The notes beneath the pieces were generated by a model. The model saw nothing but the letters and a program-made list of their open reading frames with translations. It searched no databases and had not been told where the DNA came from. A DNA stretch of 62,860 nucleotides, filler included, from Dicyema japonicum (taxonomy: Eukaryota > Animalia > Dicyemida): NCBI GenBank assembly GCA_011109175.1. It is 9 parts of 9 records of this genome, joined end to end, with 100 filler letters (N's around TTAATTAATTAA, not from the genome) between each part and the next. Parts side by side here need not be neighbours in the genome. Positions count along the whole stretch, not along the records: positions 21,149 to 41,101 come from RDEW01000116.1; 8 more parts are not named here. One strand, 5' to 3'. The position numbers and the translations under genes are program-made. Shown here piece by piece: positions 1 to 62,860 of this stretch (within the stretch, counting starts at the first letter, position 1; every line of letters begins with the position of its first letter).

Positions 1-1289
1 AACACAAATAGCATAGGAACTGTCGTATTGTGAAATTCCTTTTTCAATAATATATCAAAATATTATTATTGTTGAGTTATGTTTCACTTTCCATCATAAA
101 ATAAGTTATCTGATTGCTTCAACAATCGATCCCGGGATTTCCGATTTCCAAGGAATTCCAATGAGAAACTATGGTCCACTGGGTAAAATGCTTATTTGAC
201 ATCCACCCATGCGGTAAACAATCCATATTAAAACATGTCTTCCTTTATTTTGGACCCTGGTAACGGCTTTAATTTTCCAAATTTACACTACCCACATGGA
301 TCGCAGGCTTAACTGGTAGCGTTCATCAATCGAGAACGAGAATTAAACTTTGTCCCTAACCATTCAGGCTATTTAACAGAAATTAGATCAATAGGGGCAG
401 GCAAAGCCTCTGCATTTCCAAGTAAGATGCATGGCAAGGGTTCAAAACACTTTTGGACAACAACTCAATGCGAATTGAAATCTGTATCAGGCATGTGCTC
501 AAAGTTTATATGAACAACAGGTGGAACAATATGGTTGACATTAAAAGAGTTCACGATTTTCTTGTCTAAAAAGCGCTCGAAATAGCAGAGGCATAATGCG
601 ATGAAAGAAATAACTTCGAGAGGCTCCAAAACGCTGGATATTCTGTGAAGCAGTGGCTCCAGGACTAAACATGACAAACAACAAGCCCGGCGTGATGATT
701 TTTTCCAATTGAAGTGTAGGAAATATCTGGGTTGAAACACCACTTGCGTTAGTATCTTCTCCATTTCTATTCACCAGGGAAATCCTTAAAGAAAAAAATG
801 ATAATTGGTATATGAAATGTAGTTATGTTAATAAAACAATTTTCATAAAACAATCATTATTATATTTAATAATAATAAATAAATATAGAAATAATCATTT
901 TTGGCCCCGTGGTGCCATGTCAAAAATTATTTTCCTTCTTTCCGATGGCGTCATTGGATCTACCCTACTGAAGAGACACCTAATGCATGGTCAGCATCAG
1001 GAAGGTCAAACTATTTTTTTTCGGGGGACAATGTCATTACCTGGAGACAAGTTATGGAACTCTGGAACGAGTCAGGATCAAGGAGTGAGTTTTGGTTACC
1101 CCTTGTCTTTGCAATATTTTAGTTTTTTAATTTAGAGGAGTTCCAACTCATCTCTATTTCATATATAATCAATGCTTCCATTTCCCCCTGTTTAATGAGA
1201 TATCTCACAACAATCACATTCCAAATATTTGTATTTCATTGTCTATTATGACCAATAGTTGAGTTTTGAATACCCCGCTAAGACAAGAT

Positions 1290-1440
1290 GACATGGGTGG
1301 CTACCAATATGGTATTAATGGGCAGTCTATAAAAATATTCAACCAGATTGACTACATCTTTTGCACAAATTCACTAAAGAGATTCGAGAAGTTACGGAGG
1401 GACATCACTTGACAGTGGACATAAACTGATCTTAGCACGG
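1290..1440 (+). mobile_element. RTE-like non-LTR remnant, APE endonuclease C-terminal motifs
   Basis: Reads ..IKIFNQIDYIFC.. and DSGHKLI, matching NQIDYI..DHK in ORF 49740-50381; stops and frameshifts. Confidence 0.5.
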
Positions 1441-2084
1441 ATTAATATGAACGGTACTTTGGCATAATGCATAGTTGGCAGCTTTATGCTTAATCAAAAA
1501 GATATCACATTGGCCTCTATTTCATGACATTATTTCAAGTTGACAATGCAAGGATCATTTGAACACCTAACCACGTGCTACCAGTATTATAAAAGAAGTG
1601 ATCAGTGCATTTATCGGCTGAAAAATAATCGTTCGGCGAGCTACGACGGCGTTCCCGGGAGCTGTTCAAATATGCCTCAGAATGGTTGGGCTAACTATTA
1701 TTATCGTGGAAATTAAAAACAAATGATGCACATCCACCTTCCCATAGGAGACGAAGTATTACTACCACTTCACAAACCTCTAAAAAATAAGGATTATTAG
1801 AAAATGGAGAACCTATTATCTTATTGAAGTGGACTTTATATCCACCAATAATAACTTGCATGAGTACGTGCTACGTACAGCAGAGATATCACTCACAAAA
1901 TGGAATCTAGAGATAAATCTAAAAAAACAGGCTATGCACAAATTAGACGCACACCGTCAAGAAAGGAAGAAAAATGAGGTACGAAAAGAATCCTGGTTTA
2001 CTGTAGGAGAACCGGACGATATCAGGAGAAGAAAGATGCTGGACACTATCTTTTTTATTGAAATATGTAATATTGGATACAAAG

Positions 2085-2484
2085 AAGGCACATCTCTCTC
2101 GGACAAAATTAAAATTGTATAACACGTTTATCTGTCCCATTTTGTTATACAACTCGGGCACCTGAGGGTCAAGTAAACAAGAGCTGGATAAACTTAATAC
2201 GATACATCGGCGGAACCTCAGGACCATTCTCAATATACAATGACTGAGGAAAATATCAAATAAAAAATTATACAAAATATGCAACGCTAAACCAAAAAGC
2301 AATGAAATTGTGGAGTCCAGATAGGACCATTTATTTGGAAGTTCCAAGGCAAAACTGCGATACACCATGTATGATTGCCATGGAAGAATATTTCAATCCA
2401 ACGGAAAACCTGATTTACATTACTAGTATGCCTAAGAGAAGACTTTCAAAGGATCGGAAAACTTTTAAGCGAACGAGCCATTAA
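2085..2484 (+). mobile_element. RTE-like non-LTR 3' remnant
   Basis: With frameshifts reads KLYNTFICPILLYNSGT..LDKLNTIHRRNLR..KISNKKLY; same family as 20594 and 52040. Confidence 0.7.
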
Positions 2485-2944
2485 CTAATTAACAAGCAAT
2501 TGGACGTAGTCTTCCTCCAAGATAGTTACGCTTGAGAAAAATCTTTGCTTAAAAGCTCATTCTCCATTTTATAACAAATTAACTTTTGCTTAATTAGAGA
2601 AGTATACAATCTTCAGTTATAAGCTATGGTTGGAATCTTTCTTTTGTTAAAAAGAATTCCCTTTGATGTGATTTGTGGATTGTTATACTCCGTGTTATAA
2701 ATCATGTTGTCGGGGACGTTTGGCTGATACTAAAAGACTGGAATTATTTATGATTTTTAGCTCAGAAATAGGAATTTAGAATTGTTCCACGCTAAAATAA
2801 CGTTCTATTAGGAAGTTACTCAGAGGTCATCCATTCTCCATAAGAAAATTATTTAACAAATGAATTGATAATACTGTAATCTGCTATTTTGGGACTTTCG
2901 GTTAGGAGGAGTTTTACTGTATAATTTTAAAATATTTTTGTCTT

Positions 2945-2979
2945 TCTTTCTCGGTGATCCCGGGTTTTAAATAAATAAT
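2945..2979 (+). mobile_element. 3' terminus of ingi-like LINE/SINE (stem-loop plus TAAA tail)
   Basis: CTCGG-TGATC-CCGGG hairpin followed by TAAATAAATAA; same end as 56910-56952. Confidence 0.55.
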
Positions 2980-3049
2980 CCACACGAGAGAACCGTGATG
3001 ATCTCAGTAGATTTGAGAAGGTTTTTGACTCATTATCACGGAAAATCCT

Positions 3050-3328
3050 CTGCAAAAATTTTTATGAGGTCGATCTACCTTAAAATTTAAGCATGGTTGG
3101 CTTACTTCATCAACGGTAAAATTGGTCAAGTGGAGGCAAACAACCATAAATCAAAACCGCGATACCTTCCAAATACCACAAAAATCACCGTTGTCACCAA
3201 CATTATTCAACAGTTCCTCAGTATCGTACGCGGATGATCTTGTTATTGTAGCGAAATATCGAATAGTTGAGGAATCGACCGCTCCGTACAAGAAATGTTA
3301 TGTCACGAACGAAGTCGACACGAGCTAA
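3050..3328 (+). mobile_element. ingi-like reverse transcriptase remnant
   Basis: IPQKSPLSPTLFN and YADDLVIVA motifs, similar to the RT at 25.5 kb; internally deleted. Confidence 0.6.
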
Positions 3329-3469
3329 AATGTGATATCTCATCAATCTCAACCATTGTCAAAAAATAAAAATTAATCAATTTTTTCAAAGAAATAAAAA
3401 CTAATCATAGTTAACTACAGTAAAACCCCGGCTTGAGTCACCTTCTATATATGTTGCCTCAAACAGAAC

Positions 3470-3650
3470 GCCAGATCGGCTGCCGATCCATCGACTGCGC
3501 CGAGCTGAAAATCATCGAGTTCGAGAATCAACACAAGTGTAATCCCATACTAGCGATTTTCCCTCAACAACGGAAAGATTGTTAACCCATCCGATCTTTT
3601 CACGTCTCCGCGGTCCAATCCCACTGCTCTAGCACTGCCGGAGAGCCAGA
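3470..3650 (-). mobile_element. CRE-like non-LTR remnant, restriction-like endonuclease
   Basis: Minus strand reads VGLDRGDVKRSDGLTIFP..GKSLVWDYTCVD across frameshifts. Confidence 0.65.
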
Positions 3651-4427
3651 GAGTTTATTTAATTTAAAGTTTAAATCACCGAGATGCCATAAAATATAAG
3701 AACTGAGGATTATGGAGTACTAATTATAATTTATACATATAGGTTATATACTTCCAAGAATACAGGATGACTAGTGATATAACAATTGTTACAAAAAATT
3801 AACAGAATCGAAAAAACTTTAATTATTCTTGATGATGCTTGATGCCACATTTGTCAAAATTCATTATTTAATGCCTGTCTTGATGTTTTTAGACTGAACG
3901 TCTCCAAGAAATTACAAAAATACAAAATTGGGGAAAATTAGCGATTACTATTTTAACTAATAAATAAAATGGCTTTTTTATTTTAACATGTTATTTAATT
4001 TAAAACAAATTAAAAAATAGTATTAAAAAGGATAAATAATTTTAGGGGGCAACCTATGGATTTAGGGCGCTTTTTATTGGGCAGGGCTTAAACTTTATTT
4101 TTTTAAGCCGTCTAGAATAAACTTTCGTCACTGAACTTTCACTATTTTGAACGTTGACAAAAAAATGTGACAATTTTGTTACGACATGACAGCTTGGTAT
4201 GGATGTTAAAAAATTTGTAGACACAGAGAAGGATTAGTCCCATATTATTTCTGAATACGAACCTTTTAAGTAATTATAAACTGAATACAATAACACTAAT
4301 GTTCAATTTCATATTTAGATCGATGCANNNNNNNNNNNNNNNNNNNNNNNNNNNNNNNNNNNNNNNNNNNNTTAATTAATTAANNNNNNNNNNNNNNNNN
4401 NNNNNNNNNNNNNNNNNNNNNNNNNNN

Positions 4428-4625
4428 AAAATTCGCTAGTGGCTGCACCGCGGATAGCAAACGAGTTACCTCGCAAGATTGCTATAGATACCCTCTGGTA
4501 CAGCCAGCTGGTTTCCCGGTGGTCATTAGTCTGCTTTCCGATGAGATTCCCAATGACAGAGAGAATCCTCTTCCCCGCGGACCCAATCACTCCGCTCGTC
4601 TCCACGGAAATTGGGACGAAGTGAT
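4428..4625 (-). mobile_element. CRE-like non-LTR C-terminal fragment
   Basis: FVPISVETSGVIG..RETSWLYQRVSIAILRGNS; near-identical copy at 13030-13140. Confidence 0.75.
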
Positions 4626-4639
4626 ATGGGTGCAGATCG

Positions 4640-5579
4640 TTCCAAAAAAGTGGTAACTTCAATATTTCTTTGCCGGGTCAAATCGGAAACCCCGTTGTTT
4701 GGTGTGTGCAGAAGAAATTTCAGTGGTCAAAGATATAACATTCGACGACACGACGAAACCCACTTTGCTCAAGAATACAATAACTTGACGGGAAAAATGA
4801 GAAAGGATAACTACGACGCATTACTTGCATGTCTGCAGAAGCAGTAATTTTCTTTTACCAAATTTCGGGATGATAGTGAGGCAGCTGTCAAAGCTAGCTA
4901 CGTTATTTCTCGGGAAATAGCGTTAGCATCAAAAAGTAATTATAGTGACTGACCACTGATTTGCATAATCAACTCAAAAAAATCAGTTCATTTTTTTCTA
5001 TTGCCATTGACTAGAGCACCGACATTATGGATGTGGTTTAGTTAGCTATATTCATTCGTGGTGTGGGAGAGAATTTGACAGTCACAGAGGAATTCCTTGA
5101 TCTGATATCTATGATAGACACCACTACGGCATGAAATATTTAAATCTCTCGTCAGTGTGTTGGATAACTTCGGAGTGGAATGTGGATGGTGCTCCATCAA
5201 TGATTGGGAAAAAAACTGGCGTTGTGGCTCAATTCAGAGAGAAGGTTCAGGCTGCAAATTTTTCTGATCTTGCAGCTAACTTACAATTGGAAATGATTGA
5301 TTTGAAATATGACTCGTATCTGAAAAATAAATTTCCTCTGGTGACCTTAGACAGCTTTTATAGACATCTCTTGTCGAAGTATCCAAACTTAACAGCCTTA
5401 GCTGCGAAGATTTTTTCAATGTTTGGAAGTACACATCTATGTGAACGATTTATTATAAAAATCATAATAGGAAACAAATATCCTGTTAAATCGCAAAAAT
5501 TCAAAAATTAATATTCTGGCCCGCGGAATCCAAAATTTGTTTAATCCGGCCCGCGGAAGAAATGAGTTTGACACCCCTG
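4640..5579 (+). mobile_element. hAT transposon remnant (SPIN/GTF2IRD2-like), deleted
   Basis: KP.CLVC..YNIRRHDETH N-terminal motif; KIFSMFGSTHLCE dimerisation motif; right TIR GTTTGACACCCCTG ending at 5579, inverse of the left TIR at 23478. Confidence 0.8.
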
Positions 5580-6109
5580 NNNNNNNNNAACACTGAGCAA
5601 TTTTTCAGACCTATAAAATAAATTTACCGTGGTGGGCTTAAATCGCTTTTATATTGAAACTCCTGCTCTAAATTCTTAGAGCCTGACATCAAAATTATAA
5701 CATTGAACAAATAATTCTGGTGTTGAGTCTATAATTGGATGTTTTATTCATATAAATAAAATTTATATTTATTTAGAATTCTCTAATTAGCCTATTTTTA
5801 ATGGCAAGCCTAATAAATAAAAGCACGCTGATACACATGGTTGATTTAGTTTGTTATTGTTTATGTTTTTTCTTTGTTTTTTATTTATATTTATTTGGAA
5901 GGAATAATTCTTATGAAATGTAATTTTGTGATAACACGGTTTTAAATTTCATCATTTGTATAAATTATTTTGATTTTATTCCTTCAAGTCCATTTCTTTT
6001 ACTATTTTGAGATCTGTATATTTTCCCTTTTATACTTTTTTTATACATGCGAATTATCCAAAATGATGACTCGAAAAAATTTTCTCGAAGGGTCAAAATC
6101 ATTCCACCA

Positions 6110-6470
6110 AAGGATTGACTATCTGCTGGCCATGTTTTTATTTTGTTTTTTGAGCTTCCCCTCCTCTGTAACTATTAATCATACAAATAAATTAACCTCG
6201 GCCATCCCCCAGTATGAACATCTTTATTGGATGCTCGGAACACAAATTTAAACATCATTTCGAAAAGTTCGGCCTTTTCGAGGTTTCCATTCGAGACAAG
6301 TCTGTAAAATTATATTAATTAAATACTCTTTCTCAAAGTCGTCGCTTATCACGATTGCTCCTGACCCAATTGCGGAAAATGTTTCTCTTTTGAAATACCC
6401 ATCGGTGGATATTTCAAAGAGTTCATAACTTTGGTTTTCTTCGTTATATCCCCCCACAACAAGTTTCTAA
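6110..6470 (-). pseudogene. Proteasome beta-type subunit (Ntn hydrolase), C-terminal half, frameshifted
   Basis: VVGGYN..FEISTDG..FSAIGSG, then in a shifted frame RASNKDVHTGG (RD.xSGG-like motif). Confidence 0.55.
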
Positions 6471-6949
6471 ATGAATCTGATATTCTGGTTGGATTAAATT
6501 ATGTAGTTTATCGTATTAATAAAGATAATCCGCCTAAGAAATTAATCAGATTACAGATATTCTATATGTGACATGGGCAGCTGGGTTTGCATGGGCAATC
6601 GGTTACATTTTACCTTGAAAAATCTTAATTTAACCTTGAACAAATCATATCTATCTATAATTTTTTTTCTAAACTTTATCTCCGACACTAAACTCGTATT
6701 TACTATTGTGGACATTCATTTTTTATTCATTGCCTTATAGTAGGCTGAGTTTCCATCAATGGGATTAAATTTGAATTTTTTTGGACTTTGACAATTAGAA
6801 TCGCCTAAATATAAATTCCAAGTTAAAATACTTGAATTTTCAATTGAGTCTAAATTTGAACAAATTTCTGAATTTTCAATGATTTTCAATATTTTCTAAA
6901 AACATAATTTGATAATTATAACCTGCAACAACAGTGTTTATTCCGCTTA

Positions 6950-7340
6950 TCCCTCGATATCTTTCGAAAGGACTCTGATTTGAAAATGAGTGTACAGCCT
7001 TGTTCTAACAGTACACTGCATTTTCCAAAATCTCAGAGCGTGTATCATAGTGCAAAAATGTTGAAATTAATATTTTCTTTATATTGTTTTACTAAATGCA
7101 ATTCTTGAATTTTTCTCCAGTTTTACTGCCTTAGATGATAATAACATCCTTTAATATGTATTCGTCTCCCAACTACTGCAAGGACAGCTCGAAATACCGA
7201 ATCTTCACAGTCTGCCATAATAGTTTCAAGACAAAATTCAAATTATAAATTGCATTTTGAATAGTCTCAAAAAATTCTTCGTAAATTTTTCTTGATTTAG
7301 AACTTTGGAATTTGCCAATAACGTTAAATTAGTATTGGTG
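6950..7340 (-). mobile_element. MULE (Mutator) transposase remnant
   Basis: IMADCEDSVFRAV..IKGCYYHLRQ*NWRKIQELHL..YK, a MULE-domain pattern; in-frame stop. Confidence 0.55.
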
Positions 7341-7400
7341 CTGAAGAAGAATTTTATTTTTTATAATGTTTTTGAAGGTTACGCTATTTAATTAAGATTT

Positions 7401-8426
7401 TCACTCTCTGTTGTTGGAGATCTCTCTCCTCCTTTTAGCGGGAGTGTTTGCTACCTGTTCCTCATTCTCCTCGCTCTCTCTCTCTTCGCCAGGCAAAGTT
7501 GTCATATGTCCCGTAGGTTCAATTGACGTGTCCCAAGAGCATGCCAGTTCGACAAGTTGGTGGGTAGCAGAGGCGTACTCTTCACCAGATACCCTCATCC
7601 CATGCTTGTGTTCAATTAGCATACTTTCGAGAATAAACTTGAGATCTGTATATTCCGACTGCAGTTTTATGAGTGCGACTTCTGAAGAGAGTAAATTTTC
7701 ATATTTTTTCGCTAATTTAATTATCTCCTCTTTTCAAAATTCAAAGTTTGTCTGATTTTGAATTGCTTGAGTGTCAAATGCTACCCATTCTCTTAATTCG
7801 TCAGCTGGAAATCTTCCTTGTAAATGCAGATAAACATGCTCGATAAAGCATAGGATTTCATCTGTATTTGTATCTCCATAACCAGTTGTTGATAACAACA
7901 TCTTCACACTGTCACTCCAGTAAACTTCATTTCCATTTAAATATTGAGATTTCAGCTTCGAAATTTTTGCTCTGGCAAACTGTACAGCTTCTATGGTCGA
8001 TTTTGCCATGTGATCATGTATATTCATAACAGAAAGTAATGAAGCATTCATGGAGAGAGCCAAAATAACATTGTCAATGAGAATTTTCACTTGTTCAATT
8101 TTACTTCGTGCACGATCACTCATTTTGAATCTCATCTGTCGGTCATCCTTAGACTCTGTGAGCAAGCAGCTGATTCCAGTTCCTGCTCGAATTCTTCTTA
8201 ATTTTATTATTGAATCAGAATGAATTTTATGGATAATATGTCTCTTCAGATAATCCAATTTCCATATATCCAAGGTTTTTCCACTCGCAAAATCACAAGT
8301 CGCTTTAGTGTCGGCACATATTTTACAAACAACTCCGCAGTCTTCGGAAAAACTAAAAATATCATCCAATTGCACATGCTGGAGAATTTTTGAATCTGGT
8401 GTTAAGGTTTCGATGTACTCTATCAA
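7401..8426 (-). mobile_element. hAT transposase remnant (ZNF862-like)
   Basis: CKIC..WKLDYLKRH..H zinc-finger start; internally deleted core; split ORFs 7734-8426 and 7401-7622. Confidence 0.7.
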
Positions 8427-8512
8427 CCATTCCGGCTTAAAAGAAGCAGAATTTTTCTTAAGTCATATCAATATTATCAACACGTTTTCGTTTTGAAATG
8501 AAAATAAGAATA

Positions 8513-9345
8513 CAGTGGGTCAAATTAGTCTTGGGACACTTGTTTATTTTTAATAAAATTTTATTTTCTATAACATAACTGTTTCTATTTAATTTTTTCC
8601 AAAAGTATAAAAGTGCACCTAGTTTTTTTACATCATAGATCATTAAAAAAATTACAAAATTAGTTTAATTTATAGAAAAATTTTTCATTTATATCCAAGA
8701 GCTGGAATATCTTGTGCCAAATTAGTCTTGGGACAGTTGGGTATTTATTTACTTTTTGATAAAATAATTGGATTCATCTTCTTATCGACCAATGAAATTA
8801 TACTAATTTCGAATTCATTCGTATATTTAAACGATTATTAACATCATTTGCGATTAATATTTTGTACATGCCTAAGCGAAAGGAACATTCAGAAGACATA
8901 AAAAATCTTATACTTCTTGAATATAATGCAGGAAAATCAATCCGAAAAATTTCCGAAAGTGTTCATATTCCGAAGAGTACAGTATGGAACATTATCAATA
9001 AATGGAAATTATTAAAAACTACCAAAATAAGCCAAGATCAGGACGACCGAAAAAACTCAAAAATGGCTAGAAGAACATTTAATTAATACCCTTGAATGGC
9101 CAAGTCAGTCCCCAGATTTAAATCCGATTGAAAATCTTTGGAAAGAATTAAAAGCCAAAGTATGGGCACATAATCCCAAAAATATCACGGAATTAAAATC
9201 ATTTTGTTTCGAAGAATGGAATAAAATTCCCGTAGAAACTTGTAAAAAGCTTGTGAGCAATTATAAAAATCGTTTAAATGCAGTTTTGGAGAATAAAGGA
9301 TACTTTACAAAGTATTAAGGGATTTGTCCCAAGACTAATTAGCAT
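8513..9345 (+). mobile_element. Tc1-family transposon, deleted, with IR/DR-type ends
   Basis: TA|CAGTG start; AATTAGTCTTGGGACA at ~8522 and ~8720 and inverted at 9325-9340; HTH (SIRKISESVHIPKSTVWNII) joined to WPSQSPDLNPIENLW. Confidence 0.85.
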
Positions 9346-9458
9346 TTGATTTTATGACTGTTTGTTTAAAATGTCAAAGTTTTCTTAAAATAAATCGATT
9401 TTGGATTATTTTTAAATGTTTTATAATGTAGAAAACCCTGTTTAATTTTTTTGCTAAG

Positions 9459-10495
9459 TTGTCTTCAGATCAAAAAAACACATTAAAATTAATCTCGAGG
9501 AATAAACCATCAATTTCTGCTGTGTCTCTTTCTGAAATTGCCAAAACCAATTTTAATGTTGACGTCTCTCCCAAAACAATTGGTCGGATACTGAATTCGT
9601 TTTGGTTGCATGCCGGAGTAGCAAAACATAAACCTCTTTTGACTTCAAAAAACATCAATTCCAGATGGTTAATTTCGAAATAGTTTTTATCCATATCTGA
9701 CAAAGAATGGAAGAGAGTCATCTTCTCGGATGAATCATGTTTTGAGGTTTATAATATTAAAGTACGAAATATTGTTTTCTGTGAAAACGGTTCTGGCTAT
9801 CAAAATTCCAATATTGTGTACTGTTAAGTACGGTGGAGGAAAGTTAATGCTGTGGGATGTTTCTCATATGAAAGTGTGGGCAATCTTGTCATCATTAATG
9901 ACAAAATGAACAGTGAAAAATATATAAACATTTTGTCAAATAATCTCGAACAATCATCGCTGAAAATGGGGCTAAACTCGTTAATTTTTTAGCAAGATAA
10001 TGCGCCTTACCATACTTCGCGGGTAGTAACTGAATATATGAAAGATAGAAAATATACAATTCTTGATTGGGCATCTCAATCACCTGATCTGAATCCAATA
10101 GAGCATGTCTGGGCGATGTTTAGAGTAAATTATTGCAAAATCCCCCCCAAAATTTGAAAGATTTGGAAACAAAATTATTTGCAATATGGGAGTCACTACC
10201 AACAAAATACCTAGAAAATCAACTTCAAAAAGAAGTTTGGAAGTTTATTAGGCACGTGGGGGGATATCAACTTATTAAATTTTAATTCTTTTTATTAAAA
10301 TTAAAAAAATCCAAATAATTATGTCCAGCAAAATTTAAATTTTGCGTTAAAATTCAATTTTAAAATGAAACAATAATTTTTAATATTAAACAAATAATTC
10401 GAATGTTGCTAAGAATTGTTTTAAAACATTCATTTATAATTTTTTAAAGAAAAAAGTCGATTTATAACAGATCTAATTTTTTCTGTCGGGCACTG
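9459..10495 (+). mobile_element. Tc1-family transposon (DD34E), degenerate
   Basis: VIFSDES, QDNAPYH and SPDLNPIEHVW motifs across frameshifts; ends CACTG|TA. Confidence 0.85.
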
Positions 10496-10513
10496 TAGTT
10501 CCTTAATATTCAA

Positions 10514-11010
10514 ATGCTTCACACACGCAAAATGGATTCAATTGAAAGTATAAATTATGAAAACCCTGTCATTGAAAATTACGAATATATTCTAGAAAAA
10601 ATGAACATAAGTGATCCTTTAGAAGAGAGACTTTATATCGAAATTGACTACAATGAAAATGAAGAATTTGATTTGAATGATTCCGAGACAATAGAACAAG
10701 AAATGGATAGTGAAGAACCCCTACAGGAAAGTCAGAAAGGTGTAACTTTTAACGAGGCTTTTCAAGCTTTAAATAAATTAAAAGAATTCTATAATCAAGA
10801 AGAATTCTTCGATGTCGAAAATCTCGAATCTATTGAAAAGCTTGGATCTTCAATGATCCGAATTCTAAAAAAAACAAATCAAAAATTACTGATTTTTTGT
10901 GTTATAAATAATTTTTTTGCTTTACATTATTAATGGATGGAAAAATCAATAAGTCTCTCGAATCCGCCATTTCACGGGGATCGGCAAAATCTGGCGGATT
11001 CGAGAGACTT
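10514..11010 (+). mobile_element. pogo/Tigger-like 3' remnant with terminal hairpin
   Basis: Acidic tail plus VTFNEAFQAL helix; perfect 19-bp inverted repeat 10951-10969/10992-11010, related to 22855-22916. Confidence 0.55.
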
Positions 11011-11254
11011 TATAAACAAAGGCCTCGGGGTGTTCCGTTATTAAAGAAAATACACATTTCTATACGAATTAAATATGCCAAACATCTTTTAAATAAAGAA
11101 AACGAGACGCTTCGCTTCATTATGGTTTTAGGAATTCAAACAGAAATAAAATCGCGCAAATAAATGCAAAGGATTTACAAACACCACTAATAATGAATGT
11201 GGGCATTTATTCAATCACACAAATCGCACTAATATATTCAGAGGACAAGAAAGA

Positions 11255-11650
11255 ACTAAGCTTTTAATTCCATCAGACGTGATCACCTACTGGAGTGCTG
11301 CCGCGAACTGGTTCTTTTCGCATATCCTCTTGTGCATCTCTCATATGCTTCCCCAAATATCCTTATGTTCGACGATGTTCCTATCTCTTCGTCTACCGGG
11401 GTCCAGCAGGGTGATTCCCTGGGCCCCGTGCTTTTTTCCATGGGTGTTAACACAGAGGTGACCTTCTTTCCGACTTTGACAATATCCTCAGGCTCGGTAC
11501 GAGCTCACTTTGCAATCTGGCCTTCGACGATCCTGGCTGGACTCAAGCATCTCTACCTGTGCGCTGAGGCGGACTTGGCATGAGATCCTATTCCGATCTG
11601 GCCCTCCCTGCATTCCTATCCGCTCACTCTGCTTCACGTTCTCTCTCAGT
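11255..11650 (+). mobile_element. CRE-like reverse transcriptase fragment
   Basis: AFNSIRRD, GVQQGDSLGPVLF and WTQASLPVR*GGLG motifs. Confidence 0.75.
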
Positions 11651-11689
11651 GTGCATTAAGGTGGATACTCCAATACGTATCTCGATTAT

Positions 11690-11990
11690 TGTCCAGCACA
11701 ACAAACCCGACATTGTGGTCAACGATAAGGTCACACGGGCGAGATTATTATAATGGAGGTGGTCATCACATGTCTAGATCGTTTGCAGACAGTGGAAGTA
11801 GAAAAGAGGAGGAAGTATGACCTCTCGCAAACAGGTAAGAGGACTCTGCAGAGCATCTCGTTTGATGCTCACCGATCCGGTCATTTTCTAACATTTTGTC
11901 AGCGAGAGGCGCTGGACTGCACCTTCTTGGAGGTCTACAGAGTCAGAGAATAGGATGAAGAAAAGGAGGTGCGTAGAGTGCCACCCCTTG
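11690..11990 (+). mobile_element. R2/R4-like non-LTR restriction-like endonuclease fragment
   Basis: HNKPDIVV..IIMEVVIT..LQTVEVEKRRKYD (PD..E..K); same family as 31033-32043. Confidence 0.7.
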
Positions 11991-12329
11991 TTCACTCCGA
12001 AAGGCCAGTACGTAGCTATGCAATTAAACGGTTAATTAGCTTTTTTTATTAATAAAGGTGTGAGATTATACCTTTACTTTTTAACTTATTAATTCGAAAG
12101 CGGTCCCACAAACGAAAGTTTAATTGTATATAAATACGTTGAATAAATTGAGATTACCATTATAAGGAAACCATTAATTAGTCATAATGAAAACTAACAG
12201 TAAGAAACACAAGTATCGTTAATAAATCTCAATTCAGCTGGAATCTGATAAATCATTTCTAATAAAAAAAGTGTTTCTCTCTTTTTTCCTAATTTTCAAA
12301 AAAATAATGGAATACATAAATTTTACATT

Positions 12330-12900
12330 ATTCACTATTTTTAATAGCGTCCAACTCAAATTTCAATTTCTTATTTTCCTTGATTAATTCTTCATTAAGA
12401 AATTATAATTTGTAATTTCTCTTTTCATTTCTTGAATCTGAAAATTGAGGCTTTCGTTGTTCAATTTATTCGCAGTGTAAATATTCAGTTTCTCAGTAAT
12501 CTAAAAAATAAATTTTTTAATTTATATACTCTTTGATTATCTTTCTTGAGACAAATAACATCCTTTTGAAGTGATTCGATGATCTTTCTTTTTGTTTCCA
12601 TATAATTATTTACGGCGTCCAGTTGGGTTTTTTGTAGTGCATTTAAGGAGTTTACATCTTTCTCCGACATATTTTTTTGATCAAAGTTACGTAAAAAAAC
12701 ACAAAATGGATTTTTGGCATCTGATAGACCTATTCTACTCAGATATAATTCATTTTATCTTTGTAATCCTAAAATGTTGAAACAAAAATTAGACTAGAAG
12801 CGAGTTTATAATATCATCTCTTAGTTTAAATTGTGCCTTTAGGTGTTCGATTAAATCCTGATACTTTTCTCCAAAATGTTCCATTTCAGATCGTTCTTAC
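12330..12900 (-). pseudogene. Coiled-coil protein gene fragment with two tiny introns and apparent frameshifts
   Basis: GT-AG introns at 12769-12794 (26 nt) and 12501-12529 (29 nt) join heptad-rich exons; two 1-nt frameshifts needed. Confidence 0.45.
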
Positions 12901-13029
12901 AAGGTGCCAACGACACATCTAAAATTTGCCGGCTTATTTAAATTATAAAAATAATTTATTATAAAAAACAATTATTTTTCAATTTAAATATTCCTTCTGA
13001 AGGAAACCCAGGGAATTAGGATTCCCCAG

Positions 13030-13140
13030 TGGCTGCACCGCGGATAGCAAACGAGTTACCTCGCAAGATTGCTATCGATACCCTGGTACAGCCAGCTGGT
13101 TTCCCGGTGGTCACTGCTCTGCTTTCCAATGAGCTTTAAA
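13030..13140 (-). mobile_element. CRE-like 3' end fragment
   Basis: Near-identical to 4439-4550. Confidence 0.7.
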
Positions 13141-14049
13141 TTAAAATAATTATGAATACACGAATTATTGTAATTAATATAAGTCGGATGATTATATTAT
13201 GTAGCATCTACTGAAATGGGCAAAAAGATGAAGCAGTTCAATATCCCGATGTACTTTTTCTGCTCTTTGACCTTCAGAACTAAAATCTCGTGACAATATG
13301 AGAAGGGTGAGATTTGTGGTTGAAAGTGTCATGGAGATTTTATCTCACACAAGTATTTTCCATTGACCAGGAATGACTACAGTACCTTCTTCAGTCGCTC
13401 CGATTTAGGGTTGAGCTTCAACCGAGTGTTAAAGTCTGTCGACTTCAAGCATTCCTGTATTTATATATATTCTTCTGTTCTTCAAGTCAAAAAGAATCTC
13501 GGCAGCATTTTACTCAGAAAGATTGTATGTTTCTTTAAAGATTGTCATATGGAAGATATAACATTTCTTGTATGCGGTCTTAAGATATAATTTTGCTTTT
13601 TTGAATTTTTACTAATTCAGAGTGTATGGTTATGCTAATTCACTCATAAAATTCACATCGAAAGTTATAATGTAGTAATTGTACAAAGGGAATGATTATT
13701 CATTTATGGTCTGGGGAAGATTAACTACACATAGTTTTGTATGTTATGAACTAGGTTTCCTATCCTTATATTTATTGCAGAAAGAATTATCTTCAGTATT
13801 TCAACTTTTAAACAAGGATATCGATTGCGGCAGGTTACACTAGGTGCCTGCTGCCAGGTGCTGACATTTTTTCTTATACCTAATTGCTTTATGATATTTT
13901 CAAAGTTTTTTTAACTTTTTCATCACTATATAAAGTGAAGACATACGTAAGAAATCATCTTCAGTATTATTCTAAGAAATCATTTCAGTTGTTGATCATT
14001 TAAGTGCTGTGGGTGTGTCGGTTTTCAAGAGTGAAAATAAAACAATTAA

Positions 14050-15507
14050 GACAGAAAAGGAGCATTTATCATATTAAAATAATTTGGGGAGGCAACATTA
14101 CTGTTGTGCTCAACAACATGAAATCGATCAAGAAGGCACGAGTTTCTCGCCGACAGTCAGGGAGTTCCTACTGAATTTCAAAATCGGAAAAGATGTGAAA
14201 AACTTTCGAAATGAACTAGAAGAGAGCAAACCTTTTGGAGAGGAAGGCCATTCTTTCCAAATAAGAAATTCGGGCCAGTGGTAATAATTCTAAAGAATGT
14301 CCCAACTTGGATCGAAATTGAGGAACTCGAGACTTCCTGAAAGCAAGGTGATAGGAAAAATGACTCTCGAACGCTTTGAGAGAAGGGGGAGTGAGACTGC
14401 CTATCATTAAATGGTAACTTCTGATCAGGGAGAAACTCAATCGCTTGTACGATTTTTGGCTAAAGATCGGCTTTTCGAATGTTTAAGGCCGAGTGATACA
14501 GAAAACCGGAATTCAGTGCTATCGATGCCAAGGGTTGGCCACATAGCACGCTTCTGTAAAATCAGGAGAAATGTCTATTCTGCTCGGCACACATTCTGAA
14601 CAGATTGCAAGGACTCTGGCATGAAAATGTGTCAACTGCGGTTCTCCTAACCACTTGGAAAGTTATCGGGGCTGTGAGAAAGCTAGAGAAGCTTCAAAGC
14701 TGAAAATGAGAAAATATTGGTGCAGAAACTGTTAAAAAAAGCTTTAAAGCTGAAAAATGAGAAAATGTTGGTGCAGCATGAAACTGTTAAAAGAAGCTTC
14801 GGAGAATGCCAAAATCAACCAAACAGACATAAAAAATTCAGCCTTTAAGCATGAAAGGATGGAACGTTCCATGAGTTAGGAAAACAGCTGAAGTTGGAAT
14901 ACAGACCGAGGAAACGACTATATCTCACTCGGCTGTGCAGACTTTGTCGACTTCAGAAGCTGGGTCAATGACGTGTCGACCTCGAGCTGACTTAATCAGT
15001 GAGCTCGAAAGTCTATTAAGGATGTGACCAGAACTAAAAGGATGCCAAGCTTTTACTCGGTTTGGTGGCTCTCCTAAAAGAGGAAGCAGCCACCAAATAA
15101 AACAAATGTAACCAGGATTACCCTGGTTAATGCTCGTTCTCTTCGAAAGCGGGCAGCAGAGCTGATAGCTTTTATCAGCACAGTTCAGATGGATGTATTA
15201 TCATCAACGAGACGAAAATGAAGAAGTTTGGAAGTATCACTATTCCTGGATACAGCTCAATTGATATTCCTTGGTATCCTGGTGCTAACGCTGGCACAGG
15301 AACATCAATATTTTACAAAAAGTCTATTGATAGTCGGAATCCAAAAATAATTGAACAGAATGTATGTGAATTAGCATCAATGATCTAAAAATTCTATTGG
15401 ATGGATAACCGTTGGGGGTATTTACTCCAAAGGTTGAAAGACTTTTCGTCGATTGTCAAAAATTTTATGGAAGAAATGAACATCCAATCTTGTGTGGAGA
15501 CTTAAAN
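14050..15507 (+). mobile_element. Two-ORF LINE remnant (gag-like ORF1 with zinc knuckles plus APE), jockey/I-like
   Basis: CYRCQ..GHIARFC..KCLFC knuckles at ~14520-14600; LVNARSL, NETK and CGDLN APE motifs; truncated by gap. Confidence 0.7.
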
Positions 15508-17569
15508 NNNNNNNNNNNNNNNNNNNNNNNNNNNNNNNNNNNNNNNNNNNTTAATTAATTAANNNNNNNNNNNNNNNNNNNNNNNNNNNNNNNNNNNNNN
15601 NNNNNNTTAAAAATATTTATTTAATTTTTATACTGATTATTAAATAATGGAATTAATTGATAATATTATTAATTAACATAGCTTTCTGAAGATTCAATGA
15701 TAATAATTCGTAAATAATTCCAATTGAAACATTCCGTAAAATGTTAAGAATAAGAAATAAATCGATTTCAAAGTATAATAGTTATTTTTTTTAAATAGAA
15801 GTGATAATAAAGTTTGAATTAATAAATAAAATTATATTACTTTAGCTTGTTGTGATGTAAACATTAAATTTCAATATTTATCTATTTTAGTTTGAGTAAT
15901 GGCCACTGTGGATATAATCCCCTTTTTAACATTGCATGAAAATAACCAGGAGTTGGAAGTTGAGTGCGAAATGGATGTCCTAAACGAGTTGGAGAGTATT
16001 GATGACAACGTAGAATTAAACAACATGTAATTGACAGGCAGCCATACGACAAATTGATTAACAAAGAAAGAAGAGCCACATTTTCTTTTAGATCATTGAT
16101 TTTGTTGATTTTAAGATTTTTCAAAAGAAATTGATTGTACATTTTTTTTACTTGTGGTATGATTTTCGGGTTCTNCAGAAAAACTTTCTGGGAACCGTTT
16201 TATGAGTTGACTTAATTTATATGCTATGAAAATAATAATGTAGATTTTTTAAAATATTTATCAGTTAACAATTTATTTTGTTAAAATATACGGATAGTAA
16301 ACAATATAAAATCTTTATTTAAAATAAATATTTTATTAGTAAAAAAGATTTTAACGCAGAATATATACCATACTTATTTTCATTTATTTGAATTGTTTCC
16401 TTATCATGAATATATCTTGTCTGTATCTTTGCGCAGTGGCGGTACCATAGTCAATGACGGTTTACCGAGGCGTGGTTATTGCTAATTGAAAACTGCAACC
16501 AATTCCCGCACGTCTTTGCTTTGCTGGACGATGCAATTTCTGTAAGTCCACTGGTGGACTATTCTAATTTTATTTTTTATTAAAAATACAAGAATCACAA
16601 AAGAAATGACCAGTTTGATCGGCAAGCGAGAACATATAACCGTTAGATCCCAGCCAAACGGATAGCTTACGCGGTGCCGGGCACGATTCTGAACGACATC
16701 TTCTGTCTCAGCCAAGGGGATTCAATAATTTATATGAATTAAAATAATTGGTCAGAAAAGACACAAGAATTCAAAATTTCTAAAATGGAAGCGATGGCAG
16801 AACAGAAACTGCATTCCCTCAAACGTTCAGAGAAAAAATAGGAAAGAAATATCAGTAAATTAATGAAAAACGAATTATTTATTCAAGTTGTGAGATTATA
16901 GACGACACATCAATTAAATGCGGCATTTCGAAAATTTTAAAAGAATTATTTGAGCCACTTTCACCAAGCTGTAAAAATATTTATAAAAAACTAACCTGAA
17001 AAAAATTTAGAAACTTTTTATAAAATGGATATTTAGAATAATCTGGGAAATCTTTTTCGGTTTTTATTAAAACGTTTTTAACGCTGTCAATATTTCTTTT
17101 TAAGGCATTTATCAAACTCTTAAAAATTTGAAAAATTAAAATAACAGTTAAAATATCAATTTCTGAATAAATGTCCTCGAGTCTACTATCCAAATTTTCC
17201 AAATTAGATTTAATCTCATTTTCAAAAAAATGATTCATGTTATAAATCAATTTAAAAATTATTAAAAAAAATACTTCATCAAGGGATTTAAAGTTCATCT
17301 CATATTTATTCAATAGTTTTTCGACAGATAAATCGTAGTCTTTTGTCTACTTTTAAATGGTTATATTTTTAAATTCACAATTTTATTTATACGTTTTTCA
17401 ACCGAATTGAGTACATTAGAAATAGATACATCAATAAGTAGTTCCATTAACACAAAGAAGTATTATTTTNGCCTTTGAGAAAATTATGAGAAAGTTCACG
17501 CGATTTTATAGTTGAAAATTAAAACTCGAAACTGAGATGTTTTTATTTATTTTTTTTCATTTTTTTAAC

Positions 17570-17860
17570 AATTAAACAAATGTCAGTTGAGGAAGCCTGC
17601 TGCGTGGATTGCGAACGAATTCCCTCGGAGTATGCCATTCCAATCTTTTGTCTTAGCCATAACCCTTCTTGTTGATCCCTTTTCTTTCTGGTAAGCAATC
17701 CTCCAAGTTTTCGCAAAAACTCAGCCGTCATTGGACCAACGGCTCCCGATGATTCAGTCGCAACAAAAGTAAATCGGTAGCGATCCCCGAGGCAAAAATA
17801 TTTATTGATTTTTAGGTTCTCTGCAGTCAAAGCAGCTGCTCCAGGTGTCTTAAATAAATT
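17570..17860 (-). mobile_element. CRE-like C-terminal fragment
   Basis: GAAALTAENLKINKY..FVATESSGAVG..WLRQKIGMA. Confidence 0.65.
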
Positions 17861-17889
17861 AATTTTGGGATGGGAAGTGGTTCCGCGTT

Positions 17890-18060
17890 AATAGCTGAGG
17901 AGGCAGCTCTGACTTCTGATTTTCGAGAATTTCAAAATAAAAAATACGACAGCCTTTCTAAAAGATTCTATGTACAGCCCATTTTGTCGAGACGAGTGGA
18001 GTCTTTGGGCCAAAGACGGTCTCTTTTCTAATATCGCTTGGATCAATGATATCGAATGTG
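17890..18060 (+). mobile_element. CRE-like C-terminal fragment
   Basis: KIKKYDSL..FVETSGVFGPKTVSFLISLG across frameshifts. Confidence 0.6.
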
Positions 18061-19039
18061 TTAATAAGTGGTATTCCATTTTATCAGCTCGATTATTTTG
18101 ATTGTCATGTTAGGTTATAAATTGTTATAATTAAAAAAATTAATTTTATCTAAAAAAATGAACTATGAAGCTTTTTAATTTGTGCCAGTATTTTCAAAAG
18201 ATCCATGTATTATATAAAAATATAGATCATCCGAATAAATCACAAATCTTTACGTTTTTTTAAGAATTACTGAAAAAACAAAACCCATCGGAGGGTGGAG
18301 AAAATATTTCCATTTGCGGAGATGATTATGTTTCGCATCTTGTCGCTTTATTAATCAGCATATCAGACAAGCCACACAAATTAAGAAATAATTTGTAATA
18401 CCATCAATTCGAATTTTTTTCACAACAGCAATGCACCAAATTCTTCAGACTATTATAGAGTCTATTTCAATCAAAAATACAAAGGCGAATCGATGATAGG
18501 ATATTCGACGTGGGAAGTAATATTTGTTTATATTGAAAAATATTTAATTACAGCTAAATGAGTCAATACTTCTAGCAAATGAATACTTATTGACGTTATT
18601 ACTAAGGTCATGAGGAGGACCAACATATTTAAAATTTTGTCTCGATCACCTTCTTACTACAGAAAATTTCAGACAATACATACTGCCAGTAATCGAATAC
18701 GCATGTCTTTTCTGGAGCTCGATGATTTCTGAATCATCGTCTCAAAAATTAAAAGCTGCACAACTTGCTGCCTTGGAAATAATTAACAAAAAATGTAAAT
18801 AACGTATTGAATATTAAAGAACATCTATGGTAGAGAGTGAAGTCATTTCTACAGTGGGCGATGAAACCGGCTGTCCGCTATATCTGACTATCTAGAAAAT
18901 GCAAGGAATCTATAGAGAATGAGACCGTCCCCGTATTTACCAATTCTGTTGGATTTTAGAGGACCCCGAAAAATAGCCAGAACCCGGAAAACCGGGATCA
19001 TTTATTTAGTAATTAACTTTTTTCTAATCCGGTGATATT

Positions 19040-19180
19040 GGGGTAAAAAAACTGAATCCTTATTACTGTCATATGTAAATTTTGTCAAAGATGGACGGAT
19101 TGTGGAGGAATTGCTTTCTATCCAAAAGCATGAACATAATACAAAGGGGTTATATCATTTTTTGACAGAGTCAATTTCTA
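19040..19180 (+). mobile_element. hAT (Charlie/Buster-like) transposase remnant
   Basis: LSYVNFVKDGRIVEELL..TKG. Confidence 0.45.
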
Positions 19181-19520
19181 GTCTCAAGGATATCAAAAAT
19201 ATGTGATAGGTTATCAAATTTTTAAGTAAAAATTTCGAATTTATAAAGTCAAAATAAATCGCTCTAGTAGTAATTTCGTTTGGTCCATCAAATCTTTACG
19301 CAGGTCATAACTCAAGGCTAAACAATAATACGTCTTGGCTGTAAACGAGGTTGAGCCACAAATGAGATGTGGAATGTCAGTTAGTTGGTTAAATGCACTC
19401 CCGCATTATCCATAAGCATATGAATACTTAGGGAACCATGTGTGCCGTGCTTATCACTATCAGTTTTAACGGTTTTCTCCATATAACATTCCTCCTCGCA
19501 CGTCTCAGCAGTTCATGTGG

Positions 19521-20246
19521 GAGTTGAATTGTAAATAAAGGAGCATGCGGGTTGATCATTTAGTCATCAAACTAGTTGTTAACTTCTTCCATCACTGATG
19601 ACTTTTAGCCATGTCCTGAAATCTGTAGAAATCTTCCCTGTTCTTGAGGAGTTGAATTATTAATAAAGGAGCATGCAGGTTGATCATTTAGCCATCAAAC
19701 TAGTTGTTAACTTCTTCCATCACTGATGACTTTTAGCCATGTCCTGAAATCTGTAGAAATCTTCCCTGTTCTTGAAGTCATGACATCGGGAGACAAGAAA
19801 AGCAGAGCGTTCAGAACAAAGCAGTCCTCAATGGCCACATTCGCCAGAGTCATCAGTTTCAGACGAAGTGAATGTCTAAACTTCCACCAAAATCTAGTAC
19901 GAAATTTCTGCGCTTCTCGTTTTTTNGTCCTGAAGTCTGTAGAAGTCTTCCCTGTTCTTGAGGTCATGACATCGGTCGACAAGAAAAGCAGAGCGTTCAG
20001 AACAAAGCAGTCCTCAATGGCAACATTCGCCAGGGTCATCAGTTTCAGACGAAGTGAATGTCTAAACAGCCTCCAAAATCGAGTACGAAATTTCTGCGCT
20101 TCTCGTTTTTTATAAAGAATTTTCGTCGGCTGTCTGAATTGATTCCTGAGCTCCATGACATTGGACGTTAAGAGAGAGAAGTCTAGTCCATGAATTCGGT
20201 GTTTTCCAGACATAGTTTTTAAGAACCACGTCACCACCTCAAGCAA
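19521..20246 (-). mobile_element. RTE-like 3' remnant with local duplications
   Basis: FWRLFRHSLRL..TLANVAIE resembles RWRLFGHVLR..PAN.AM; 128-bp duplication, plus a 186-bp duplication at an N join. Confidence 0.6.
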
Positions 20247-20593
20247 AAAATAAGATTATTTAAAAATATAAAAAATCATAACAATTTTAATTTTCGAATC
20301 TTATTAAATCTAAATTTTCTTTAAAATTTTAAATATTTTATAAACGCACGCACATTCGAAGGTTCAACAACTGTCAGCGATAACAGAATGGTATTTATAC
20401 CTTCAATCTGGCAAAACATGGTATCAAACATAAGAAAAGTAAAAACATTACAAACAATAATAATGAGAATACAAGAAATTGATACGAAACAGAAAAACTG
20501 ATCTCTCATCCAGATACACTCAAAATTACTAAAGGGGATCGCACAAAGAATATAATAAACGAATCAGCAAGCCAGTACCTCGGCACGCGAGAG

Positions 20594-21048
20594 ATGACTA
20601 CTATGGGTCTGACGATACATACAAAACTAGCAAAGGAGTTAAAAGAAATCCATACAAAAAAACTAAACGAAAAATACTATTACAAAAGATATGCCCTTCA
20701 TGGGCAGAGGGAAACCTCAGAAGAGGAATTGAAGAGGCTAGACACGTTTCACAGGAATCATCTAAGAAACATAACTGGAATATCCTGGCCATCCAAGATC
20801 TCGCGGAAAAGTCTGTACAATAAGTGTGACTGTACAACAATATGTTCGAGATCATTAGTTTTCGTTGGTAACTTTTTGGACACGTCCTAAGGATGGACCC
20901 ATTATCCCCCCGAATAGTGCCATGGAAGATTACTAATCTTCCCATGTAAAACGCTTTCGTGGAAGACCAAGAACAACCCTCACGGTCATTTTACAAGGCG
21001 ATCTGAAAACCATAAAGAAAACATTGGCATTTTCTGACGACCTGGACA
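20594..21048 (+). mobile_element. RTE-like 3' remnant
   Basis: LDTFHRNHLR..WPSKIS, LFGHVLRM and RGRPRTTL motifs. Confidence 0.75.
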
Positions 21049-21148
21049 NNNNNNNNNNNNNNNNNNNNNNNNNNNNNNNNNNNNNNNNNNNNTTAATTAA
21101 TTAANNNNNNNNNNNNNNNNNNNNNNNNNNNNNNNNNNNNNNNNNNNN

Positions 21149-22081
21149 CGACGAATGTACAGTTATGTTATACATATAAGTGGCACTAGATGAGATTTGA
21201 ATCCATGATTTTTCTGAGTATTTTGCTATCATTTTTGACAGAATTTGGGTGATGGTTTGGTTGAAGCGTTCGACAATGCCTTACAAAAATGTATACGAAC
21301 AACTAAATACCTTGAGAACGAGGATTGTTCGGTCTTCCGTGAACTTGAATTACATTAAATTCATTGCTAAGTGTCCGAATGTCAAAATTTTTAAATTCTG
21401 TACCGTTGTCTGATTGTAAAATCATACAAGGTCCATGTTCATGAAATATGTTTTTTAATTGAAATGCAACCTAAATTAAATATATAATTTTTAAGAAGCA
21501 TCTTACTTCAAAGCCGGATTTGTTTTTTAATTTTCTAGTCATGGCAAACTTTGAATATACATCAATAACAGTGAGCATCCATTTGTATTCATCGTTGACA
21601 GAATAAAATCTTTTCAGATCAATAAGATCCATTTGAAATCTTTCATTTGGCTTTAACGCTATGATATGATTTTCTTGATCACTTATCTATTAAATATTAC
21701 CGAAAAACAAACTTTTAAAGGAGTAGAAAACTTACAGATTTCACATGAATTTATTACGGCCCGTATAACACTTCTTTTGACGTGGAAGTAATACTTATTG
21801 CATATATCCTCCATTTTATTCATTCCAAGATGCCCCTGGATATGGAGTGCGGAGATAAAAACTTGCATCTCTTTTTCATTATCCATGCAAATCACGAGCT
21901 TGTGATTTCCATTCGAATCTTTAAGATACATCTTCTCGTTAATCATTATTAATTTTTTCGGTTTTTGCAAGAGCCGGAATTTATTATGTTTGTTCGGAAT
22001 TGTAATCATTTCTTCTTTAAGGATTTGTTCAATTATTCGGTATTCATCCGAGCACTTTACGTAGCCTCTGTATGCAGACAT
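21149..22081 (-). CDS. Spliced HHCC-DDE integrase (Ginger/KRAB-A2-like DNA transposase), 3' end lost in gap
   Basis: Exons 22081-21713, 21686-21507, 21470-21311 and 21279-gap; introns of 26, 36 and 31 nt; spliced ORF open with H..GH..C..C, QMDLID, LQSDNGTEF and GIVERFN. Confidence 0.85.
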
Positions 22082-22339
22082 CTTTTTTGGAAAACACGCT
22101 ATTATTGGCCAGGTCACACCNAAAAAACTTAACATTTTTTAACTCTATTCATAGTAACTATCTTAGTTTCATTCTGTAATTCGATCTAAATGTTAGGAAA
22201 GACAACTAACCATTAATCTGTTATTAGACATTACATTTTTTACTTTTCCCTTTTCTTCATATGGGATTCAAATCTGTGTAGTTTCAATGAAGGATTCGTT
22301 CCATAATCTTTTAAGATTCGAACCTAAGCTGTTACTATT

Positions 22340-22830
22340 TAATTATACCTCATTCCCTATTTCAAAATCATATTTTGACTTGTGTACTCCCATTTTTTTA
22401 TTCATTCTTTTAAAATAAGATGAATTCATGTCTGGAGGAGTAAAATTAAAAATTTTATTATTCGTTTCTAAAAATAAATACATCGTAAATTTACCATTAA
22501 GTTCATCTTCTACAAACGATGCCTCATTATTTTCATCTAAATTATAAATGAAATTATAACCTGGTATTTCATTAATCACAGTGTTAATTCCAGAAATACC
22601 CCTAAACTTTTTGAATGGGGTCTCATTGATCGCCGTGTGATGTGTCGTATTATACGAAAAAGTTACTTTGTCTAAAAATTTTATTTTTTAAAGATTTACA
22701 GACTACGAATTTGCTGTAGATGTCAATGATGGTTAATATCAAATTATACCCCTCGTTAAAATCTTTATATCTTCTAACATCAATAAGATCCGCCTGGAAT
22801 CTTTCATTTGGACTTGTTGCCGTTACATGG
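22340..22830 (-). mobile_element. Integrase element remnant, same superfamily, deleted
   Basis: PNERFQADLID..LILTIIDIYSKF and SYNTTHHTAINETPF..FRG. Confidence 0.65.
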
Positions 22831-22854
22831 TAATTAGAATCGGATACCTAAGTA

Positions 22855-23350
22855 CAGTAAAACCTCTCCAATCCGCCGATTTTGGGACCGATCAAAAAAT
22901 CGGCGGATTCGAGAGGCAATTTAAATAATATTTTATAGTTGAAACATGAACTTACAATATAGATTAAATATTTCTTTTTATATACAAATGACTGAATACA
23001 TAAAATTATTTATATTCATAAAAATCAGAAATTTTATGTTTTTTATTTAATTTTCTTAACATTTCCCCAATTCGCATAATATTTTCGTGATCATCTATAT
23101 CTGCATTTACCTGAGAAGCATAAGTTTTAATAATCTCAAGAGCTCTGAAAGCTTCTAAAAGATTAACTCTTTTCTCATTTGATTCCTCTTCAATAATTGT
23201 TTCCTAAGTATAATTATTAAATAAAATCACTAACTGATTGAAATTTTTTTGACTGTAATGTATCAGCTTGTTCAGATTTTTCTAAAAATTCCATTAGCTC
23301 TTCATTTTCAGTATATCCATAATCANCATAAGAAATTATGAGAATGTAGT
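22855..23350 (-). mobile_element. pogo/Tigger-like 3' remnant
   Basis: TA|CAGTAAAACCTCT terminus with internal hairpin; minus strand VNLLEAFRALEIIK helix like the 10514 ORF. Confidence 0.55.
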
Positions 23351-23477
23351 TAATTAACTAACCGGATTATTCACTTTAATATTTCCTTGTTCCACTTAAT
23401 TTTCCCTGCATTGACATTAATGTGATTGATTATTCAATCCAATATTTCCTTGTTCCACTTGTTATTTCTAATTAGTG

Positions 23478-23960
23478 CAGGGGTGTCAAACATGCGGCCC
23501 TCGAGAAGCATAGGTGCGGCCCTCAGCGTACCTTGACAAGCATAAGTGCGGACTGAATCAATCTCTATAAAACACAAAAAATTATGTAATTATTTTTTAA
23601 ATTATTGATTAAAATTTTTAATAGTATTTGTAAATCGTGTTCGTCAATGTCACGTGCTTCTTCTGGAATTAAGAAAAGGTGTTTGAAAGATGAACGGAGA
23701 GTGTTTCAAGATAAATGGGAACTTCTCTATTTTTGTACAACGGTTGATGGAAAAATACACTGTTTAAGACTCACTTGTTCAAAGATATTTCATTATCAAG
23801 AAATACTGTTGCCGAACACATTAATGAAATGGCTTTGAATTTGAAACACCAATTAAAGTCTGAATTGTTAAAGTTCGAATATTTTTCAATTGCAATCGAT
23901 GAAACAGTCGACGTTGTTGGAATTGCACAATTAGCAATCTTTGTTAGAGCCATGGTTTTT
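23478..23960 (+). mobile_element. hAT transposon left part (SPIN/GTF2IRD2-like)
   Basis: TIR CAGGGGTGTCAAAC; RVFQDKW, ISLSRNTVA and FSIAIDET..QLAIFVR motifs. Confidence 0.8.
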
Positions 23961-23977
23961 CATTATAATAAATTTTT

Positions 23978-26900
23978 TATATTCCGCCTCCCGGCTCCTG
24001 TGCCAAAGAATTTACAGTGGATTTGTCCGCACTTGGCAAGGTGGAAAACTTGCTGGTTTCGGGGGATTTTAATGCCAAACACCCCTCATGGTATTGGAAA
24101 CAACCTCCAGATAAGAGGGGGAACCTAATAAATTCTCATTTGGAAAATCTGTGTGTTTCAAACGACCCAAGGAAGAACACTCGAACCCCTTACAACGAGA
24201 AAAATTCACTCACTTTACCCGATATTACTATTTGTTCATCACGACTGGCACCTCTTGTCCATTGGTCCGTCAATTTTGACTTGGGGAGCGATCACAATCC
24301 TATCAAAATCAATTGCTCCCCGTCAACCCGTTCAAAACATGCGGTATTTCACGATTACGATAATGCCTACTGGACAGGATATAAAAAATATGTTGATTCA
24401 TCCCTATGGAATTTTCATCCGCAGAATTTCAACTCCCTCGATATGGCAGTCAATTACTTTAACAAAGTTATCCTCAAGGGGAGAGATCTATTTGTCAGGA
24501 AAGGAGTCCTGAAACTCACGAAAAGAAAATACGACGCTAAAACAGTTAAACTAATAAAAGAAAGGAATTTCCTCAAAAGCAGTACACATTTGACAAAAGT
24601 TACAACGAGAAGGATTCGGGCACTGAACGTGGAGATCGCAGAAAGTGCGAGACGTTTACAAAAAAGAAAATTGGACACGATTTCCCGAGGGATGAACAAA
24701 AAGGGCTCACTTTCGAAAATGTGGAAGATGTTGCGTAACATTAAAAACGCCGACAGTACAAACGAGGATGACCATAATCTCCAACTAGATCTAAACACTT
24801 TTATAAAACATTGCGTGAAGATAAGTCACAAGTCTTATAAAAAATCGGAACCCCCCTCAATTATTAGAGGGAAACCGAAAAGGGAGCCTCCATTATCGTA
24901 CTTCCTACCTCGAGATGTCGCTGTAGAAATTTCCCGACTAAAGAATACACGCTCCTGCGGACCAGACGGAATCCCAGTGATCATGCTCAAAAAATTGGGC
25001 GATGCAGCTGTCTCTGCACTTACGAGTATTTACAATTACTCGTGCAACTTCAATACCATTCCAACATTATGGGAACTGTCGACTATTCACCCAATCCTGA
25101 AGCCTGGAAAACCGAAGGAGGATCCTGGATCATACAGGCCAGTGTCCCTTTTATGTGTCCAGACACGAATTCTAGAGAGAATGGTGATGACATTGATTCG
25201 TCCCCTCCTCCCAGAAGTCAGTTTTCAACATGGATTCAAAGAGGGGCGATCAACTGTCACACACCTAAATGCTTTAATGAAATTTATATCAGATGGTCTA
25301 AACAAAAAACCTAAACAGGAAAAATCCATTGTCTGCTCGATCGACATAAAGAAGGCTTTCGATTCGGTGCCAAGGAAAATACTCACACAAAAGATCTATT
25401 CCTCAAATATTGATACAAATCTAAAACTATGGCTTGGGAATTTCCTGAGCGGTCGTCGGGGAAGGGCTTGTTATGGAAACAGATCTTCCATATCGAGACT
25501 ATTACCAAATGGGGTCCCTCAGGGTTCTCCTTTATCTCCACTCCTATTCAATCTCATGATGAACGACCTACCACAGCCAGAAGAGGACAACGATCTGTTA
25601 TTATTATATGCAGACGATATTATCGTCGCATCAAGGGATGTGAGCATAATAGAAGCAACGCGTAGAATACAAGATAAACTTAACAATCTGAGTACATGGC
25701 TATATAAAAACGAACTGGAGGCAAGTCCGGAAAAATCTATTTTGACTTTGTTCACGAAAAACAGAAGGCTTGGGAAAGTTTCAATTGAAGCAAAGTTGGA
25801 CGGGAAAATTATACCTCAGAACAAAACCCAGAAGATTATAGGAGTTACCTTCGACACGTTTCTAACTTTTTCAACCCACGTCGAAAATGTAGTTATGGCG
25901 GGTACAAGAAAGGTTAACTTCCTGAAGGCTTTCCTGGGGAACGCAGGAGATTGCAAAAGCCTATATGGTCTAAACAACATATATAATCAATACGTGGAAC
26001 CTACGATNGGGAAAATTATACCTCAGAACAAAACCCAGAAGATTCTAGGAGTTACATTCGACACCTTTCTAACCTTTTCAACCCATGTCGAAAACGTAGT
26101 TATGGCGGGTACAAGAGAGGTTAACTTCCTGAAGGCTTTCCTGGGGTACGCAGGAGAATGCAAAAGCATATATGGTCTAAACCAGTGGTTCTCAACGTGG
26201 GCGATATCGCCCAAATGGGGCGATGAATTTTATGAGATGGGGCGATGGATTTTTAATTTGGGGCGTTCGATTTGGAATGAAAATTTTAAATATATTCTAT
26301 TAAATTTTTACTAATTCTTAGATAAAAAACAGTTTATTATAAAACCAAATTTAACTAAGGTTACGCTATTTAATTAAGATTTTCACTCTCTGTTGGAGAT
26401 CTCTCTCCTCCTTTTAGGTATTTAAAATTATTTTTAAACTTCAAACCTTTTTAAACGTCAAAGATAATGCAATTTTCTCAAAACATTTATTACGCTGAAA
26501 TCGGAAATAAATTCCAGTTTTCATGATATAATAAATATTCAAATTCCACGATGGATAATCAATCCATTTATTGTTGATATAGTTGAGTGTCCAATTCACT
26601 TGCGAAAAGAATTAATTCTTTTAAAAAATGACGAAGAACATGAATTCAGACACGAAAATTGTGAAATTTCAAAATTTTGGCAAAATAAAAATATAGAAGA
26701 AAATTTTCCTAGTCTTTGGAATGAAATAACCCCGATGTTATTATGTTTTCCTTCTTATTTAGTCGAAAGAGGATTTAGCCAATTAAAACATATTCTAACT
26801 ATGGAGAGAAACACGCTAAATATATGTGATCGTGGAGATATTCGACTCAATCTGAAAAATCTTATTTAGTCGAAAGAGGATTTAGCCAATTAAAACGTAT

Positions 26901-27581
26901 TCTAACTATGGAGAGAAACACGCTAAATATATGTGATCGTGGAGATATTCGACTCAATCTGAAAAATATAAAAGCAGATTGTGAAGCTCTATCAAATAAA
27001 CGTCAGTTCCAAGGGGCACATTAATTAAATTAATTGTCGTAACCTTTTGTTTCTTTTCACTTCTTTCGGAAAAAAATTAACTATTAATAGAAATTTTATA
27101 AAAAAAAATTTTACATTAATAAATCACAACGATAATTTTGGGGCGATGAAATATTTGGTTGGGCGATGAAAGTTCAAAAGGGGCGACGAGTAAAAAAGGT
27201 TGAGAACCCCTGGTCTAAACAACATATATAATCAATACGTGGAACCTACGATCGGCTATGCGTGTGGAATCTGGGGAACAAACTTAACTGCAAACAATCA
27301 ATCAAAAATCGACAAAATTCGGTTGAAAGCGGCAAACCTGCTAAATACATTTTCCGATAAAGAGATTATCCCAAAAGCCTGGAACAACATCATAAAGTCA
27401 TCTGCAATCTATCTACGAGAGGTTCGTCCTAGGAATCCCCGTCCGTACCGAAAATGCGTTGGGACAACGTCGGAACATCGGGAAAGGGTGCGCGAACTGC
27501 TGAGGGAGGCTGGGATCACCTGAATTCTTGTTTCTTTTGGCTATGACGGTGGTTTTCTGGTTCAATAAATAAATAAAAATG
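23978..27581 (+). mobile_element. ingi/Vingi-like LINE (APE-RT), 5'-truncated, interrupted by a hAT insertion
   Basis: Open from YIPP through GDFNAKH, DLGSDH, YRPVSLL, IDIKKAFDSV, PQGSPLSP and YADD; resumes at 27221 and ends EAGIT* (27523) with an (AATA)n tail; N join at 26007 may fuse two copies. Confidence 0.9.
26183..27212 (+). mobile_element. Non-autonomous hAT (Buster/Charlie-like)
   Basis: TIRs CAGTGGTTCTCAAC / GTTGAGAACCCCTG; 8-bp TSD GTCTAAAC; GGGCGA subterminal repeats; FPSYLVERGFS remnant. Confidence 0.92.
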
Positions 27582-27589
27582 TTCGTAAG

Positions 27590-27844
27590 ACGAAGCCGTA
27601 GGTCTCCTCTCTCAGCAACGTCTAAGCGGTTTCGACTTTGGTAACGAGTTGAGATACAACGCTAAAGCTTCTCTCAACCAAGTAAGAAGTAGGAAAAGCG
27701 ATAAACAATAATCTAATATCTTAATATAATCTAATATTTATAATTAATTTTCATCGCCCCCAGTAAACGATTTAGTCATAAACGCCCCCTTAAAATTTTG
27801 TATCGCCCTCAAGGGGGCGATATTGCCCACTTGGGGAAACCCTG
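27590..27844 (-). mobile_element. hAT (Buster-like) deleted remnant
   Basis: IAFPTSYLVERSFS..RGDLRLRLT; terminus CAGGG at 27844 with GGGCGA repeats. Confidence 0.6.
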
Positions 27845-28128
27845 ATTTAAACGAAAAACAGATACTTTGTTTATTATTAGCACTACGCGATGTCATCGGT
27901 CATGACCAGCCTGTGCAGCACCCAGGACAGCTTTCTCCATTTCGTTCTATTCCGACCTGCGTCTTCGAATATCCTACAAAACTAAAACTAGGTTTAATTT
28001 TGATTCGATAAAATTTGACCATTGTGATAAAAATGTGGTTTCCGCCGTGGTCACTTTAATTATTGAAGCTATTTAAATAAAAATTATTTACGTAGTTAAA
28101 TAGCTAAAAAATCATTCCGTTAAAAAAT

Positions 28129-29036
28129 ATGGACCTCACCTATGTCTATTATTTTAACACTGTTATGGTTTCATTAACAATAATAATTTCGTTCTCTTTG
28201 GCCATTTCGTTCTTTTATTTCTACGGAAATTCTTTCGATTTTGTATTTTCATTTTTATTTTGTTTTTTTTCAATTTTTTTAATCTTCGATTTCTTAACAA
28301 ATGAACCAGACTTTGGAGGTCTTTTAAATTTGTCATTTATTAGATATTCTTGGAGTAACGACTCTTCGTTATCTCTCAGCATTGTCTACTTGGTTATGGC
28401 TTTCATCCATATTTACTCTGATATTTATTGGCAGTTACTGGATCCGTTACGTAAGAAGTCGATCTTTTATACTATTAACAACTGGAAAAATTGTGACTAC
28501 CCTCACAATGATCATCATTTCAACGTTGCTTTTGGTTTTACCACGTTTTTGGACGTTACCTAAGAGAGTATTCAATTTCTTAACATTGACAGTTTGAAAG
28601 TATTAACCAGAAATATTTATATTATGCACTTCCAATAATTGAGGTGCCATTAATGTTTTTGATACTATTGATTGTTGGAATCGTTGGAAGCGTTGTTACT
28701 ATAGTGAACAGTGGTCCGTTACAGCTTTTTATTGAGATTGAAAACAAACGAGTCAGAGAGGTAGTGACGTATAAGTCTGATCGAATCATTTTGGTCTTGA
28801 TTTGGCTGACAATTATGCTTATTCCACGAAAACTCGTTGATTTTATTTTTAACTACCAATCCGAGTTTAATATTCAAGGACAATTTGGTAAGATTTTGAA
28901 CAAAAAGGATTTCTTTCAAACGGTTTTTTATGGATTTTATTTTTTAACTAATCTGATCGTCATTTTTAGCTATAGAAAGCTTTCCAATTTTGTTTTTTTT
29001 GGAAAAATCCGCACATTTTTCGTTTCGTTGATTTAA
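28129..29036 (+). pseudogene. Divergent 7TM rhodopsin-like (peptide-receptor-like) gene with two frameshifts
   Basis: Hydrophobic segments in three successive frames; IRY..VLPRFW (TM3-4), YYALPIIEVPL (TM5), IWL..LIP (TM6); about 300 codons in total. Confidence 0.5.
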
Positions 29037-29411
29037 CACTTCTTTATTAACTATTTTATTAAGAATTTCCATTTTAATTTAAAACGACTTAATTTAAGAA
29101 CGTCAACCAGTGAAGAATATCGGTTCCATCTTTCCTTTAGATCCGAACCAGCATCCCGATCTATAAACAATAGATTCTGGAGAGCTGATTTGAAAATTCG
29201 TTATTTCCCAATAAGAATATTTACATTTTTTTACCGGCATCAGTTTCATCGACGATTAAAAAAAATTTTTCGTTAATTAACAATTCGATTGTCCAATTAA
29301 AACGTCTCTCGGCCAAAATATTGGCATTGCTTTTACATTTTGATACTGAAGATAACTAGAATTCAATAGTATTAGAAAAAATTTATAAAAACAGGATTTC
29401 GTAGTTTATAT

Positions 29412-30304
29412 CAGCGGTTCTCAACCTGGGGTCGATTCGACCCCCTGGGGTCGAAAATCAACCCAGATCGACCGTAGGGGGTCGAAAATAAATTTCATAA
29501 TTTTAATTTTTTTCATTTTTAAATTAAGTTAGTTTATTTTTAAAGTGGTAAACCTTAAGTGGTAACCTTATTCTCCGATTCCAAGATATTCTTGAATTAG
29601 AAATTAATAAATTTCATAATTTTAATTTTTTTCCTTTTTAAATTAAGTTAGTTTATTTTTAAAGTGGTAAACTTTAAGTGGTAACCTGATTCTCCGATTC
29701 CAAGATATTCTTAAATTAGAAATTCCATCTTGGATGATTAATCCTTTTTTGTCAAAGCCAGAAGAAGAAAAAGATAATATTCAAGAGGAATTAATAATGT
29801 TAAAATTCAATCCATAATTAAAACTATATTATAATGATTCACAAACGCCAGTTATTTTTTGGCAAAATATGAAAGTAAAAGAGACTTATCCAAAATTGTG
29901 GAACGAAATAGCACAATTGCTCCTCTATTTTCCGACATCATACTGTGTTGAATGTGGATTTAGCATTCTACATCGAATAGTAAATAAAGAACGAAACAGA
30001 TTGGATGTGTCCATTAGAGAAGATTTTCGTTTGAAAATAACACAAATAGAGCCAGATATCAAATCTTTGGTTAAAAAACATCAGTCACAGGGGTCCCATT
30101 GGTATTTAATTGTTTTTATTATAGATTTATACTCAGATACTAACTTAACATCGAGTTTTTTTGTTTGATTATTAACAATGAATTCATTTTAGATGATTAG
30201 TTAACTAATTTTACTTATAGTTGTCTGTTTTATATAAAAAAGTTTTAAGGGGGTCGAAAAAAAAATCAAGGGGTCGACGAGTAAAAAAAGGTTGAGAACC
30301 CCTG
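29412..30304 (+). mobile_element. Non-autonomous hAT (Buster/Charlie-like)
   Basis: TIRs CAGCGGTTCTCAAC / GTTGAGAACCCCTG; 8-bp TSD GTTTATAT; GGGGTCGA subterminal repeats; FPTSYCVECGFS remnant. Confidence 0.92.
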
Positions 30305-31032
30305 GTTTATATAATGGAGCATTTGCTCAAACAAATTGAGCGAAAAAGCACTTGTACCAACAGTAGTAGGAAAAAACGTTCAAATCCTCTATTTAGCTTC
30401 GTTCATATGTGAATTTACAGAATGTTACACAAATAACGCATATATATCGAAATTTTCTCAATGAGGCTCCGTATTTCCACATGTTTTTCGTAATTTCCGG
30501 GATTCAGTCTCCAATCTTTTTAATTGGATTCCGTGAGTAAGGTTTCTGATGATTGTAAGTCTCAATGGCCAAAGGAATAACTTCTATGCTCTTTTCAACG
30601 TACTTCTCAAGTTTGATTTTTTAGTACGTTTATAAGATGCTTCGAGTTTAAAAAAATGTCACTTCAGGTTCATGTTCCAATATGTCTATATGTATTTAGC
30701 GTATCTGACCAGTCATCTTCGCTTTTTTAATGGAAAAATAATCGCTCCATTCGTTCTTTTTAAGTCGTCAGTGAAGATTCAACATGTTCCTGATGGAAGT
30801 AAAATCACGTTGTTTTCAGATTTGTTTCAGAGCGTCTTGACAAGAAAAACACCTAGTTTCAGTTTTCATTGAAAGAGAATCGTAGACAAATTGATCCGCA
30901 ACGACATTGCGCAGTCGAAGTTGACAACCGAGACCAACTTATACTCCAATTCTGACATCTTTGTCGTTCAGTTAAGTATCAGTTCCCGTGTATGGTTACA
31001 ATCGAGCTATGCAAGAATTGCTGAATGAATGA

Positions 31033-32043
31033 ATGATTATTTATTTACAAGAAAATTACCTTGGAGTATTGGAAAACATGGATAGCAGCGTCCTGAAAAA
31101 TGATACGATGACCTCAATCTCGGATGCAGTCGAGAAGAGGATTAATAGCCTGGCAGATTCGAAACTGAATTCTGCAAATTTTTTCAAGGCTGTCAATGAG
31201 CATGCGTTGTCCTTGTATAACTACTACATCGAGCTCATTGATATCGAACCATGCGAATTTGAGAATATTGACAAGAATGTGCGCAAGGTCTTGATAGGCC
31301 ACCAAATACACATGAAACCTGGAAACAAAGATAGACTTTATCTTCCAAGAGACCGACTAGGAAGAGGATTGGTCTCTGTGGTGCATAAAAGCGAGCGAAT
31401 GCTTCTCGAATTTCTCAAGGACATTGAGATGAAGGCGTCCTATTGTTTGAGGAAAGAGGGAATCCTGAAGGCCGTCAGATCAAAGAAAACACACATGGCC
31501 ACTATCAAGGAATTCCTATGCAGAAAGTACCAATTGGCAACTCCGGAAAGCCTCAAACTGAACGTTTTGAAGGATGTGCAAGGAAAGTACTTAATTGAGC
31601 AGATACGAAGAAAGCCCCTTCACTCGATTTTGTTTAATTGCTATGATGATTTGGACGTAGATCTCAAGGAATCGTCCTGGTAGTTATCGCATGGGAACAA
31701 CTCTCCAAGGTCGGAGGGAATGCTGTGTATGGTTCAGGACCGCAACTTATTCTTTGACAGCGGAGGTAGTAGTTGCAACCATTGCAACGCCGCCAAAAAG
31801 ACGGTGGATCATCTTGCTACAAGATGTGGCAGAATGTTGAACAGCGATTACCTGCGTCGCCACAATGAGGTGGTAAGGTGCATTCACTTGCACATCTGCC
31901 GACAATATGGGATAAAACAGTCTAGGAAGTTGAAGACCCACTCCGTTCAGTCGACTGTCTCTAATGAGGTGGTCGAAATACGGGTGGACACGACGATCAA
32001 GACGGATACTAAAGTCAATAATAATAAACCGGACATTTTTGTC
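31033..32043 (+). mobile_element. R2/R4-like (RLE-type) non-LTR retrotransposon, 3' half
   Basis: RLYLPRDRLGRGL; CNHC..TVDHLATRC CCHC finger; YLRRHNEVV; KPDIFV cut by gap; one in-frame stop at 31681. Confidence 0.85.
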
Positions 32044-32093
32044 NNNNNNNNNNNNNNNNNNNNNNNNNNNNNNNNNNNNNNNNNNNNNNNNNN

Positions 32094-32218
32094 CCAAGGC
32101 CACCATTACCTCACGTGAAATACAGACTGCAGTTCGGTTGATTCTTCCTGGTGAATTGGCAAAACATGCAATTACAGAAGGTGCAAAGGCAGTTACTAAG
32201 TACACGAATACAAAATAA
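32094..32218 (+). CDS. H2B: Histone H2B, 3' part (5' in gap)
   Basis: [40 protein letters not shown]. Confidence 0.9.
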
Positions 32219-32544
32219 CACTTTAAAAATAAATTTTCTATTGATTTGCTCCTAAAATAACTATTTCACCATCTAGCTAGTAATTTAACCTATAATCTTG
32301 AAAAAATTCATCAGCAAAGGCAGTGACTAAGTACACGAATACAAAATAACACTTTAAATTAAATGTTCTATTCATTTGCTCCCAAACTAACTATTTCACA
32401 ATCTAGCTAGTAATTTAACCTATAATCTTGAAAAAATTCATCAATTAAAACAATAATTACAATTATTATTGGTGTTGATAAAATATTAAAAAAGATATTT
32501 ATTTTTTTTAATTTAATAACGGTTAGTGATTCGACTTAAAAAAA

Positions 32545-32753
32545 TTTCGGAATGATACTTTTTTTGCATTACTCGAAATTTTTTCGGAATGATACTTTTC
32601 TGGTATATTAAATTTTTTTCATCCGCTAAAGATTTTTGTTTATATACTGAAAAAGTATCATTCCGAAAAAAATTTTCAAAAAAATTTCGGAATGATACTT
32701 TTTTTGCATTACTCAAAATTTTTTTCGGAAGGGGGTTTTTTTAACTATATAAA
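32545..32753. promoter_or_regulatory. H3 upstream region: four TTTCGGAATGATACTTTT motifs, one half motif and a TATA box
   Basis: Motifs at 32545(+), 32582(+), 32651(-), 32685(+); TTTCGGAA at 32723; TATATAAA at 32746. Confidence 0.75.
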
Positions 32754-32778
32754 CATTTTCATTTCAGGAAATACAAAA

Positions 32779-33189
32779 ATGGCAAGAACTAAACAAACAG
32801 CTCGAAAATCTACTGGGGCAAAAGTACCAAGGAAACAATTGTCTGCAAAATCTGCTCGCAAGTCTGTTTCACAACTTGGAGGAGTAAAGAAACCTCATCG
32901 ATTCCGACCTGGAGTCGTTGCAATGCGAGAAATTAGACGATACCAGAAGAGCACTGATCTGTTACTTCGAAAACTTCCATTCCAAAGACTCGTGAGAGAA
33001 ACCGCTCAGTTTATCAAAACCGATTTGCGTTTTCAATCGTCAGCGATTGTCGCTCTCCAAGAAGCGGCAGAGAGTTACCTTGTTGGAATTTTTGAAGACA
33101 GTAACTTGTGTGCAATTCACGGAAAAAGAGTAACCATTATGCCAAACGATATGCATTTATCGAGAAGAATTCGAGGTGAAAAAACATAA
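32779..33189 (+). CDS. H3: Histone H3 (divergent), copy 1
   Basis: [13 protein letters not shown]..; 136 codons; the ORF track's upstream extension is not used. Confidence 0.97.
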
Positions 33190-33658
33190 CTTGTGCGTTT
33201 TAATAAATAAAAAAATGATTTATTGTTTGGATAACTTATTTGAGATAATTTTAATGTTTTTGCATTTGTAGAAAATGTAATGTTGAACTTTTTTTAAATA
33301 AATAGATGATGTTCGTTGTGTATTTTAGAGAAAAATGTAATTCATTTTGTTTGATATGGATTTGGTTGATAATTCATATATACAAACGAAAACCTACAAC
33401 ATTTTTTGGTTTATTTTGCCTAATAGGTAAATAAATTCTATTGGACGAAAGAAATATTTCGTCAACGGAAAGTTTTGTGCCTAAAATAAAAAAATATTTT
33501 GATATTTCATCTAAACTTACTTCTAAACGTTTATTGCGTTTGAAATTATTCGAAACTCGTTAAACGAATATCAAAACCGAACTTAACCGGTAGATCGATT
33601 GTATTTCGAGAACAATATTACAAAATAACAGTGTTTTATTCAAATATATTATTTAAAG

Positions 33659-34018
33659 TTAAGTAGTTGGTTTAGGAGTTTCTGCAGTCTTCCGAATCAT
33701 AAATCCGCCAGATGAAATAATAGCTTTCTGAGTTAATTCTTTTAATTCGTCGTCATTTCCAATTGCAACGACGATGTGACGTGGTTTAATTCTTCTTTTT
33801 CCACATTTTACTGCTGTATTTCCAGCGAGTTCAAGCATTTCAGCCACAGCATATTCCAAAACTGCGCACATGTATACTGCTGCAGGAATTCCTACTCGCA
33901 TTCGGGTTTCGTGGCGAAGACACCGGTGAATGCGTCCAACTGGAAACTGCAACCCTGCCCGGATCGATTTGCTTTTAGCCTTTGACCGTACTTTTCCTCC
34001 TTTTCCTCTTGAAGACAT
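33659..34018 (-). CDS. H2A: Histone H2A (divergent, short), copy 1
   Basis: [13 protein letters not shown] and ELAGN motifs; 119 aa. Confidence 0.96.
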
Positions 34019-34150
34019 TATATTATCATCCGCAAACGATTTTTGTTTATATACTGAAAAAGTATCATTCCGAAAAAAATTTTCAAAAAAATTTCGGAAT
34101 GATACTTTTTTGCATAGGTTCAAAATTATGTTTTTTATCGAATTTTTGTA
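34019..34150. promoter_or_regulatory. Bidirectional H2A/H4 promoter with an inverted motif pair
   Basis: 132-bp spacer; AAAAGTATCATTCCGAAA at 34058 and TTTCGGAATGATACTTTT at 34092; minus-strand TATATAAA ahead of H2A. Confidence 0.75.
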
Positions 34151-34459
34151 ATGTCAGGACGTGGTAAAGGTGGAAAAGGAGGAAAGAGTGGTGCAAAACG
34201 ATTTCGAAAGATATTAATCGACAATATACAAGGAATTACTAAGCCAGCAATTAGAAGACTATGTCGAAGAGGAGGTGTTCGAAGAATTTCTGGCAAAATT
34301 TACGAGGAGACACGTTCTGTCCTTAAAATTTTTATTGAGCAAACTGTTCGTGATTGTATTTCTTACACCGAACATGCAAAAAGAAAAACTGTTATTGCAA
34401 TGGATGTTGTTAATGCCTTGAAACGTCAAGGTCGGACAATTTACGGATTTGGTGGATAA
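34151..34459 (+). CDS. H4: Histone H4 (divergent), copy 1
   Basis: [27 protein letters not shown]; 102 aa. Confidence 0.97.
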
Positions 34460-34464
34460 TTCAT

Positions 34465-34865
34465 ACTTAACTTTGATAATAAAATATATTGCTATTCTTT
34501 ACAAAATTACAATAGAAAAATAGGCAATCTCATAAATTTAATAACGAAAGAGAGTCATATATTGCGTATTGTCAAAGATTCGTGTGAGAAATGTTGCATA
34601 CATAACCTTGATAATAAAATATATTGCTCTTCTTTACAAATTAACAATAGAAATATAGGCAATCTCATAAATTTAATAACGAAAGAGGATCATATATTGC
34701 GTTTTGTCAAAGATTCGGGTTAGAAATGTTGTCATACATAACTTTGATAATAAAAATATTGCTATTCTTTACAAATTAACAATAGAAAATAGGAAATCTC
34801 ATAAATTTAATAACGAAAGAGGGTCATATATTGCGTTTCGTCAAAGAATCGGGTGAGAAATGTTT
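34465..34865 (+). repeat. Three imperfect ~135-bp repeats starting at the H4 3' UTR
   Basis: AAC(T/C)TTGATAATAAA at 34469, 34604 and 34740; present in every unit. Confidence 0.85.
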
Positions 34866-35003
34866 TGGAAAAGACAAGAAGTATTTTATATATTATTGTA
34901 TATTTTTACAGAAAATTAGAGTAATATCGTTTAAAGAATTTATAAAAATTAAATTTATTCATTTTTATTAAGAAATATTTAATTTGCTTATATTTCAAAA
35001 AAA

Positions 35004-35072
35004 TTTCGGAATGATACTTTTTTTGCATTACTCAAAATTTTTTTCGGAATGATACTTTTCTGGTATATTAAA
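35004..35072 (+). promoter_or_regulatory. H2B promoter: two direct motif copies plus a TATA-like box
   Basis: Motifs at 35004 and 35042; TATATTAAA 8 nt after GATAC. Confidence 0.75.
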
Positions 35073-35104
35073 CATTTTCCTTAAAGGACTGACGAATTTT
35101 GATA

Positions 35105-35470
35105 ATGGCACCTAAAGTTAGTACAAAAGGACAAAAAAGAGCTGCTATTAAAACCAAAAATGTTTCTGTTGCAACAAAGAAAAAGAAGAAAAAGAAAACT
35201 TTTTCAATATATCTAATGAAAATTTTAAAGACGGTGCATAATCAACTTGGAATGTCAAAGAAGGCTATGATGGCTATGGACAGTTTCACATTCGATGTTT
35301 ATGACAAAATAAAAACCGAGGCTTCAAATCTGGTATATCAGAATTCCAAGGCCACCATTACCTCACGTGAAATACAGACTGCAGTTCGGTTGATTCTTCC
35401 TGGTGAATTGGCAAAACATGCAATTACAGAAGGTGCAAAGGCAGTTACTAAGTACACGAATACAAAATAA
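35105..35470 (+). CDS. H2B: Histone H2B (divergent), copy 1
   Basis: [28 protein letters not shown]; 121 aa. Confidence 0.96.
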
Positions 35471-35695
35471 CACTTTAAAAATAAATTTTCTATTGATTTG
35501 CTCCTAAAATAACTATTTCACCATCTAGCTAGTAATTTAACCTATAATCTTGAAAAAATTCATCAGCAAAGGCAGTGACTAAGTACACGAATACAAAATA
35601 ACACTTTAAATTAAATGTTCTATTCATTTGCTCCCAAACTAACTATTTCACAATCTAGCTAGTAATTTAACCTATAATCTTGAAAAAATTCATCA
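35437..35695 (+). repeat. Tandem ~130-bp duplication of the H2B last codons and 3' UTR
   Basis: GCAAAGGCAGT(T/G)ACTAAGTACACGAATACAAAATAA..TTCATCA occurs twice; the same pair recurs after the other two H2B copies. Confidence 0.85.
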
Positions 35696-36030
35696 ATTAA
35701 AACAATAATTACAATTATTATTGGTGTTGATAAAATATTAAAAAAGATATTTATTTTTTTTAATTTAATAACGGTTAGTGATTCGACTTAAAAAAATTTC
35801 GGAATGATACTTTTTTTGCATTACTCGAAATTTTTTCGGAATGATACTTTTCTGGTATATTAAATTTTTTTCATCCGCTAAAGATTTTTGTTTATATACT
35901 GAAAAAGTATCATTCCGAAAAAAATTTTCAAAAAAATTTCGGAATGATACTTTTTTTGCATTACTCAAAATTTTTTTCGGAAGGGGGTTTTTTTAACTAT
36001 ATAAACATTTTCATTTCAGGAAATACAAAA

Positions 36031-36441
36031 ATGGCAAGAACTAAACAAACAGCTCGAAAATCTACTGGGGCAAAAGTACCAAGGAAACAATTGTCTGCAA
36101 AATCTGCTCGCAAGTCTGTTTCACAACTTGGAGGAGTAAAGAAACCTCATCGATTCCGACCTGGAGTCGTTGCAATGCGAGAAATTAGACGATACCAGAA
36201 GAGCACTGATCTGTTACTTCGAAAACTTCCATTCCAAAGACTCGTGAGAGAAACCGCTCAGTTTATCAAAACCGATTTGCGTTTTCAATCGTCAGCGATT
36301 GTCGCTCTCCAAGAAGCGGCAGAGAGTTACCTTGTTGGAATTTTTGAAGACAGTAACTTGTGTGCAATTCACGGAAAAAGAGTAACCATTATGCCAAACG
36401 ATATGCATTTATCGAGAAGAATTCGAGGTGAAAAAACATAA
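36031..36441 (+). CDS. H3: Histone H3, copy 2
   Basis: Protein identical to copy 1. Confidence 0.97.
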
Positions 36442-36910
36442 CTTGTGCGTTTTAATAAATAAAAAAATGATTTATTGTTTGGATAACTTATTTGAGATAA
36501 TTTTAATGTTTTTGCATTTGTAGAAAATGTAATGTTGAACTTTTTTTAAATAAATAGATGATGTTCGTTGTGTATTTTAGAGAAAAATGTAATTCATTTT
36601 GTTTGATATGGATTTGGTTGATAATTCATATATACAAACGAAAACCTACAACATTTTTTGGTTTATTTTGCCTAATAGGTAAATAAATTCTATTGGACGA
36701 AAGAAATATTTCGTCAACGGAAAGTTTTGTGCCTAAAATAAAAAAATATTTTGATATTTCATCTAAACTTACTTCTAAACGTTTATTGCGTTTGAAATTA
36801 TTCGAAACTCGTTAAACGAATATCAAAACCGAACTTAACCGGTAGATCGATTGTATTTCGAGAACAATATTACAAAATAACAGTGTTTTATTCAAATATA
36901 TTATTTAAAG

Positions 36911-37270
36911 TTAAGTAGTTGGTTTAGGAGTTTCTGCAGTCTTCCGAATCATAAATCCGCCAGATGAAATAATAGCTTTCTGAGTTAATTCTTTTAATTC
37001 GTCGTCATTTCCAATTGCAACGACGATGTGACGTGGTTTAATTCTTCTTTTTCCACATTTTACTGCTGTATTTCCAGCGAGTTCAAGCATTTCAGCCACA
37101 GCATATTCCAAAACTGCGCACATGTATACTGCTGCAGGAATTCCTACTCGCATTCGGGTTTCGTGGCGAAGACACCGGTGAATGCGTCCAACTGGAAACT
37201 GCAACCCTGCCCGGATCGATTTGCTTTTAGCCTTTGACCGTACTTTTCCTCCTTTTCCTCTTGAAGACAT
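36911..37270 (-). CDS. H2A: Histone H2A, copy 2
   Basis: Protein identical to copy 1. Confidence 0.96.
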
Positions 37271-37403
37271 TATATTATGATCCGCTAACGAATTTTGTTT
37301 ATATACTGAAAAAGTATCATTCCGAAAAAAATTTTCAAAAAAATTTCGGAATGATACTTTTTTTGCATAGGTTCAAAATTATGTTTTTTAGGGAATTTTT
37401 GTA

Positions 37404-37712
37404 ATGTCAGGACGTGGTAAAGGTGGAAAAGGAGGAAAGAGTGGTGCAAAACGATTTCGAAAGATATTAATCGACAATATACAAGGAATTACTAAGCCAG
37501 CAATTAGAAGACTATGTCGAAGAGGAGGTGTTCGAAGAATTTCTGGCAAAATTTACGAGGAGACACGTTCTGTCCTTAAAATGTTTATTGAGCAAACTGT
37601 TCGTGATTGTATTTCTTACACCGAACATGCAAAAAGAAAAACTGTTATTGCAATGGATGTTGTTAATGCCTTGAAACGTCAAGGTCGGACAATTTACGGA
37701 TTTGGTGGATAA
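37404..37712 (+). CDS. H4: Histone H4, copy 2 (LKM instead of LKI)
   Basis: One Ile>Met difference from copies 1 and 3. Confidence 0.96.
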
Positions 37713-38358
37713 TTCATACTTAACTTTGATAATAAAATATATTGCTATTCTTTACAAAATTACAATAGAAAAATAGGCAATCTCATAAATTTAATAACGA
37801 AAGAGAGTCATATATTGCGTATTGTCAAAGATTCGTGTGAGAAATGTTGCATACATAACCTTGATAATAAAATATATTGCTCTTCTTTACAAATTAACAA
37901 TAGAAATATAGGCAATCTCATAAATTTAATAACGAAAGAGGATCATATATTGCGTTTTGTCAAAGATTCGGGTTAGAAATGTTGTCATACATAACTTTGA
38001 TAATAAAAATATTGCTATTCTTTACAAATTAACAATAGAAAAAGAGGAAATCTCATAAATTTAATAACGAAAGAGGGTCATATATTGCGTTTCGTCAAAG
38101 AATCGGGTGAGAAATGTTTTGGAAAAGACAAGAAGTATTTTATATATTATTGTATATTTTTACAGAAAATTAGAGTAATATCGTTTAAAGAATTTATAAA
38201 AATTAAATTTATTCATTTTTATTAAGAAATATTTAATTTGCTTATATTTCAAAAAAATTTCGGAATGATACTTTTTTTGCATTACTCAAAATTTTTTTCG
38301 GAATGATACTTTTCTGGTATATTAAACATTTTCCTTAAAGGACTGACGAATTTTGATA

Positions 38359-38723
38359 ATGGCACCTAAAGTTAGTACAAAAGGACAAAAAAGAGCTGCT
38401 ATTAAAACCAAAAATGTTTCTGTTGCAACAAGAAAAAGAAGAAAAAGAAAACTTTTTCAATATATCTAATGAAAATTTTAAAGACGGTGCATAATCAACT
38501 TGGAATGTCAAAGAAGGCTATGATGGCTATGGACAGTTTCACATTCGATGTTTATGACAAAATAAAAACCGAGGCTTCAAATCTGGTATATCAGAATTCC
38601 AAGGCCACCATTACCTCACGTGAAATACAGACTGCAGTTCGGTTGATTCTTCCTGGTGAATTGGCAAAACATGCAATTACAGAAGGTGCAAAGGCAGTTA
38701 CTAAGTACACGAATACAAAATAA
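38359..38723 (+). pseudogene. H2B: Histone H2B, copy 2, 1-nt deletion (pseudogene or sequencing error)
   Basis: 365 nt versus 366; one A is missing at GCAACA(A)AG in the lysine run. Confidence 0.8.
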
Positions 38724-39182
38724 CACTTTAAAAATAAATTTTCTATTGATTTGCTCCTAAAATAACTATTTCACCATCTAGCTAGTAATTTAACCTATAA
38801 TCTTGAAAAAATTCATCAGCAAAGGCAGTGACTAAGTACACGAATACAAAATAACACTTTAAATTAAATGTTCTATTCATTTGCTCCCAAACTAACTATT
38901 TCACAATCTAGCTAGTAATTTAACCTATAATCTTGAAAAAATTCATCAATTAAAACAATAATTACAATTATTATTGGTGTTGATAAAATATTAAAAAAGA
39001 TATTTATTTTTTTTAATTTAATAACGGTTAGTGATTCGACTTAAAAAAATTTCGGAACGATACTTTTTTTGCATTACTCGAAATTTTTTTCGGAATGATA
39101 CTTTTTTTGCATTACTCTCAAAATTTTTTCGGAAGGGGGTTTTTTTAACTATATAAACATTTTCATTTCAGGAAATACAAAA

Positions 39183-39593
39183 ATGGCAAGAACTAAACAA
39201 ACAGCTCGAAAATCTACTGGGGCAAAAGTACCAAGGAAACAATTGTCTGCAAAATCTGCTCGCAAGTCTGTTTCACAACTTGGAGGAGTAAAGAAACCTC
39301 ATCGATTCCGACCTGGAGTCGTTGCAATGCGAGAAATTAGACGATACCAGAAGAGCACTGATCTGTTACTTCGAAAACTTCCATTCCAAAGACTCGTGAG
39401 AGAAACCGCTCAGTTTATCAAAACCGATTTGCGTTTTCAATCGTCAGCGATTGTCGCTCTCCAAGAAGCGGCAGAGAGTTACCTTGTTGGAATTTTTGAA
39501 GACAGTAACTTGTGTGCAATTCACGGAAAAAGAGTAACCATTATGCCAAACGATATGCATTTATCGAGAAGAATTCGAGGTGAAAAAACATAA
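39183..39593 (+). CDS. H3: Histone H3, copy 3
   Basis: Protein identical to copy 1. Confidence 0.97.
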
Positions 39594-40062
39594 CTTGTGC
39601 GTTTTAATAAATAAAAAAATGATTTATTGTTTGGATAACTTATTTGAGATAATTTTAATGTTTTTGCATTTGTAGAAAATGTAATGTTGAACTTTTTTTA
39701 AATAAATAGATGATGTTCGTTGTGTATTTTAGAGAAAAATGTAATTCATTTTGTTTGATATGGATTTGGTTGATAATTCATATATACAAACGAAAACCTA
39801 CAACATTTTTTGGTTTATTTTGCCTAATAGGTAAATAAATTCTATTGGACGAAAGAAATATTTCGTCAACGGAAAGTTTTGTGCCTAAAATAAAAAAATA
39901 TTTTGATATTTCATCTAAACTTACTTCTAAACGTTTATTGCGTTTGAAATTATTCGAAACTCGTTAAACGAATATCAAAACCGAACTTAACCGGTAGATC
40001 GATTGTATTTCGAGAACAATATTACAAAATAACAGTGTTTTATTCAAATATATTATTTAAAG

Positions 40063-40422
40063 TTAAGTAGTTGGTTTAGGAGTTTCTGCAGTCTTCCGAA
40101 TCATAAATCCGCCAGATGAAATAATAGCTTTCTGAGTTAATTCTTTTAATTCGTCGTCATTTCCAATTGCAACGACGATGTGACGTGGTTTAATTCTTCT
40201 TTTTCCACATTTTACTGCTGTATTTCCAGCGAGTTCAAGCATTTCAGCCACAGCATATTCCAAAACTGCGCACATGTATACTGCTGCAGGAATTCCTACT
40301 CGCATTCGGGTTTCGTGGCGAAGACACCGGTGAATGCGTCCAACTGGAAACTGCAACCCTGCCCGGATCGATTTGCTTTTAGCCTTTGACCGTACTTTTC
40401 CTCCTTTTCCTCTTGAAGACAT
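40063..40422 (-). CDS. H2A: Histone H2A, copy 3
   Basis: Protein identical to copy 1. Confidence 0.96.
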
Positions 40423-40553
40423 TATATTATGATCCGCAACGATTTTTGTTTATATACTGAAAAAGTATCATTCCGAAAAAAATTTTCAAAAAAATTTCGG
40501 AATGATACTTTTTTTGCATAGGTTCAAAATTATGTTTTTAGGGAATTTTTGTA

Positions 40554-40862
40554 ATGTCAGGACGTGGTAAAGGTGGAAAAGGAGGAAAGAGTGGTGCAAA
40601 ACGATTTCGAAAGATATTAATCGACAATATACAAGGAATTACTAAGCCAGCAATTAGAAGACTATGTCGAAGAGGAGGTGTTCGAAGAATTTCTGGCAAA
40701 ATTTACGAGGAGACACGTTCTGTCCTTAAAATTTTTATTGAGCAAACTGTTCGTGATTGTATTTCTTACACCGAACATGCAAAAAGAAAAACTGTTATTG
40801 CAATGGATGTTGTTAATGCCTTGAAACGTCAAGGTCGGACAATTTACGGATTTGGTGGATAA
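40554..40862 (+). CDS. H4: Histone H4, copy 3
   Basis: Protein identical to copy 1. Confidence 0.97.
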
Positions 40863-42415
40863 TTCATACTTAACTTTGATAATAAAATATATTGCTATTC
40901 TTTACAAAATTACAATAGAAAAATAGGCAATCTCATAAATTTAATAACGAAAGAGAGTCATATATTGCGTATTGTCAAAGATTCGTGTGAGAAATGTTGC
41001 ATACATAACCTTGATAATAAAATATATTGCTCTTCTTTACAAATTAACAATAGAAATATAGGCAATCTCATAAATTTAATAACGAAAGAGGATCATATAT
41101 TNNNNNNNNNNNNNNNNNNNNNNNNNNNNNNNNNNNNNNNNNNNNTTAATTAATTAANNNNNNNNNNNNNNNNNNNNNNNNNNNNNNNNNNNNNNNNNNN
41201 NATGATTTTAGAGAATTATAGCGGATCAATCGCCTTCTACAAAAAAATTAAAAAAAGTTGTTTCAGATATCCCAATCACTTTTCTAGCTCTCTTGAATTC
41301 CTTAAATGTGGATTGAATAAGCGAGTAAAGGTCGAATATTGATTAATGCCTGTCTATGTTAAGACCCTCAGAAAACATTGTTATGTGCAGATATGTTCCA
41401 CGTGTATAATGGGCTCATTCCTCATCCGTACATTAAATAAAGGGATTTTTACATATGTGTAAACCACATTGCCCAAAAAGGAGTATTTATTTGAAATTGA
41501 GAAAAAATCATATATTAATCATAAACTGTGTCCCAGTGGAAGCATTCCGATCTACTATGAATAATCGTGTCCACATCGTAGAACTCCCATTAGGATTCCT
41601 CTCAAGATACAGCAAGGTCACTTTCTGAGAGCAGTTTAGTGGCTGGTGGGAAACTCAAGAAGAGTTGGGAACTTTTGAAGACTAGAGTCACCTAATCAGT
41701 TGGTTTAACATTTCTTTCTTGGTAGTTTCTTGGTCTAATAATAATGTGATCATCAGCATACCCCCGACGTAATCATTACTCATTGGGGAAGTTAGAAAAA
41801 AATTTAATTCACTTACAAAAATCTAAAAGATTAGTTAAGTTGGAGAAATTCTAAAAATAATTTTGCTTCTGTTTCAAGTAAACAATAAAGTTTGAAATAA
41901 GCGACGAAATAGAGTCATCTCAAATGTATCCACCCCCTCTCCTCCAGGAAGTCAAACGGATCAAATTTGAAAATCAATGCGTTCCAGTTTATAAAGTAAA
42001 ACAGTGTTTATGGTTTCGCACATGCCAAGTTTGCGACTATTAGCCTTCTCCATCCATTTGTCGTCTTGCTTGCCTACTGATTTCGTCAAGATCATCTGCA
42101 TCCATAATTCGGCCCTCGATCACAGCATAATCATCTCCAAAACGCTTATCTGTGGAACTAAAAAATTTATGAAATCATTTTGATAACAGCGTCACCACAT
42201 TATTGGTTTACTTAAAAATATTTGGAGATAAAATAATATTTAATAAAACCAGACGAACAAATTCAAAGATAAATAGAAACAGAAAAAATACAACAAAGAC
42301 AAGAACCAAAACGCCATTCAAAAGCGCTATTTTAGTATGTCACATGGGCGGCGCGTAACGCATGGGCAGCCTGTTACATTTTTTCGACCTTGAAAAGGTC
42401 TTTTGACTATCCGAC

Positions 42416-42560
42416 ATTATTATTATTATTACCCCCAGGATCACTGGGTCAAAAAGAAAGAAATAAAAGTTCTCATCTAACTAAGTGATCCCAGATCGAC
42501 AAAGGTGAGGACGAGTCCGGCGGGGTCGAGAATCCTGAACAACTCTTCTCATTAGAGTAG
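42416..42560 (-). mobile_element. ingi-like LINE extreme 3' end
   Basis: ORF end ..SGIT* (stop 42481); CCCAG-TGATC-CTGGG hairpin; (TAA)n tail. Confidence 0.65.
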
Positions 42561-42710
42561 CCGACAATTAATTTTATATATCCGATTTATATCGTGATTT
42601 AATTCTGTTAAATAAGTTTTTTATTCATAAATGTTATGATTATAAAGATTTTATTTTTTTATAGCGGTAAACCTAGATTTCTAGCGTGATTTATAGCATA
42701 TTTTGTTGCA

Positions 42711-43185
42711 ATGGCTTCTTACAAGGGTTTTGTGGAAAATCGCGTTGAATATCAAACTTTAAAAGATGCTTTGCATGATAAATTTCCCGAAAATTTTCCG
42801 AGGAACCAAAAATATAGGCTTGTAAAGAAGATAGAGAATTTTTCCATCATCAATGACAGGTATTGTAAATTTAGACTGTATCTTAAATGAACTGATTCAA
42901 GGTTAGTCATATTCCTGGATAATGAAACCGAAATAGCATGTTGCGAAATCGTTGCACGAGTTTTCACACGGAGGAGTCAATAAAATTGAGTATGAATGTC
43001 GACAAAGATACTTCACTGTAAAGAATGAGATTATCAGAAAAGTAATTCGAAATTGTGAAGTCTGCAAATTTTTGCGTCCTTTAAAAGTTCGTGATTTTTT
43101 ATAATTGTAGATTGGAGATATAAATCACCATGTGTTTGCTCTGTTCCAAATGAACGTTTTCAGGTAGATCTAATAGACCTGAAAA
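42711..43185 (+). pseudogene. Second spliced HHCC-integrase copy, inactivated
   Basis: Ungapped alignment to the 22081 gene over 54 aa after removing 42860-42874; 24-nt intron 43087-43110 at the same PLK| position; stop and frameshifts. Confidence 0.75.
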
Positions 43186-43289
43186 NGGTATAATGAATGA
43201 TTTTTACCATAATTAGGCGATTCGTGTTAATTGAATTTTAAATATGAGAGCAATTATTACTGGCTTGAATTGAAATTGTAATGAAATTT

Positions 43290-45650
43290 TTTTAAAAACA
43301 AAACAGGGAATTATGTGATCCCGGCGAAATCCAATAAGACTCTCAGCTCGTCCGGTGGTCTTCTCGATCCAACACAACCACACAGTGGACGATTGATCCT
43401 CTGGTATCGTTGAGTTTAGCTTCCTTTTCTTCTTATTAGTCTTCCAAGGGGGTAGGTGTGGAATTTATATCGCCTTCGATCCAGTTTTCGAACACGGAAA
43501 ACGCTCTTTTTGGGGTTGCCACAATTCTCTGGGCATTCGTTAAAGAAATTGAGGGTTATTACTAATAACCCTGAATAATAACTTATTAGTAAATATAAAA
43601 AAAATTATCAACAAATATAAAAAATGTATTTCTTAACATAAAAAATGTATTAATCAATATAAAAAATGTATTAATTGATATAAAATTTTAAATTTTTTGT
43701 AGCAGTATATGTACGAAAGAAAAAGAATATCAAAAACATAAGTCTTCTGTTATTTGTAGAAAGTCTGGTGCCAAATTCTCTTTTTAGCATCAAATTTTCT
43801 TCTGTAGTTATGACTTTCGATTTTCTATTTAATCTCTTCCTCGTACACCCAATTTTTTAATTTATTAGAAATGGAACCATGGGTCAGAGTAATATTTTCT
43901 TTTTGACAACAATCGATCATTCCTTTTTGCGTTAATGAGCAGTCTCCTGCAATCAGTTCCATTTTTCATTATGATACAAAAAGTGCGCACGTAGATGAGC
44001 ATAAACAGCACCAGGGTGTTGAACACTTAGGCCCAGACGACATGACTCAGCTAATAATTAGAAGAGTTCCAAACTTTTGCACAGTCCCCTTCATAACAAT
44101 GACAGCGAGCTACAGGAAACTACACTTGAATTTGAATGTTACTCTAAAATACCTCATCCTGCGTCTGACCGTTATAGGAATCCCATAGATGATCATTATA
44201 GGAATTTGATTATTAGACCACTCAAGGTAGCCAAAAACTAATAAACCTGCACTTTTCAGAATTTACCAATTACTATCTATTATCGTTATTAATGGACGTA
44301 GTATTCAGTGGCATATGTCTTCTTATTAGAGGTAGACATAACCCCTCGTTCCCTTGCTGCTACTTACAACTTGGTATAGCATCTAGTTCCTTTTTTGCTA
44401 TTATAGGTGGAATAAATGATATCCAGTTATCACAGTCTGACTGATATTTATCTTTTCCAAGCATGGCGTCCATCTATTTCCCTTATTTTGGTAACCCTTC
44501 AAATTGTTAATGAGACAATTACCATTAAATATAAAATAAATTTAAGAGTTCTCTGAAAGTTTCTCTAAATTTTAGAGTTTTCATGTTTCTTTAGTAAAGA
44601 ACATGAGTTTTATGTGTCTCCTGAATCCAAGAAAAGTTTAGATCCGTGATGAAGCCATATAGACATTAATGCAATAGAGATGCATCATCACCTCAACCCT
44701 CTGACTAATTAATTATCTTTTTCAGAATCGATACTCCCAGAGCCATCGAACTTGTATGTCTACAGCATTGATGCAGTATATCTCTTGATGGATGGAAAAT
44801 TCGAGGTCTCTTTGCTTCTGTGGACCACCAGAACCCGAAGTAATAGTGGAGGTTCTCTGAGAGCATGGTCGTCACTTTTCCACTTGCGTTATATCAAACT
44901 TTCACCAACACCCATAACTAAAGCTTGAATGGATTGTCACAACACCTTTAACCTCATTGGGAGGTATACCTAAGAAGTGAATCTTAGATCGTGGTGAAGA
45001 CAAGACCTATGGGAATTCAGAGTTATGTGATGGCAGTTAAGTGGATCAATGGAACACTTAAACCAAAGTTTTTCAGGAACGCTATAATTTAGTGGATCAA
45101 TGGGATAACGAAGTGGCTTGTTGCGGAGTAGAGGTAGGCATTATGTGTGTGATAAAGATTACTCGCTGATCAAGAAGGTGAGAAATCAAATGACAACTCA
45201 TAAGTCCATTTTTCTCCAATTCCAGGCTATGATCACCAAGTAGGAATTTGAGTAATCAAAATGGAAATTGACAAGACTTTGTCTTCGAGTTGAGGCACCT
45301 TTCTGTAACCTTAAATAAAAAAATTTCTGTCGACTAAGTTGTCCTTCGCTTTTGTGAATCCCACACCTGTTGTCCCTGTCCGATAGTACATTATTTCCAT
45401 GTAAGATGTCTACGTTGCCCGTTTCGGAGAGATGTGGTGAAATATGATGATCTGAGCATTGAAGAACTGGTAGATATCAATTATTGCATTAAATAAGTTG
45501 GCCACGTAATGGAGGAGCGATTTAAAGAGAGTTGCATGTCAATGAGGTTTCAGAGAGGATTCGGTAATAGTACGTAGGTTGGTCATCTGCTCTGACACAT
45601 GACGTTGTTTTCCCCCAAATGGTTGACACGTAGATTTGATAGCTTTTAAA
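43290..45650 (-). mobile_element. Highly degenerate ingi-like LINE
   Basis: 3' end ELRVLLDFAGIT* (stop 43311); eroded RT and APE-like segments up to ~45.5 kb. Confidence 0.45.
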
Positions 45651-45666
45651 GTTTATTATTAAACTT

Positions 45667-45898
45667 ATATTAGCTTCAAAATGGTGCCAATGTCGAGAAC
45701 CACGAAATTACGGCGAAAGAGTTACTTGAAAAGACTCTGACCTGTTAAAATTCTCTTGTTAGTTATTTATTAGTATTGTAACATATTAGCTTCAAAATGG
45801 TGCCAATGTCGAGAACCACGAAATTACGGCGAAAGAGTTACTTGAAAAGACTCTGACCTGTTAAAATTCTCTTGTTAGTTATTTATTAGTATTGTAAC
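45667..45898. repeat. Direct tandem duplication, 116-bp period
   Basis: ATATTAGCTTCAAAATGG.. at 45667 and 45783; no N at the junction. Confidence 0.85.
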
Positions 45899-47193
45899 AA
45901 TCAATTTTAGGAGTTTCTACTTATTTTATCAAATTCTATGTGGGATATTATTCTTGCTCCATGCCTTTGCTGTTATACAATTTGATCTCTTGGTATTTTT
46001 CTTAAAAGTTTTAAAAATAAAATTAAACTTTTCATTAATATTTGTTTTTTTTGATAATGGTATATAAAAGTGAAACCTGCATCTTCAATAGTTTTGTTAA
46101 ATGAGGGCATATAAGCGTGAATCCCCCGTTTTTCATAGTTTTCATTGAGGGCATATACACGTGAATCTTGTGTCCTTTATAGTTTTCTTGATGAGAGAAT
46201 ATACAATTGAAATACACATCTTTTATATTTTTCTTAATGACCTTCGCTAATATAATCGGTAGATTCAACCCTAACAAAAAATAAGATCAATCTGGCTGAA
46301 TAATTTAAAATCATGAGATTTAACCACTTCAGATCTCCTTAATCTGCAGTGGATTTAAACAAAATTTAATAGAACGAATTTTCACAAATGGGGTAGTCAC
46401 AATTCAATTAATAATCCAAATAATGTGGAGAATGTAAGAGTCTCTGATATGGATGATTTGGACCTGATCAACGGATTTTTCAAATATCAGGCAGAATTTG
46501 ACATTAACTCACTTTATGAAAAGTCACTGCATGGGTCATATTCTGATAATAATTTTATTGATGAAAATTTTAAGATTATAGAATTGAATAACGGAGAGTA
46601 TTTGCTTATTGACGATGAAGACTTTGTTAGGGACATTTCAATAGTTGGCTAAAGTTAAAAGATTTGTTATTTGTGACTTAATTTTATCTTTTATATTTTT
46701 TTGCGGTAGATGGTTGTACAATTATAGAAAAGAATGCTTTTTATCTTTTGTTTTNTAATTTTATTGATGAAAATTTTAAGATTATAGAATTGAATAACGG
46801 AAAGTATTTGCTTATTGACGATGAAGACTTTGTTAGGGACATTTCAATAGTTGGCTAAAGTTAAAAGATTTGTTATTTGTGACTTAATTTTATCTTTTAT
46901 ATTTTTTTGCGGTAGGTGGTTGTACAATTATAGAAAAGAATGCTTTTTATCTTTTGTTTTTTTACAACCGAGGCCTTTATTCCCGACATTAATTCGTCAA
47001 AATACAATTCACAAAATCGATCATTTAGGAAAGGCAACATTCCGCATCAAAGAAATTATGTACTCATTCCCTCTTTATCACATATAAGAAAAATATATTA
47101 TCCACTATTACAATTACTTTTATGAGAAACCTTAAACGGCGGATAATTTCATTTATTTATTCCGTAGAAACCTGTTTCACGAGAATCTTTGTT

Positions 47194-47498
47194 TTTTTCA
47201 CATGGTAATGGGTATGTTTCCTCTTCAAAAAGGTTTAACAAATAGGATGCTTCATCTTATAGAGAAGAATATTTGATTTGACAAATGTCTTCGTATCTTT
47301 CAGTGGCCAACTTAAACAATCACCGGAATCATCCGAGAAGAACATGTTTTTCACATGGTAATGGGTATGTTTCCTCTTCAAAAAGGTTTAACAAATAGGA
47401 TGCTTCATCTTATAGAGAGGAATATTTGATTTGACAAATGTCTTCGTATCTTTCAGTGGCCAACTTAAACAATCACCGGAATCATCCGAGAAGAACAT
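47194..47498. repeat. Direct tandem duplication, ~152-bp period
   Basis: TTTTTCACATGGTAATGGG.. occurs twice; no N at the junction. Confidence 0.85.
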
Positions 47499-47880
47499 GT
47501 GTACACTTTTAATCGAGCCAATGTCATCTAAAAATAAAAAATTGAAATACTTTTTCTTTCTATAATTGACATCAGCTATCCGGAAATCGTCCTCTGGATC
47601 AGTGTTCTAAAGTGAAGGTTGATTGGAATACGTCTGGATTAAGAAATTAGTTAGTTTGGTTTTATTTTTCTATTTTTATTTTTTTATCACTGGTCTTTGG
47701 AATAATTTTATTAATTTTCAATTTATCACAGTTGATTACAATCGAACAATTTGTACAAAATGGTTCCCCATTTAAGTTGACTGTAAACTATAAATATTCC
47801 ATGGCATAAAAATGTGCTTTATGTGTTCGTAACCCAACACCCATCAACCAAAAAAGTTAATATACACGTGTCGAGTAAAT

Positions 47881-48105
47881 TAATTTATTTACCTGGATAC
47901 ACGGAAAAAGAAGTCAAAGTAAACAACTAATTGCAGTTGGGATAACCTCTCCAGTGGAGTGGGGGAGAGCAAATGATCATTTTTCGTGCCGGCCTGGCAC
48001 TGGCCGCCTCCTAGACAGGTGGATCAAATGACACCACTCTAATAGGAAGAGAGAGGAGGAACAGAAAACAAACATAAAACTTCTTTCTTTGGTTGATTAA
48101 TTAAA
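47881..48105 (-). mobile_element. ingi-dependent SINE-like element, deleted copy
   Basis: Colinear with 56618-56952; ribozyme-like head at 47975-48035 with mismatches. Confidence 0.8.
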
Positions 48106-49329
48106 CTAAAAACCACTACAGGCTGCTTTGTCAGCATCATGGTAGTAATATTGGTTCAATGACAGGTATAATGTCCGATTTCATTGCTACAATAACTGTT
48201 GACNNNNNNNNNNNNNNNNNNNNNNNNNNNNNNNNNNNNNNNNNNNNTTAATTAATTAANNNNNNNNNNNNNNNNNNNNNNNNNNNNNNNNNNNNNNNNN
48301 NNNTAATTCTTAGATAACAGATGAGCATTTCAGTGATTATGATTATAATATTTTAACAAATTATTATAGTGATTATAAATATATATTAAATAGTGATCAT
48401 ACTACAATAACAATTACGGCGTATAAACAATTTGAGAATAAATATCATATTCATAATTTTTCTGTTTGTGATGGGTATAGAAGAAATAAATGTGTTTCAC
48501 TTGAAAAACAATTTAAACAAATTAAAATGGGAGGATTTTATCAACGTGGATTCATCTCACAAAACTATAAAAATGTGACTATCAAAATTTCAGCTCTTAA
48601 ATTACAATATTTCCGCAATGATCTGATTTTTGATTTATTGGAGATGGTTAATAAATCCGACTGAATTTTAGATGAAGGATGCTTTGAAGAACCAATATCG
48701 ACTGAAATTATAGACAAAAAAACCATAAGTAAATATCGTAATACTGTTAACCGACTAAGTTTTAGATAAAATAAAATTTGACAAACTAATTTTGTCTGAA
48801 AGTAAAGCCTTTAAAAAATTGACGAACTTCAAATAATTGGAATCGTGTGTGGAGTTGTCGCAGTAATATTCACATGTATCATTTTCGTTATTTAAATCAA
48901 ACCGAAATCACATACTGNAACTAATTTTGTCTGAAAGTAAAGCCTTAAAAAAATTGACGAACTTCAAATAATTAAAATCGTGTGTGTAGTTGTCGCAGTA
49001 ATATTCACATGTATCATTTTCGTTATTTATATCAAACCGAAATCACTTACTGAAATACAAGAAAGCATTCCACTAACCTTTGTAACTTACTAATATTAAA
49101 TTGTCAAACCTTCTTCAATTTATTCAAATTTTTATAATTATTTGAATTACAGTCTATATTATAAAATCTTACAAATTTTTTTATTTTGTCAAATATAACG
49201 AAAGTATACAAAAAATCCCTATTGTTTTCTAAAAAATGCTAAAATGCTCCCAAAAAAAGCCTCCTCAAGTGGATTTGAGTCTCCTTGATAATATGCAGCA
49301 GTCTAGCCACCTAACTTTCGTCAGCTAAT

Positions 49330-49790
49330 TTATCATTGAAGGCTTTAACACAAATCAAAACAGTCGTTTGCTCGATCGATTTATAAAAGTCTTCGACTCT
49401 GTCTCAAGGGAAATCATAACCCAGAAGTTGTTTGTTCTCCCCGATAACGCCAAAAAAAACTTTGGTTTGCTAACTTCATAAATGGAAGAAGGGCCCGGAT
49501 ATACATGAATTGGACCAATTTCAATATTACTACCCAATGATGTCCACAAAGGTTCCTTTTTATCACCCGTCTTATTTAACTTATCATCCTATCATATGGT
49601 GAAGACTTATTAATCGGATCCCGCGATCAAGATATCCCAAAGGTATCAGAAAGACTACAAGAATACCTTCACAAGATTCAAATTTGGCTAAATTATAACC
49701 GGCTTGATATGTCTACTGAAAAATCTTCTTTGTCTTTATTTACCTCAGACAAACGACTTGAACAAATGAAAGTGAAATATTTATCAACCA
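49330..49790 (+). mobile_element. ingi-like RT remnant
   Basis: QGSFLSPVLFNL..YGEDLLIGSRD..STEKSSLSLFT parallels the RT at 25.5-25.8 kb. Confidence 0.65.
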
Positions 49791-49828
49791 GACAAAAATA
49801 CCTTTAACGAAGAAACTGAATATCTTNG

Positions 49829-50516
49829 TAATAATTTCCCGTGAATGTTTTCTGTTCATTTTTTTGATTTTCCACTTTAGTTCCCTTTGTTGGATATTAA
49901 GCTCTTTTTTTTTACTCTCGTCTGACGTGTTCGCCGCTTTTAGTCGTAGCTCTCTGCAATGGTTTGCTATATCTGGCACGTTCAAGTGATGATCCAATTT
50001 TAAGGCGTGATGATTTCGGACTCCAATGCATACATTGGCCGACTTGGAGATTACCTGCTTTGTTTGATCCCACAGAGTTCGTACTGATGATTCCGGTGCG
50101 GTTTTCGCCATAAGAGTCTCGATTTGTTCGTGAAATTTAGCTCTGCAAGTGGGCTCTAACCACGATTTTTCTGTCTGACAGTATATATTGGGCCTTTGTC
50201 TCGTTCTCTTCGCGTTTTCAGTGTATTCTTTTTTAGTCAGGTGCTTTTTTACAGAAAGCTTTAAAATGACGATTTTGTGGTCTCTGTCAGTTGTTGTTCC
50301 CTGGTAGGAACGTGTATCATTGATCAGATGTTTATAAGACTTTCGGCAGATAATGTAGTCGATTTGATTATATATATTCACGGTCTCTATGACAGAGTTT
50401 TTTCTTTGTCCGTCCTACGTCGTCTTGTGGCAAGCTGAGTGCGTGAAGGCCATGTTGCACAGCAAAATGCTATTTGCCTCACAGAAGTTCACCAGAGAGG
50501 CTCCAGATGCATTTCT
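49829..50516 (-). mobile_element. RTE-like APE and linker fragment
   Basis: LVNFCEAN..NQIDYIICRK..DRDHKIV. Confidence 0.8.
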
Positions 50517-50788
50517 NNNNNNNNNNNNNNNNNNNNNNNNNNNNNNNNNNNNNNNNNNNNTTAATTAATTAANNNNNNNNNNNNNNNNNNNNNNNNNNNN
50601 NNNNNNNNNNNNNNNNTTAGAGAAATATTGTTTATTTGATTTTTACAACATTAATTAAATTTAATTAATAAGAAGCTTGAATGGGCAGGTTGTTAACTGA
50701 CAAAAAGCTATTGAGATAAGCTCGCGAAGACATCCAGTCTTCATAGATTTTTGGTTACCGTTTGGATTATTGAGCCGATCCGACAGAT

Positions 50789-51070
50789 CAGTGGTTCTCA
50801 ACCTTTTATTTAATCGCCCCCGCAAATTTTTTTTCGCCTCTTATTTCACAAGTCAAAAAGTTATTACCACGACAAAAATTATTTAAGAAATATTTTTTTA
50901 TTTAAAAATCATAGTTTTAATGAGATCCCTGTGGTTTATGAGTATTCACAACATTCTCTAAATTTGCCTTTCTGTTCGTAAGTGCAATCCTTATATCTCC
51001 TCTTGTACATTTATTTTGTTACGTTTTTCCTGATGATATTTTTTCCCATACTCAAAGGTATTTAGAAGTT
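50789..51070 (-). mobile_element. hAT (Buster-like) end fragment
   Basis: TIR CAGTGGTTCTCAAC at 50789; minus strand RGDIRIALT..PQGSH*. Confidence 0.7.
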
Positions 51071-51299
51071 AGACCTTGTGACTATTTCTACTTGTCTTCC
51101 GACTTCATTAATTGAGAATGCAGTAAACCCTCATTAATCCGAACCAAAAAAATTTCGATGCTTTTCGGATTGTGAACGTAATAAATGTACTAATTTAATT
51201 GTAATTAATATTTATGTTTTTCATATATCAGAATAAAAAATGTAACAAATTATTTGAAAGAAAATATTATGTTTTATTTAATGAAATCATAAATCGTTG

Positions 51300-51837
51300 T
51301 CTGTCTTTTATTCCTCTGAATTAACACTTCTGACTTCTTTATTGTATTTAAATTTTTCAAATTCCCAGATTTTATCATTTTATGAAAATTCATTGATTTT
51401 TTGTACTTTCTTCTATAATATAATTGCACTTGATAAATTCAATTGGCGAAAATTCTCCACTGTTTTCTCCATTTTCAACATCAATAATTTTCTCGTCGAT
51501 ATTATAATCTTCACAAAAAAGGGTGACAATTTCGTTCACATCGAGGGTTTCTGTATGAGTCTTTTTTGTACATATCCAAAACAGGATCTTGCATTATATC
51601 TTCATTAGCATATGAATCAAGACATTTTATTGTCCCTGTCTTTTTGAAACAATTTTCTATTGTGCCTTTTTTTACTTCATTCCATGCGTGAGATATCATA
51701 ATGATGGCCTTCCGTAAATTAACAAAAAATTCTTTTTCCAAATCAAGGGCTTCCATATAATCCAAAATAAGCCTTTTTCTATAATAATGCTTAAAGTTCT
51801 TGATTATTCCTGCATCCATTGGTTCCGAAGCGGTCAC
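51300..51837 (-). mobile_element. pogo/Tigger DDE_1 transposase remnant
   Basis: PMDAGIIKNFKHYYRK..ISHAWNEV..TIENCFKKTG. Confidence 0.8.
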
Positions 51838-52039
51838 CCAGCCCAGTACTGAATCAGCAGTTTCTTTTTCAATACATGCTTCACGAAATAAAGCTCTAAA
51901 TGAGTCAGGCGGTGAATTGTTCAGAAGGCTAAAATGGTGATGTACTTTTATTACGTGGAATATCTACAAAACTCCATGATGGATAAACGCTTTTGTCTTC
52001 ATTTTTCTCTGAGTATAGTGGTGGTGGCTTTCGCTCTTA

Positions 52040-52554
52040 AATACTAAATAACGTATGGTTACGAGAAAAACAAATTTAAAAATCAAAATATAAAATATGT
52101 TTGCAAAACCGGTTGTACTGTACAACTCTTCTATCTTGGTACTCACAAAGCCTAAAATGGAAAGTCTGAACTCCTTTCATAGAATGCAGCTCAGATACAT
52201 TCTAAGAAGTTCTGGCCAAAACACACCTCAAACAAACACCTTTATTCCCATTACGATGTCTACCCATTGGACGAGAAATAATAAGTAACAGATGGGGCTT
52301 ATTTGGTAACATCTTTAGAATGGACAGGAATACACCCGCTAATCTCGCGATGAAACACCACTATGCTCTTCGACGGAAGACCACGAATTACTTTACCAAC
52401 CCTTCTACATCAAGACCTAACTTCAATTGGGAAAGGGTTGACGTCGGCAGATGATCTCGAGCACCTGAGGGACCTATCGAGGAACAGAGGGAACTGGAAG
52501 CGATTAACAAAACACATCCAGGAGAGGGTGGCACAAGCGAAATATCTTTACTAA
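52040..52554 (+). mobile_element. RTE-like 3' remnant
   Basis: KPVVLYNS, SFHRMQLR, WGLFGNIFRM and GRPRITLPT motifs; stop at 52554. Confidence 0.75.
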
Positions 52555-53296
52555 CGTTGTTTTGCGGTGTGCTTATTAATAATAACAAAAGTGGTGATGG
52601 CAGAATCAAGAGACAAGCAGAAACAGGAAGTTCTGAACAAAGGAAGTGACAAATGGACGTAGAATGTGTATTTATAGGTTTATTTTAGTAAATCAAAATA
52701 CCTGTACTAGTGAGGACATAATTTCACCATGGAACATGAATAGAATTATATCCAACAATATTGATTACACCAGATTTCTTTATTTTCGTTTATTAATTAT
52801 TTGAATATTAGTTTTGCTGTGCTTACAGCAGCTACAGCTCTACGGATAATCCTGGTTACTTCAGAATTTTAAAGGTGGCTGTCCTCTTCTTTTAAGAGTG
52901 TTACCAGACAAAATAAAAACTATTTTTTTTTCTTGATTTTGACCGAACCCTTAATAAAAAAATTTCCTAGTTTTGATAATATTTTGTCAAACTCTAATTT
53001 TCGTCAAAATTTCCATTTATAGTTCATTATCTCAATGGGCAATGAATACCTTGAATCCATTATGTTGGGAATAAACCATAAAAATTATACCTTTCTGGAG
53101 AGCCATCCAAAATTCTCTTCCACGTTTGATAGAACCTTCTCCGTTACGGTAGTTATGAATTTTCTTTTCTTTAACTCCGTGATTACCTTGGGTAATNNNN
53201 NNNNNNNNNNNNNNNNNNNNNNNNNNNNNNNNNNNNNNNNTTAATTAATTAANNNNNNNNNNNNNNNNNNNNNNNNNNNNNNNNNNNNNNNNNNNN

Positions 53297-53758
53297 AGAA
53301 TTAATTCTGAAAAACGATATCCATATGTGGCCAAGGTTATTGTTTTTACAAATAATTCTATAGGAGGGTAAATGTAAATATAAGGGTCATCCAGATATTA
53401 AATTTAAATTGATTGGTTATAAAAGAATCAATAATGGTGACGAACAAATGCTTTTGGATGTTCTCATTAATGTTGGTCCTGTTAGTGTCCATTTTGATGG
53501 TTATTTTATTTATGGTTATGTTCGAGGTAAAAAGTAAAATGAAACGTTTTAGGAATATTCCATATCAGAAATTGTTTATATATGCGATATGAGCATGTAA
53601 TGTCTTTTGTTGGTTATGGGACTACAAAAGGAGAAAAGTATTGGCTTATAAAAAATGGATGGGGCAAAGAATGGGGTATATCTGGCTATTTTAAACTTGA
53701 ACGAAATAAAAATAACTGCGGATTTCCTTACACTGCCACTTATCCAATAATCAAATAA
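53297..53758 (+). CDS. Papain-family (C1A, cathepsin L-like) cysteine protease, 3' exons
   Basis: Introns 53336-53363 (28 nt) and 53527-53552 (26 nt); spliced product YPY..GKCKY..GPVSV..EHVMSFVGYG..YWLIKNGWG..WG..GY..NCG, including catalytic His and Asn; absent from the ORF track. Confidence 0.88.
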
Positions 53759-53766
53759 TTTGATCG

Positions 53767-54078
53767 TTAATTTAATTTAATAACCTCGGATACACCGAGA
53801 AAGAAGTTAAAGTAAACAACTAATTAACTGTATCCAGTTTCCACTTCTACAGAAACAGAGTCCATCCGGAATCAGCACAAAAGGTAAGACGTCCATTACA
53901 TGCAGTTGTGAAAACCCCTCCAGTGGAGTGGGAAGAGCAAATGATGGCCTGGCACTGGGCGTCACCTAGACCGGTGGATCACATGACGCCACTCTGATAG
54001 GAAGAGAGAGGAAGTACCGACAAACAAGCAGAAAACTTCAACCAATTAACCACGCAGCCCCACATGAATCCACGCGGC
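53767..54078 (-). mobile_element. ingi-dependent SINE-like element
   Basis: Full-length homolog of 56618-56952; head has a deletion removing the P4 3' strand and J4/2. Confidence 0.85.
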
Positions 54079-54279
54079 TATAAAATATTAATCCGTTAAC
54101 TTTTGGTGTTTAAAGGGATTGAATGTTTTTAATAAGTCACTCATAATTTCAGTTTTTAATATAAAAAAATATCATTTTTATCCAATACATTACTCTATAT
54201 TAAAATTATATAAATTAATCGGGGGGAAATTGGCCCGTGCAAGAAGCTGTCTGGGTGAAACCACGAATTGGGATTACAG

Positions 54280-56426
54280 TTATTATTATTATTAATAACC
54301 CAAAAATCATCAGTTAAACTAATTAAAAGGAAAGCGCCATCAGGTGATCCCTGCTTCTCTCAGCAAGATGATCCCTCAAATTGGGTTGCCCTTATTGGTA
54401 GGGACATTTCCGTGTACGTTGACATTGAATTTCCTTTCAACCATTCATGGATCTTTCCAGATTAGTTTGCAATTTGTTTGTAGTTGTTGTAATACATGTA
54501 TCCTTGTAAGCATATATTATGTCATCGGCATACACAAGGGTTATGAAATTTTTGTCCGAGTCAATTGGAATACCATGCAAGAATAAGTCGAAAAACGACG
54601 GTAACACGGAGAACCCAGTGGCACGCCCTTTGGAAGAAATTGTGAAGGTTTGCAGTGCGTTCTTGTAGATAGGTCTTTCTTAAATCCGTGCTAGTAGGAT
54701 TCTTTAGGTAAATATGGGAATATGCGGTCCAAAACCATTTTCCTAAGAATTTTTGAAAATGCGCATAATGAGGATATTGGTCGATAAGAAGAAGGGGACT
54801 CTTTTGGTTTTCCAGGTTTGTGAACTGGGTGGATGGGAGCCAACCTCCACAGAGTTGGAATTGTGTTTCTATTTATGGATATGTTGTATATCTGTGTTGG
54901 TACTGTGAGTCGGGTCCAAGCTTTTTGATAACAATCATAGGAATTTTATTGTCCGCTTGAGTAGGTTAGTTTTTGGGATATAATGGCATTTTCAACTTCC
55001 ACTGGTGAAAAGGATATATGAACATGACGACATCTTGGTTTCATCAGTGATAGGGGAGACCCTCGTACTTTTATGGGGTAAATAGCTGTTCTGAACGTAG
55101 AACTTTATCATTCTGTCAAGTTTTTATTTGCAAAAATCACGACTGTTTTTTACTCAGTGATCAGAGAGTGTCTTACACATGATTGACATGGACACTTGTT
55201 TGTTAAACACGGAGGTGATTTTTCTCTGTTCGTCGATTTTTATTTTCTTAGATATTTTATTTCGTTATCAAGCACTTGGATTCTGTAGATAATTTCTAGT
55301 AATGGCCCTTGGATGCCTTTGAGTCGATTACGTTCATTCATAATCCTCTTCGTTTTGTGATCAAAACGTTTGATGTAGGATTCGAATGATCTTTCCATGA
55401 TAAATATCTTCATTGCCTTCTAAATCTTTTTGTTAACACAAGAGACTGCATTATCAAGTGAAACGTACTGCGTCAAAATCGGTTAAGTTCATGTCCACAT
55501 AATGAGCAAAAATTTTCCAACTAACGTTTATGTAATCTAGGAAAGTGTTTCATTTTCTTTCCGAGATTAGCGTGCCTTTCTTCCGAATGAAAATATGATT
55601 GTGGTCGCTCCAAATGTCATAAATCACAGACCATTTGGCAAGTGAAGCAATTTTAGGGATGGCAAGGGTCAAATCAGGTGAAGTCGTGTTGTCATAAGCT
55701 CTATAGGGTGTTCTTGTGTTCCTCCGATAGTCGTTTAAAGATTATGAAGTTATCCAGTTAAAGAGATAAAGAAACTTTTTTTTGCATCATCAGTTTGGCT
55801 TTTGTACCAGGTCGGGTGATTCGCAGTGGGGTCGCCACATATCAACAAATATTGGTATTAGCGAAACACATCCTGTGAGAAGCTAAATTCCTTTGGTAGA
55901 AGCTAGCAGGAAGAATGTAAATGTTCGCAAATGTGATATTTTCGATTCTTGTACGAATGGAAATTCCATTGTATTCCAATCGAGACGGAGGATTGTAATT
56001 TGAAGGCGTTATTGTGTGCCCGGTCTCACTTTTCATGAGAGTATAACTCCTCCACGGTCAAACTGACCTTTTTGATAACAATGTATCCGGGAAGTGTTGA
56101 AGTGGTGAAAGAGTGTGTCAGATTTGGCTCCTCTAAGAGACACACGTCGACGTCGAATTTCTTTGAGTGATTCTTGAGCTCAATTATCTTTTCTCTTAAT
56201 CCATTTATTTTGAGTTGGATGATGGAAAGAGATTTTGCTAGTCCAGGATTAGGTTTGATATCTCCAGAGATTATTAAGAGCGTTCTTAAACAGGTCAGAT
56301 GAGTAATTCTGAGAGAGCCGTCCAAGAGTGACATTCTTCTTGGATTGGGGTGAGCAAATGATTCTTTTTTACTGTGTATCCAATTCCACAGTTAGCGCCA
56401 CCAGGGACGGCGAACTACATGACGCG
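54280..56426 (-). mobile_element. ingi-like LINE with both ends present, internally deleted and degenerate
   Basis: Ribozyme-like head 56360-56426; 2A-like LLIISGDIKPNPGL; APE motifs; ends LLREAGIT* (54340) with a (TAA)n tail. Confidence 0.8.
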
Positions 56427-56617
56427 CGCTAATTCTATATTTTGAAGTTGTCCGCGGAAACGCTTACTCCGTAATGTCAGCAGCCGCTCTTCTTCGTTAT
56501 TGCTAATAAATAATAGCTTATTGTTAAATAAAACGTGTTTAATTAAAAAAATTTAGTAGATAATAATAATGATACATCAGAGATCACAGTTACACATTAA
56601 GTAAAAAGAGATCTCAG

Positions 56618-56952
56618 GCCGCGTGACGCCATGTGGTGCTGCGTGGTTAATTGGTTGAAGTTTTCTGCTTGCTTGTCTGTTCCATCTCTCTCCTGCTAAT
56701 AGAGTGGCGTCATGTGATCCACCTGCCTAGGTGACGTCCAGTGTTAGGTCGGCACGAAAAAGGATCATTTGCTCTCCCCAACTCCACTGGAGAGGTTTTC
56801 ACAACTGCATGTAATAGACGTCTTACCTTTATGCTGATTCTGGATGGACTTTGTTTCTGTAGATGTGGAAACTAGATACACTTAATTATTTGTTTACTTT
56901 AACTTCTTCCTCGGTGTATCCGGGGTTATAAATAAAATAAATAAATAAATAA
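56618..56952 (+). mobile_element. ingi-dependent SINE-like element, best-preserved copy (~335 bp)
   Basis: Four homologs in the window; shares 5' head and 3' hairpin/(TAAA)n tail with the LINE; no ORF. Confidence 0.85.
56706..56766 (+). ncRNA. HDV-like ribozyme fold (candidate)
   Basis: P1 GGCGTC/GACGTC, P2 GATCC/GGATC, P3 ACC/GGT, P4 GTGTT/GGCAC, J4/2 CGAA, in HDV order. Confidence 0.7.
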
Positions 56953-59200
56953 TCACGTGATCCCAGTACGCTCTAGCAGAGACCTCAACTTGGCCGATTC
57001 TCTCCACACAAGCACGTTCGGCTGAATGACTTGATCTTTGTAGTCACACCGCCATGTTCTAAAGTTCATTCGTATCACGGATTGTAGAGGCATTAATTAC
57101 ACCATTGTTAGTATTCAATTCGACCTCACGTCTTCCTAGTCTGATGTAAAGAGATTTGTGACGGACTGGTAGACAAGCGATTCTTCAATAACCATTCGTT
57201 ATTTGTGGTCCAGATTTGTTTCAATCTCGAAATAGCAATTTGGATGTCCCGATTACGAGACGCAACGACAATGTCGTCGGGAAAAGTCATAATAATATCA
57301 TTTTCGGCTTCCAAGATGTTCCTTTCTCAGAAAAACTATTACTTTGATGGAGGTCTAAAATAATATCAACAAAAATACTTACAAGGTATGTCTTAGACTC
57401 TGATATTCCGAAAAATTGTAAAAGATAGATTTCTCAAAAGAGTCTCTCAAAAAGTTACGTCCTACCAAGCGACATGTCACAAAGATCTCCATTATCATCA
57501 GCACTTTTTAATTTGCTCTTATACGACCTACCAACCAATTCTGTCTCTGATATGCAAATTGAGTAATCTTTGCATCCAGAAAAAGTTACCATTACAAGAT
57601 CTCCTTAATCTTCTAAACAGATGATAGGAGACAAATTTAATAAACAAGAGTGTAAAAAAATCGTGCGAAATACTCTTCACCCTTAATAGGATATTGACTA
57701 ACTGTGTCTTAGACTGGTTCTGAAAGACAAAATCACGATTGGTTCCTCCAAGACTTGAACACTTGGGTAGTGATTTGTCTTCTTTCAAAAAAGTACAACT
57801 TTAGTTTTTTCGGTAGACCCTATATTTTTGAGACCTTGGTGAAGAGAACGAATGCAGTTTACCTCATATAAACCCATGGAACCTCGTGTCAACAGGAAGT
57901 GTATCTTGGAGAGAATGAGATAACTACTTAGCAAAGGTTCAAGGTTAAACTAACGACCTCAAGTTGCAACAACGGTTAAGAGTGATTTGGCGGGAGAAAG
58001 ATTCAAGAGATTACTGTTTATCCAAGTATTAAGGTGTCTTGAAGAAATTTAGAAGCGTTGGTGACATCATGGTAACTTGACACAAATAGCATACAAAATT
58101 ATTAATATATTTCGGTTAGTCTCTAAGCTAGACGCTAAAAAGAGTTGGGAAAAAAACGAGCTTTGAGGAACTCCATTAAATGGTAGTTGACATGATTAAG
58201 GAACGTCCACAAGGGATCTCCGTGTCGAGGATCTTGTCAGTCAATACGTGACACCAAGTTCTGTCGAAAGCTTTAAAACAATAATTGTTCCCTCTGACGG
58301 ATTGTGCTTATTAATTCCACCTACAACGAACTTAGTGAGTTTAGAAAGATGTGTAATGGGAATCGGAAAGTGGAAGGATTGATTAAATTAGTACTAGGCA
58401 TTCCCTCTACGAAACAACTGAGAGGAGTGAAATTGGATGGAAAGAGTAAGGTTCTGAAGGGTCATGGTGAGGCTTTAGAATATGGATGATCGTGAATTTT
58501 TACTGGCTGACTGACAGGTTCAATTAAGTTACAGTATAAGCCTGACAGGTTTAATTAAGTTACAGTATATACCTTAAAGACCTCTAGCATTCTAATTAAG
58601 TGACTTAGGGATAAGTTCTAAAATTAGAGACTGCGGAATAGCACTAAAGTCTGTGGCTAACATGTAGTCTCTTACAAGGAGTCCTTTCAAAGTAGGTCAT
58701 GATTCCACCCAGACCATGCCCAATTATACTAATGTACAAACCATGAGACCAAGTTATGTCATAGTTATTGAGTAATAATTCAATATATTGACTTTGTGCT
58801 TAAGTATTGTGTGTCTAAGCCAATTGATTATATATGTATTCATTAAATGTCTCCCCTAGAGAATGTCATATCTAAGGGACAATTGCTCGATGTAAATAAT
58901 CCCTAATTTATTATTTCCATCAAAATATATATTATTGATTTCCCCCTTCAATATGGTAATTATCTCCATTCAACTTTGCAGTAAAAGGGAGTGATTTCTG
59001 TATCAGCCTTTCCCATAAACTGTTACTATAAATCGAGGACTCAAGTGAAACTTGAAATCGCCTATGTCTTGAGTGACAAAGAAGCAATTCGAGGACTGGT
59101 CGAGGTCTCAGTTGGCGAACTGGTTAATGGTTCTCGATATGTGAACCCAAGTCAAATATAGACATATGGATTCCGCTCAGAAGAGGCATGGAAGAAAGCT
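56953..59200 (-). mobile_element. Degenerate ingi-like LINE
   Basis: Ends LLERTGIT* (56953); TFPDDIVVASR (YADD remnant) at 57126-57314; KAFD near 58270; 5' limit uncertain. Confidence 0.6.
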
Positions 59201-59899
59201 GAGATCACTCTTAGGTGATAACGAAGAAGGTTGTGTCTTTTTCCTTCACATAATCTTAATTTATGTTTTGTTAATCGTTTCCTACTATATAACTCAGGAA
59301 CTTGAGGATTTTCTTGGATCAAAAATGAAACTCTAGAATAGTCAACAAAACCAAAGTGTCTCGAGGTGGCAGACAAATTCTTAGAATCGAGACGAGTATG
59401 CCACCAACTGTTGAGGAAGGAAAATACTTAGTGAGATGAGGGAAACGTATATAAATAGGAAACGAAGTAGTGTAGATTTGAAGATTCTGTAACTGGAAAT
59501 GGGTAGAGTTATCTCTCAGGTCGTTTATAGGATTATAAATATTATCCCATAAAGAGGGAAACCGATCGAATATTTTTGCTGGAATTCACGAAGACAATTC
59601 AAAAATGGTGGGATTGCTAGTGAATCAAATATTCATTAACAATAAATATAATGACCCCAACAGATGAAGAGTCTTTGACACTATTAACAAATTAGCGTAG
59701 AGATTAGTGTCGTTTGCGTCGTATTAGCTGTTGATTCGATTTCGCCATCTAGTTGGTCGAGGATTTCTTTTCTGCTCTTAGCCTTATTCAATTCATAGAA
59801 GCGTCATTAGACCAACCTAACTTAGAAGACCACCAATGCCTGGCCGGCATCCAAAAAGGATTCCTATTTTTAGTAATTTGATTTACGGTTTTTTTACTT

Positions 59900-60470
59900 A
59901 AACGAGAATCACAGACAAATTAAGAGAGATTAAACGGATTTTAGGTGATCCCAACCATCTCTCATTTGTTTGATGTTCGTTCTGGAATTCATGTTACTTG
60001 GAAATTGTAAGGTTCCCGTTTCTTCACAAGTTTCTCGAAAGGAGTTGTCTCAATTGGAAAGTGGAGAATCCTTAAGAGCTAAAAGTGGTGAAAAGTTAGT
60101 TAGTTTTTTTCTAAACAATTGATTACGTAACAAGACAATCAAAAAAATCAGCTGATAGGATGGAATAGCTGTTTCCTTTATCAACTGCCAGAAAAATGTT
60201 TTAAAATTACCATTCTGTTCCCCGACGCTCATTACTAACTTTTAAAATCATTGACATACGCGATCTTGGGCCCGAAGACTCCACTCGTCTCGAAAACAAC
60301 GAGCTGTACATGGAATCTTGTGGAGATGCTGTCGCATTTTTTATCTTGAAATTATCTAAAGTCCTATCACAGATAAAATAAAAGGAATGGTTGGCCGGCA
60401 GGTGATCCCAGTCTCCTTAAGCAGCCGTCCTAATCTTTCTCGGTGTTACTTACGAGAGCCGACACATTAC
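59900..60470 (-). mobile_element. Two ingi-like 3' end fragments
   Basis: EMVGIT* (stop 59941) and HRERLGRLLKETGITC (~60400-60450), compare HRERVRELLREAGIT*. Confidence 0.55.
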
Positions 60471-60624
60471 CTATATGAATTTATTTTACTTTTAAAACCC
60501 CAAGAACAACAAGAAAGAAGTATTAACTCGCTAATTAGTCCTCTAGCATCTCTCGATTTCTCCTCGACTGTTCCACCATCGGTCCAAATCCTGTATAAAT
60601 GAGACGTTTTTAGTAATTTGCTAG

Positions 60625-60741
60625 TTTATTAACATCGGATACACCGAGAAAGAAGTTAAAGTTAACAACTAATTAAGTGTATCCAATTTCCACTTTTACA
60701 GAAGCGCCACCTGGACAGATGGATCATATGACACCCGCGGC
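60625..60741 (-). mobile_element. ingi-dependent SINE-like element, short deleted copy
   Basis: Head P1-P3 joined directly to the 3' part and terminal hairpin. Confidence 0.75.
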
Positions 60742-61294
60742 AAGGAATTTGCTTCTTCCCTAATAAAATGATAATAGTAATAAAGCCTTTTCACGAGAAC
60801 CATAGCTCCGCATAGGCAGGACACACACTTTATTTAAGTAAATAACAGTTAATTTTAACTAATAGAACCAAGGAATGATCTTCACTTTTGCTATGACAGC
60901 AGTTTTCATATTCAACTTGAGTCGCTAGCAGAATGGAGAGCAAACTTTGAAGGGTATAAAACCATAGATCTCTCATGAATCGGCATTCAAGATGATTTCA
61001 AAGCATCTCTTTGTCATTTTCAAAGAAAAGACTAGTCGAATTCTGGAAATGTTGCTTCAAATCATAAACATTATGTGCAGTCGTTTGTCCTCAATCGACA
61101 AAACGATGATTGAGTCACTTCTTGAACTAATTCTCATTGATACTTTCAACAAAACGGAATCTTTGAAAAAGGGACGATTAGGAATCGTCAGAGTGNNNNN
61201 NNNNNNNNNNNNNNNNNNNNNNNNNNNNNNNNNNNNNNNTTAATTAATTAANNNNNNNNNNNNNNNNNNNNNNNNNNNNNNNNNNNNNNNNNNN

Positions 61295-62104
61295 NGATCG
61301 GAGTTCAAGTCATAGTCGACACACCATGAAATGTTTGAAGTTAGGTTAATGGTGCAAAGTGTAAGGTCCAGAGAGGTATAACATTCATCATCCTTGTAAG
61401 GCGTCCTAGTATGGGTCTTCGGATTGTTGAGGATCGACATTGGCGAAAGTTGTTCAAGTACGGACCACCCTCTGGAGTCAGCTCGTTGTGATTTTAACCA
61501 AGTTGGGTGTTTGGCATTTAAATCTCAGCAAATAATCAGATTCCTTAGGTTGTTAACCTTCGAGAGGTTATGTCCCTTCGGGCAGGAAAGGAGAAATGGA
61601 ATATAAATATTACCAATGTTGACAATTCCAATGACGGTGGGAACCGAGATACCTGTTATTTCTGTAACATCATCTTGAGTAAAAGATTTGAGGTCATCTG
61701 TGATGTCAGTATACAGTAACCCGTTCTTGATGATAAACATGAGATCCCCGCCTTTTCTGTTCAACCAGTCCAAGCGGATGCAGTTGTATCCAGAGAAGGA
61801 AGGAGTAGTTGAGGTAAGCGTCAATGTGGTCTCTTGAATTGCTGCCACATTTTGTTTATTTAGGTAAGCGCGTAGTTCGAGAATTTTTCCTCTGATTCCA
61901 TTGTTGTTAAGCTGTAGAATCGTTAGTTGCGGCTTTGGGTTTTGCTCCACGTCGCGGCAAGTAGCAAGGTTTGGTATTTTATCCAGAGGAAACTGAGGCA
62001 GCAGGGTTGTCGTCTGGAGATGACTCCAGATGGGAAGAAAGTGTAGGTCCTGTTCTGTGCATGAAGCACTCGGCGCCACCATAAAAGGTGGACCACATGA
62101 CGCC
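61295..62104 (-). mobile_element. ingi-like LINE 5' part (ribozyme head, 2A-like peptide, APE)
   Basis: DVEQNPKP then LTILQLNNNG, IQET, GNIYIP and DLTLC..DYDLNSD; cut by gap. Confidence 0.85.
62046..62104 (-). ncRNA. HDV-like ribozyme fold (candidate) at the LINE 5' end
   Basis: P1 GGCGTC/GGCGCC, P2 GGTCC/GGACC, P3 ACC/GGT, P4 GTGC/GCAC. Confidence 0.65.
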
Positions 62105-62300
62105 ACGTTACATTAACATTTTGTTTAGATCCATAAACGCTTTAACAAATTTATTTTAAATTTAAATAATTTATTTTTATTTTTAATTTTAATAAATTTT
62201 TGTTACTTATACATTTAACAATTCTGATCCACATTTAACAAGTTTTCATTTTTTGGTTGAAGTGGTGACGTGTTTCTGTTTTTCTTCTCTAGAAAAATTC

Positions 62301-62860
62301 ATGTCTTTATCATGTCTAAATGCAAAATCCTTGTTTTCCATCGCCACATACAATGTTCGTGGCCTCTCATCTCTGATCAAGAAGGAACTATTATCCGAAG
62401 ATCTGTCCCGTTACAAAATCGACATTTGCTGCATACAGGAAACAAAGAACGCCCTAGGATCCGATGAAACCATTGGTAACTACCGGATTCTTCTACTCCC
62501 ATCAGAAAATCGACATTACGGTCTTGGTTTTGCAATTAACTCGAACCTAGTGAACTGCTTGCATAAAGTATGGACAGTCAGTGATCGTGTTGCCGTTATG
62601 CAATTGTGTTTATCATCTACAAGTAATACTATGATGACTGTTATCAATGTATATGCCCCACACATGGACAGAGTTTCCAAAAATATGGATGAGTTGGAAG
62701 AGTTTTATCAAATCCTATCTAATATATATATGCGAGTTCATCGATCTGCACTTATATTTATCTGTGGTGACTGGAATGCCAAGGCTGGCATGAGAAGGCA
62801 CGACGAAGTCTGTATGGGAAAATATGGCAGAGGGTATCGTAATCTCTCTGGACACTCACT
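62301..62860 (+). CDS. RTE-like APE endonuclease ORF, open to the window end
   Basis: MSLS..IATYNVRG, CIQETK, YGLGFA, INVYAP, GDWNAK; no stop. Confidence 0.85.
   Translation, partial: MSLSCLNAKSLFSIATYNVRGLSSLIKKELLSEDLSRYKIDICCIQETKNALGSDETIGNYRILLLPSENRHYGLGFAINSNLVNCLHKVWTVSDRVAVMQLCLSSTSNTMMTVINVYAPHMDRVSKNMDELEEFYQILSNIYMRVHRSALIFICGDWNAKAGMRRHDEVCMGKYGRGYRNLSGHS

Follow-up and report, generated by a model that had tools for sequence, protein, structure and literature searches.

The tandem histone array of Dicyema japonicum carries one 18-bp word, TTTCGGAATGATACTTTT, upstream of the core-histone genes, with a proximal copy before H2A, H4 and H2B and a proximal half-site before H3, as the initial annotation had noticed. 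Judged from its sequence and placement, the word probably makes up the core of a compact promoter element that lies upstream of all four core-histone genes and has been homogenised by concerted evolution. A sequence-specific transcription factor would read a TTYCGGAA(T) core just upstream of the basal machinery, and its binding would switch on the four histone genes together. Identity among the copies would be maintained by unequal or ectopic recombination, or else by gene conversion, acting both among promoter modules and from one array unit to another. We found no account of the TTTCGGAATGATACTTTT motif or of dicyemid histone promoters in the literature.

The histone gene array

The window analysed here is a stretch of 62,860 nucleotides, joined from nine parts of assembly GCA_011109175.1. 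One of these parts (RDEW01000116.1, positions 21,149 to 41,101) contains a tandem core-histone repeat in the order H3(+), H2A(-), H4(+), H2B(+), with a period of 3,252 bp. The array as a whole, to which no strand is assigned, spans 32183..41101 and comprises about 2.7 units before it is truncated by the end of the piece. A scaffold gap of 50 N (32044-32093) lies 5' of it, and its flank is rich in transposons. A homology search with the LINE reverse transcriptase gave hits at about 35% identity and no closer ones. The units are 99.6-99.7% identical (99.7% between units 1 and 2). Their tandem order is confirmed by DNA reads that contain the joint at which the sequence goes back 3252, and a DNA read depth in the hundreds indicates that the array is multi-copy. 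The DNA runs cover the spacers as well as the genes.

In unit 1, H3 lies at 32779..33189 (+; other copies at 36031-36441 and 39183-39593), H2A at 33659..34018 (-; 36911-37270 and 40063-40422), H4 at 34151..34459 (+; 37404-37712 and 40554-40862) and H2B at 35105..35470 (+). The unit-2 copy of H2B (38359-38723) is frameshifted by a 1-nt deletion within an A-run. The H4 of the array is about 80% identical to canonical H4, and exact-protein look-ups with the H2A and H3 proteins of the window gave no record. The closest relatives of the array genes are proteins filed under octopus and ant, which are probably parasite contamination. A dicyemid origin may be suspected for the Octopus sinensis unplaced contigs VCDQ01011424, VCDQ01010301 and VCDQ01009797, among others, and for Vollenhovia emeryi DF945167.1. 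An octopus as the source of the array itself was considered and rejected, since the signature of the read set matches the Dicyema japonicum project. Replication-dependent animal histone genes are recognised by a 3' stem-loop instead of a poly(A) signal, a feature that the array genes do not show. A search of 19,953 bases for the histone 3' stem-loop (Rfam RF00032) gave no match at E values up to 1, and AATAAA is present 3' of the H3 stop codon.

Copy number and specificity of the word

Allowing up to three mismatches, we found 19 exact copies of TTTCGGAATGATACTTTT and one copy with a single mismatch (39050). All 20 lie within 32545-40512, that is, inside the array, against a chance level from shuffles of 0.20 on average and 1 at most. 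In the transposon-rich flank (21149-32182; 11.4 kb) the same search gave none. The earlier observation that the motif does not occur elsewhere was thus confirmed, with 20/20 matches inside the array and 0.2 expected. The shorter core behaves likewise in 118,429 bases, which comprise the window piece and six related loci: each of the 47 exact TTTCGGAAT 9-mers falls in a histone promoter module. Of these, 40 are placed no more than 400 bp before a histone start, and the other 7 belong to recognisable orphan modules. No instance of the direct motif pair turned up in a scan of metagenomes.

Units 1 and 2 each contain eight copies, the number per unit given in the initial annotation. This count is inflated, because four of the eight sit in pasted promoter duplicates upstream of H3. 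Only four copies are seen in the visible part of unit 3, where the H3 promoter lacks about 101 bp and the piece ends before the H2B promoter is reached. Counted as independent sites, the four promoters of a unit together hold six and one half-site instead of eight.

Promoter layout

The proximal copy or half-site points toward its own gene in all four promoters, and it starts within a narrow range of distances from the ATG. For H3, the half-site TTTCGGAAGGGGG (32723..32735, +; also at 35975 and 39127) starts 56 nt before the ATG. The proximal H2A copy (34058..34075, -) starts at 57 nt, the proximal H4 copy (34092..34109, +), which is followed by TTGCATAGG, at 59 nt, and the proximal H2B copy (35042..35059, +) at 63 nt. 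Three of the promoters have a TATA box downstream of this site: TATATAAAC for H3 (32746..32754, +; 33 nt before the ATG), again TATATAAAC for H2A (34045..34053, -; 35 nt) and TATATTAAAC for H2B (35064..35073, +; 41 nt). The H4 promoter has no clear TATA. The proximal copies of H2A and H2B had been described as 8 nt from TATA. This is right if one starts counting after the last base of ...GATAC; measured from where the full 18-mer stops, the gap is 4 nt. The H3 half-site is similarly placed, as had also been proposed, at 9-10 nt from its TATATAAAC. With TATA-to-ATG distances of 33-41 nt, leaders would be just a few nt long. Such short leaders are unusual, and the real start sites could lie elsewhere.

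Around the word, the promoters follow a common order: an A-run, TTTCGGAATGATAC, a T-run and then either TATA, 8-9 nt further on (H2A, H2B, H3), or a 20-bp spacer containing TTTGCAT and a second copy. The H3 and H2B promoters are built in this way from 38-bp tandem modules. The distal H2B copy lies at 35004..35021 (+), and the corresponding pair of unit 2 at 38258..38313 (+; copies at 38258 and 38296). Direct pairs are spaced by 37 bp (32545/32582) or 38 bp (35004/35042 and 39050/39088), in agreement with the 37-38 bp first reported for H3 and H2B. The divergent H2A/H4 spacer of 132 bp holds one copy for each gene, which results in an inverted pair. This pair, too, was found as annotated, at 34058(-)/34092(+), and it recurs at 37310..37361 in unit 2 (37310(-) and 37344(+)) and at 40461..40512 in unit 3 (40461(-) and 40495(+)).

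The inverted pairs give rise to weak microRNA-like Rfam matches, which together with the transposon-rich flank might suggest that the word is a hairpin RNA or DNA element, or else that it derives from a mobile element or satellite and has no histone role. We consider this very improbable. The Rfam matches are far under threshold (27 bits against gathering scores of at least 60; E 0.2-0.5), direct copies outnumber inverted ones, the word keeps a set position and orientation with respect to the genes, and no copies occur in the transposon-rich flank or elsewhere within 118 kb.

The element could alternatively act on chromatin or on the whole locus, either by nucleating a histone-locus compartment or by keeping the promoters nucleosome-free. 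Many repeats in an array with a read depth in the hundreds, and the A- and T-tracts flanking the word, would suit such a role. Drosophila offers a precedent in the GA repeats of the H3-H4 promoter, which are bound by CLAMP (PMC5588930). The strict TATA-adjacent position and the constant orientation, however, fit a proximal activator better. The genes are also without a 3' stem-loop, and so have nothing that would obviously call for a U7-type processing body. Taken together, a role in chromatin seems improbable to us, and we favour a promoter-proximal element read by a transcription factor.

Duplication and probable homogenisation of promoter modules

The region upstream of H3 is a mosaic in units 1 and 2 only. 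Here, two duplicated segments follow each other, one of 76 bp from the H2B promoter (32538-32612; 97% identical) and one of 89 bp from the H2A/H4 spacer (32621-32709; 96-98%), both of which are missing in unit 3. The first duplicate contains the distal word at 32545..32562 (+) and a second one at 32582..32599 (+), followed by the H2B-type TATA CTGGTATATTAAA. The second contains a copy at 32651..32668 (-), which is followed by an H2A-type TATA and leader with no gene behind. The copy at 32685..32702 (+), followed by TTTGCATTACTC, acts as the distal H3 module. The equivalent region of unit 2 (35797..35987, +) has copies at 35797(+), 35834(+), 35903(-) and 35937(+) and the half-site at 35975. Unit 3 has the simple form of the H3 promoter (39050..39139, +), without the mosaic insert of about 101 bp; it consists of the copy at 39050 (mismatch T>C), a copy at 39088 and the half-site at 39127. 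We count this mosaic toward homogenisation, together with the seven word variants found in relatives, as compared with one in the window array.

The similarity among the promoters exceeds the 18 bp of the word. It takes in the module of about 38 bp and, for H2A and H2B, continues through the TATA box. Because the similarity extends past the motif, the motif is not cleanly separable from a duplicated cassette. This raises the question whether the word is simply the best-preserved stretch of a single cassette that spread by duplication to all four promoters. Gene conversion and unequal crossing-over would then hold the cassette uniform, the identity of the word would record this recombination, and the working parts would be TATA, the A/T tracts or TTTGCAT. 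The reach of the promoter similarity (about 38-45 bp), the 76-bp and 89-bp segments copied upstream of H3 and the 99.6-99.7% identity of the units are all in line with such a process. What separates it from the element that we propose is the behaviour of the word in other lineages.

Conservation in relatives and in a paralogous family

Contigs that are filed under Octopus sinensis bear related arrays, in which seven non-identical variants of the word with the core TTTCGGAAT(G) occupy equivalent promoter positions, and all four promoters of the related lineage have the element at the matching place. Between this lineage and the window array, coding sequences differ with a pS of about 0.19 and a dN/dS of 0.01-0.06. 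In the H2B promoter, similarity begins exactly with the distal copy at 35004. Identity, at 35% further upstream, rises to 89% across this copy, falls to 70% over the spacer, reaches 100% (18/18) at the proximal copy and drops to 60% for TATA and leader. Pooling two promoters, the 14-nt core is identical at 49/56 positions and the remaining promoter at 127/183 (Fisher p=0.004). Conservation in related species, which the initial annotation had put forward as a check, is thus observed for the core, and at a level above the promoter background. The excess is modest (87% vs 69%), gene conversion among copies could yield part of it, and the comparison rests on one related lineage and one paralogous family.

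This paralogous family is represented by a quartet from the same sample, L001, with the same paired layout and a related but different word, TGTGCTTCCGGAAAAA, present in six copies against 0.07 expected. In L001, the direct pairs belong to H4 and H3, while H2A and H2B have an inverted pair between them; the promoters of these two genes form an inverted repeat of 61 nt with 93% complementarity.

These comparisons bear on the cassette explanation in both directions. The inverted repeat of L001 speaks for the cassette, as does the tolerance of the relatives for between one and five changes in each 18-mer. On the other hand, nothing in the H2B promoter is better conserved between lineages than the motif copies, which exceed both the spacer and TATA with the leader, and the pooled p=0.004 points the same way. 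The TTTCGGAAT core is kept in four gene classes and in both lineages while the adjoining bases differ, and the second family retains the layout with a related core. We therefore regard a passively copied cassette as a serious but distinctly less likely explanation than a selected upstream element. The constrained part of this element would be about 9-14 nt, TTTCGGAAT(G)ATAC, instead of 18 nt. As the relatives carry seven variants, the 18/18 identity within the array looks like homogenisation. Much of it appears to come from copying among the promoters, with selection acting on the shorter core as well; the comparisons demonstrate this explanation of the identity in part. The description of the motif as a lineage-specific histone element holds for its constant orientation, its position 56-63 nt before the ATG and its conserved core. 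Its 18-nt extent and its GATA half did not stand.

A more speculative reading, which we judge unlikely, is that the organism has at least two quartets, family A (the window array, with TTTCGGAATGATAC) and family B (the L001 type, with TGTGCTTCCGGAAAAA), whose private words form co-evolved factor/site pairs that switch alternative histone sets by life-cycle stage or cell type. Sea urchins, with their early and late histones, would offer a parallel, but here the promoter code would be simple and readable, in an animal of roughly 30 cells.

Resemblance to known binding sites

Several known sites resemble parts of the word. GGAATG, initially described as TEAD-like, is present in every window copy and in four of the seven site classes of the relatives; the others read GGAATA, GGAATT or GCAATG. 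The window core does contain CGGAATG, yet the TEAD consensus is not kept in every copy. In place of GGAATG, the paralogous family reads the ETS-like GGAAGC, and its CCGGAAGC is close to the class-I ETS consensus (CCGGAAG), which likewise is not kept in every copy. The adjoining TGATAC had been described as GATA-like. It misfits WGATAR, with C where R is required, and it is not conserved in relatives, which have GCCAT, GGTCC or AATGT instead; a GATA site is thus not supported. E2F (TTTSSCGC), heat-shock (TTCnnGAA), STAT (TTCN3GAA) and ZNF143 consensus sequences were compared with the word by eye, and none fits all copies in both families.

The word had also been said not to resemble the octamer. 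This is valid for the 18-mer alone, as the module carries TTTTGCAT, a 7/8 match to the octamer ATTTGCAT, directly after four of the eight copies of a full unit. The exact octamer does not occur in the array; its single occurrence in the window (21885) is outside it. In some related promoters the octamer-like piece is lost or altered.

Comparison with known systems

One lineage-specific word that coordinates the four core histones is known from yeasts and green algae, while animals usually use class-specific histone elements and a histone locus body instead. In budding yeast, the core-histone UAS bound by Spt10 is found essentially only in core-histone promoters, in all gene pairs, works in pairs and lies in short divergent spacers. 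The dicyemid word is likewise short, paired and present in a short divergent spacer, and within the 118 kb scanned its core is confined to histone promoter modules. Its sequence is unrelated, and it serves a tandem quartet where yeast has divergent pairs. The yeast factor is known, whereas the dicyemid reader is putative, and to our knowledge an Spt10-type factor is not expected in animals. In fission yeast, the AACCCT box serves all core-histone classes and is bound by the GATA-type factor Ams2. In Chlamydomonas and Volvox, a shared histone-promoter element is found just upstream of TATA at a fixed short distance. Both have in common with the dicyemid array a single lineage-specific word across the core-histone classes, and both differ from it in sequence. 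A GATA-type reader such as Ams2 is unsupported here, because the GATA-like half is not conserved in relatives.

Among animals, the H2B octamer ATTTGCAT, bound by Oct-1, and the H4 Site II GGTCC, bound by HiNF-P, are class-specific and promoter-proximal, tens of bp upstream of TATA. The dicyemid word is also promoter-proximal, but it is found at all four histone classes instead of one. In Drosophila, the H3-H4 promoter contains GA repeats to which CLAMP binds (PMC5588930); they, too, are a cis element that recurs within a tandem histone array, and locus-wide activation depends on them. The CLAMP element is a simple repeat limited to a single spacer, and it is linked to the formation of a histone locus body and to stem-loop processing, whereas the dicyemid element is a complex word at all promoters of genes with no stem-loop.

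Taken together, the word is most likely, from what its sequence suggests, a lineage-specific promoter switch, and the shared-word arrangement itself is already of a known kind. The array offers a clean, small system for studying how recombination in tandem arrays homogenises regulatory DNA and how binding sites diverge in step with the factors that read them. Its genes encode fast-evolving histones, have no 3' stem-loop and seem nearly leaderless, and this animal array appears to use one word for all four of them, as yeasts and green algae do.

The word and its arrangement in the histone array

The histone genes of the window are arranged head-to-tail in the order H3(+), H2A(-), H4(+), H2B(+) with a period of 3,252 bp. 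Identity between units 1 and 2 is 99.7%, and the tandem order is confirmed by DNA reads of public runs that contain the joint going back 3252. The 18-mer TTTCGGAATGATACTTTT precedes all four genes. Allowing up to three mismatches, it has 20 matches in the window (19 exact, one with a single T>C at 39050), against a mean of 0.20 and a maximum of 1 in dinucleotide-preserving shuffles. All 20 are confined to 32545-40512 and none was found in the 11.4 kb transposon-rich flank on the left side of the piece, in agreement with the initial annotation, which had seen the word nowhere else in the window. Its description of the geometry also holds. The direct pairs are spaced 37 or 38 bp apart, the H2A/H4 spacer carries an inverted pair (34058(-)/34092(+)), the distance from ...GATAC to TATA is 8 nt in both H2A and H2B, and the H3 half-site TTTCGGAAGGGGG is similarly placed, 9-10 nt before the H3 TATA. 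The eight copies counted per unit are present in units 1 and 2. This number is inflated, as half are recombinant duplicates; counted over all four promoters, six sites and one half-site are independent.

The duplicates lie upstream of H3 in units 1 and 2, where a 76 bp copy of the H2B promoter (97% identity; 32538-32612 in unit 1) and an 89 bp copy of the H2A/H4 spacer that also takes in the beginning of the H2A leader (96-98%; 32621-32709 in unit 1) have been pasted in. The H3 promoter of unit 3 is without this ~101-bp mosaic and consists of two modules and the half-site, which indicates that promoter modules recombine with each other.

Several further features accompany the array. In the unit-2 H2B copy (38359-38723), one A is missing from an A-run near 38430, causing a frameshift; either this copy is dead or the assembly has an error in the homopolymer. 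The last H2B codons and 3' flank form a 130-bp tandem duplication (35435-35695, 32183-32443, 38688-38948), and three 135-bp tandem repeats fill the H4-H2B spacer (34461-34864, 37714-38118). The flank at 21683-32118 contains decayed mobile elements: an integrase zinc-finger fragment (21683-22135), a LINE endonuclease/reverse transcriptase with an internal 207-bp duplication (24017-26314), and ORFs at 23775-24128 and 29869-30168 that resemble hAT transposases by eye, the latter with no Pfam match. A 50-N scaffold gap separates this flank from the array.

Promoter anatomy

The repeated unit exceeds 18 bp, the full module being an A-run, TTTCGGAATGATAC and a T-run. In H3 and H2B, the module is followed by TTTGCATTACTC(G)AAAATTTT and a further copy, resulting in 38-bp tandem modules. 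In H2A and H2B, four bases and then TATATAAAC or TATATTAAAC follow the module, while the H4 copy is followed by TTGCATAGG with no clear TATA. In all four promoters the proximal copy or half-site is gene-facing and starts 56 (H3), 57 (H2A), 59 (H4) or 63 (H2B) nt before the ATG. The inverted H2A/H4 pair arises because both proximal copies face their own gene in a divergent spacer of 132 bp. TATA lies only 33, 35 and 41 nt from the ATG (regions 32746-32781, 34016-34053 and 35064-35107), which would leave mRNA leaders of few nucleotides unless transcription starts elsewhere. The TATA positions therefore imply near-leaderless histone mRNAs, as a prediction from sequence. TTTCAG stands directly 5' of the H3 ATG, and likewise in the H2B gene of the second family described below.

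Divergent histones and their relatives

All four window histones diverge strongly; for H4, identity to the canonical protein is ~80%. Their closest relatives in public databases carry Octopus sinensis protein annotations and are encoded on unplaced contigs of GCA_006345805.1; the one for H2A has 98% identity, and canonical H2As come next at only ~60%. RefSeq names these relatives 'histone H2A-beta, sperm-like' and 'late histone H2B.L4-like'. About 5% of coding positions differ from the window, with a synonymous difference of ~0.19 and a dN/dS of 0.01-0.06, which indicates strong purifying selection on the histone proteins. A further relative (L001) is found in the assembly of the ant Vollenhovia emeryi, on a contig of 2,255 bp (GCA_000949405.1, DF945167.1). 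The public runs that match the window best are four from one 2019 sample, with Nextera junction adaptors at their loose ends, in agreement with the Dicyema japonicum genome project. The window itself is probably dicyemid, and in that case the O. sinensis-filed arrays and the V. emeryi quartet are likely parasite or laboratory contamination of dicyemid origin. The specimens for the Dicyema japonicum genome came from O. sinensis, and contigs covered by octopus reads were removed; the project reported exactly four Nextera mate-pair libraries, 36.7% GC and 48.9% repeats (PMC6736024). The 2015 public run X5 contains low-depth pieces that share at least 99% identity with the window.

An Rfam search with E up to 1 detected no histone 3' stem-loop in the array, so these are not classical replication-dependent histone genes. 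AATAAA signals lie downstream of the genes (33190-33230, 34460-34480, 35471-35500). In public runs X1 and X2, loose ends at 34150 and 34185 lead to other H4-like genes, with ...GGTTTCAGGAAAAC before the ATG, whose N-terminal coding continuation and upstream sequence differ from those of the window H4. Read depth peaks over the 5' coding parts of H4 and H2B. The sample therefore contains further histone families.

Conservation of the element

The related-lineage promoters carry the element at the same positions, though not with identical sequence: TTTCGGAATGATAC (distal) and ATTCGGAATAATGT (proximal) in H3, TTTCGGAATGCCAT in H2A, TTTCGGAATGGTCC (distal) and TTTGGCAATGATAC (proximal) in H4, and TTTTGGAATTATAC (distal) and TTTCGGAATGATAC (proximal) in H2B. 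According to these variants, the constrained part is TTTCGGAAT(G), shorter than the 18 bp initially assigned to the motif, and the GATAC half is variable. The window piece and six loci (118,429 bases) hold 47 exact TTTCGGAAT 9-mers, where a rough estimate from base composition predicts one or two by chance. Of these, 40 precede a histone start by at most 400 bp, and the other seven belong to orphan promoter modules that can still be recognised; none lies outside histone promoter modules.

In the H2B promoter, similarity between lineages starts at the distal copy, with 35% identity upstream of it, 89% in the distal 18-mer, 70% in the spacer, 100% in the proximal 18-mer and 60% in TATA and leader. 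When the H2B promoter and H2A/H4 spacer are pooled, the 14-nt core is identical at 49/56 positions and the rest at 127/183 (one-sided Fisher p=0.004). Conservation in relatives, which the initial annotation had named as a check, is thus observed, and the footprint of the core is real but modest. Part of this footprint could be due to gene conversion among copies.

A second family with a different word

L001 has the gene order H2A(-), H2B(+), H4(+), H3(+). Over residues 18-102 its H4 shares 92% identity with the window H4; for H2B the figure is 75%. In public run X4, a loose end agrees with the L001 H2B gene at 25/25 bases, so the sample that contains the window also contains this family. Its promoters (550-720, 1270-1340, 1915-2000) contain six TGTGCTTCCGGAAAAA-like words versus 0.07 expected, arranged as an inverted pair in H2A/H2B and as direct pairs 35 bp (H4) and 51 bp (H3) apart. 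The H2A and H2B promoters form a 61-nt inverted repeat, and in the H4 promoter TATCGATT adjoins each copy. On the opposite strand the word reads as a T-run followed by CCGGAAGCACAA, and TTYCGGAA is common to the words of both families. Neutral copying alone does not readily account for the same layout with a different word, which suggests that each family has its own reader.

Comparison with known elements

The initial annotation saw no likeness to the octamer. The word is indeed not an octamer and no exact octamer exists in the array, but TTTTGCAT, a 7/8 match, follows half of the copies. The annotation's TEAD/GATA guess is not confirmed: the word is not a WGATAR site and its GATAC half varies between lineages, and GGAATG is matched in only part of the copies. 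The L001 word has an ETS-like look. A 2025 molluscan histone survey describes cephalopod histone expansions, and the passages of it that we searched do not treat promoter motifs (PMC12210499).

Established are the compact layout, with the word in a constant position and orientation ahead of each of the four genes; its exclusivity to histone promoter modules within the DNA sampled; its retention in the related lineage; its altered form in the paralogous family; and the recombination of the modules. The best reading, and a reasonably probable one, is that the word is a lineage-specific promoter element common to the four core-histone genes. A sequence-specific activator may bind the TTYCGGAA(T) core beside the basal machinery and would co-regulate the whole quartet, and concerted evolution would account for the perfect 18/18 identity of copies.

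The usual animal pattern is one of class-specific elements, from which a word common to four classes differs. Its regulatory logic matches that of other systems: in budding yeast, a UAS is found in histone genes only, fission yeast has an AACCCT box at its histone genes, and the histone genes of Chlamydomonas and Volvox have a common element upstream of TATA. The arrangement is of a known kind and of moderate interest, here with a new case.

Follow-up and report, generated by a model that had tools for sequence, protein, structure and literature searches.

A tandem core histone gene quartet without the 3′ stem-loop, most likely dicyemid and with predicted polyadenylated transcripts

Organization of the histone array

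The window analysed here is a stretch of 62,860 nucleotides (filler included) from the Dicyema japonicum assembly GCA_011109175.1. Its part derived from RDEW01000116.1 (positions 21,149–41,101; hereafter the piece) contains at least three head-to-tail copies of a 3,252-bp unit (32776–36027), the last of which is cut off by the end of the piece. The gene order in the unit is H3 (+), H2A (−), H4 (+), and H2B (+); all of these genes are intronless with uninterrupted ORFs, and no H1 gene is present within the unit. The units and the genes of the first unit are as follows.

32776–36027, no strand assigned: unit 1, defined by MAFFT alignment of the units and by ORF recurrence (period, 3,252)
32779–33189, + strand: H3, 136 aa; Pfam PF00125 (1.5e-40); best PDB match, canonical H3.1/H3.2 (1e-67)
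33659–34018, − strand: H2A, 119 aa, three cysteines; found by Pfam and homolog search; best PDB match, canonical H2A
34151–34459, + strand: H4, 102 aa, two cysteines; Pfam histone fold
35105–35470, + strand: H2B, 121 aa; found by Pfam; best full-length PDB match, canonical H2B (2.6e-37)
36028–39182: unit 2, a tandem copy of the histone unit
39183–41101: unit 3, a copy cut off by the end of the piece

The first-pass annotation had reported a histone cluster at 33187–35490. A histone cluster does lie there, and the four intact ORFs were found where it had placed them, all with the histone fold by Pfam, but the interval falls short of the full extent, the real unit being the repeated 3,252-bp segment. 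The units are ~99.5% identical to one another in the MAFFT alignment, differing by a few SNPs and indels and a single 102-bp deletion. In total, 10 of the 11 complete histone genes in the piece are intact. In the remaining one, the H2B gene of unit 2, a 1-nt deletion within an A run causes a frameshift, which is possibly an assembly error because it sits in a homopolymer, where such errors are common. Between the histone array and the transposon-rich left part, the sole connection is across a 50-N gap (32044–32093).

Three further features of the unit lie in the promoters and 3′ flanks.

34054–34115, no strand assigned: divergent H2A/H4 promoter in which the 14-nt element TTTCGGAATGATAC occurs as an inverted pair
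34461–34864, + strand: 135-bp tandem repeat, three copies (TRF, 91% matches)
35435–35695, + strand: 130-bp tandem duplication, two copies (TRF, 93% matches)

The 14-nt element is also located upstream of H3 (at 32545, 32582, 32655, and 32685) and of H2B (at 35004 and 35042), and every one of its 20 copies in the piece lies within promoters. We infer that it represents a putative promoter element common to all four genes. MicroRNA candidates on the promoter palindromes were rejected, their Rfam scores being far below the gathering thresholds. The 135-bp repeat starts directly past the H4 stop codon, and a poly(A)-signal segment is present in each of its copies. The 130-bp duplication takes in the 3′-terminal 36 nt of the H2B ORF together with the 3′ flank, and its second copy contains ATTAAA instead of AATAAA.

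Divergent core histones of canonical type

Based on the Pfam and PDB comparisons, the four core histones are of the canonical type, though divergent, and none is of the replacement-variant type. H3 shares ~79% identity with its closest solved H3.1/H3.2 match; the H3.1/H3.2 chains were top-scoring in the PDB search, with the H3.3 chains scoring nearly equally, and the array H3 has SAIV, by our own reading of the sequence, at the position of AAIG in H3.3. H2A shares at most 62% identity with canonical H2A and matches both canonical H2A and H2A.J/H2AX chains in PDB. Over residues 17–102, H4 has 79% identity to the canonical protein, and its tail is one residue shorter. The C-terminal end of H2B is, as we read it, of the animal kind. 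Variant residues, dispersed low-copy genes, and introns, by which replacement variants are distinguished, were not found for this gene set, which is tandem and intronless. The first-pass description of these genes needs amending in that they are not ordinary metazoan histones, H4 being only 79% identical to its canonical counterpart. A captured or viral histone set was rejected as a poor fit to N-terminal tails of animal type and to the arrangement of the genes as a quartet.

Comparison of the window with a related quartet (L001) gave dS values of 0.23–0.33 and dN/dS values of 0.013–0.049 for all four proteins. Between array versions, dS is >1.4 or saturated, and the amino acid identity is 71–94%. 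These values show strong purifying selection on all four proteins, which are thus probably functional.

Absence of the 3′ stem-loop

Metazoan replication-dependent histone genes are characterized by a 16-nt stem-loop within ~100 nt of the stop codon, and no such element was found in the 3′ flanks of the four genes, in agreement with the first-pass annotation, which had noted that none of the flanks contains an SLBP-type hairpin. The scan with the Rfam Histone3 model (RF00032) that it had proposed was run over the entire piece with permissive filters and gave no match at E ≤ 10, and no match reached the gathering score across 125 kb of related loci. The stem-loop consensus GGYYYTTHTNARRRCC, searched with up to three mismatches, yielded 20 matches against 39 expected, none of them in the 3′ flanks. 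No hairpin common to the 3′ flanks was found among stems of ≥5 bp, and the first 80 nt past all 11 stop codons tested fold like shuffled sequences (z = −0.04 to +0.77). U7 likewise had no Rfam match within the 20-kb piece. As judged from these sequence scans, the histone stem-loop is really absent from all four genes.

Conserved AATAAA hexamers

An AATAAA hexamer is present shortly downstream of each stop codon in unit 1.

33202–33211, + strand: AATAAA twice, overlapping, at 12 and 16 nt past the H3 stop codon, then TTTATTGTTTGG
33635–33640, − strand: AATAAA (TTTATT on the + strand), 18 nt past the H2A stop codon
34478–34483, + strand: AATAAA, 18 nt past the H4 stop codon
35480–35485, + strand: AATAAA, 9 nt past the H2B stop codon

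All four distances reported earlier (12 nt for H3, 18 nt for H2A, 18 nt for H4, and 9 nt for H2B) were reproduced. In the related arrays, the H3 hexamer is kept 11–12 nt after the stop codon (L001 and L010), and the equivalents are found at 11 nt (L003) and 13 nt (L010) for H2A; at 18 nt (L001), 10 nt (L003), and 13 nt (L010) for H4; and at 14 nt (L003) and 11 nt (L010) for H2B. L001 is exceptional in having AATAAT at both the H2A and H2B hexamers. AATAAA is thus located 10–14 nt past the stop codon in all seven complete genes of the L003 and L010 quartets, and 9–18 nt past it in 11 of 11 genes when the window is included. It is the only element conserved in the flanks across array versions, the remainder of which has diverged.

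The first-pass annotation had cautioned that AATAAA is frequent by chance in DNA as rich in A+T as this. Against the background of the array spacers (77% A+T), the probability that AATAAA starts 5–20 nt downstream of a random site is 0.054 per flank, corresponding to ~8e-6 for four of four flanks and, assuming independence, to ~1e-14 for 11 of 11 over the three diverged array versions, and the caveat can be set aside. Because their position is kept in all 11 genes despite saturated synonymous sites and diverged flanks, the hexamers appear to be functional rather than fortuitous. The T content 8–38 nt past the hexamer is 0.45, compared with 0.34 in the background (~3 SE, n = 11), a difference that in DNA of 77% A+T is suggestive of, though not decisive for, a U- or GU-rich downstream element.

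Alternatively, the array could be a repeat family that is silent or in decay, amounting to a histone-derived satellite, with hexamers that are functionless relics. Many histone copies on related contigs are truncated, frameshifted, or interrupted by transposons, and the H2B gene of unit 2 is itself frameshifted. In four sequencing runs from one sample (2019), most unit contigs are ≥99% identical and the read depth is flat over genes and spacers alike, as expected of DNA; a paralogous type reaches ~30 times this depth in them. None of the runs found to contain this stretch is on record as RNA. We nevertheless consider this improbable, since the dN/dS values of 0.01–0.05 at dS values of 0.23–0.33 indicate recent purifying selection on four proteins, the lone frameshift among the 11 complete genes lies in a homopolymer, and both the hexamers and the promoter elements are intact in every unit of the piece.

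A second alternative is that the mRNAs are not polyadenylated and that their ends are formed at a highly diverged hairpin, or at another element, missed by the Rfam model and our scans. The histone mRNA pathway can be remodelled, as in nematodes. Covariance models built from canonical animal stem-loops are also known to lose sensitivity when hairpins have diverged (bioRxiv 10.64898/2026.10.14.759114). Such an element is, however, hardly to be reconciled with flanks that share no stem of ≥5 bp, that fold like shuffles in every case, and in which AATAAA alone is conserved across array versions, and we regard its existence as very improbable.

As the stem-loop is absent and the position of AATAAA is conserved in array versions with diverged flanks, cleavage and polyadenylation of the array mRNAs is the best reading of these genes. 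The earlier proposal of polyadenylated cluster histones is retained in this form, as a prediction from sequence.

Comparison with known histone gene systems

In their layout, the genes resemble the early histone genes of sea urchins, the 5-kb unit of Drosophila, and the Mytilus repeat, all of which have an intronless unit of a few kilobases containing all four core genes, arranged head to tail in homogenized copies and including one divergently transcribed pair. The genes of those three arrays carry an SLBP-bound stem-loop and a purine-rich downstream element for U7. In contrast, the window genes lack the stem-loop and are not accompanied by H1, and their proteins are far more divergent. The presence of poly(A) signals without a hairpin is instead shared with plants, dikaryan fungi, and ciliates, whose canonical histone mRNAs are polyadenylated and which lack the SLBP pathway; replication coupling, if there is any, would need to be transcriptional in such genes. 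Unlike in those groups, the protein sequences (with animal canonical types as the best solved H2A and H2B matches), the arrangement as a quartet, and the neighbouring retroelements are of the animal kind.

AATAAA downstream of clustered histone genes is also known from animal genes with both signals, such as those of Mytilus, in which the stem-loop and a poly(A) signal are both present. Polyadenylated transcripts have been reported for replication-dependent histone genes (Lyons et al. 2016, PMC5100578), and polyadenylated maternal histone mRNAs are produced from cluster genes in Drosophila (PMC11997800). All of these genes keep the stem-loop and have the poly(A) site beyond it, whereas the hexamers found here are not preceded by a hairpin. 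The mRNAs of H3.3, H2A.Z, and Drosophila H4r are polyadenylated, as is predicted for the array mRNAs, but these variants are encoded by dispersed, low-copy genes that usually have introns and variant residues, whereas the genes in the array are tandem, intronless, and related to the canonical type.

Related arrays and the source organism

The exact H4 protein and a 98%-identical H2A are encoded on at least eight unplaced contigs of GCA_006345805.1, which is labelled Octopus sinensis, and the RefSeq names on these contigs are 'histone H4-like' and 'histone H2A-beta, sperm-like'. At the DNA level, these contigs share only 84–94% identity with the window. Look-up of the exact H3 protein of the window returned no record. 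Matches to the divergent H2A family were obtained from O. sinensis contigs of ≤100 kb, one ant-assembly contig, and one Logan contig; the same search found none in any other octopus genome with annotation. The split between O. sinensis and O. vulgaris dates back only 2.5 Mya. One related array thus sits in an ant assembly, and others are annotated as genes of O. sinensis.

Several observations are consistent with a dicyemid source. The material for the D. japonicum project was collected from renal sacs of O. sinensis, four Nextera mate-pair and four SMART-Seq/Nextera XT libraries were prepared, and the genome contains 48.9% repeats and introns with a mean length of 38.2 bp; the occurrence of single Ns and of a 50-N gap in the window is in line with the assembly tools used there, Platanus, SSPACE, and GapCloser (PMC6736024, PMC6854800). 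The four runs that hold the unit have Nextera adaptor ends and, judging by their year, number, and adaptor sequence, probably belong to this project. Two ORFs at 28129–29036 can be joined in phase through a 38-nt GT..AG intron; the two putative exons, searched separately, gave no usable match in the ESM Atlas. The reverse transcriptase in the window has no relative with >35% identity and none named octopus, which is weak negative evidence. Histones are unmentioned in the dicyemid literature searched, the supplements of the Dicyema paper contain neither histones nor SLBP, and no literature linking octopus with SLBP was found.

The array could instead be the octopus's own, i.e. a divergent variant nucleosome set that is specific to its lineage, has polyadenylated mRNAs, and serves, for example, the germ line or embryo, with ordinary stem-loop-bearing genes elsewhere on the chromosomes. 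The H4 and H2A matches in the octopus assembly are as this would require, and a published survey described an expansion of histone genes in Octopoda, with clusters on two to three chromosomes (PMC12210499). The additional cysteines of H4 and H2A would be in keeping with a specialized state of chromatin. Moreover, the octopus annotation lists the related arrays as O. sinensis genes, on PacBio contigs of up to 100 kb, and if the octopus PacBio DNA was prepared from muscle, contamination by a parasite would be hard to explain. However, the matching contigs are all unplaced and diverged from the window, the H2A search returned no orthologue from other annotated octopus genomes despite the age of the subfamilies, and the adjacent reverse transcriptase is without octopus relatives. 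The runs that hold the window at ≥99% identity are also small (69–187 million letters, longest contigs 8 kb), unlike what deep sequencing of a 2.7-Gb genome would give. The co-divergence of four genes in several ancient tandem families is also less economical than a single fast-evolving organism. An octopus origin therefore seems unlikely, and we infer that the array DNA is probably of dicyemid origin.

Proposed explanation and implications

Taken as a whole, we interpret the locus as a tandem quartet of polyadenylated histone genes without the hairpin, most likely dicyemid, and assign this reading a probability of roughly 0.6. The mRNAs would be formed by ordinary cleavage and polyadenylation instead of SLBP/U7 processing, and their 3′ UTRs would be very short (~25–50 nt). 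Coupling to replication, if any, would need to be transcriptional, via the common promoter element, or to operate through hairpin-independent mRNA turnover. The source would be a dicyemid mesozoan, either D. japonicum or a co-infecting relative, these animals being fast-evolving parasites of O. sinensis; the divergent proteins would be the parasite's ordinary histones, and the related arrays on unplaced octopus contigs and in the ant assembly would represent contamination.

What follows for the histone mRNA pathway depends on the source. If the array belongs to the octopus, it would simply be a divergent extra histone set with no bearing on SLBP or U7. If it is dicyemid, the possible loss of SLBP, U7, and Lsm10/11 raised in the first-pass annotation becomes plausible for the lineage as a whole. 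We tentatively suggest, with somewhat less than even confidence, that dicyemids may have dropped the stem-loop/SLBP/U7 route and may express their tandem bulk histones as polyadenylated messages.

Among replication-dependent histone genes of animals, the 3′ stem-loop is regarded as universal. In a 2026 survey covering 2,281 metazoan species, it was found to be consistently present and tightly positioned, and no animal lineage without it was named (bioRxiv 10.64898/2026.10.14.759114). If the related arrays are parasite DNA, the public 'octopus' histone genes would include those of the parasite, and cephalopod histone gene counts would be distorted. If the loss suggested above is real, dicyemids would be, as far as is known, the first group of animals to have abandoned the stem-loop, SLBP, and U7, and they would provide a natural experiment on how histone supply can keep pace with DNA replication when SLBP and U7 are missing.

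Organization of the histone array

The piece of the window that holds the histone genes (21149-41101) is split by a 50-N gap (32044-32093) into a transposon-rich left part and a histone array on the right, in which units of 3,252 bp are arranged head to tail. All units carry the histone quartet, whose genes in unit 1 are uninterrupted ORFs with Pfam matches.

Features identified in the piece
24017-26314, non-LTR retroelement ORF with endonuclease and reverse transcriptase domains (domain search)
32779-33189, + strand, H3
33659-34018, - strand, H2A
34151-34459, + strand, H4
35105-35470, + strand, H2B
34461-34864, tandem repeat of the H4 3' end (135 bp, three copies), recurring at 37714-38118
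35435-35695, tandem repeat of the H2B 3' end (130 bp, two copies), recurring at 38688-38948 and 32183-32443

The second unit begins at 36028 and the third at 39183, and both are ~99.5% identical to unit 1; the spacer between these two lacks 102 bp found at 35835-35936. The H2B repeat extends into the gene and takes in its final 36 coding nt, and the tandem duplication of the H4 and H2B 3' ends has produced several successive copies bearing the poly(A) signal. In unit 2, the reading frame of H2B (38359-38725; ATG at 38359) is shifted after codon 24 by the loss of 1 nt from an A run near 38430; this could reflect a real pseudogene or a homopolymer or assembly error. A cut-off H2B end with its 3' repeat lies immediately to the right of the gap, indicating that the array reaches it, and because of the gap the left part is joined to the array by scaffolding, not by continuous sequence.

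The retroelement ORF in the left part contains an internal 207-bp duplication (25802-26182), and its reverse transcriptase reaches only 35% identity to the nearest relatives in a search of 5.8 billion proteins. Several further, unassigned ORFs are present, along with fragments whose relatives, from reading of the sequence, are hAT transposases and an integrase. Two long ORFs (28129-28554 and 28593-29036) flank a candidate 38-nt GT..AG intron (28555-28592), removal of which would fuse them in phase to encode a hydrophobic protein; no match was found in Pfam or, with the exons searched separately, in Atlas. The candidate intron has the mean intron size of Dicyema japonicum (PMC6736024, PMC6854800).

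3' ends of the histone genes

Three other versions of the histone quartet were found by protein look-ups and compared with the window: locus L001 with its related loci, L003, and L010. The first-pass annotation had described clustered histone genes without the 3' stem-loop, and Rfam, consensus, hairpin, and folding scans all bear this out. No histone stem-loop (RF00032) was detected by Rfam in 21149-41101 with permissive filters and E ≤ 10. Matches to the stem-loop consensus with three mismatches allowed were rarer than in shuffled sequences, with none in the 3' flanks, and a scan of the flanks found no common hairpin. The first 80 nt past the stop folded like shuffles in 11 of 11 flanks tested (z from -0.04 to +0.77). 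L003 and L010, the other versions readable in full, likewise carry AATAAA and no hairpin, so the feature is not limited to one minor array.

An AATAAA hexamer follows each stop codon, as first described, at 12 (and 16) nt in H3, 18 nt in H2A, 18 nt in H4, and 9 nt in H2B. The concern that such hexamers arise by chance in AT-rich DNA is not borne out: the probability that AATAAA starts 5-20 nt downstream of a random spacer site in the arrays is 0.054, and, more tellingly, it lies 10-14 nt past the stop in all seven complete genes of L003 and L010, although these two versions and the window show saturation at synonymous sites and have barely alignable flanks. L001 retains the hexamer in H3 and H4 and has AATAAT in H2A and H2B. 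T content 8-38 nt past the hexamer is 0.45, compared with a background of 0.34. We conclude that the hexamer is a selected signal. The interpretation offered in the first-pass annotation is partly supported: any mRNAs are likely to be polyadenylated, with predicted 3' UTRs of ~25-50 nt.

Promoter elements

A 14-nt element, TTTCGGAATGATAC, occurs in 20 copies in the piece, all in histone promoters (1-4 per promoter; 32545-32698, 34062-34105, 35004-35055, and the corresponding positions of the other two units). Copies often form inverted pairs, one of which is common to H2A and H4, and TATA-like boxes lie ~30-45 nt upstream of the histone ATGs. Rfam microRNA look-alikes on the promoter palindromes were sub-threshold only. 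The equivalent places contain GTGCTTCCG(G/C)GAAAAA in L003 and GGCTTGCGGCTAAAAA or CTGGCGAAAAT in L010. Likeness to the E2F site, loose in the window, improves somewhat in L003 and L010. Speculatively, S-phase control might be exerted at transcription, via this shared element.

Histone proteins

Judged from their sequences, the histone proteins of the window are functional but odd. Between the window and L001, dS is 0.23-0.33 and dN/dS 0.013-0.049 (H3, H2A, and H2B); between array versions, amino acid identity is 71-94% and dS is saturated. Identity to the canonical proteins is 79% for H4, about 79% for H3 (counted from the structure-match alignment), and at most 62% for H2A, and the nearest solved structures are canonical types, not H3.3, CENP-A, or H2A.Z. 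H4 (34151-34456) and H2A (33662-34018) contain two and three cysteines, respectively; in L003, where the two genes occupy 190-552 and 1380-1688, H4 has four and H2A six by count. Canonical H4 and H2A are not known to have any. The added cysteines could reflect disulphide-linked chromatin or drift in a fast-evolving lineage.

Whether octopus or dicyemid, the source is an animal: the best solved matches of H2A and H2B are animal canonical types, and the retroelement beside the array has the endonuclease and reverse transcriptase domains of non-LTR elements.

Origin of the array

Loci L001, L002, and L004-L009 lie on contigs VCDQ01010301.1, VCDQ01006861.1, VCDQ01007076.1, VCDQ01011424.1, VCDQ01010311.1, VCDQ01007429.1, and VCDQ01010617.1 of GCA_006345805.1, which the literature assigns to Octopus sinensis. 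These unplaced contigs (14.7-100 kb; VCDQ names, not NC_ chromosomes) encode the exact H4 of the window and a 98%-identical H2A, and RefSeq labels their genes 'histone H4-like' and 'histone H2A-beta, sperm-like'; an exact look-up of the H3 protein returned no record. Their DNA is only 84-94% identical to the window, and they contain many truncated and broken histone copies. Because O. vulgaris and O. sinensis split only 2.5 Mya, Japanese and Chinese O. sinensis are expected to be nearly identical. The divergent H2A family, though its subfamilies are old, was absent from other annotated octopus genomes in an H2A search. The octopus-labelled contigs may thus be parasite contamination.

L003 (GCA_000949405.1, DF945167.1, 1-2255; order H2A-, H2B+, H4+, H3+) is a 2,255-bp contig of the Vollenhovia emeryi (ant) assembly, whose annotation assigns its genes to the ant. 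L010 comes from Logan, as a contig assembled from run ERR12370323. In a fifth run with histone pieces, X5 (2015), contigs total 248 Mb at a base depth near 37, the histone pieces having a depth of 2-4. These figures fit the ant, which came from the same institute as the Dicyema project described below, and L003 is almost certainly cross-contamination between libraries.

The unit is also present in X1-X4, a set of four small runs dated 2019 that derive from a single sample and show Nextera adaptor sequence at their ends; most of the contigs aligned to the unit are ≥99% identical to it. In the Dicyema japonicum project, parasites were taken from the O. sinensis renal sac, and four Nextera mate-pair DNA libraries were prepared along with another four of the SMART-Seq/Nextera XT type. 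Scaffolding relied on SSPACE and GapCloser, and contigs with coverage from octopus gonad reads were discarded (PMC6736024, PMC6854800). X1-X4 apparently belong to this project, and the Ns in the piece fit such scaffolding. Depth in X1 is flat (~380-520) across genes and spacers, as from DNA or from a silent locus in cDNA libraries carrying genomic DNA. In the same runs, contigs of the other quartet versions have ~30 times the depth of the window version (bins where versions are ≥88% alike). Contig divergence, the runs, the distribution of the H2A family, the reverse transcriptase, and the 38-nt intron, none of them proof, favour the dicyemid parasite over the octopus as the source (probability roughly 0.7).

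Implications for histone mRNA processing

The absence of the hairpin and the placement of AATAAA are real and non-random; their meaning depends on the source. Octopus histone clusters sit on chromosomes (PMC12210499), and the histone mRNAs of one studied bivalve mollusc bear hairpins (PMC6210712). If the array is from the octopus, it would be a divergent extra histone set, with no consequence for SLBP or U7. If the contigs are contamination, they could inflate the reported histone gene expansion in Octopoda. A survey of 2,281 metazoan species found stem-loops consistently and named no lineage without them, dicyemids being unmentioned (bioRxiv 10.64898/2026.10.14.759114). If the array is dicyemid, its genes are probably the ordinary histones of the animal, and the possible lineage-wide loss of SLBP, U7, and Lsm10/11 raised in the first-pass annotation would become more plausible.

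Follow-up and report, generated by a model that had tools for sequence, protein, structure and literature searches.

Does the short repeat at positions 56618-56952 open with an HDV-like ribozyme that it shares with a LINE, and why would such a ribozyme lie some way inside the element? R2, RTE and L1Tc/ingi are among the retrotransposons in which HDV-like ribozymes carry out 5' processing. Such ribozymes are known at the 5' ends of LINEs as well as in deletion derivatives (PMC4035085, PMC6765202). The window is the whole stretch of DNA presented here, 62,860 nt in length with its filler; the piece analysed is the 7.9 kb at positions 53297-61195, and all counts given below refer to this piece. 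The repeat proves to be an old copy of a non-coding retroposon derived from a LINE, either short and internally deleted or SINE-like, and LINE/parasite pairs of such a sort are already known.

The short element and its LINE relatives

The piece has a G+C content of 37% and comprises the final exons of a papain-family (cathepsin L/K-like) gene together with several nested retroelement fragments. The family assignment of the cathepsin exon is confirmed by a PDB search. A search of the ESM Atlas returned unnamed clusters only. Three copies of the short element, designated A, B and C, and the remains of two LINEs, LINE1 and LINE2, can be delimited in the piece (Table 1). Exact-pattern scans for more copies gave no match in metagenome contigs and none in prokaryotic genome contigs.

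Table 1. Features of the short element, its LINE relatives and the candidate fold, in window coordinates
Feature	Position	Strand	Remarks
Copy A of the short element	53767-54078	-	inserted just past the stop codon of the cathepsin-L-like gene
Copy B of the ~335-bp non-autonomous retroposon	56618-56952	+	full-length match to copy A
Copy C, short variant	60609-60741	-	95-nt tail (60609-60703) and 36-nt head fragment up to 60741
5' terminus GCCGCG common to copies A, B and C	56618-56623	+	
Left copy of 13-nt direct repeat	56623-56635	+	diverged duplicate of P1 5' strand and J1/2
68-nt leader spacer	56636-56703	+	A/B subfamily only; TTTT run at 56660
Block homologous to LINE1 5' end	56707-56786	+	alignment to LINE1 56425-56340 (-)
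Long imperfect hairpin in element body	56794-56872	+	predicted fold; similar fold in copy A
3' hairpin	56875-56920	+	arms 56875-82 and 56913-20, ~30-nt loop; stem in A, B and C
LINE1, degraded APE+RT LINE	54283-56432	-	head 56346-56425; weak RVT_1 matches, YADD box near 54500, start of APE domain
LINE1 3' hairpin region and (TAA)n-like tail	54283-54350	-	
LINE2, RT fragments	56953-58500	-	3' end split by copy B
Rest of LINE2 3' end	56557-56617	-	hairpin 3' arm and TTA-repeat tail, across copy B
Candidate HDV-like double pseudoknot	56706-56767	+	descriptor scans and pair table
P1 (candidate)	56706-12/56732-38	+	6-7 bp, G-U pair at 56707/56737
J1/2 (candidate)			2-3 nt
P2 (candidate)	56715-20/56762-67	+	6 bp
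P3 (candidate)	56722-23/56730-31, or 56721-23/56730-32	+	2-3 bp
L3 (candidate)	56724-29	+	6 nt
P1.1 (candidate)	56724-25/56739-40	+	U56724-A56740, G56725-C56739
P4 (candidate), weak hairpin	56742-54	+	
J4/2 (candidate), CGAAAAA	56755-61	+	C56755 = candidate catalytic base

Copies A and B are 84.4% identical over 326 nt. Copy C consists of GCCGCG, the P1, P2 5', P3 and P1' segments and a P4-like segment that runs without a break into the 3' hairpin and tail; leader, J4/2 and the 3' strand of P2 are all missing. The sequence-only reading of this locus had spoken of copies of ~335 bp, a description that suits the two full copies, A and B, whereas the third is only a short variant. A further copy listed there, at 47881, falls outside the piece, as does the better-preserved LINE of that reading. 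Since all three copies open with GCCGCG and the flanks before it are unrelated (...TTTTATA in copy A, ...ATCTCAG in copy B and ...ATTCCTT in copy C), the 5' end of the element can be placed at 56618. The longest ORF of copy B is 44 aa, and its 3' end is an (AAAT)n-like tail. All three copies retain the 3' stem, GGATACAC/GTGTATCC. The 7.9 kb examined hence hold three non-coding copies at scattered sites, which agree in their ends and lie between unrelated flanks.

LINE1 has similarity to both ends of the element. Its longest ORF is 102 aa, its start codon is the ATG at 56334, and the N-terminus carries a 2A-like GDIKPNPG that aligns with the GDV(E/S)xNPGP of distant LINE proteins. A word-index protein search with this 102-aa N-terminus returned no match, and an exhaustive HMMER search returned 13 weak ones (<=45 bits, 30-46% identity), the only named matches being from Octopus sinensis. 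The head block of the short element aligns with the 5' end of LINE1 with a score of 55 (shuffles 20.2 +/- 3.1), and the LINE1 start codon lies ~12 nt downstream of this shared 80-nt block. The two tails align with a score of 32, which is reached by 0.4% of shuffles (p ~0.004). The LINE 3' stem, GGGATCAC/GTGATCYC, occupies the same position as the hairpin of the short element, an A/T simple repeat comes next in both, and the two stems differ by one extra compensated A-T pair. The 3' end is thus held in common with an autonomous type of LINE, the LINEs in the piece all being degraded. The long hairpin in the element body, by comparison, has no similarity to LINE1 and no LINE counterpart within the piece.

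Two earlier proposals, that the 5' head and the 3' hairpin and tail are common to the element and the LINE and that the element is a non-autonomous partner of that LINE, are borne out by these comparisons. The partnership is well supported: the copies are dispersed with sharp 5' ends, lack an ORF, end in an A/T-rich simple-repeat tail, and combine the 80-nt LINE 5' block with a LINE-like 3' hairpin and tail.

The position of copy B had been described as tail-to-tail on a LINE stop codon, and this description has to be replaced. When the two halves of LINE2 are joined (56953-57040 and 56510-56617), they align with the LINE1 3' end with a score of 65 (shuffles 21.7 +/- 3.7); copy B was therefore inserted into the last codons or 3' UTR of LINE2, splitting the LINE2 hairpin. 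The flanks of copy B, TCAG and TCAC, may represent an imperfect target duplication of ~4 bp (3/4 bases), at a site reconstructed from the LINE1/LINE2 homology; in copies A and C, the flanks are too rich in A and T for such a call.

The leader and the origin of the element

A leader of ~88-89 nt upstream of the proposed ribozyme is common to copies A and B (131-nt arms, 85%) and absent from copy C, in keeping with the ~90 nt of shared leader first noticed. Its opening by a partial copy of the head, also noticed at that time, is accounted for by a 13-nt direct repeat (56623-56635 versus 56704-56716) with 85% identity and a spacing of 81 nt, which is identical in copy A. Wherever A and B differ in the left repeat, one of the two agrees with the right repeat, and the ancestral repeat was therefore probably perfect. 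The 68-nt spacer between the repeats does not resemble the region preceding the LINE1 head (score below the shuffle mean) and matches no Rfam family at E <= 10 in a 111-nt window. A tandem duplication of the whole head, giving two full signatures as in SIDER2, was considered and rejected, the leader-head/LINE1 similarity beyond the 13-nt repeat not being significant (p 0.09-0.7). In copy C, GCCGCG and a single G immediately precede the head, without any leader, which indicates that the leader is a lineage-specific duplication or insertion inside the head and not an ancestral 5' UTR. In extent it is an 81-nt duplication or insertion, flanked by the 13-nt direct repeat and confined to the A/B lineage, and the puzzle that it posed is largely resolved.

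The origin of the short element itself may be read from the junction in copy C, where the head continues straight through the P4-like segment into the tail. The P4 segment of LINE1 (...GGAATTGGATACAC...) marginally resembles the start of the 3' module of the short element (...GGAAAYTRGATACAC..., p 0.05), and it is also similar to the 5' arm of the LINE 3' hairpin. We infer from these sequences that, if a LINE were joined from its 5' P4 segment to its 3' hairpin arm, whether by deletion or by template switching, a short, internally deleted element of exactly this build would result. In the A/B form, extra 5' UTR, the body hairpin (56794-56872) and the 81-nt duplication are present as well.

The candidate HDV-like fold and its rivals

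The double-pseudoknot topology, with P1 and P2 interleaved, P3 within P1, and P1.1 linking L3 to the nucleotides that follow P1, can be drawn on copy B only. Both the CGAA in J4/2 (56755-56758) and the option of a TG/CA P1.1, features to which the sequence-only reading had drawn attention, are present there, and the reported change of a P1 T-G pair to T-A is found as U-A in copies A and B versus U-G in copy C and LINE1. Several details depart from the standard arrangement. A P3 of 3 bp requires A56721-U56732 in place of A56712-U56732, P1 and P3 thereby competing for U56732, and J4/2 has 7 nt rather than 4, C56755-GAA being set off from P2 by three extra A. Nested folding of the copy B head recovers P1 in the MFE structure and P2 in the centroid, as expected for two pseudoknotted helices; the folding energy of the candidate is not better than that of shuffles (z +1.05). 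The other three heads (copies A, C and LINE1) are incomplete, lacking the catalytic C or P2. In copy A, a 13-nt deletion takes the 3' half of P4, the CGAA and two P2 bases, while J4/2 of LINE1 reads TAAAAAA, without the cytosine, and its P2 position AGTTC/GAATC, which differs from the GGTCC/GGACC that the sequence-only reading had given for the LINE. The copies in the piece are decayed, and all parts of the fold remain in copy B only.

Descriptor scans place the fold with varying stringency. A canonical descriptor (7-bp P1, 3-bp P3, L3 of 5-8 nt, CNRA abutting P2) has no match anywhere in the piece. A relaxed descriptor matches at 56706 only, and dinucleotide shuffles of the piece match it 2.2 times on average; a semi-strict one (P1 of 6-7 bp from G, P3 of 3 bp, L3 of 5-8 nt, P1.1 of 2 bp, P2 >= 6 bp, CNRA <=3 nt from P2) likewise matches at 56706 only, with 0.39 matches per shuffle of the piece. 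At 0.39-2.2 matches per shuffled piece for the descriptors that fit, the fold is therefore not significant as the result of a blind search. Its location, on the other hand, is set independently by the block of LINE/SINE homology, the fold starting <=1 nt from the start of that homology. Among shuffles of the 91-nt head, the relaxed descriptor is matched by 11/4000 and the semi-strict one by 2-6/5000, figures that are optimistic since the descriptors were fitted after copy B had been seen. Rfam searches gave no match at E <= 10 on the whole piece or on 96-nt and 111-nt head windows (copy B, LINE1); the HDV-clade models of Rfam (HDV, CPEB3, drz-Agam) are narrow and cannot encode a pseudoknot, which makes this negative weak evidence.

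In an alignment of the four heads (A, B, C and LINE1), 93% of pair cells hold standard pairs, compared with 34-50% in controls with slid 3' partners. In P1, four pairs show changes on a single side, all of the wobble type (G-C/G-U, U-A/U-G), and remain paired; P2 contains one double change, from C-G to U-A. Covariation is not demonstrated by these four heads, given that there are only 2 double changes, beside 6 one-sided changes, and that 58/500 column shuffles do equally well. The initial claim that the element carries the same ribozyme fold as the LINE accordingly stands in part: the fold is drawable on copy B and rare in head shuffles, whereas the canonical descriptor fails, Rfam is silent, the compensatory changes in four sequences number two, and the fold is broken in copies A and C and in LINE1. 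On the sequence, it is plausible, at somewhat less than even weight, that the head is, or once was, an active HDV-like ribozyme.

The 5' ends of the copies bear on this reading directly. For the predicted cut at 56705/56706, the GCCGCG start lies 88 nt upstream in copies A and B and ~7 nt upstream in copy C, so that in none of the three does cleavage just upstream of P1 define the 5' end of the element. As all copies keep sequence upstream of the predicted cut, either the RNAs that were reverse-transcribed were uncleaved at 56705/56706, or the true 5' end is set by initiation at GCCGCG. An alternative P1 formed from the terminal GCCGCG was also tried and discarded: the one stretch with which it could pair is part of the insert confined to A/B, and P2 would then be short of bases. 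This mismatch of 5' ends is the strongest argument against a simple role in 5' processing, and it favours a promoter or protein-binding function of the head.

Such a function is possible, if on balance improbable. The shared head would then be a DNA-level or protein-binding 5' module, serving the LINE as internal promoter, as transcription-start region or as a site to which its protein binds, the pseudoknot being incidental and the start at GCCGCG, used by all three copies upstream of the predicted cut, setting the 5' end. The P1 strands can be viewed as inverted CRE-like half sites (CGTCA ... TGACG), and two E-box-like hexamers (CATGTG, CACCTG) lie between them; both assignments, which we take from textbook consensus sequences, are presumed and are counted for this explanation. 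Palindromic content of such a kind gives helices for free, and the P2 duplex of the short element (TGATCC/GGATCA) is identical to the LINE 3' stem duplex. The R2 protein binds both UTRs of its own RNA (PMC6765202), and Pr77 of L1Tc acts by itself as an internal promoter (PMC3383444). Left unexplained by a DNA-level or protein-binding module are the falling into place of P2, CGAA and P1.1 (2-11 in 4000-5000 head shuffles) and the pair-preserving nature of all P1 substitutions. Nor do promoter and ribozyme exclude each other in L1Tc, where Pr77 is both (PMC3383444), and by analogy the two readings would be compatible here as well. Unlikely, in turn, is a chance match in decayed repeat DNA, with a head conserved by descent from the LINE 5' end and no function at the RNA level. 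The rate at which shuffled pieces match descriptors loose enough for copy B (0.39-2.2 times), the Rfam negative, a folding energy no better than that of shuffles and the incompleteness of 3/4 heads all agree with chance; what it does not anticipate is that the match falls exactly on the 80-nt LINE/SINE homology block, that the fold is rare within the composition of that very block, and that 93% of pairs are kept across ~30% sequence divergence.

Two further explanations are largely refuted. The length of ~335 bp and the LINE-like tail would fit a classical Pol III SINE with a tRNA-, 5S-, 7SL- or snRNA-derived head in the leader and a borrowed LINE tail, and the leader segment TAATTGGTTGAAG faintly recalls a tRNA D-arm. 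This origin is very improbable, as ARAGORN finds no tRNA, the leader matches no Rfam family at the threshold given above, copy C does without a leader altogether, and Pol III would be stopped at the TTTT runs (56660 and 56795), which copy A has too. Least probable is a self-cleaving ribozyme of another class, of the kind found in twister variants of Schistosoma Perere-3 or in the hammerhead of the schistosome Sm-alpha SINE. Such ribozymes are indeed known from the 5' ends of flatworm LINEs and from a schistosome SINE of ~335 bp (PMC8501958, PMC6765202); here, Rfam gives no twister, hammerhead, pistol, hatchet or hairpin match at E <= 10, and the conserved twister strings given in PMC8501958 are absent from the sequence.

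Proposed mechanism and comparison with known systems

The best explanation as a whole, put forward tentatively and just short of an even balance, is a LINE-derived retroposon that is mobilised in trans and whose head is a 5' module, an HDV-like ribozyme being the leading reading of that module. Three parts make up the element: the first ~80 nt of a LINE 5' UTR are followed by an unrelated body and by a 3' module that combines a LINE-like hairpin with a simple-repeat tail. The endonuclease and reverse transcriptase of the partner LINE would copy it in trans, recognising the 3' hairpin and tail and priming on nicked target DNA; by analogy with stringent LINE/SINE pairs, the hairpin is presumably the recognition element for the reverse transcriptase. 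Copy B would have landed in the 3' end of another LINE by this trans-copying. The shared head would most likely be a functional 5' module inherited from the LINE. Located ~12 nt upstream of the LINE start codon, an HDV-like head would free the element RNA from the upstream transcript, and cleavage there would leave a translatable 5'-OH RNA. In the A/B subfamily, the 81-nt duplication or insertion would have pushed the fold inward, and the RNAs that were copied would hence be uncleaved at that site.

A more elaborate version of the ribozyme reading is quite unlikely. It would make the head an unusual but active HDV-like ribozyme, with a 7-nt J4/2, short P3/L3 and 7 conserved nucleotides 5' of the cut, in a LINE whose ORF starts with a 2A-like peptide. 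The duplicated head start would provide two alternative P1 5' strands and thereby partial cleavage, the uncleaved RNA serving as the template for copying and the cleaved 5'-OH RNA being a by-product or decoy. If true, a non-autonomous element of an animal lineage would here contain a regulated ribozyme; to our knowledge, none has been described in such a lineage.

The significance of the locus depends on whether the head cleaves. If it does, one more LINE family, together with a parasitic short element, would use an HDV-like ribozyme for 5' processing, and a ribozyme shifted inward by duplication would bear on how cleavage is reconciled with the inheritance of 5' ends. The internal position of the fold in the A/B subfamily, if true, is a modest curiosity. 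If the head does not cleave, what remains is an unsurprising LINE/SINE pair of the ordinary sort, which has a 5' UTR block and a 3' hairpin in common and is useful for repeat annotation.

LINE/SINE pairs of the stringent type, such as eel UnaL2/UnaSINE1, have in common a 3' stem-loop and a short-repeat tail. The short element resembles them in its 3' hairpin followed by a short tandem-repeat tail, the likely basis of its mobilisation in trans. Their heads are of the Pol III (tRNA-type) kind, in contrast to the LINE-derived head and internal TTTT runs found here. Perere-3 of Schistosoma mansoni (PMC8501958) differs in that its ribozyme belongs to a twister-variant class, no twister motif being present in the element described here.

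The R2 SIDEs of Drosophila arise by internal deletion and keep the 5' HDV-like ribozyme together with a 3' UTR recognised by the reverse transcriptase (PMC3414825, PMC6765202). Copy C likewise resembles the product of an internal deletion, with the P4-like GGATACAC segment of its head joined to the tail. R2 itself targets a specific site (28S rDNA), relies on co-transcription by Pol I and encodes a restriction-like endonuclease, unlike the dispersed elements of this piece, whose LINE has an APE-type endonuclease.

The nearest parallel is provided by the trypanosomatid elements L1Tc/NARTc, ingi/RIME and SIDER, whose ~77-80-nt 5' head folds as an HDV-like ribozyme (the Pr77 hallmark, L1TcRz) and many decayed copies of which no longer fold or cleave (PMC4035085, PMC3185411, PMC3383444). 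As in the present case, a LINE and short non-coding derivatives have in common a 5' head, there of ~77-80 nt, and the two tandem head signatures of SIDER2 recall the duplicated head start described above (PMC4035085, PMC3185411, PMC3383444). In L1Tc, NARTc and SIDER, cleavage occurs at nucleotide +1 of the element (PMC4035085), whereas the copies here start at least 7 nt upstream of the predicted cut. Unlike the trypanosomatid elements, to which it shows no sequence similarity, the present element resides in a genome of animal type, as illustrated by a cathepsin L gene with introns and a LINE with an N-terminal 2A-like peptide.

A nested LINE/SINE family beside a protease gene

Two 5'-truncated LINE 3' ends (table) carry the GGGATCACCT signature like the other LINE 3' ends here, and the second of them is adjoined by copy C, a short variant of the ~335-bp non-coding retroposon (the SINE). 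This region consists of nested insertions of one LINE/SINE family. Further along, an open frame that begins with ATG and spans 68 codons or more continues past the end of the analysed piece and may represent a host-gene exon. On what is presumed to be the 5' side of LINE2, a set of RT fragments, a 31-nt unit is duplicated in tandem (90% identity). Copy A of the SINE lies ~10 nt past the stop codon of a cathepsin L/K-like gene, in the 3' UTR. Among the structures that the final exon of this gene matches are those of cathepsins K, H, and L (E ~1e-15). In the protease, KNGWG stands in place of the usual KNSWG motif.

Features of the analysed piece (window positions)
Feature	Position	Strand
Papain-family cysteine protease (cathepsin L/K-like), last two exons	53361-53755	+
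Final exon of the protease, matching structures	53594-53755	+
LINE 3' stems compared with P2	54336-54350, 56953-56966, 59945-59960, 60399-60412	
LINE1 N-terminus with 2A-like motif	56232-56334	-
P2 of SINE head, copy B	56715-56720/56762-56767	
Predicted body hairpin, copy B	56794-56872	+
Tandem duplication	58511-58572	+
5'-truncated LINE 3' end	59945-60020	-
5'-truncated LINE 3' end	60394-60610	-
Open frame	60992-61195	+

Helices of the short element

P2, a helix of the candidate HDV-like fold in the SINE head, is a duplex (TGATCC/GGATCA) identical in sequence to the LINE 3' hairpin stem (GGGATCAC/GTGATCYC), with the loop on the opposite side. This match could mark an additional site bound by the LINE protein, reflect pairing between the 5' and 3' regions, or be a coincidence of the palindromic GATC core. 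The body of the element is predicted to fold into a long imperfect hairpin of ~80 nt in both full copies, and comparison with LINE1, the APE- and RT-containing LINE, found no counterpart of it there.

The LINE1 N-terminus

The LINE1 ORF opens with a 2A-like ("ribosome skipping") motif, LLIISGDIKPNPG(L), located immediately N-terminal of the APE domain. LINE1 is a dead copy, and the final P of the motif is mutated. The LINE1 version is alignable with GDV(E/S)xNPGP of distant LINE-like proteins, some of them from Octopus sinensis.
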